From NCBI GenBank assembly GCA_023480925.1, contig JAMCWY010000009.1, forward strand, positions 1-21,079: DNA of 21,079 bases. The letters are read 5' to 3'. Under the pieces are notes generated by a model. It was given only the letters and a program-made list of their open reading frames with translations. It made no database searches and was not told where the DNA came from. Numbering within the stretch: the first letter of the stretch is position 1; each line of letters begins with the position of its first letter. Both the position numbers and the translations under genes were made by a program. Below, piece after piece: positions 1 through 21,079 of the stretch. This stretch comes from Patescibacteria group bacterium. GTDB lineage: Bacteria; Patescibacteriota; Minisyncoccia; UBA6257; HR35.

Positions 1-33
1 GATTGTTAAGTTGTTCTCAAGGAGGAAAAGGCT

Positions 34-204
34 GTGAAACAATTTAGCATTTCGTCCGGCTGGCAATTCCCCGATCGTCTAGCGGCGAACTCCGCCTCCG
101 CGCCCGTGGGGGCTTTCGGGAAAACCGTCCACGAACAAAAATGCGGACGGAAAAAAGGAGCGGATAACGGTCATCAAAAGAAAAAGCGGCCGCATAGCAG
201 CTAA
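34..204 (+). other. GC-rich structured segment carrying a 56-codon ORF preceded by a Shine-Dalgarno sequence. Whether it is a small protein or a structured RNA is unresolved.
   Basis: AAGGAGG at 19-25 lies 8 nt before GTG at 34. The frame stays open to TAA at 202-204 and reads MKQFSISSGWQFPDRLAANSASAPVGAFGKTVHEQKCGRKKGADNGHQKKKRPHSS. The region is visibly more GC-rich than its flanks. It contains local hairpins (ccgtcc..ggacgg 126-150, cccg..cggg 103-120) and is followed by two terminators. I recognised no family. Confidence 0.25.
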
Positions 205-214
205 AACAGCCAGA

Positions 215-246
215 TGCGCGCGTTTTTAAGCGCACTTTTGTTTTTT
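215..246 (+). terminator. Putative rho-independent terminator (first of a tandem pair)
   Basis: The stem pairs tgcgc (215-219) with gcgca (230-234) around a 10-nt loop. It is followed by ttttgtttttt (236-246). Confidence 0.4.
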
Positions 247-261
247 GTTTGAAAAATTTGA

Positions 262-296
262 AGCCAAAGATTGGTTGTTTTTGGCTTCTTTTTTTA
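262..296 (+). terminator. Rho-independent terminator
   Basis: The stem pairs agccaaa (262-268) with tttggct (280-286) and may extend inward. It is followed by tcttttttt (287-295). Confidence 0.6.
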
Positions 297-428
297 ACCT
301 CGATAAAATTACCTTGATAAACCTGAATTTTGTTATGGGGTATAATTAAATTAATTTTATCCACAATTTAATTTTGATTTTTTTAAAATTTAGAGTATAA
401 TAAATTTAAGTTAAGTTAAAAATTATCT

Positions 429-458
429 TTGAGCAAAGGTTTAATTTTGTGTTATAAT
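429..458 (+). promoter_or_regulatory. Sigma70-type promoter with extended -10, upstream of the pilin gene
   Basis: TTGAGC (429-434), an 18-nt spacer, then TGtTATAAT (450-458). Two further TATAAT boxes lie upstream at 341-346 and 396-401. Confidence 0.5.
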
Positions 459-460
459 AA

Positions 461-500
461 ATATAAATTAAAAAGGACGAATATAAATTAAAAAGGACGA
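461..500. repeat. Exact 20-bp tandem duplication in the pilin 5' leader
   Basis: atataaattaaaaaggacga occurs at 461-480 and again at 481-500. A partial third copy, attaaaaaa, runs into the ATG at 509. Each copy carries the AAGGA ribosome-binding-like element. Confidence 0.95.
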
Positions 501-508
501 ATTAAAAA

Positions 509-1189
509 ATGTCAAATCCAATCAACTTTGTCGAAAAGAAAAAAGGGTTCACTTTGATCGAACTCTTAATTGTTCTTTCAATTTTAGCCGTTTTGGCCGC
601 TATTTTAATCTTGATTATCAAGCCTCAACAGATTTTCCAGAAAACTCGAGACACTCAACGAATCGCCGACCTAAACCACATCCAAGACGCGATCAATACC
701 TATCTTGAAGAACAATCAAGCGTTAACAGCACGACCAATATGACCGCCAATTACGCCACATCGAACTGGGGTTGTGTCAACGGCACTGGCAGTTCGACCT
801 TATACTACAGCAATATTATGACAGCGGGCGGCGTCGCTACGCCGGTTCCAAGCGGCTTCACTTTGACGGCCGGAACTACTTCTCAAGCAACCAATGGCAC
901 AGGCTGGCTGCCGGTTAATTTTGCGGCTATCTCGCTTTTGAACCTGCCGAATGAACCAATCGATCCAGTCAACACCAAAGTTGACGCCAAGCCCGGTTTT
1001 TATTACACCTACGCTTGCGACTCGAACAGCGGCTTTGAAGCTGGCGCGCACCTTGAGTTATCAACCAACCAAGGAATCAACGGCGGTCTTGAAGCGACCG
1101 ACGGTGGCAACAACAAGTACGTTTACGAAGTTGGCAACGATAAAACTCTCTTCCCAAGCGCCACTTCATCTGACTTTTATAACCAGTAG
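509..1189 (+). CDS. Type IV pilin / pseudopilin with a class III (prepilin) signal
   Basis: The N-terminus is MSNPINFVEKKKG|FTLIELLIVLSILAVLAAILI. This is the canonical prepilin peptidase site (G/FTLIE, Glu at +5) followed by a hydrophobic helix. Two Cys residues (WGCVNG, YACDSN) could form the C-terminal disulfide loop. Confidence 0.9.
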   Translation: MSNPINFVEKKKGFTLIELLIVLSILAVLAAILILIIKPQQIFQKTRDTQRIADLNHIQDAINTYLEEQSSVNSTTNMTANYATSNWGCVNGTGSSTLYYSNIMTAGGVATPVPSGFTLTAGTTSQATNGTGWLPVNFAAISLLNLPNEPIDPVNTKVDAKPGFYYTYACDSNSGFEAGAHLELSTNQGINGGLEATDGGNNKYVYEVGNDKTLFPSATSSDFYNQ

Positions 1190-1198
1190 GCTTAAAGT

Positions 1199-1666
1199 CT
1201 GAAAAAGTTTGAAATTGTTTTAGCCCTGTCAAATATACGTTCTGGTTTCAATGTTGGTTCAATTCTTCGAACGGCTGAGTTTTTAAAGGTTAAAAAAGTC
1301 TATCTAGTTGGTATCACGCCGAATCAAAATCATCCGAGCGTGGCTAAGACATCACTCAAAGCCGAAAACAACATCGAAATTAGTGAAGCAAAATACTTAA
1401 AACCGCTCCTTTTAAGTTTGAAACGGAGCGGTTTTAAGTTGGTCGCGATTGAACAAGCGAAAAATTCAATCCCCTACTTCAAATTTAAACCAAAGCAAAA
1501 CCAAAAAATCGTTTTAATCGTTGGCAACGAAAAGACAGGTTTAAAAGCGAGATAGCCGCAAAATTAACATCAAATCTTGGAAATACCAAAACTCGGTCAA
1601 GAAAAAGAATCGCTCAATGTCGCCATCGCCTTGGCGATCGTTTTAAGTCAAATCGTTTTTAATTAA
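1199..1666 (+). pseudogene. SpoU/TrmH-family (SPOUT) RNA 2'-O-methyltransferase, disrupted
   Basis: A single reading frame carries all three SPOUT motifs: NVGSILRTAEF, LIVGNEKTGL and IPKLGQEKESLNVAIALAIVL. Between motifs 2 and 3 it is interrupted by in-frame TAG (1553-1555) and TAA (1565-1567). There is no ATG, GTG or TTG at the expected N-terminus; CTG at 1199 precedes KKFEIVL. There is no frameshift. Confidence 0.7.
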
Positions 1667-1670
1667 GTCG

Positions 1671-1742
1671 TACCGAGGGTGGGGGTCGAACCCACGACCT
1701 GGCGCTTATGAAACGCCCGCTCTACCGCTGAGCTACCCCGGC
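1671..1742 (-). tRNA. tRNA with anticodon CAT (Met elongator, or Ile2 if lysidine-modified)
   Basis: The reverse complement folds as a 72-nt cloverleaf: GCCGGGG-TA-GCTC-AGCGGTA-GAGC-G-GGCGT-TTCATAA-GCGCC-AGGTC-GTGGG-TTCGACC-CCCAC-CCTCGGT-A. No CCA is encoded. Confidence 0.9.
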
Positions 1743-1758
1743 TGATTAGTTTAAATTA

Positions 1759-1767
1759 ATTTTATCA
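1759..1767 (-). promoter_or_regulatory. Extended -10 element upstream of tRNA-CAT
   Basis: The minus strand reads TGaTAAAAT. It ends 16 nt before the tRNA 5' end at 1742. Confidence 0.4.
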
Positions 1768-1876
1768 AAATTTAGACATTACCTCGAATAACCTAATCAA
1801 TATAAACCCAAATAAATTTTAAAAATTTTTTCAACTAAAAAGAGAAAAAAGTGGCAACCATACGCATCGGGAAGGG

Positions 1877-1952
1877 CGCGGCTGACCGGATTTGAACCGG
1901 CGATCTCCTGCGTGACAGGCAGGCGCTTTAAACCGGACTAAGCTACAGCCGC
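1877..1952 (-). tRNA. tRNA-Asp (GTC)
   Basis: The reverse complement folds as GCGGCTG-TA-GCTT-AGTCCGGTTTA-AAGC-G-CCTGC-CTGTCAC-GCAGG-AGATC-GCCGG-TTCAAAT-CCGGT-CAGCCGC-G. The discriminator is G. No CCA is encoded. Confidence 0.92.
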
Positions 1953-1989
1953 TCAAAAAATTATTTTTTACCTCCAAAATCACAAAATT

Positions 1990-1998
1990 ATTATAACA
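1990..1998 (-). promoter_or_regulatory. Extended -10 element upstream of tRNA-Asp
   Basis: The minus strand reads TGtTATAAT. It lies 37 nt upstream of the tRNA 5' end, just downstream of the preceding terminator. Confidence 0.45.
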
Positions 1999-2007
1999 TC
2001 AGACCGA

Positions 2008-2039
2008 GCAAAAATAAAAGGGGAAGTTTCCTTCCCCTT
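2008..2039 (-). terminator. Rho-independent terminator of the 81-aa ORF
   Basis: The stem pairs aaggggaag (2018-2026) with cttcccctt (2031-2039) around the loop tttc. On the minus strand the stem is followed by a ttttattttt run. Confidence 0.7.
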
Positions 2040-2054
2040 AATCATCCGCGCGGG

Positions 2055-2300
2055 TTATCCATCATCCACTCGCGCTCGGCCACTTGATTGATCTTTCCCA
2101 TTTCCGCTTTCATCCGCTTTCTCGACATCGCCCGGCGAAAGCCAAATAAAAAAGATCCGGCCACTCCTGCTCTTAACCTTAATCTGGACGGAGTGGTAAC
2201 TCATCACTCCTGAAACCTGGACCAACCGCGACAGGCCCAAATAATCATAATAACCCGGCGGTTTGATCACATTAACCCTCTCGCCAACGTTGAATTTCAT
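2055..2300 (-). CDS. Hypothetical small protein (81 aa)
   Basis: The ORF has GAGGTG 7 nt upstream of the ATG at 2300; the ORF-track GTG at 2309 sits inside that RBS. It has its own near-consensus promoter and terminator. I recognised no family. Confidence 0.55.
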   Translation of the reverse strand: MKFNVGERVNVIKPPGYYDYLGLSRLVQVSGVMSYHSVQIKVKSRSGRIFFIWLSPGDVEKADESGNGKDQSSGRARVDDG

Positions 2301-2356
2301 TTTAACCACCTCGATTAGATTAAAGGTTAAAAAATTTAATTTAACCTCCTGTTTTT

Positions 2357-2386
2357 ATTCTAACACTACTAATCAATCTATGTCAA
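2357..2386 (-). promoter_or_regulatory. Near-consensus sigma70 promoter for the 81-aa ORF
   Basis: The minus strand reads TTGACA (2386-2381), an 18-nt spacer, then TGtTAGAAT (2365-2357). Confidence 0.55.
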
Positions 2387-2613
2387 GACTAGATTTTTCT
2401 TCGATAGATTTAAAACCCATAGACAACAAAACTGATTAGATCAAACCTTTCTGGCCCGGCTTTGCCTCAGCCGCGATTTTTCACGGTGACTGTAACACTT
2501 GAAAGAAAATTAGAGTTCAACATTAATATTTAAAACAAAAAAGCGCCAATAATTTGAATCCAAATTTTACAAACGCCCGATTTTTTAAATAAAGTTTTTA
2601 ACTTAATTAGATA

Positions 2614-2622
2614 TGTTATACT
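2614..2622 (+). promoter_or_regulatory. Extended -10 element upstream of the tRNA-CAT / tRNA-Gly / cca unit
   Basis: TGtTATACT ends 8 nt before the tRNA 5' end at 2631. There is no good -35. Confidence 0.4.
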
Positions 2623-2630
2623 TTTATTAG

Positions 2631-2701
2631 AGCGGGATAGTGGAGTAGTACCACGGAGGTCTCATAAGCCTCAGACGCAGGTGCAAATCCTGCTCCCGCA
2701 A
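2631..2701 (+). tRNA. Atypical tRNA with anticodon CAT (Met, fMet or Ile2 undetermined)
   Basis: Fold: AGCGGGA-TA-GTGG-AGTAGTA-CCAC-G-GAGGT-CTCATAA-GCCTC-AGAC-GCAGG-TGCAAAT-CCTGC-TCCCGCA-A. Positions 1 and 72 are an A/A mismatch. The D-loop lacks GG and the T-loop reads TGC instead of TTC. The variable loop is 4 nt. The ends are uncertain by 1-2 nt. Confidence 0.7.
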
Positions 2702-2711
2702 CATTAAGACC

Positions 2712-2784
2712 GCGGCAGTAGTTCAGTTGGCAGAACGTCTCCTTGCCAAGGAGAAGGTCACCGGTTCAAGTCCGGCCTGCCGCT
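2712..2784 (+). tRNA. tRNA-Gly (GCC)
   Basis: Fold: GCGGCAG-TA-GTTC-AGTTGGCA-GAAC-G-TCTCC-TTGCCAA-GGAGA-AGGTC-ACCGG-TTCAAGT-CCGGC-CTGCCGC-T. The discriminator is U. No CCA is encoded. Confidence 0.93.
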
Positions 2785-2794
2785 CAAAAGGTTA

Positions 2795-4288
2795 ATGTCC
2801 GAAAAAGCAAAAATAGACCCGAGCCTTGAAAAAAAACTAAAAACTAAAATTCCTCAACCGGTCAAATCTGTTTTGGAAGAACTTAAACAAAATAATTTTG
2901 AGTCTTATCTTGTCGGCGGCTGCGTCCGCGATTTATTATTAGACCGTTCGCCCAAAGATTGGGACATCGCTACTTCGGCTCAACCGGCTGAAGTTTTAAA
3001 AATCTTCCCCGACGCTTTTTATGAAAATCGGTTTGGCACGGTTGGGGTTAAGACTGGAGCGGAAGCGGAAAATTTAAAAGTAATCGAGGTAACGACTTTT
3101 CGAATTGAAAAAAATTACGAAGACTTCCGTCGGCCAAACGAAGTTAAATTCAGTCTAAACCTTGAAGACGACTTGAAAAGACGCGATTTTACCATAAACG
3201 CTCTCGCCTTAAACGAGAAGTTTCAATTAATCGATCTTTTTAACGGTCTGACCGACCTGGAAAATAAATCGATTCGGGCGATTGGTCAGGCCGAAGAAAG
3301 ATTGCGCGAAGACGCCCTGAGATTAATCCGAGCGATCCGGTTCGCGACCGAACTGGATTTTGAGATTGAACCAAAAACTTTCGCGGCGATAAAAAAATTA
3401 GCCAATCTGATTCAGTATATCGCCAAAGAAAGAGTCAAGGACGAATTAAGCCGAATTATAAATTCAACCGCGGCCAGTGCCGGTTTTGAACTCCTCAGAC
3501 AAAGCGGTCTTTTACTCGAGTTGATTCCCGAACTCGTTCGAGCCAAAGATATCCGTCAAAATAAACATCACCGCTACGACATCTATGATCATCTCCTTCA
3601 CTCCCTTGATTACGCCGCCAAAAAAAATTACTCGCTTGAAATCAAGTTAGCCGCTCTTTTTCATGACATCGGCAAACCCCTGACTAAGGCGGGCGAGTAT
3701 CCGAATGCGACTTTTTACAACCATGAAATCGTCGGCGCGAAAATGACCAGACAAATCTTGGAACGATTAAGATTTAGTAAAGCGGTCGTGGCCAAAACCG
3801 TCCATCTCGTCCGCTATCACATGTTTTATCTTGAAATTGAAAAGGTGACGATGGCGGCGGTCCGACGATTCGCCCTTAATGTCGGCGAGGAAAATTTGGA
3901 AGACTTATTCAGGTTGAGAGAGGCGGATCGGATCGGATCGGGCGTGGCCAAAGCCGTGCCTTATCGTCTCCGCTATTTAAAATTCTTAATCGGCAAGGCC
4001 AAGCTCAAACCGATTTTGCCGACGCTATTGGAAATTAAAGGCGATGAAATTATGGCCAGACTTAAAATTGAACCGGGCCCAAAAGTTGGCTGGATCTTAA
4101 AAATTCTCTTGAAAGAGGTTTTGAACCAGCCCGGCCGAAATAAAAACAGCTATCTGGCAAAACGGGTCGAAGCCCTTGGCCAGCTTTCCGACTCGGACTT
4201 AAAAAGCAAAGCGAATGAGGCAGATGAGTTTAAAAAACAAATCGAGGTTGTTAAGGAAGAAGAAGTCAAAAAAGAATTTCGCGTTTAA
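2795..4288 (+). CDS. cca: CCA-adding enzyme (tRNA nucleotidyltransferase) with an HD phosphohydrolase domain
   Basis: The nucleotidyltransferase head carries GGCVRDLLLDRSPKDWDIAT and RRDFTINALA. The HD domain carries HHRYDIYDHLLHS and LFHDIGKP. A C-terminal RNA-binding-like extension follows. The gene starts 10 nt after tRNA-Gly. Confidence 0.9.
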   Translation: MSEKAKIDPSLEKKLKTKIPQPVKSVLEELKQNNFESYLVGGCVRDLLLDRSPKDWDIATSAQPAEVLKIFPDAFYENRFGTVGVKTGAEAENLKVIEVTTFRIEKNYEDFRRPNEVKFSLNLEDDLKRRDFTINALALNEKFQLIDLFNGLTDLENKSIRAIGQAEERLREDALRLIRAIRFATELDFEIEPKTFAAIKKLANLIQYIAKERVKDELSRIINSTAASAGFELLRQSGLLLELIPELVRAKDIRQNKHHRYDIYDHLLHSLDYAAKKNYSLEIKLAALFHDIGKPLTKAGEYPNATFYNHEIVGAKMTRQILERLRFSKAVVAKTVHLVRYHMFYLEIEKVTMAAVRRFALNVGEENLEDLFRLREADRIGSGVAKAVPYRLRYLKFLIGKAKLKPILPTLLEIKGDEIMARLKIEPGPKVGWILKILLKEVLNQPGRNKNSYLAKRVEALGQLSDSDLKSKANEADEFKKQIEVVKEEEVKKEFRV

Positions 4289-4325
4289 ACTCGTCCGGCT
4301 TTGTCCAAATTTTGCCTCGATTTTT

Positions 4326-4334
4326 TGTTAAAAT
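4326..4334 (+). promoter_or_regulatory. Extended -10 element upstream of ileS
   Basis: TGtTAAAAT lies 24 nt upstream of the ATG at 4359. Confidence 0.4.
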
Positions 4335-4358
4335 AACAATACATAAAACCTGATAAAA

Positions 4359-7300
4359 ATGTTTAAAAACTTAAATGAGTTAGAGAAAAAAATCCTAAAA
4401 TTTTGGCAATCAGCCGATATTTTTGAGCAGTCGGTTAAAAAAAGAAAAGGAAAGAAATTGTTTGTTTTCTTAGAAGGACCGCCCACGGCCAACGGCTTGC
4501 CCCACACCGGCCATTTTCTAACTAGAATTTACAAAGACACGATCCTTCGTTTTCGAACGATGAAGGGCGATTACGCGCCGAGACGCGCGGGCTGGGACAC
4601 GCACGGTTTACCGGTTGAGGTTGAAATTGAAAAAAAACTCGGCTTTAAAAATAAACGCGACATTGTCGCTTACGGCGTTGATAAATTTATTCAAAAATGC
4701 AAAGAGTCAGTTTTATTTTACAAAAAAGACTGGGAAAGAGAGGATGAGCGAATGGGCTTTTGGATCGACCATACTCATCCCTACATCACTTACACTTATC
4801 CCTATATTGAGAGTCTCTGGTCGATTTTAAAAAAGATTTATCAACAAAAACTTTTAATCGAAGAAAATCGAGTCGAACCCTACTGCCCCCGTTGCGCCAC
4901 GACTCTTTCCCAGGCCGAAGTCGGCCAAGTTGACGCCTATAAAAAAGTTTTCGACCCCTCGCTCTGGTTAAAACTTAAATTAAAAGATCGCGAGGACGAA
5001 TTCGTTCTAGTCTGGACAACGACTCCCTGGACCTTGCCGGCCAACGCGGCCCTGGCCGTTAAACCTGATCTCGATTATCACCTTTATCAAACTGATCAAG
5101 GTAAAATCTGGAGCCTGCGTCTGCCCAGTCAAGCTGAAGCAGAACCAATTAGAATCGCCAAAGCGAAAGAGTTAATTGGTCTAATTTATGAACCGCTCTA
5201 TCCCAATTTGAATAAACAAAACCGGGCAATCTACAAAATTTACGCCGCCGATTTTCTTGATGCGAATGAAGGTAGCGGCATTGTTCATATTGCTCCGGCT
5301 TTCGGCAAAGATGACTTTGAATTAAGCCAAAAACACAACCTGCCGCCAATTAACCCGATTAACGAAAACGGCTGTTTTGAACTCGACCAACCGAAAGATT
5401 TAGCCGATCGGATTAATGGTCTATTCTTCAAGTCAGCCGATCCGATCATCATCAAAGATCTTGAACAGAGAAATTTGATCTTCCCGGCTGAACCGAAAGA
5501 ATTCAAACACGACTACCCCCACTGCTGGCGCTGCCACTCGCCTTTAATTTATTACCTGAGCAAAAACTGGGTAATCAAACTCTCGCGCGTGAATAAAAAA
5601 CTTCTAGCCAATAACGACAAGATCAACTGGATTCCGGCTGAAATAAAAAACCGATTCGGCCAGTGGCTCAAAGAAGGAAAAGATTGGAATCTTTCGCGCA
5701 AAAGATTTTGGGGCACACCTTTGCCAATCTGGCGCTGCGACCGCTGCGCCCAAGAAACCGTTGTCGGTAGCTTAAAAGAATTAGCCGTTCACTTTAAAGC
5801 CCAAAATGAATATTACTTTTTGCGCCACGGCCAAGCTTTGTCCAATCTTAAAAAGATTATCAGCTCCTATCCGGAAACATTTTTTAATCCCCTGACCCGT
5901 TCCGGCATCAATCAAGTCAAAAAAACTTTGGCTCAAATAAAAAAAACTAAAATCGACCTGGTCGTCAGTTCACCGCTCCGGCGCTGCCGTCAAACCGCCC
6001 AAATTATCGCGGCCGAGCTTGGTTTAAATAAAGTAATTGAATTTGATTTGAGAGAAATTGACACAGGCAAGTTTAACGGCGGACCGGTCAGAGATTATGA
6101 AAATCTTTTTCAAAACGCGCTTGATCAATATGAAAAGAAGCCGGTCAACGGCGAAAATCTCGAAGAAGTCAAACGCCGAACCGTCAAAGTTGTTTTAGAG
6201 TTGGAAAAAAAATATCGCGGCAAGAAAATACTGCTCGTCTCCCATCAAGATCCCATTCGAGTTTTGACCGCGGCCCTGACCGGTCAAACAAATGAACAAA
6301 CAATCAAAGAAAAAAAATTAAATCTGGGCTTGGCCGAATTTAAAAAAACGAATTTTCTGGTTCTGCCCAGAAACGAGGCCGGCGAGATCGATTTAAATCG
6401 GCCATTTGTTGACCAATTCAGTTGGCCTTGTCCTTGCGGCGGCGAAAAAAAACGGGTGAGTGAAGTCGCCGACGTCTGGTTTGATTCAGGCTCGGCGCCG
6501 TTTGCCGCGAACCATTATCCTTTTGAAAACAAGGATCAAATTGATTCGGGCAAACTCTTGCCGATTGATTTTATCGTTGAAGGCGTTGACCAGACCCGCG
6601 GCTGGTTTAATTCTCTTCTCGCCGTTTCAACTTTAATCAAAAATAAACCCGCCTATCGAAACGCGATTGGCGTTGGTTTTGTCACTGATAAAAACGGCCG
6701 AAAGTTATCGAAGTCGCTTGGCAATTACGTCCCGCCAGCCGAATTAATTGAAAAATATGGCGCCGACTTGGTCCGCTTTTACCTTTTTTATTTGAGCGAG
6801 GCCGGCGATCAGAAAAAATTTAATGAAGCCGACCTGCTCGTCCTGAAACGAAACTACTTTGATCTGATTTTGAACATCTTAAATTTTTACCGCATGTATG
6901 AAACGGGAGAAAAAAATCAATCCAATCGTCCGCTTAAAAAAACCATCTTAGACAAGTGGTTCGAGACGTTTCTTCGAGAAAAAACAATTGAAATTTATCA
7001 AGCTTTAAACCAGTTCAATCCAAACAAAGCCAGCCGAGTCTTGGTTGAAGTTGTTGATAATTTTTCTCACTGGTGGTTAAGACGAAGCCGACGCCGATTT
7101 CAAAAACCAAAAAATAAAACCGAGCTGCTGACCGGCTTAAAATTTTTATCCAACTATCTTTTTCAGCTAGCCATTGTCGCCGCGCCGCTTACGCCGTTTT
7201 TAAGCGAATTTCTTTACCAAGAAATAAAATCCGACCAAAAAAAATCAAAACTAAGCGTCCATCTTGAAGACTTCCGCCAGCCCGAAGCGCTCAAACTAAA

Positions 7301-7838
7301 AGAAAAAATTATTTTGGAAGAAATGACTCGCGTCCGTCAGATCATCGCCGATGCCCTGGCTTTGCGCAAAAACTCTCGATTAAAAATTCGCCAGCCCCTT
7401 AGCGATATTTATTTAGCCGAAAAAATTAAAGCCGGCTATATCGATCTGATCAAAACCGAGATTCAGGTTAAAGAAATAAAATTCGGTCAAGGACCAAGAA
7501 ATGATGATTATTGTTGCGACCAGTCTAAAAATATTTGTTTAAACACGAAAATCACGCCCGCTCTCAGAGAAGAAGGAATCGTTAACGACATTATCAGAAT
7601 CATCCAAAGTTTGCGCCAAGAAGCCGAGCTGACGCCCCAGCGGCAAATTCGGATTAATTTAATCGGGCCGAAACAGCTTCAACTGATCGCCAACGCCAAC
7701 AACAAAAGAATCCTGGCGGAAACAAACTCAAACAATCTTAGTTTTAATTCTTTAATCCCGAAAAACAAAAAATTCTTAATTGAAAAAGAATTTGACTTCG
7801 ATCCGTTCGGTTTAGCCAAAATAAGTCTAAATCTTTAA
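4359..7838 (+). CDS. ileS: Isoleucyl-tRNA synthetase (type 2) carrying an internal histidine-phosphatase-like domain insertion
   Basis: IleRS motifs are present in order: PPTANGLPHTGH (HIGH), GWDTHGLPVEVE, TTTPWTLP and GSGIVHIAPAFGKDD (CP1 editing), DQTRGWF, KLSKSLGN (KMSKS) and WWLRRSRRRF. An insertion of about 200 aa at roughly residues 477-677 reads RHG / SSPLRRCRQTA / EIDTGKFNG / VSHQD. Confidence 0.9.
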   Translation: MFKNLNELEKKILKFWQSADIFEQSVKKRKGKKLFVFLEGPPTANGLPHTGHFLTRIYKDTILRFRTMKGDYAPRRAGWDTHGLPVEVEIEKKLGFKNKRDIVAYGVDKFIQKCKESVLFYKKDWEREDERMGFWIDHTHPYITYTYPYIESLWSILKKIYQQKLLIEENRVEPYCPRCATTLSQAEVGQVDAYKKVFDPSLWLKLKLKDREDEFVLVWTTTPWTLPANAALAVKPDLDYHLYQTDQGKIWSLRLPSQAEAEPIRIAKAKELIGLIYEPLYPNLNKQNRAIYKIYAADFLDANEGSGIVHIAPAFGKDDFELSQKHNLPPINPINENGCFELDQPKDLADRINGLFFKSADPIIIKDLEQRNLIFPAEPKEFKHDYPHCWRCHSPLIYYLSKNWVIKLSRVNKKLLANNDKINWIPAEIKNRFGQWLKEGKDWNLSRKRFWGTPLPIWRCDRCAQETVVGSLKELAVHFKAQNEYYFLRHGQALSNLKKIISSYPETFFNPLTRSGINQVKKTLAQIKKTKIDLVVSSPLRRCRQTAQIIAAELGLNKVIEFDLREIDTGKFNGGPVRDYENLFQNALDQYEKKPVNGENLEEVKRRTVKVVLELEKKYRGKKILLVSHQDPIRVLTAALTGQTNEQTIKEKKLNLGLAEFKKTNFLVLPRNEAGEIDLNRPFVDQFSWPCPCGGEKKRVSEVADVWFDSGSAPFAANHYPFENKDQIDSGKLLPIDFIVEGVDQTRGWFNSLLAVSTLIKNKPAYRNAIGVGFVTDKNGRKLSKSLGNYVPPAELIEKYGADLVRFYLFYLSEAGDQKKFNEADLLVLKRNYFDLILNILNFYRMYETGEKNQSNRPLKKTILDKWFETFLREKTIEIYQALNQFNPNKASRVLVEVVDNFSHWWLRRSRRRFQKPKNKTELLTGLKFLSNYLFQLAIVAAPLTPFLSEFLYQEIKSDQKKSKLSVHLEDFRQPEALKLKEKIILEEMTRVRQIIADALALRKNSRLKIRQPLSDIYLAEKIKAGYIDLIKTEIQVKEIKFGQGPRNDDYCCDQSKNICLNTKITPALREEGIVNDIIRIIQSLRQEAELTPQRQIRINLIGPKQLQLIANANNKRILAETNSNNLSFNSLIPKNKKFLIEKEFDFDPFGLAKISLNL

Positions 7839-7940
7839 TTAAAATCCAGCCTTCACGTTTCAAATCTTAAGATTTTGGCTAAGCGTAATCGAAGCCGACG
7901 ATAATAAAAATCGCGGTCAATCCAGAAATAAAGAACGGAT

Positions 7941-8282
7941 TTAACTTTTACTGGAGCAAAAACGGCAGGTTTCAATCGTTGGATCGATTTGTAAGCGGGC
8001 TGGTTCAATTTGTTTTTGGCACTTTAGACAAACGCCATAGATTCCTTTTTCGATCCGATCAAGGGCGTTATCAATTTGTTCCAGCCTTTTTTTGACAAAT
8101 TCGGTCTGGCTGAACGCCAAATCTTTTTCCTCGTAATGCTCGGCCGCGTCGGAAACTTCCGAAGTAATTTCCTCGCTCTCGTTTAAAACCGTGTTCTTTG
8201 TCTGCAACTCCTTTAAAACTAATTCGATCTCTTCTTTTTCTTTTAGTAACTTTTTTTTGATTTCGCTTAAGTTATCGCTCAT
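7941..8282 (-). CDS. DksA/TraR-family C4 zinc-finger protein
   Basis: An N-terminal coiled-coil is followed by CLKC-x17-CRFC, and the protein contains the typical ALDRIEKGIYGVC context. The start overlaps the upstream stop in an ATGA (8279-8282). Confidence 0.8.
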   Translation of the reverse strand: MSDNLSEIKKKLLKEKEEIELVLKELQTKNTVLNESEEITSEVSDAAEHYEEKDLAFSQTEFVKKRLEQIDNALDRIEKGIYGVCLKCQKQIEPARLQIDPTIETCRFCSSKS

Positions 8283-9886
8283 TTTAATTTTTTAATAATA
8301 TCTTCAAAACCGATCAAGACCGATGAAATGATTAATTTACCGTTGTCAATCGTCCAAATAAATTTGTAATCGTTGTCTTGGTAAGCAATACGATAATTAA
8401 CGCCAGTAAAAGTTTGGGTGACTAAATAATTGCGGGTAAAACTGCCCTGAGGCAAACCGAGATAAAGATTTGAAAAGTCTTGGAGAATCGTACTCTGATC
8501 CCAAAGACGCATAAACGGCACCGCGCCCAAGTCGTTATTTAAGTCAAAAATCAAGATCGGATATTTTCTCGTGTAAGTGTAATAAAAGATTATATCATAA
8601 TTACTGGAAAAGTAAGTCTTAAAATATTGAACGTACTTTGACTCAATAAAACTAGGCTGAATAAAGTAATCAATAACAATATTAGCTGGCAATTTTTCGC
8701 CCTGGTAGGTAAAATTAATCTCGTCAAGGCTGCCTTCTTTTTTCTGGAAAGCCAAAGCTTGTTGCCAAGCGGCCGCGAATGAATTTTGGTCGAGAGCGTT
8801 AACCGGAATTTGAATCGAAGGCAAACTTAAAGGAACGTAAGCGTTTGTGCCCTGAGGCGTAATCTCGGTCTGGCTGCCCGGAATAGGTTGATTCGCCGGC
8901 GGCGATTTCGGTTCCGCCGTTGAAGAAGTTGGCTGAACTGGTTGGGCTGGCTGAGATTGAACCGGCGGCGTTGTCTTAATCGACGAAGTTGAAATATTGA
9001 TCGTTGACGTGGCCGGAACCGGTTTGATTGACGTCGTTGAAGCCGAAGTCGTAGCCGAAACAGTCAAGGTTGTCGTCGGCGTTGAAGAAGCGACTGTTTT
9101 TAAAGTTGAAGTTGAACTGCTGGCGAGGTTAGGCGGAACGAAAACTGGTTTAACCACGTTTGTTTTGGACTGGCTTTTATTTAACTGATTATTGCCAGCC
9201 AATATTCGATTAAAAACTCCGGCCCGGTCTAAAATCAGACCGACAAAAATCAAAACAACCGCGCTCGCGAGCGGAATCCAAATAAATTTTTTGGTTAAAA
9301 ATTTTAGCGAAGGAATTTTTAACTTGAATCCGTGACCGTGACGAAGATGGAACGAAGGTAACCAGAAACTAGGAAAATGAAAACTTGGTAATTTAAAGTT
9401 AAAATGCCGCTGAGTTTTAGTTAGTTCAATTGGCCGCTCTTCCTTTATAATCGGTTCTACGGTTTTAGCCGGTTCTTCAGCCCTAACCGATTGAGACGGT
9501 TTAATCTGAGCCACTTCCGGTAGTTTTTCGTCGGACCGAGTTAAAAATAATTCTCCGGCTTCTTGGGTCGGCGGAGACGGCTCGATTGATTTTTCAAACG
9601 CACCCGAAACAGATTCAACCGGCTTAACCAAAACACTTGGCGGTTGCGGCTCGGGTCGGGGAAAATTGACCGGCCCTGAACCTTCAAAGACCTCGCTTTT
9701 GACGATCGGCTTGATTGGTTGAGACGGTGTCACTTTTGTCCGTTCAAGTTGAATTTTTTGACCTTCTGATTTTTCCGCCTGAGTGAAAGTTAAACTTTTG
9801 CTCTTAGCCGCTTCGTTTTTTAAATCATCATCCAGGGTCACAATTTTTAAATTAACTTCTAAGGGCTTCTTGTTTTGCTCTGACAT
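8279..9886 (-). CDS. Hypothetical single-pass membrane protein with Pro- and Ser/Thr-rich low-complexity regions
   Basis: The N-terminal region is Pro/Glu/Lys-rich and contains a PSFHFPSFWLPSFHL repeat. A TM helix (FIWIPLASAVVLIFVGLIL) follows, then a long S/T/P tract and a C-terminal globular region of about 200 aa. The start is set at the ATG at 9886 (MSEQNKK), which overlaps the pnp 3' end by 35 nt. GTG at 9841 is an alternative start. Confidence 0.6.
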   Translation of the reverse strand: MSEQNKKPLEVNLKIVTLDDDLKNEAAKSKSLTFTQAEKSEGQKIQLERTKVTPSQPIKPIVKSEVFEGSGPVNFPRPEPQPPSVLVKPVESVSGAFEKSIEPSPPTQEAGELFLTRSDEKLPEVAQIKPSQSVRAEEPAKTVEPIIKEERPIELTKTQRHFNFKLPSFHFPSFWLPSFHLRHGHGFKLKIPSLKFLTKKFIWIPLASAVVLIFVGLILDRAGVFNRILAGNNQLNKSQSKTNVVKPVFVPPNLASSSTSTLKTVASSTPTTTLTVSATTSASTTSIKPVPATSTINISTSSIKTTPPVQSQPAQPVQPTSSTAEPKSPPANQPIPGSQTEITPQGTNAYVPLSLPSIQIPVNALDQNSFAAAWQQALAFQKKEGSLDEINFTYQGEKLPANIVIDYFIQPSFIESKYVQYFKTYFSSNYDIIFYYTYTRKYPILIFDLNNDLGAVPFMRLWDQSTILQDFSNLYLGLPQGSFTRNYLVTQTFTGVNYRIAYQDNDYKFIWTIDNGKLIISSVLIGFEDIIKKLK

Positions 9887-11933
9887 CTTTAAGCGAAACT
9901 CGAATTTTGCCGTCGTCGGCAATACTCTTAATTACAAGCGTTAGGGTTTCGCCGACCTTGACCGCCTCGTTGGCATCCTTGATTCTTTTGTCTGACATTT
10001 CGGAAATATGAAGAAGGGCGGTTTTCTTCGGCGTAATTTCAACGATCGCGCCGAAATCCATAATTTTAACGACCGTTGCCTTAACAATCTGGCCCGGCTT
10101 TAAATCTTCGGTCATGTTTTTAATCCAAGCAACCGCCTCCTCCGCCTCCGCTTTTGTTTCAGCCGCGACAAAAACAACGCCGGTCGATTCGATATCGATC
10201 TTCGAATTTGTTTTTAAACTAATTTCTTGAATGGTCTTGCCGCCGGCGCCGATAACCAAACCGATCTTACTCGGATCAATCTGAAAAATTTCAACTACGG
10301 GCACGCCCGGCTTAAATTCTTTTCTCGGCTGACTAATAGCCCTTGCCATAAAAGCCAGAATTTCTTCGCGCGCCTTTTTCGCCTTAGCCAAAGCTTCTTC
10401 GATGATCGGTAAGATTAATCCATCAATCTTAACGTCAAGTTGAATCGCGCAAACGCCCGAACTCGTGCCGATAACTTTGAAATCCATATCGCCGTAAGCG
10501 TCTTCCGGCCCTTGGATGTCAACCAAAGTTTGATATTTTTTATCATTCTCGTAAATCAAACCAATACTGATCCCCGCGATTGGATTTTTTAACGGCACGC
10601 CCGCGTCGAAAAGCGACAAACTGCTGGCGCAAAGCGACGCCATCGAGGTTGAACCGTTCGAACTGAGACTGTCCGAAACAACTCTAATCATATAAGGAAA
10701 ATCCTCTTCGCCGGGCAGGAGCCGGACCAAACCTTTTTCAACCAAAGCGCCATGACCAATCTCTCTTCGGCCTGGCCCGCGCAAAGGTCCGGTTTCACCA
10801 ACCGAGTAGGGCGGAAAATTATAATGGTGGATAAATCTTTTCGTCCCCTCAAATTCAATTTCTTGGACAAACAACTCTTCCGTCGGAGCGGCCAAGGTCG
10901 TAACTGAGAGAATGTGGGTTAGGCCGCGTTTAAAAATGGCCGAACCGTGAGCGTTGGGCAAGACGTCTATCTCCGCCTCGAGCTTTCTGACTTGATCGAA
11001 TTGACGACCATCGATTCGTTCCGATTTTTCCAAAACTAATCTTTTAAATTCTTCTTCAATTAACTGATCCACGCCTTTTTTAATCTTGTTAAAATCGGCG
11101 CCGAGATTTTCTTTTTCCGCCTCGAGCTTTTCATTAATCGAACTTAAACTCAACTCGCCTTCTTTTTGTTTGGTTATAATTTTTTCTAAAGCGAAACCGT
11201 GATCAATTAAAAATTTTCTGCCCCCTTCGCTCAAATCTTCGACCGAAGCAAGTTTGACCCGGTTTTTGACGAAATGATCGGAAATTTCTCTCAAGCTTTT
11301 TGAAATTTTTTTTATTTCCGCTTCGCCTTTTTGACAAAGACTAAAAATATCCGCCTCAGCCGCCTCAGCCGCCTCGGCCTCAATCATATTAATTTTGTCT
11401 CGGCCGGCGACAACCAGCCAAATATCACTTTCTTTTTTTAAATTTTCCGACGGAAAAATTATCTCGCTGCCGCCGGTCTTGACTAAACTGACGCCGGCAA
11501 CTGGTCCACCCCATTCAAAACCAAGCAAATCGACAGCCAACGAACTCGCATTTAGAGCTAAAATCTCCGGCGAGTGGGCGGGGTCAAGCGACAAAACCGT
11601 GTTGATAATTTGGATATCTCGTCTTAAGTTTTTTAAGCCGGGCCGAATCGTCCGATCAATCAAGCGGCCGTTCAAAATCGCGGTTTGAGAAGGCCGGCCT
11701 TCGCGTCGAACAAAACGACTGCCGTAAATTTTGCCGGCGGCGTAAAATTTTTCTTCGTAATCAACGCTCAGAGGTAAAAAATCAATATCGCGCTCATCGG
11801 CCAAAACAACCGTTGTTAAAATAACGGTTTTGCCAAGTCGAACTAAAACCGATGCGCTCGCCCGGGCCGCCCAATCGTTAATTTCAATCTTAACCGGCTC
11901 ATTGCCAATCTTAATCTCAAATTGTTCCTTCAT
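9852..11933 (-). CDS. pnp: Polynucleotide phosphorylase
   Basis: The product has two RNase PH-like halves (ERIDGRQFDQVR), a KH domain (GAGGKTIQEI) and a C-terminal S1 domain (GQIVKATVVKIMDFGAIVEI). It is 693 aa. Confidence 0.95.
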   Translation of the reverse strand: MKEQFEIKIGNEPVKIEINDWAARASASVLVRLGKTVILTTVVLADERDIDFLPLSVDYEEKFYAAGKIYGSRFVRREGRPSQTAILNGRLIDRTIRPGLKNLRRDIQIINTVLSLDPAHSPEILALNASSLAVDLLGFEWGGPVAGVSLVKTGGSEIIFPSENLKKESDIWLVVAGRDKINMIEAEAAEAAEADIFSLCQKGEAEIKKISKSLREISDHFVKNRVKLASVEDLSEGGRKFLIDHGFALEKIITKQKEGELSLSSINEKLEAEKENLGADFNKIKKGVDQLIEEEFKRLVLEKSERIDGRQFDQVRKLEAEIDVLPNAHGSAIFKRGLTHILSVTTLAAPTEELFVQEIEFEGTKRFIHHYNFPPYSVGETGPLRGPGRREIGHGALVEKGLVRLLPGEEDFPYMIRVVSDSLSSNGSTSMASLCASSLSLFDAGVPLKNPIAGISIGLIYENDKKYQTLVDIQGPEDAYGDMDFKVIGTSSGVCAIQLDVKIDGLILPIIEEALAKAKKAREEILAFMARAISQPRKEFKPGVPVVEIFQIDPSKIGLVIGAGGKTIQEISLKTNSKIDIESTGVVFVAAETKAEAEEAVAWIKNMTEDLKPGQIVKATVVKIMDFGAIVEITPKKTALLHISEMSDKRIKDANEAVKVGETLTLVIKSIADDGKIRVSLKDVRAKQEALRS

Positions 11934-12445
11934 CTCTTCGATCTGATCAAAATCGAATCAGTTAATTCGTCCAAATCATAAAAAAAATCGACCCGCTCTT
12001 TAAGTTTAATTGAACTGTTGCGACCAAAACCAGCCGCCTCAACCTGAAGACCCTGGTTTTGAAGATACTCGACCAAGGGAATAAAATCGCCATCGCCGGT
12101 CGCGACGATAACGACATCAAGCAACTTTGAAACCCTAATCGCGTCAACGGCGATACCAACGTCCCAGTCGGCTTTTTTTTCGCCGCCGGGCATCGTGATT
12201 AAATCTTTAATCCGCAACTCAATTCCTTTTGAAACCAAAGCTTCAAAAAAAGAAATTTCTTTTTCGCTCAAATCTGATTTAATCACGTAAGCAATCGCTC
12301 GAATTTGCTGACGCGGACCCACGACCGACCGGACCAAACTGCCAAAATCAACATTGGCTTGATAAAAGTTGCGAGCGGAGTGGTAAATATTTTGGGTATC
12401 GATAAAAACACCGACACGTTGAGAAGGCGAAGCGAACTGATTCAT
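11930..12445 (-). CDS. NYN-domain (LabA/DUF88-like) predicted ribonuclease
   Basis: VGVFIDTQNIYHSARN and VATGDGDFIPLVEYLQNQG are typical of NYN/LabA PIN-like nucleases. ATGA overlaps occur at both ends, with rpsO (12442-12445) and with pnp (11930-11933). Confidence 0.75.
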   Translation of the reverse strand: MNQFASPSQRVGVFIDTQNIYHSARNFYQANVDFGSLVRSVVGPRQQIRAIAYVIKSDLSEKEISFFEALVSKGIELRIKDLITMPGGEKKADWDVGIAVDAIRVSKLLDVVIVATGDGDFIPLVEYLQNQGLQVEAAGFGRNSSIKLKERVDFFYDLDELTDSILIRSKR

Positions 12446-12705
12446 AATTTTAATTCCGAGACAATCTTTTTGTACCGTCCAACCGATTTTCTTTGGAGAT
12501 AGGTTAAAAGTTTTTTACGATGACCAACTTTTAAAATCAGGCCGCGCTTGGAATTTTGATCGCTGTGATTTTTTTGCAAATGATGCGTTAAATTTAAAAT
12601 CTCGTCGGTCAAAACCGCGATCTGAACCTCGACGCCGCCGGAATCATCTTGGCGATGACCGAATTTTTTGATCAAATCCTGAATTTTTTGTTTGCTCACG
12701 CTCAT
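12442..12705 (-). CDS. rpsO: 30S ribosomal protein S15
   Basis: The 87-aa product contains LTDEILNLTHHLQKNHSDQNSKRGLILKVGHRKKLLTYLQRK, the S15 signature. It sits in the classical position upstream of pnp. Confidence 0.9.
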   Translation of the reverse strand: MSVSKQKIQDLIKKFGHRQDDSGGVEVQIAVLTDEILNLTHHLQKNHSDQNSKRGLILKVGHRKKLLTYLQRKSVGRYKKIVSELKL

Positions 12706-12752
12706 GTTGTAAAATGGTTAAGTTGGATTAATTTAAGATTTAATTTTATATT

Positions 12753-12761
12753 ATTATAACA
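12753..12761 (-). promoter_or_regulatory. Extended -10 element for the rpsO operon
   Basis: The minus strand reads TGtTATAAT, about 47 nt upstream of the rpsO ATG. The implied -35 (TTGTTT) falls inside the first codons of the divergent recombinase gene. Confidence 0.45.
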
Positions 12762-12769
12762 CAGCTAAG

Positions 12770-13678
12770 ATGATTAAACAAGACGAAAAAAATCTTCTGA
12801 ACGACTTAATTTCACGATACTTGGCCGAACTCGACCTCAGCCGCGGCCGAAGTCCCGGCACAATCGCCAACTACCAAAAAAAACTTCTGGCCTTTGCCCA
12901 GTGGTTTGATTTTCAGCCGCCGGCCAAGATTAACAAGGAAACCATCTGGAATTTTCGCCTTTATCTCAATCAACGTAAACTTTCAAAAAAAACTCAATCG
13001 TACCACCTGATCGCCTTGCGCGGATTTTTAAAATTTCTCAATCAACTTGATTTTAATGTCATTGACCCGTTCCTAATCGAACTGCCGAAAATAACGGATC
13101 GGAAGATCGAAGTTTTGGATGAAAACGAGCTAAACCGTCTTCTCGGCGCGGCCGAGCCGAAAAATATCAAAGGGGCGCGGGATAAAGCTATTTTAGAAAC
13201 GTTCTTTAGTACCGGCTTGCGCCTAAGCGAGCTCCGCGGTCTCAATCGCGACCTTGATTTAAATAAAGGCGAAATCGTCGTCAAGGGCAAGGGCGGAAAA
13301 ATTCGAATTGTTTTTCTTTCCGATTCGGCCAAAACGAGTTTGAAAAAATATCTAAGCGCCCGAACCGACCAAAGTCCGGCCCTCTTTGTCAATCTGAGTA
13401 AAAATTCTCCGAGCCAACGTTTAAGCCCGAGAGCGATTGAAAAAATAATAAAATTTTACGCGGTCAAAGCCGGTCTTTTAAAAAAGGTCACGCCTCACCT
13501 TTTGCGTCATCAGTTCGCCACCGATCTCTTGGCCGCCGGCGCCGATCTTCGGGCGGTTCAGATGCTGCTTGGTCATAAGAACATTAACACGACCCAGGTC
13601 TACACTCACCTAACCGACAAAGCTCTCAAGGAAATTCATAAAACCTTTCATCATTCTCGCCGGCGACAACTAAAATAA
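12770..13678 (+). CDS. xerC: Tyrosine recombinase, XerC/XerD family
   Basis: An N-terminal SAM-like domain is followed by the catalytic residues in TGLRLSELRGL, HLLRHQFATDLL and LGHKNINTTQVYTH. I cannot distinguish XerC from XerD. Confidence 0.85.
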   Translation: MIKQDEKNLLNDLISRYLAELDLSRGRSPGTIANYQKKLLAFAQWFDFQPPAKINKETIWNFRLYLNQRKLSKKTQSYHLIALRGFLKFLNQLDFNVIDPFLIELPKITDRKIEVLDENELNRLLGAAEPKNIKGARDKAILETFFSTGLRLSELRGLNRDLDLNKGEIVVKGKGGKIRIVFLSDSAKTSLKKYLSARTDQSPALFVNLSKNSPSQRLSPRAIEKIIKFYAVKAGLLKKVTPHLLRHQFATDLLAAGADLRAVQMLLGHKNINTTQVYTHLTDKALKEIHKTFHHSRRRQLK

Positions 13679-13716
13679 AATTTAAAAATTTTTAAATTCC
13701 GGCAAAACTATCGCTT

Positions 13717-15327
13717 TTAATTATTTTTTGTTTCGCGCAAAAGTTTAATTAGAGTCGCAATTGACCAAAGTTGGACCGGTGAACCGGTTGATCGGCCCGT
13801 CGCCGCCTCGGCAATCTCGCTCGACCAGCCCAAACCGTAATTGGCCAAATCTTTAAGCGAGGCTTCGAAAATTTTATCAATATAAATTTTATACTTCAAC
13901 CGATTTAATTTTAAAAGAGCCAAAGCGGCCAAATTGTTCAGCCAGAACCAAGAATCGCCGCGATGATAACTGGCCGGGTTCTCGCCACTTGAGTAAGCTT
14001 GATAAAAAGAGGAATTTTTATTTAAACTGGTCAGACCGCCCCAGTCGGAAAAATTTGTTTCAATCAGCTGATCAAAAATTTCCTCCCAGTGAGTTTTTTG
14101 CAAAAGGGCCGGATAAATTAAATAAGCCCAAAAGAAGTTTGGCCGCTCCAATTCAATTTGATCGTAAGTTCGAGTGATTAAATTAGTTTTAATTCGGCGC
14201 TGATAAAATTTTCTTATTTTTTCCAAATTAGAATCGGCCAGACAAACGTTAATTTTCGTCAAAGCGTTCAAAAAAAGCGCGTCGATTTCGATCGCGGTCG
14301 GCCGATCAAGACTATCCATCCAAGTTTCCTTCGCCGCCAATCGAATTGAACCATTAATAAAAAAACGATCGAGCCAAAGCCGGCAATATTTTTTAAAGAC
14401 ATCGCCATTGGTCAGAATTAACTCCGCCGAGCTAACCAAGATTAAAAGCAGAAAAGTGTCGGCCGCGGCCAAACTGGCGTCAAGTTGATTTTTATCCCAA
14501 CCCGTTTCAATCCGGCTGATAGAATCAAATAAAATTTTATTTGGCTCGATCAAATCGGACGTGGCCCAAAGCGAAATCAACTCATCCCGCTGCCAAACTT
14601 GACCAAACCAAGGCAAACCGGCGATAAAATGTTTTTTTTGGAACAAGGCGGAGAGTCTTTTAAAAAGAAAGTCAATCTGACAATCAACTTTGGCCAAAGT
14701 CGGCCGAACCGGGGAAAAATCAATTGAGTCTAAAACTTTTTTGTTCGCGGAAAAAATTTTTAAATAATCAACACTGCCCTTAAAAGCGAAAAGGATGTAG
14801 TGAACGGCTGGTTGAGATTGGCGCTTGAGATCAAAGTCGTATTTTTTTTCCAGCCACTGATTAATCAATTTCAGCTGGCCTTGATATGAAACGGTTAAAT
14901 CTAAATTCCAATTCTCTTCCTTTTGGTCAAAACTAATTTGATAACCATTAGCGATCGGCAGAAAAAAATAAACGTTGCCGACGATAATATTGGAATAAAT
15001 TTTTCTTAAATCAAGATAAATTTCAACCGCGCTATTTTTGCTGAAACTTAACTCCAAGCCCTGATCGTCCAACTTGATTTTTAGAACGAAACTTTGGCAA
15101 AACAATGTCGCCTGGTTCGGGCCCTCGATTCTGACTGCCCGAACCGGTTCAGCCAAGACAATTGAATCAATCAGTCGAAAAATTTCCGTTTCGGTTTTGA
15201 GCCAATAGCCAAAATAGCGACTAGCCTGACCAAGACCGTCGATAAACCAGTGATTGTTTTTTACCAAAACCAAGATTGGCTCATCGACCGAAACTTCTTC
15301 ATTAAGTTCGTTCAACTCAACCTTCAT
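13717..15327 (-). CDS. Amylo-alpha-1,6-glucosidase / glycogen debranching enzyme (GDE_C-type six-hairpin glycosidase)
   Basis: The C-terminal motifs YHRGDSWFWLNNLAALALL and STGSPVQLWSIATLIKLL are typical of the GDE C-terminal family. The start is set at the ATG at 15327 (MKVELNEL). The longer ORF-track start at 15516 would overlap the upstream gene by 200 nt. Confidence 0.7.
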   Translation of the reverse strand: MKVELNELNEEVSVDEPILVLVKNNHWFIDGLGQASRYFGYWLKTETEIFRLIDSIVLAEPVRAVRIEGPNQATLFCQSFVLKIKLDDQGLELSFSKNSAVEIYLDLRKIYSNIIVGNVYFFLPIANGYQISFDQKEENWNLDLTVSYQGQLKLINQWLEKKYDFDLKRQSQPAVHYILFAFKGSVDYLKIFSANKKVLDSIDFSPVRPTLAKVDCQIDFLFKRLSALFQKKHFIAGLPWFGQVWQRDELISLWATSDLIEPNKILFDSISRIETGWDKNQLDASLAAADTFLLLILVSSAELILTNGDVFKKYCRLWLDRFFINGSIRLAAKETWMDSLDRPTAIEIDALFLNALTKINVCLADSNLEKIRKFYQRRIKTNLITRTYDQIELERPNFFWAYLIYPALLQKTHWEEIFDQLIETNFSDWGGLTSLNKNSSFYQAYSSGENPASYHRGDSWFWLNNLAALALLKLNRLKYKIYIDKIFEASLKDLANYGLGWSSEIAEAATGRSTGSPVQLWSIATLIKLLRETKNN

Positions 15328-17083
15328 CTTTAAAAATTTTGTCGTAGAGATTGAGGTAGTTGATAATAAATTTTCGCCAATCGCAAATAACGGCCAAACG
15401 CCTGGCCTCGAGTTTGTTCTGAACCCGCTCATCATGATTAAGTTGGCTAAACTCGAACATAATTTTCGCCAAATCATCAACCACTTCTTTGTCTCGGCGC
15501 GTCTTTCTTTTGACAACGAAAATCCCCGGCTTTTTTAAATCAAATTCTGCGTTTCTCTCCAAATAATCGGCAAAGCCGGTTAGATCGGTCGTGATCGTGA
15601 CAACACCGCTGGCCGATGTTTCAAGCGGTGTGTAGCCCCAGGGTTCATAAAATGACGGGAAGACGCCAAGATGGCAACCGCTAATCGCTTCGAAATAGCT
15701 TAAATTCAAAAGGCCATCAACACGAGAAAGATAAGTTGGGTAATAAACAACCTTGACCAAGTCATCAGCCTGGTTGGTCAAACCCGATTCAATTAGAAGT
15801 CGAACAATCTCGTCATCGGGTCGAAGAACATAAGTTGAAAGCGGAATTCGATTTTCTTTTTGAATTTTTTGAAAAAGCCCTTGGATCTCCAAAAACTCGT
15901 CCGGCGTGAATAATGTTTCCGGCGAGATTTTTTCTTTATGAATTAAAAAGTGAACCAAACGGCTTTTAATCTCGTGGCTAAAGTTTTCAATTTTTTCGCC
16001 AAGCTCTCGATAAATATTTAAATTTCTCTCCAAAACCGGATCGATCGTTTTCGCTTCATTCGGGACAAAAAGAAAAACAAAAATCTGAACAGCGCTGTTT
16101 TGAGCTTGAAGTTTTTGTTTAAGCTGGCCCAAAGCCTGAATAAAAACATCAATGCCTTTGTTTTTTATTTCCGGCCGGCCGCTGATAAAATAAATCAGAC
16201 TATTTTTCAGCTCGACCTTGTAAAATGGCGCGAAAAAATAAAGAAGAAAGTCTTGGAAATTATTTTTATTCGAACGATGAGCGTAAGTAATTTCTTCAAC
16301 CGTCGGGAAACGGGAAAAATTCAAACCATTGGGCAAGATCGCGTCAGCCTTGCGGCCTAAAAATTTTTCCGCCTCGACCGCCAAAACCGCGCTGACACAA
16401 GAAAAATACTCGGCCTTTTGAGCCGAAAACTTTTCAATGCTGTGCTTCGCCTCAACGCCCAAACGGTAAGCTTCGATTTCGGGGTTAATTAAATCAAGAT
16501 GCTCCCAAAAATTGATTTGATTGGCGGCTAAACTCCGGCCCAAGACTGTCGCGTGGGTCGTGAAAACTTTTTTGAAAGAAGTTAGGCCGTCGAAAAGAAT
16601 AATCCCGCCCGCCAGCCATTCGTGAAGATGAATAATTTTTTTTGACCCGCTAAAAGCTTGGTCGAAATTTTTTAGAAATAAAGCGGTTGCCTTTGACCAA
16701 GCGACGGGTTGATCGTAGTCAAAGCCGGTCCGGCGGCTATCAATTCGATATTTTTCCCAAAGCTCGTATTTAAGCAAGTTCGGGTTGTTTGAAAAATTTT
16801 TAAAGTCAATCAAAAATCCTTTTGGTCGACTCTCAACCAGCCACTCACCATAATAAACGCCGACGCCCGCTTTTTCGCTCTCGTTAATGATATCTTTAAA
16901 ATCACTCGGCGGATCGAGCCGATTAAATTCCTGAAAACTTTTCTCCGGCAAGAACGGACCAATAACTAAATAATCTTCGCCGAATTCATTTTTAATATAG
17001 AAACTCTTCTCTTTCAAAACCGTGTGAATGCCGCCGACCTTATTGGCGATTTCCCAGCTAGCCTCAACCAAAAATCTTCTCAT
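15317..17083 (-). CDS. Glycogen synthase, eukaryote-like GT3 family
   Basis: The N-terminus EASWEIANKVGGIHTVLKEKS and the motif FPSFYEPWGYTPLE match the GT3 (Gsy-type) glycogen synthase signature. Confidence 0.8.
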   Translation of the reverse strand: MRRFLVEASWEIANKVGGIHTVLKEKSFYIKNEFGEDYLVIGPFLPEKSFQEFNRLDPPSDFKDIINESEKAGVGVYYGEWLVESRPKGFLIDFKNFSNNPNLLKYELWEKYRIDSRRTGFDYDQPVAWSKATALFLKNFDQAFSGSKKIIHLHEWLAGGIILFDGLTSFKKVFTTHATVLGRSLAANQINFWEHLDLINPEIEAYRLGVEAKHSIEKFSAQKAEYFSCVSAVLAVEAEKFLGRKADAILPNGLNFSRFPTVEEITYAHRSNKNNFQDFLLYFFAPFYKVELKNSLIYFISGRPEIKNKGIDVFIQALGQLKQKLQAQNSAVQIFVFLFVPNEAKTIDPVLERNLNIYRELGEKIENFSHEIKSRLVHFLIHKEKISPETLFTPDEFLEIQGLFQKIQKENRIPLSTYVLRPDDEIVRLLIESGLTNQADDLVKVVYYPTYLSRVDGLLNLSYFEAISGCHLGVFPSFYEPWGYTPLETSASGVVTITTDLTGFADYLERNAEFDLKKPGIFVVKRKTRRDKEVVDDLAKIMFEFSQLNHDERVQNKLEARRLAVICDWRKFIINYLNLYDKIFKDEG

Positions 17084-17093
17084 TATTTTTAGT

Positions 17094-18260
17094 TTAACTC
17101 GCGCTTTTTAGAATTAAATCTTCAAGAATATTACGGTAGGTCATGTAAGCTTGATAGGGATTTTCGTAGGGGTTGAAATATTTATGGACATCGCCGTCGG
17201 CGAACCACTTCGTACACATATAATAAAAATGATCGGCGGTTTGAAGTTTGCGCCAGGTTTTAATCGTATCCGGTTTAAGTTTTTTCTTTAAGTTATAAAT
17301 CATCGCCAAAGTTTCCTGCTGCATCTCGTTTCCTAACCAAGCGGTCAGATTTCGCTCGGTGTCGGCCCAGGTAATCGGCTGATCCGTCGCGAAAACGTCT
17401 CGACTCTGATACTTTTTAATCGCCTCGCTTGGCAAAAGAAAATTAAGATCCTGGTGTTTTAATATTTCATTGGGCAGGTTGGCAAAAAAATCGAAGATGC
17501 CGGTTTCCGACCACTGATGTTCGCCGAACGTTTCGAAATCCATAAAAAGATTAATGACCTCGCCCGAGCCGCGAAACTGAGCGATCCAATCGCTAAACTT
17601 ATCCGCGGTCAACGGCCAACCCGACCACCACTTCGAAGAAAAACGAAAACTGATATCGTCCGCCAATTGAAAATTGCGCAAAAGAATTTTTATCTTCTCG
17701 TCTTTGGAGTGATAAATAAAATTAGCCGAGCGCCAGCCGAGTAACCAAGGCACGCCCTCGGTCACGATGCCGTCAAAACCCAAAGCCTTGACCATCTTGG
17801 CCAAATCGTCGAAATAAATCAATTCCGTGTTCGAAAAAACTGTCGGCTCATAATTAAAAAGCGACTCGATCAACTGGCGATGCTGTCGAACCTGTTCTTC
17901 AAACTCAAACCGATCGTAAAGCGACGCGAGCGAGTGATAATAAGTTTCACCAGTGAACTCAACGCTTCGAGTCAAGCTTAAATCTTTCAAAAGACGAATG
18001 ACTTCCGGATGCCAACGTTGAAGTTGATCAATCAACGTCCCGGTAATACCAAAACTTACTTTGAACCGCCCCTCGGTTTCGTAAATTAATTCTTTAATTA
18101 GATTCAAAGTCGGCCAGTATGATTTTTGGACAATCCGATCAAGATAAAATTTATTTTGGTTGTCGTCAAAATAATCTTGGTCCTGGCCAATGTCAAAAAT
18201 GCTGTAATTTTTTAAACGGTTCGGCTGATGAACTTTAAAATAAAAAACGACTGATGGCAT
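17094..18260 (-). CDS. Glycoside hydrolase family 57 (alpha-amylase-like)
   Basis: GH57 conserved regions are present: FKVHQPNRL, VEFTGETYYHS, SNTELIYF (putative nucleophile Glu) and FMDFETFGEH (putative acid/base Asp). Confidence 0.8.
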   Translation of the reverse strand: MPSVVFYFKVHQPNRLKNYSIFDIGQDQDYFDDNQNKFYLDRIVQKSYWPTLNLIKELIYETEGRFKVSFGITGTLIDQLQRWHPEVIRLLKDLSLTRSVEFTGETYYHSLASLYDRFEFEEQVRQHRQLIESLFNYEPTVFSNTELIYFDDLAKMVKALGFDGIVTEGVPWLLGWRSANFIYHSKDEKIKILLRNFQLADDISFRFSSKWWSGWPLTADKFSDWIAQFRGSGEVINLFMDFETFGEHQWSETGIFDFFANLPNEILKHQDLNFLLPSEAIKKYQSRDVFATDQPITWADTERNLTAWLGNEMQQETLAMIYNLKKKLKPDTIKTWRKLQTADHFYYMCTKWFADGDVHKYFNPYENPYQAYMTYRNILEDLILKSAS

Positions 18261-18272
18261 TTGAAGATTTGG

Positions 18273-19442
18273 TTAAAGGCCGAGCGACTGATACGTTTCT
18301 AAAATTAATTGGCGGCGATCATCCCAGTTAAATTTAGGCAATTCCGCGACTGAATTTTTGACCAACTCCCTTTTTAAGGGCGAATATTTTAAGGCGCCGA
18401 TAATGTAACCGGCCATTTTTTTGACATCCCAAAAATCAACTTTTAAAACATTATTAAGATAATCGCCCACGCCGGTTGTTTTAGAAATAATGACCGGCAG
18501 ATCATTTTTAATTCCTTCAAGCGGAACTAGACCGAATGGATCAAAGACGGATGGCACGACCAAGAGATCGACATTTTGATAAACGCCCTCAAGTTGGTCG
18601 CCGCGGAGAAAACCGCCGAAGACAACCTTGTTCAAAACGTCAAACTCTTTCGCCTGTTTGATCAGACCCGGCATCATCTCGCCATCGCCGAGAAAAACAT
18701 ACTTGACATTTTTAACATAATTTGAAACCAAAGGCAATGTTTGAAGAAAATAATCAGGACCTTTTTGTAAAGCGAAGCGACCGACGAAAAGAACAATTTT
18801 ATAACCCTGACTTCGAAGAAGATTAAAATAAAACGGCGCTTGACCAATTCGCTTAATCCGATCAATGCCGTTCGGCACGACCTTAATTTTGTCTCGAGGG
18901 ATCTGATAAAAAGAATAAACGATTTCGCGGGTCAGGTGGCTAACGGTAATAATCTTATCCGCCCGCTCGAACATCTCTTTCTCAAGTTGATAAATTAAGG
19001 GATTGGGGTTGTTGCCAGTTCTTTCAATCTCGGTCGCGTGAACATGAATAACCAGCGGCGTGTTTAATTTTTCTTTTAGATAAACACCGGCCAGGCCGCC
19101 CAACCAGTCGTGAGCGTGGATAACATCAAAATTCAAGTCAAGGTCTTCAATTCGCTGATAAAGCCGTTGGCCATAAGTCAAAACTTCTTCCAGTAAACCG
19201 CTGATATTTTTGAACCAAAACGCCTTTGAGATTTTTGCGTAGGCGGAATAACCCTTGCCGACAACTTTACTATCGGCAAATATAACCTTGAAGGGGCAAT
19301 CATTGATGGGCAGTTGACGCGGTAGACTAAAATAGAGATTGGTTTCCTGGCTCAAACTTTTCGCGAGAAAAAAACAAGCGACGCCAAGACCGCCGCTGTT
19401 AAACGGTGGAAGTTCCCAGCCGATCATTAAAACTTTTCTCAT
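18273..19442 (-). CDS. GT-B glycosyltransferase (GT4/GT5-like), possible second alpha-glucan synthase
   Basis: Motifs are KVLMIGWELPPFNSGGLGVA, HAHDWLGGLAG and LVVPSVFDPFGLVPLEG. This is the first gene of the glucan operon. Confidence 0.7.
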   Translation of the reverse strand: MRKVLMIGWELPPFNSGGLGVACFFLAKSLSQETNLYFSLPRQLPINDCPFKVIFADSKVVGKGYSAYAKISKAFWFKNISGLLEEVLTYGQRLYQRIEDLDLNFDVIHAHDWLGGLAGVYLKEKLNTPLVIHVHATEIERTGNNPNPLIYQLEKEMFERADKIITVSHLTREIVYSFYQIPRDKIKVVPNGIDRIKRIGQAPFYFNLLRSQGYKIVLFVGRFALQKGPDYFLQTLPLVSNYVKNVKYVFLGDGEMMPGLIKQAKEFDVLNKVVFGGFLRGDQLEGVYQNVDLLVVPSVFDPFGLVPLEGIKNDLPVIISKTTGVGDYLNNVLKVDFWDVKKMAGYIIGALKYSPLKRELVKNSVAELPKFNWDDRRQLILETYQSLGL

Positions 19443-19570
19443 TAAATTCTAAATTTTTAAAAATTAAACTAATCTATTCTTTGTCTATTTCAACAAACGC
19501 CAAAATTTTTGGCTCACAGAGCGATCAGCCCTTTCTTCAAGTCCATCAAAATATCTTTTAAAATTATAAA

Positions 19571-20470
19571 TTACTTTAAAAATTTTTTAAAAGTGGATAA
19601 CGCTTCAATTTTAGTCTTGACCCAATGAACGGCACTGATTCGTTCAAGTTCTCGCCTTTGACGTTTAGCTAACCGAATAATGTCGACTAAACATTTTTCT
19701 TCCGCCTCGATCAAATCAATATCGCCTCGAAGATAACGACCAAACCAGCGATATTCCAAACCAAAATTGATAATTCGATCAAAACTTAAACCTTTTCGTC
19801 TCAGGTTTTTGATTTCTTTGACGATGTTGGCTCGCCTTTGGCCTAGTCGTTTAGCGATTTTTAGTTCGAGCCGGCTAAACTCAACCCTTGGCGCCAAGAT
19901 TAAAACCTCGTACTGAGACTGTTTTTTTAAAACTGGGACCGAGCCGAGCTGACGGCCAATTTCGATCGCCCTAATTATTCTTCGCTTATTATTTTGATCA
20001 ACTGTTTTCAGCCGGACCGGATCGATTTTTTTAAGCGCCGAAAGCAAATCGGCCAAGGTTTTTTTCTCCAGGTCTTTTCTTAATTTTCGATTTGGTTTAA
20101 CTTTAACCAAACGCCAACCCTCAACCAAACTTTTTAAATAAAGCAGGGTGCCGCCACAAAAAATCGGCATCCGGCCGGCGCGGATTATTTTTTTAACCGC
20201 TTGGTCAGCGTCTTCAAGCCACCGGCCAAGCGAATAATTTTGGCGGGGCGAAGCGAAGCTGAGAAGATAATGCTTAACTTTTTTTTCTTCTGTTTTTGAA
20301 ATTTTGGCTGAACCAAAATCAAGACCAAGGTAAATTTGTCTTGAATCAGCATTGATAATCTCGCCGCCAATCCGCCGAGCCAGCCAAATCGCCAGATCGG
20401 ACTTGCCCGAGGCGGTTAAACCGGCGATAAAGACAACTTTATTTTTTTTGGTTTCAAGTTTAAATTCCAT
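19571..20470 (-). CDS. miaA: tRNA dimethylallyltransferase
   Basis: The P-loop is GLTASGKS. INADSRQIYLGLDFGSAKIS and the overall length of 299 aa are typical of MiaA. Confidence 0.88.
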   Translation of the reverse strand: MEFKLETKKNKVVFIAGLTASGKSDLAIWLARRIGGEIINADSRQIYLGLDFGSAKISKTEEKKVKHYLLSFASPRQNYSLGRWLEDADQAVKKIIRAGRMPIFCGGTLLYLKSLVEGWRLVKVKPNRKLRKDLEKKTLADLLSALKKIDPVRLKTVDQNNKRRIIRAIEIGRQLGSVPVLKKQSQYEVLILAPRVEFSRLELKIAKRLGQRRANIVKEIKNLRRKGLSFDRIINFGLEYRWFGRYLRGDIDLIEAEEKCLVDIIRLAKRQRRELERISAVHWVKTKIEALSTFKKFLK

Positions 20471-20490
20471 TTTGTTTTAAAATTATAGCC

Positions 20491-20525
20491 AAAAAAAATC
20501 TCTCCGCCGAAAACCGGCGGAGAGA
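20491..20525 (-). terminator. Strong rho-independent terminator after the 90-aa ORF
   Basis: On the minus strand an 11-bp GC-rich stem (tctctccgccg / cggcggagaga) with a 5-nt loop is followed by tttttttt (20498-20491). Confidence 0.8.
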
Positions 20526-20551
20526 CTCTGCTAAACAAACTTGTTTCGTTT

Positions 20552-20824
20552 CTATTGAACCGGCGCGGGCGCAGGAACTGAACCAGCGGAGCCGGTGTCA
20601 GTCGCGCCGCTATTCGGAACGTTCGCGCTTGGATTCGCGCTCGGAATACTTGACGGAAATGGCGGAATATTATTACCCGCGCTAGGCACTGGCGGAATTC
20701 CGTTTGTCTGCTGAATTGTGCTAGCTGATTTTCCTTTGTAGTAAAACCAAGCTAGACCGACCAAGATAATTAAAACGACGATGACGACAACAACAGTAGT
20801 TGTATTTTTACCATTACTGTTCAT
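20552..20824 (-). CDS. Hypothetical small single-pass membrane protein with a Pro/Ser/Ala-rich tail
   Basis: The TM helix is TTTVVVVIVVLIILVGLAWFYY. The gene is bracketed by a near-consensus promoter and a strong terminator. Confidence 0.55.
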   Translation of the reverse strand: MNSNGKNTTTVVVVIVVLIILVGLAWFYYKGKSASTIQQTNGIPPVPSAGNNIPPFPSSIPSANPSANVPNSGATDTGSAGSVPAPAPVQ

Positions 20825-20893
20825 AATTAAAAATACTTTTTCTTAATTAATTTAAGGATTTTCGACTCCTTTAATTTTTTATTTTATTTAACT

Positions 20894-20921
20894 ATTATAA
20901 ACGAAAAAACATAGAAGTCAA
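20894..20921 (-). promoter_or_regulatory. Near-consensus sigma70 promoter for the 90-aa ORF
   Basis: The minus strand reads TTGACT (20921-20916), a 16-nt spacer, then TATAAT (20899-20894). Confidence 0.5.
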
Positions 20922-21035
20922 GACGAACAAAATTATAATTAAGACTGCCTATTTAACCTTGAATCAAATAATTTCATCAACGCTCCAGCCAAAAACAAAA
21001 CTCGTTTCAAAGTCTCTTTTTTTGAACCAGGCGCT

Positions 21036-21079
21036 TGGTCGTGCCTGGACTCGAACCAGGGGCCTTTCGGATGTGAACC
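21036..21079 (-). tRNA. tRNA-Val (CAC), 3' part only (truncated by the window end)
   Basis: The reverse complement reads ..GG-TTCACAT-CCGAA-AGGCC-CCTGG-TTCGAGT-CCAGG-CACGACC-A. No CCA is encoded. Confidence 0.8.

What the first reader, a model, noticed from the sequence alone, without database searches (positions are those of the whole stretch)
5787..6389. Complete histidine-phosphatase (PGAM / His_Phos_1-like) domain inserted inside isoleucyl-tRNA synthetase
The 1159-aa ORF is colinear with type-2 IleRS from the HIGH motif to the anticodon-binding region.

The insertion sits between the two halves of the zinc knuckle, WRCDRC (5730-5747) and WPCPCGG (6423-6443). IleRS normally has only a short linker there, running from ..SxxEL.. 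to ..DLxRPyvD.. Here about 200 extra residues are present in frame.

The extra residues carry all signature blocks of the histidine phosphatase superfamily, in the correct order:
- YYFLRHGQALSN (RHG at 5823-5831)
- VSSPLRRCRQTAQII (5967-5999)
- LREIDTGKFNG
- ILLVSHQDPIRVL (His codon at 6243-6245)

The catalytic Arg-His, second Arg, acidic residue and second His all appear intact. This argues for a maintained, folded and possibly active domain rather than junk.

I am not aware of an aminoacyl-tRNA synthetase with an embedded phosphatase. Speculative roles are removal of 2'/3'-phosphates or cyclic phosphates from tRNA ends, hydrolysis of a phosphorylated nucleotide or alarmone, or a regulatory function. 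The gene sits next to cca (HD phosphohydrolase) and tRNA genes, which gives the neighbourhood a tRNA end-processing theme.
Basis: partly seen in the sequence, partly recalled or inferred. Interest (0 to 1): 0.8.

Follow-up and report, generated by a model that had tools for sequence, protein, structure and literature searches.

The report
Histidine phosphatase nested inside isoleucyl-tRNA synthetase
An uncultured Patescibacteria bacterium carries a complete, apparently active phosphatase domain inside its isoleucyl-tRNA synthetase, and relatives keep the same phosphatase attached to or next to that gene in several arrangements, which suggests an undescribed partner activity for a core translation enzyme.

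Summary
ORF 4359-7838 is a type-2 IleRS (TIGR00392, 779 bits). About 196 residues (aa 480-675) replace the roughly 6-residue linker of the CP3 zinc knuckle. The insert is a complete branch-1 histidine phosphatase (PF00300, E=3.5e-35; AF2 pLDDT 94; Foldseek hits PspA, GpgP, PhoE and CobC).

It is not an assembly artefact. All 120 best IleRS relatives (41-55% identity, contigs up to 923 kb) have the insert, and R489, H490, E599 and H629 are invariant.

The new finding concerns linkage. The insert belongs to a Patescibacteria-specific subfamily (P-E loop motif; 35-50% identity among members, about 23% to generic members) that stays linked to ileS in several architectures:
- nested in CP3;
- nested at two other IleRS sites, or in tandem (2-4 copies, all with catalytic residues);
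- a free 190-aa gene directly upstream of an insert-less ileS (35 of 42 evaluable 70%-identity clusters);
- fused to TsaC directly downstream of ileS;
- fused to ArgRS.

This argues for a dedicated, catalytic IleRS partner. The substrate is unknown. The cca/tRNA neighbourhood argument is not supported. I found no description in the literature.

The parts
4359..7838 (+). ileS ORF, 1159 aa: type-2 isoleucyl-tRNA synthetase with a nested phosphatase
   Evidence: NCBIfam TIGR00392 ileS scores 779.3 bits against a cut-off of 621.4. The best PDB relatives are 8c8u and 1ile, at E about 1e-203.
4503..4514 (+). Class I signature motif HTGH (aa 49-52)
   Evidence: Translation. Across 120 relatives the motif is HxGH in 51, GxHH in 67 and GIHS in 2.
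5730..5747 (+). WRCDRC, first half of the CP3 zinc knuckle (C460, C463)
   Evidence: DNA read directly. Both Cys are 120/120 conserved. The CP3 assignment comes from PMC7191050.
5796..6383 (+). Inserted branch-1 histidine phosphatase domain with its short linkers (aa 480-675)
   Evidence: Boundaries come from the alignment to 8c8u. PF00300 E=3.5e-35. AF2 pLDDT is about 94-97 here. Foldseek finds PspA, GpgP, PhoE and CobC at E about 1e-12 and TM 0.72-0.78 normalised to target length.
5823..5831 (+). R489-H490-G491: catalytic Arg and nucleophilic His
   Evidence: DNA cgc cac ggc. R489 and H490 are 120/120. They are also kept in the free-standing, TsaC-fused and ArgRS-fused forms and in extra copies.
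5868..5876 (+). Y504-P505-E506: the subfamily-specific '[WY]-P-E' loop motif
   Evidence: P505 is 114/120 and E506 is 111/120. The motif is present in free-standing and TsaC/ArgRS-fused members and absent from generic His_Phos_1, which have a gap at position 506.
5982..5984 (+). R542, second phosphate-binding Arg
   Evidence: 119/120. Conserved in all architecture classes.
6054..6056 (+). E566 in LREID, the predicted general acid/base
   Evidence: E in 101 and D in 19 of 120. The assignment is by homology to E89 of dPGM (established knowledge of the superfamily).
6153..6155 (+). E599 of the conserved G-E-[SN] motif
   Evidence: 120/120.
6243..6245 (+). H629, second catalytic His (VSHQDP)
   Evidence: 120/120. 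Conserved in all architecture classes.
6423..6443 (+). WPCPCGG, second half of the CP3 zinc knuckle (C691, C693)
   Evidence: Both Cys are 120/120. The spacing from C463 to C691 is 224-238 aa in all 120 relatives.
6702..6716 (+). KMSKS-type loop, here KLSKS (aa 782-786)
   Evidence: Translation. 118 of 120 relatives have KMSKS.
6951..7403 (+). Anticodon-binding domain (aa 865-1015)
   Evidence: PF08264 E=4.4e-18.
2795..4288 (+). Upstream neighbour: CCA-adding enzyme with an HD domain. Context only; the adjacency is not conserved.
   Evidence: PolyA_pol, PolyA_pol_RNAbd and HD. Relatives have other upstream genes.

Best explanation
The insert is a catalytically competent branch-1 histidine phosphatase. 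Its predicted mechanism is a phospho-His490 intermediate, with R489, R542 and H629 binding the phosphoryl group and E566 acting as general acid. It belongs to a Patescibacteria-specific subfamily that is a dedicated partner of IleRS.

In this genome the domain is held on short, conserved linkers at the tip of the CP3 zinc knuckle of the catalytic body. IleRS therefore carries a third catalytic site, in addition to the synthetic and editing sites.

Shown:
- the domain, its fold and the insertion site;
- invariance of the catalytic residues;
- lineage-wide distribution;
- persistent genetic linkage of this subfamily to ileS in at least four architectures.

Inferred:
- The phosphatase acts in the IleRS reaction context rather than as a passenger.
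- It hydrolyses a phosphomonoester.
- My preferred substrate class is a small nucleotide-type phosphomonoester generated or used at IleRS, for example AMP (the product of transfer and of IleRS's ATP-consuming editing), rather than a tRNA end. Two reasons: all close structural relatives with the same helical cap act on small molecules, and the tether point on IleRS is variable.

The substrate itself is not established.
For: Domain and fold:
- PF00300 E=3.5e-35.
- AF2 full-length model pLDDT 91.9 and pTM 0.86. Insert model pLDDT 93.9 and pTM 0.90.
- Foldseek hits PspA 4ij5/6, GpgP 4qih, PhoE 1h2e and CobC 6nru.

Selection:
- R489, H490, E599, R607 and H629 are 120/120. R542 is 119/120. E566 is E or D in 120/120 at 41-55% overall identity.
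- Insert pairwise identity is 0.45, similar to the anticodon domain at 0.47.
- Every extra copy in multi-copy proteins keeps the catalytic set, apart from copies cut off at a protein end.

Linkage to ileS:
- All 120 best IleRS relatives are fused.
- 85 of 92 long proteins among the top phosphatase hits are IleRS.
- There are three different insertion sites, at about aa 480, 730 and 856, plus tandem copies.
- Free-standing members (41-45% identical to the insert) lie 1-2 nt upstream of an insert-less ileS.
- In a metagenome scan that used only phosphatase motifs, 57 of 75 clusters at 90% identity, and 35 of 42 evaluable clusters at 70% identity, have ileS directly downstream.
- A TsaC-phosphatase fusion overlaps the stop codon of an insert-less ileS. 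An ArgRS-phosphatase fusion also exists.
- Control: only 2 of 72 non-CPR ileS loci have any His_Phos_1 ORF nearby.

Subfamily identity: 35-50% among all IleRS-linked forms against 22-25% to generic members, with a shared P-E motif.
Against: - No biochemical data exist, and the substrate is a guess.
- In 55 of 67 loci the free-standing gene sits in the same ArgRS-phosphatase-IleRS block. Part of the adjacency could therefore be inherited synteny within one class rather than independent selection. The ArgRS and TsaC fusions may simply reflect neighbouring genes.
- No IleRS-side signature residues distinguish phosphatase-linked IleRS from other type-2 IleRS; there is one weak position, P1093.
- Removing AMP has no obvious selective rationale where adenylate kinase is present.
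Confidence: 0.55

Rival explanations
1. tRNA-end repair. The phosphatase removes a 2'/3'-phosphate, or a phosphate left after cyclic-phosphate opening or pyrophosphorylation, from the acceptor end of tRNA-Ile while the tRNA is on IleRS. This restores a chargeable A76.
For: - The domain sits on CP3, one of the connective-peptide insertions in the Rossmann-fold catalytic domain. That these insertions lie near the acceptor-end path in class Ia synthetases is general knowledge, not tested here.
- All fusion partners (IleRS, ArgRS, TsaC) work on tRNA or for tRNA.
- In this window, cca with an HD domain and tRNA genes lie upstream. cca and tgt lie a few genes from the ileS/tsaC-phosphatase pair in L173.
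Against: - cca adjacency is not conserved.
- The closest structures are all small-molecule phosphatases with a helical cap, not the cap-less macromolecule-acting type.
- The tether site varies over three positions and the domain also works as a free protein. This argues against a precise hand-off of a tRNA end.
- There is no reason for the activity to be specific to tRNA-Ile.
- No kinase or ligase partners of RNA repair were seen nearby.
Confidence: 0.15
2. Unrelated metabolic enzyme riding with ileS. The domain is the cell's divergent short cofactor-dependent phosphoglycerate mutase, or another housekeeping phosphatase. Linkage to ileS serves only co-expression in a reduced genome.
For: - The best NCBIfam hit of the insert is archaeal-type dPGM NF038349 (108 bits; 102 bits for free-standing P0172).
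- Jaffe et al. 2020 report that PGM is apparently absent from several shallow Parcubacteria clades, 'possibly too divergent' to detect (PMC7304191).
- The ArgRS-phosphatase-IleRS block is largely inherited synteny.
Against: - It scores far below every equivalog cut-off: dPGM_arch 108 against 225, pgm_1 19 against 82, CobC 90 against 163, PspA 70 against 350.
- Insertions into IleRS at three different sites, and tandem amplification to 2-4 active-looking copies, are hard to explain by co-expression alone.
- Linkage survives where the ArgRS neighbour is replaced (12 of 67 loci) and in the ileS-downstream TsaC fusion.
Confidence: 0.15
3. Non-hydrolytic role. The domain is a phosphometabolite or phosphate sensor that regulates IleRS allosterically, or it serves as a dimerisation or tRNA-binding scaffold. 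The active-site residues are kept only for ligand binding.
For: - The domain is rigidly docked: short linkers with high pLDDT and full-length pTM 0.86.
- Conserved linker residues N483, Y485 and P670.
- Histidine-phosphatase folds do occur as binding modules in other proteins (general knowledge).
Against: - The complete catalytic set, including the nucleophile and the acid/base, is invariant in all architecture classes and in every extra copy not cut off at a protein end. This is the pattern of enzymes, not of pseudo-enzymes.
- Free-standing single-domain members are abundant: 1418 clusters at E<=1e-20.
Confidence: 0.1
4. Artefact: chimeric assembly, a frameshifted gene fusion, or an intein-like or mobile insertion without function.
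For: The source is a single metagenome-derived contig. CPR IleRS can carry other nested insertions: a RAYT-like transposase domain and a GNAT domain in P0303.
Against: - The same architecture occurs in 120 or more independent clusters from NCBI, JGI, ENA and Logan assemblies, on contigs up to 923 kb.
- Composition is uniform.
- The reading frame is intact and the zinc-knuckle Cys residues are conserved on both sides.
- There are no intein splice motifs at the borders.
Confidence: 0.01

Closest known systems
Type-2 (eukaryote/archaeal-like) bacterial IleRS, e.g. Priestia megaterium IleRS2 (PDB 8c8u) and Thermus thermophilus IleRS (1ile)
   Same: Colinear from the signature motif to the C-terminal domains, at E about 1e-203. 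Shares the CP1 editing domain, the CP3 zinc knuckle as in T. thermophilus, KMSKS and the anticodon-binding domain.
   Different: 196 residues replace the roughly 6-residue CP3 hairpin linker. No solved IleRS or other aaRS chain in the PDB sequence search matches both parts.
Short branch-1 histidine phosphatases: PspA (4ij5), GpgP Rv2419c (4qih), PhoE (1h2e), CobC (6nru), riboflavin-pathway HFP (9mmh)
   Same: Same fold (Foldseek E about 1e-12, TM 0.72-0.78 normalised to target length), same size of about 190-210 aa, same catalytic residues.
   Different: Only 20-25% identity. Below every NCBIfam equivalog cut-off. Has its own [WY]-P-E loop motif. Nested in, or genetically linked to, IleRS.
Bifunctional RNase H / acid phosphatase (Rv2228c type, NCBIfam PRK07238)
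   Same: A CobC-like branch-1 histidine phosphatase fused to an enzyme that acts on nucleic acid. It is the second-best NCBIfam hit (99.8 bits). Such fusions also appear among distant hits (P0010).
   Different: That is an end-to-end fusion to RNase H, not a nested insertion in a synthetase. The score is far below the cut-off (326).
IleRS with an N-acetyltransferase domain (NCBIfam NF040702 'ileS_w_GNAT')
   Same: A precedent, curated by NCBI, for an IleRS carrying an extra enzymatic domain. One CPR relative (P0303) carries both the phosphatase and a GNAT domain.
   Different: A different domain and chemistry. The window protein matches only the IleRS part of that model (293 bits against a cut-off of 1999). 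I did not determine where that model places its GNAT domain.
CP1 editing domain of class Ia synthetases
   Same: A separate hydrolytic domain nested in the connective peptide of the Rossmann fold, giving a second catalytic site on the same polypeptide (PMC7191050 and PMC11685878).
   Different: CP1 is universal in IleRS, ValRS and LeuRS and hydrolyses mischarged products. The phosphatase is lineage-specific, sits in CP3, and has a phosphoryl-transfer active site of unknown target.

Membership tests
Isoleucyl-tRNA synthetase (NCBIfam TIGR00392 equivalog; class Ia) | Whole-protein score above the curated equivalog cut-off | tested here: met
   779.3 bits against 621.4, in two stretches split by the insert.
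Isoleucyl-tRNA synthetase (NCBIfam TIGR00392 equivalog; class Ia) | Class I signature motifs HIGH and KMSKS | tested here: met
   HTGH at aa 49-52 and KLSKS at aa 782-786. Relatives have HxGH or GxHH, and KMSKS.
Isoleucyl-tRNA synthetase (NCBIfam TIGR00392 equivalog; class Ia) | CP1 editing domain with the conserved Thr-rich motif | tested here: met
   W219-T220-T221-T222-P223-W224-T225 is invariant in 118 sequences. Matches isolated IleRS editing-domain structures 1wk8 and 1udz.
Isoleucyl-tRNA synthetase (NCBIfam TIGR00392 equivalog; class Ia) | Isoleucine-specific aminoacylation activity | not testable with these tools
   Requires an enzyme assay.
Histidine phosphatase superfamily, branch 1 (Pfam PF00300) | Profile score above the gathering threshold over most of the model | tested here: met
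   121.9 bits against 21.7, profile positions 2-168 of 194.
Histidine phosphatase superfamily, branch 1 (Pfam PF00300) | Catalytic core: RHG (Arg plus nucleophilic His), second Arg, acid/base Glu, second His | tested here: met
   R489, H490, R542, E566 and H629 are present and conserved at 119-120 of 120, with E566 as E or D.
Histidine phosphatase superfamily, branch 1 (Pfam PF00300) | Alpha/beta fold of the superfamily | tested here: met
   AF2 pLDDT 93.9. Foldseek probability 1.00 to PspA, GpgP, PhoE and CobC.
Histidine phosphatase superfamily, branch 1 (Pfam PF00300) | Phosphomonoesterase or mutase activity via a phospho-His intermediate | not testable with these tools
   Requires an enzyme assay with an H490A control.
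Cofactor-dependent phosphoglycerate mutase (NF038349 dPGM_arch; TIGR01258 pgm_1) | Score above the equivalog or subfamily cut-off | tested here: not met
   108.2 against 225, and 18.9 against 81.7.
Alpha-ribazole phosphatase CobC (TIGR03162) | Score above the equivalog cut-off | tested here: not met
   90.5 against 162.9.
Phosphoserine phosphatase PspA (NF045917) | Score above the equivalog cut-off | tested here: not met
   70.3 against 350, although PspA is the best structural match.
Intein / self-splicing insertion | N-terminal Cys/Ser and C-terminal His-Asn followed by Cys/Ser/Thr at the borders; Hint-fold blocks | tested here: not met
   The borders read ..HFKAQNEYY.. and ..LPRNEAGEIDLNRP... 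There is no Hint or intein Pfam hit.

The most novel reading that the evidence does not exclude
A large clade of Patescibacteria needs a dedicated phosphatase for isoleucyl-tRNA synthesis. IleRS there works with, and here physically contains, a third catalytic site that removes a phosphoryl group from a so-far unrecognised intermediate, product or tRNA-Ile state. That would be a new enzymatic step attached to a universal translation enzyme. It has been re-wired repeatedly: as a free gene, nested at three sites, amplified in tandem, and fused to the t6A enzyme TsaC.
Probability: 0.35. Interest if true: 0.88.

Novelty: new variant of a known kind. Interest (0 to 1): 0.78.

Why it matters
Aminoacyl-tRNA synthetases are among the best-studied enzymes. 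Their extra domains (editing, tRNA-binding, signalling) have repeatedly revealed new biology. No aaRS-phosphatase partnership appears in the literature I could search, including two recent large IleRS phylogeny and structure studies.

Here the partnership is conserved across a major uncultured bacterial radiation. It appears in several independent genetic arrangements, always with intact catalytic residues.

If it is functional, it implies an unknown phosphate-dependent step or control in charging tRNA-Ile in organisms with minimal metabolism. The question is directly testable with recombinant protein. It also matters for annotation: NCBI's pipeline names these proteins only 'class I tRNA ligase family protein', and the domain could be miscounted as a glycolytic mutase in metabolic reconstructions of CPR genomes.

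Tried and rejected
1. Mis-assembly or chimera: rejected. 120 independent fused relatives exist on contigs up to 923 kb, and GC content is uniform.

2. Intein or mobile insertion: no splice motifs and no Hint hit.

3. Conserved cca/tRNA neighbourhood: rejected. Four relatives show NusA-PPase-ileS-DprA (twice), ArgRS-ileS-RecO and M48-ileS-MetAP.

4. IleRS-side signature residues that distinguish phosphatase-linked IleRS from other type-2 IleRS: only one weak position, P1093, so there is no docking-site clue.

5. Polarity of fusion against fission: NJ trees with bootstrap give well-supported subgroups, but the deep nodes have only 24-66% support. The first midpoint-rooted tree grouped one fast-evolving unfused clade with archaea, and the identity matrix does not support that grouping. 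The number and direction of rearrangements remain open.

6. Measuring the distance from H490 to the synthetic site or the tRNA path: not possible, because model coordinates are not exposed.

8. Literature searches found nothing relevant. Terms tried: isoleucyl-tRNA synthetase with histidine phosphatase; His_Phos_1 with tRNA-synt_1; aaRS with CPR, insertion and phosphatase; IleRS with Patescibacteria; aaRS with phosphoglycerate mutase and Parcubacteria; Sua5 with histidine phosphatase.

9. The first metagenome query with 21 sequences failed for lack of a conserved stretch. It succeeded with 8 closer sequences.

Full report
**1. What is in the window**

ORF 4359..7838 (+) encodes 1159 aa. Pfam finds:
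- tRNA-synt_1 in two stretches (E=1.6e-112, first stretch aa 11-483);
- His_Phos_1 at aa 486-650 (E=3.5e-35, 121.9 bits against a cut-off of 21.7);
- Anticodon_1 at aa 865-1015;
- DUF5915 at aa 1057-1137.

NCBIfam calls the whole protein ileS: TIGR00392 scores 779 bits against a cut-off of 621. I checked the key codons on the DNA. WRCDRC is at 5730-5747 and R489-H490-G491 is at 5823-5831. GC content does not change across the insert.

**2. Size and site of the insertion**

The best solved relatives are Priestia megaterium IleRS2 (8c8u) and Thermus thermophilus IleRS (1ile), at E about 1e-203. The alignment pairs query 6-479 with chain 11-478 and query 676-1049 with chain 485-853. So aa 480-675 replace about six residues.

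Other type-2 IleRS from bacteria and archaea span the stretch G452..S712 in about 70 residues, against 261 here.

The two Cys pairs (C460/C463 and C691/C693) are the zinc motif of the CP3 subdomain described for T. thermophilus IleRS (PMC7191050). The phosphatase is therefore nested at the tip of the CP3 hairpin.

**3. The inserted domain**

An AlphaFold2 model of the insert with its zinc knuckle has pLDDT 93.9 and pTM 0.90. The full-length model has pLDDT 91.9 and pTM 0.86, with 94-97 across the insert and its short linkers. This suggests a rigidly docked lobe.

Foldseek against the PDB returns the short branch-1 histidine phosphatases: PspA, GpgP Rv2419c, PhoE, CobC, Entamoeba phosphoserine phosphatase and the riboflavin-pathway HFP. 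These hit at E about 1e-12, TM 0.72-0.78 normalised to target length, and 20-25% identity.

By sequence the insert stays below every NCBIfam equivalog cut-off:
- dPGM_arch: 108 against 225;
- CobC: 90 against 163;
- PspA: 70 against 350.

It is a member of the superfamily but of no characterised family.

**4. Not an artefact, and under selection**

The window protein is in the public collection as 'class I tRNA ligase family protein [Patescibacteria group bacterium]'. All 120 best IleRS relatives carry PF00300. They share 41-55% identity, are 1130-1361 aa long, and come from NCBI, JGI, ENA and Logan assemblies on contigs up to 923 kb. Source names include Parcubacteria, Paceibacterota, Minisyncoccia and Sungiibacteriota.

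A genome scan added Yanofskybacteria, Spechtbacterales and a Peribacteraceae member.

In the 120-sequence alignment:
- R489, H490, E599, R607, H629 and the four zinc Cys are 120/120;
- R542 is 119/120;
- E566 is E or D in all 120;
- the Cys-to-Cys spacing is 224-238 aa in every sequence;
- the insert is about as conserved (0.45 pairwise identity) as the anticodon-binding domain (0.47).

**5. The same phosphatase subfamily is tied to ileS in several architectures**

A full HMMER scan of 1.84 billion representatives with the insert alone gave 1141 hits at E<=1e-10. Among the top 150, 85 of 92 proteins longer than 260 aa contain IleRS parts. The rest of the top list are free-standing proteins of 185-205 aa at up to 46% identity.

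The architectures are:

(a) Nested in CP3, as in the window.

(b) Nested at two other IleRS positions. One is at about window aa 730 (P0278, and the first copy in P0231). The other is at about aa 856, before the anticodon domain (second copies in P0193, P0231 and P0265). There are also tandem copies in CP3 (P0241) and four copies in P0168. Every copy not cut off at a protein end keeps the catalytic set.

(c) A free-standing gene ending 1-2 nt before the start codon of an insert-less ileS. The junction reads TAA-T-ATG in both L086 and L089. The CP3 of that IleRS keeps the zinc knuckle with a short linker.

(d) Fused to the C-terminus of TsaC/Sua5, the threonylcarbamoyl-AMP synthase of t6A synthesis. 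In L173-L175 this gene overlaps by 1 nt the stop of an insert-less ileS.

(e) Fused to the C-terminus of ArgRS (P0205).

The gene order in (c) is ArgRS-phosphatase-IleRS-(one small ORF)-RecO-CLIPPER-class II aaRS-M16. Apart from the small ORF, this equals the order around the fused IleRS of a complete Sungiibacteriota genome, with the phosphatase moved inside ileS.

**6. How strong is the adjacency?**

I scanned metagenome contigs with two motifs taken only from the free-standing phosphatases, using no IleRS sequence. This returned 80 loci. Local HMMs for the IleRS N-part, the IleRS C-part and the phosphatase classified them.

After dereplication at 90% identity (75 clusters):
- 57 have ileS directly downstream;
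- 5 have it 0.3-1.4 kb downstream;
- 1 is fused;
- 7 show none in the available DNA (5 of these have under 1.3 kb available);
- 5 cannot be evaluated.

At 70% identity, 35 of 42 evaluable clusters are directly adjacent.

As a control, only 2 of 72 ileS loci from other phyla (736 kb) contain any His_Phos_1-like ORF. One of them is Urinicoccus massiliensis, where a generic 202-aa member lies 4 nt downstream of ileS.

There is a caveat. In 55 of 67 loci the upstream neighbour is the same ArgRS family, so part of this signal is inherited synteny. The pair persists with other upstream genes in 12 loci.

**7. One subfamily**

Phosphatase domains from all IleRS-linked architectures share 35-50% identity with one another and 22-25% with generic His_Phos_1. 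They share a three-residue-longer loop after RHG that carries a [WY]-P-E motif, which generic members lack.

A profile of the free-standing form finds 1418 clusters at E<=1e-20. The best 120 are all single-domain proteins of 186-226 aa. Sources name them only 'histidine phosphatase family protein' (Staskawiczbacteria, Patescibacteria group) or 'PhoE'.

**8. Evolution**

I built neighbour-joining trees of IleRS with the phosphatase excised.
- Fused, unfused-with-neighbour and TsaC-linked IleRS fall in one clade relative to other type-2 IleRS (bootstrap 83).
- Several subgroups are well supported (86-100).
- Fused and unfused groups are interleaved. For example, the unfused group U4 is 55% identical to the fused group F20, while the fused groups F16 and F20 share 46%.
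- The deep nodes are weak, at 24-66%.

I conclude that the association is old in this clade and that its architecture changed more than once. I cannot give the direction or the number of events.

**9. Mechanism**

Shown:
- a complete, conserved catalytic machinery;
- a compact fold with the helical cap typical of small-molecule phosphatases;
- rigid nesting in CP3;
- persistent linkage to ileS.

Inferred:
- The domain hydrolyses a phosphomonoester through a phospho-His490 intermediate. This follows from the established mechanism of the superfamily.
- It acts in the IleRS context.

I lean towards a small nucleotide-type phosphomonoester rather than a tRNA end. AMP is the obvious candidate, as the product of transfer and of IleRS's ATP-consuming editing. 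My reasons:
- The nearest structures all act on small molecules.
- Tethering works at three different IleRS sites, from a neighbouring protein, or as a free protein. This fits co-localisation better than a precise hand-off.

This is a preference, not a result.

The rivals are:
- a divergent phosphoglycerate mutase hitch-hiking with ileS, which gains some plausibility because PGM is reported as apparently absent in several shallow Parcubacteria clades (PMC7304191);
- a non-catalytic sensor or scaffold.

No IleRS-side signature residues were found that could point to an interface.

**10. Known or new?**

None of the literature searches found a description. Two recent IleRS phylogeny and structure papers mention neither a phosphatase nor Patescibacteria (PMC10485003 and bioRxiv 10.64898/2026.02.03.703510). 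Most subscription-journal papers are not in the library, so this is absence of evidence within what could be searched.

The sequences and their Pfam domains are already in public databases.

I rate it a new variant of a known kind: an aaRS with an extra nested catalytic domain. The domain class and its dedicated linkage to IleRS appear to be undescribed.

Noticed in passing
window 4503-4514; alignment of P0048-P0167: The class I signature motif is HTGH in the window. It is GxHH in 67 and HxGH in 51 of the 120 fused relatives, and GIHS in 2. GxHH is the swapped motif reported to give IleRS2 hyper-resistance to mupirocin (PMC10485003). Both motif types also occur among the unfused CPR IleRS.
   Followed up: partly
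window 6396-6398 (aa 680) and 6702-6716 (aa 782-786): The window IleRS deviates at two otherwise near-invariant positions. N680 stands where 119 of 120 relatives, and P. megaterium IleRS2, have His in the D-L-H-R-P-Y-V-D motif. KLSKS stands where 118 of 120 have KMSKS.
   Followed up: no
P0303 (1066 aa), aa 326-472 and 921-1065: A CPR IleRS carries three nested or appended extras. A REP-associated tyrosine transposase-like domain lies inside the editing region (NF047646, 81.3 bits against a cut-off of 80; Pfam Y1_Tnp). The phosphatase lies in CP3. A GNAT acetyltransferase domain follows shortly after the CP3 return. The protein may be cut off by the end of its contig.
   Followed up: partly
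window 1670-1742 (-) and 2631-2702 (+): Two tRNA genes with a CAT anticodon flank the tRNA cluster upstream of cca-ileS. One could be the lysidine-dependent tRNA-Ile2 or the initiator rather than elongator tRNA-Met. I did not examine this.
   Followed up: no
L077 (Urinicoccus massiliensis NZ_LT635493.1) 2890-5988 and 5992-6600: In a Firmicute, a generic 202-aa His_Phos_1 gene (canonical RHGQTQWN...DSPLT, not the P-E subfamily) starts 4 nt after a GxHH-type type-2 ileS. This may be coincidence or a second, independent ileS-phosphatase pairing. It was 1 of only 2 such cases in 72 control loci.
   Followed up: partly
L001 9525-10004 and L004 5520-6014: In the two closest long-contig relatives, an inorganic pyrophosphatase gene overlaps the start of the fused ileS, within a NusA-PPase-ileS-DprA-GyrB order.
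   Followed up: no
window 13717-19442 (-): A glycogen-metabolism cluster: GDE_C debranching-type protein, eukaryote-type glycogen synthase (PF05693, E=1e-122), a GH57 enzyme and a GT4 glycosyltransferase. MiaA follows at 19571-20470.
   Followed up: no
window 7941-12705 (-): An RNA-metabolism cluster on the minus strand: S15, an NYN-domain protein, PNPase, a 547-aa ORF with no Pfam hit (8279-9922, whose listed TTG start overlaps the PNPase 3' end by about 70 nt) and a DksA/TraR zinc-finger protein.
   Followed up: no
P0263, P0300, P0302, P0247 (382-418 aa): There are stand-alone proteins made of two tandem phosphatase domains of the same subfamily. Both copies keep the catalytic residues. Their genomic context was not examined.
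   Followed up: no
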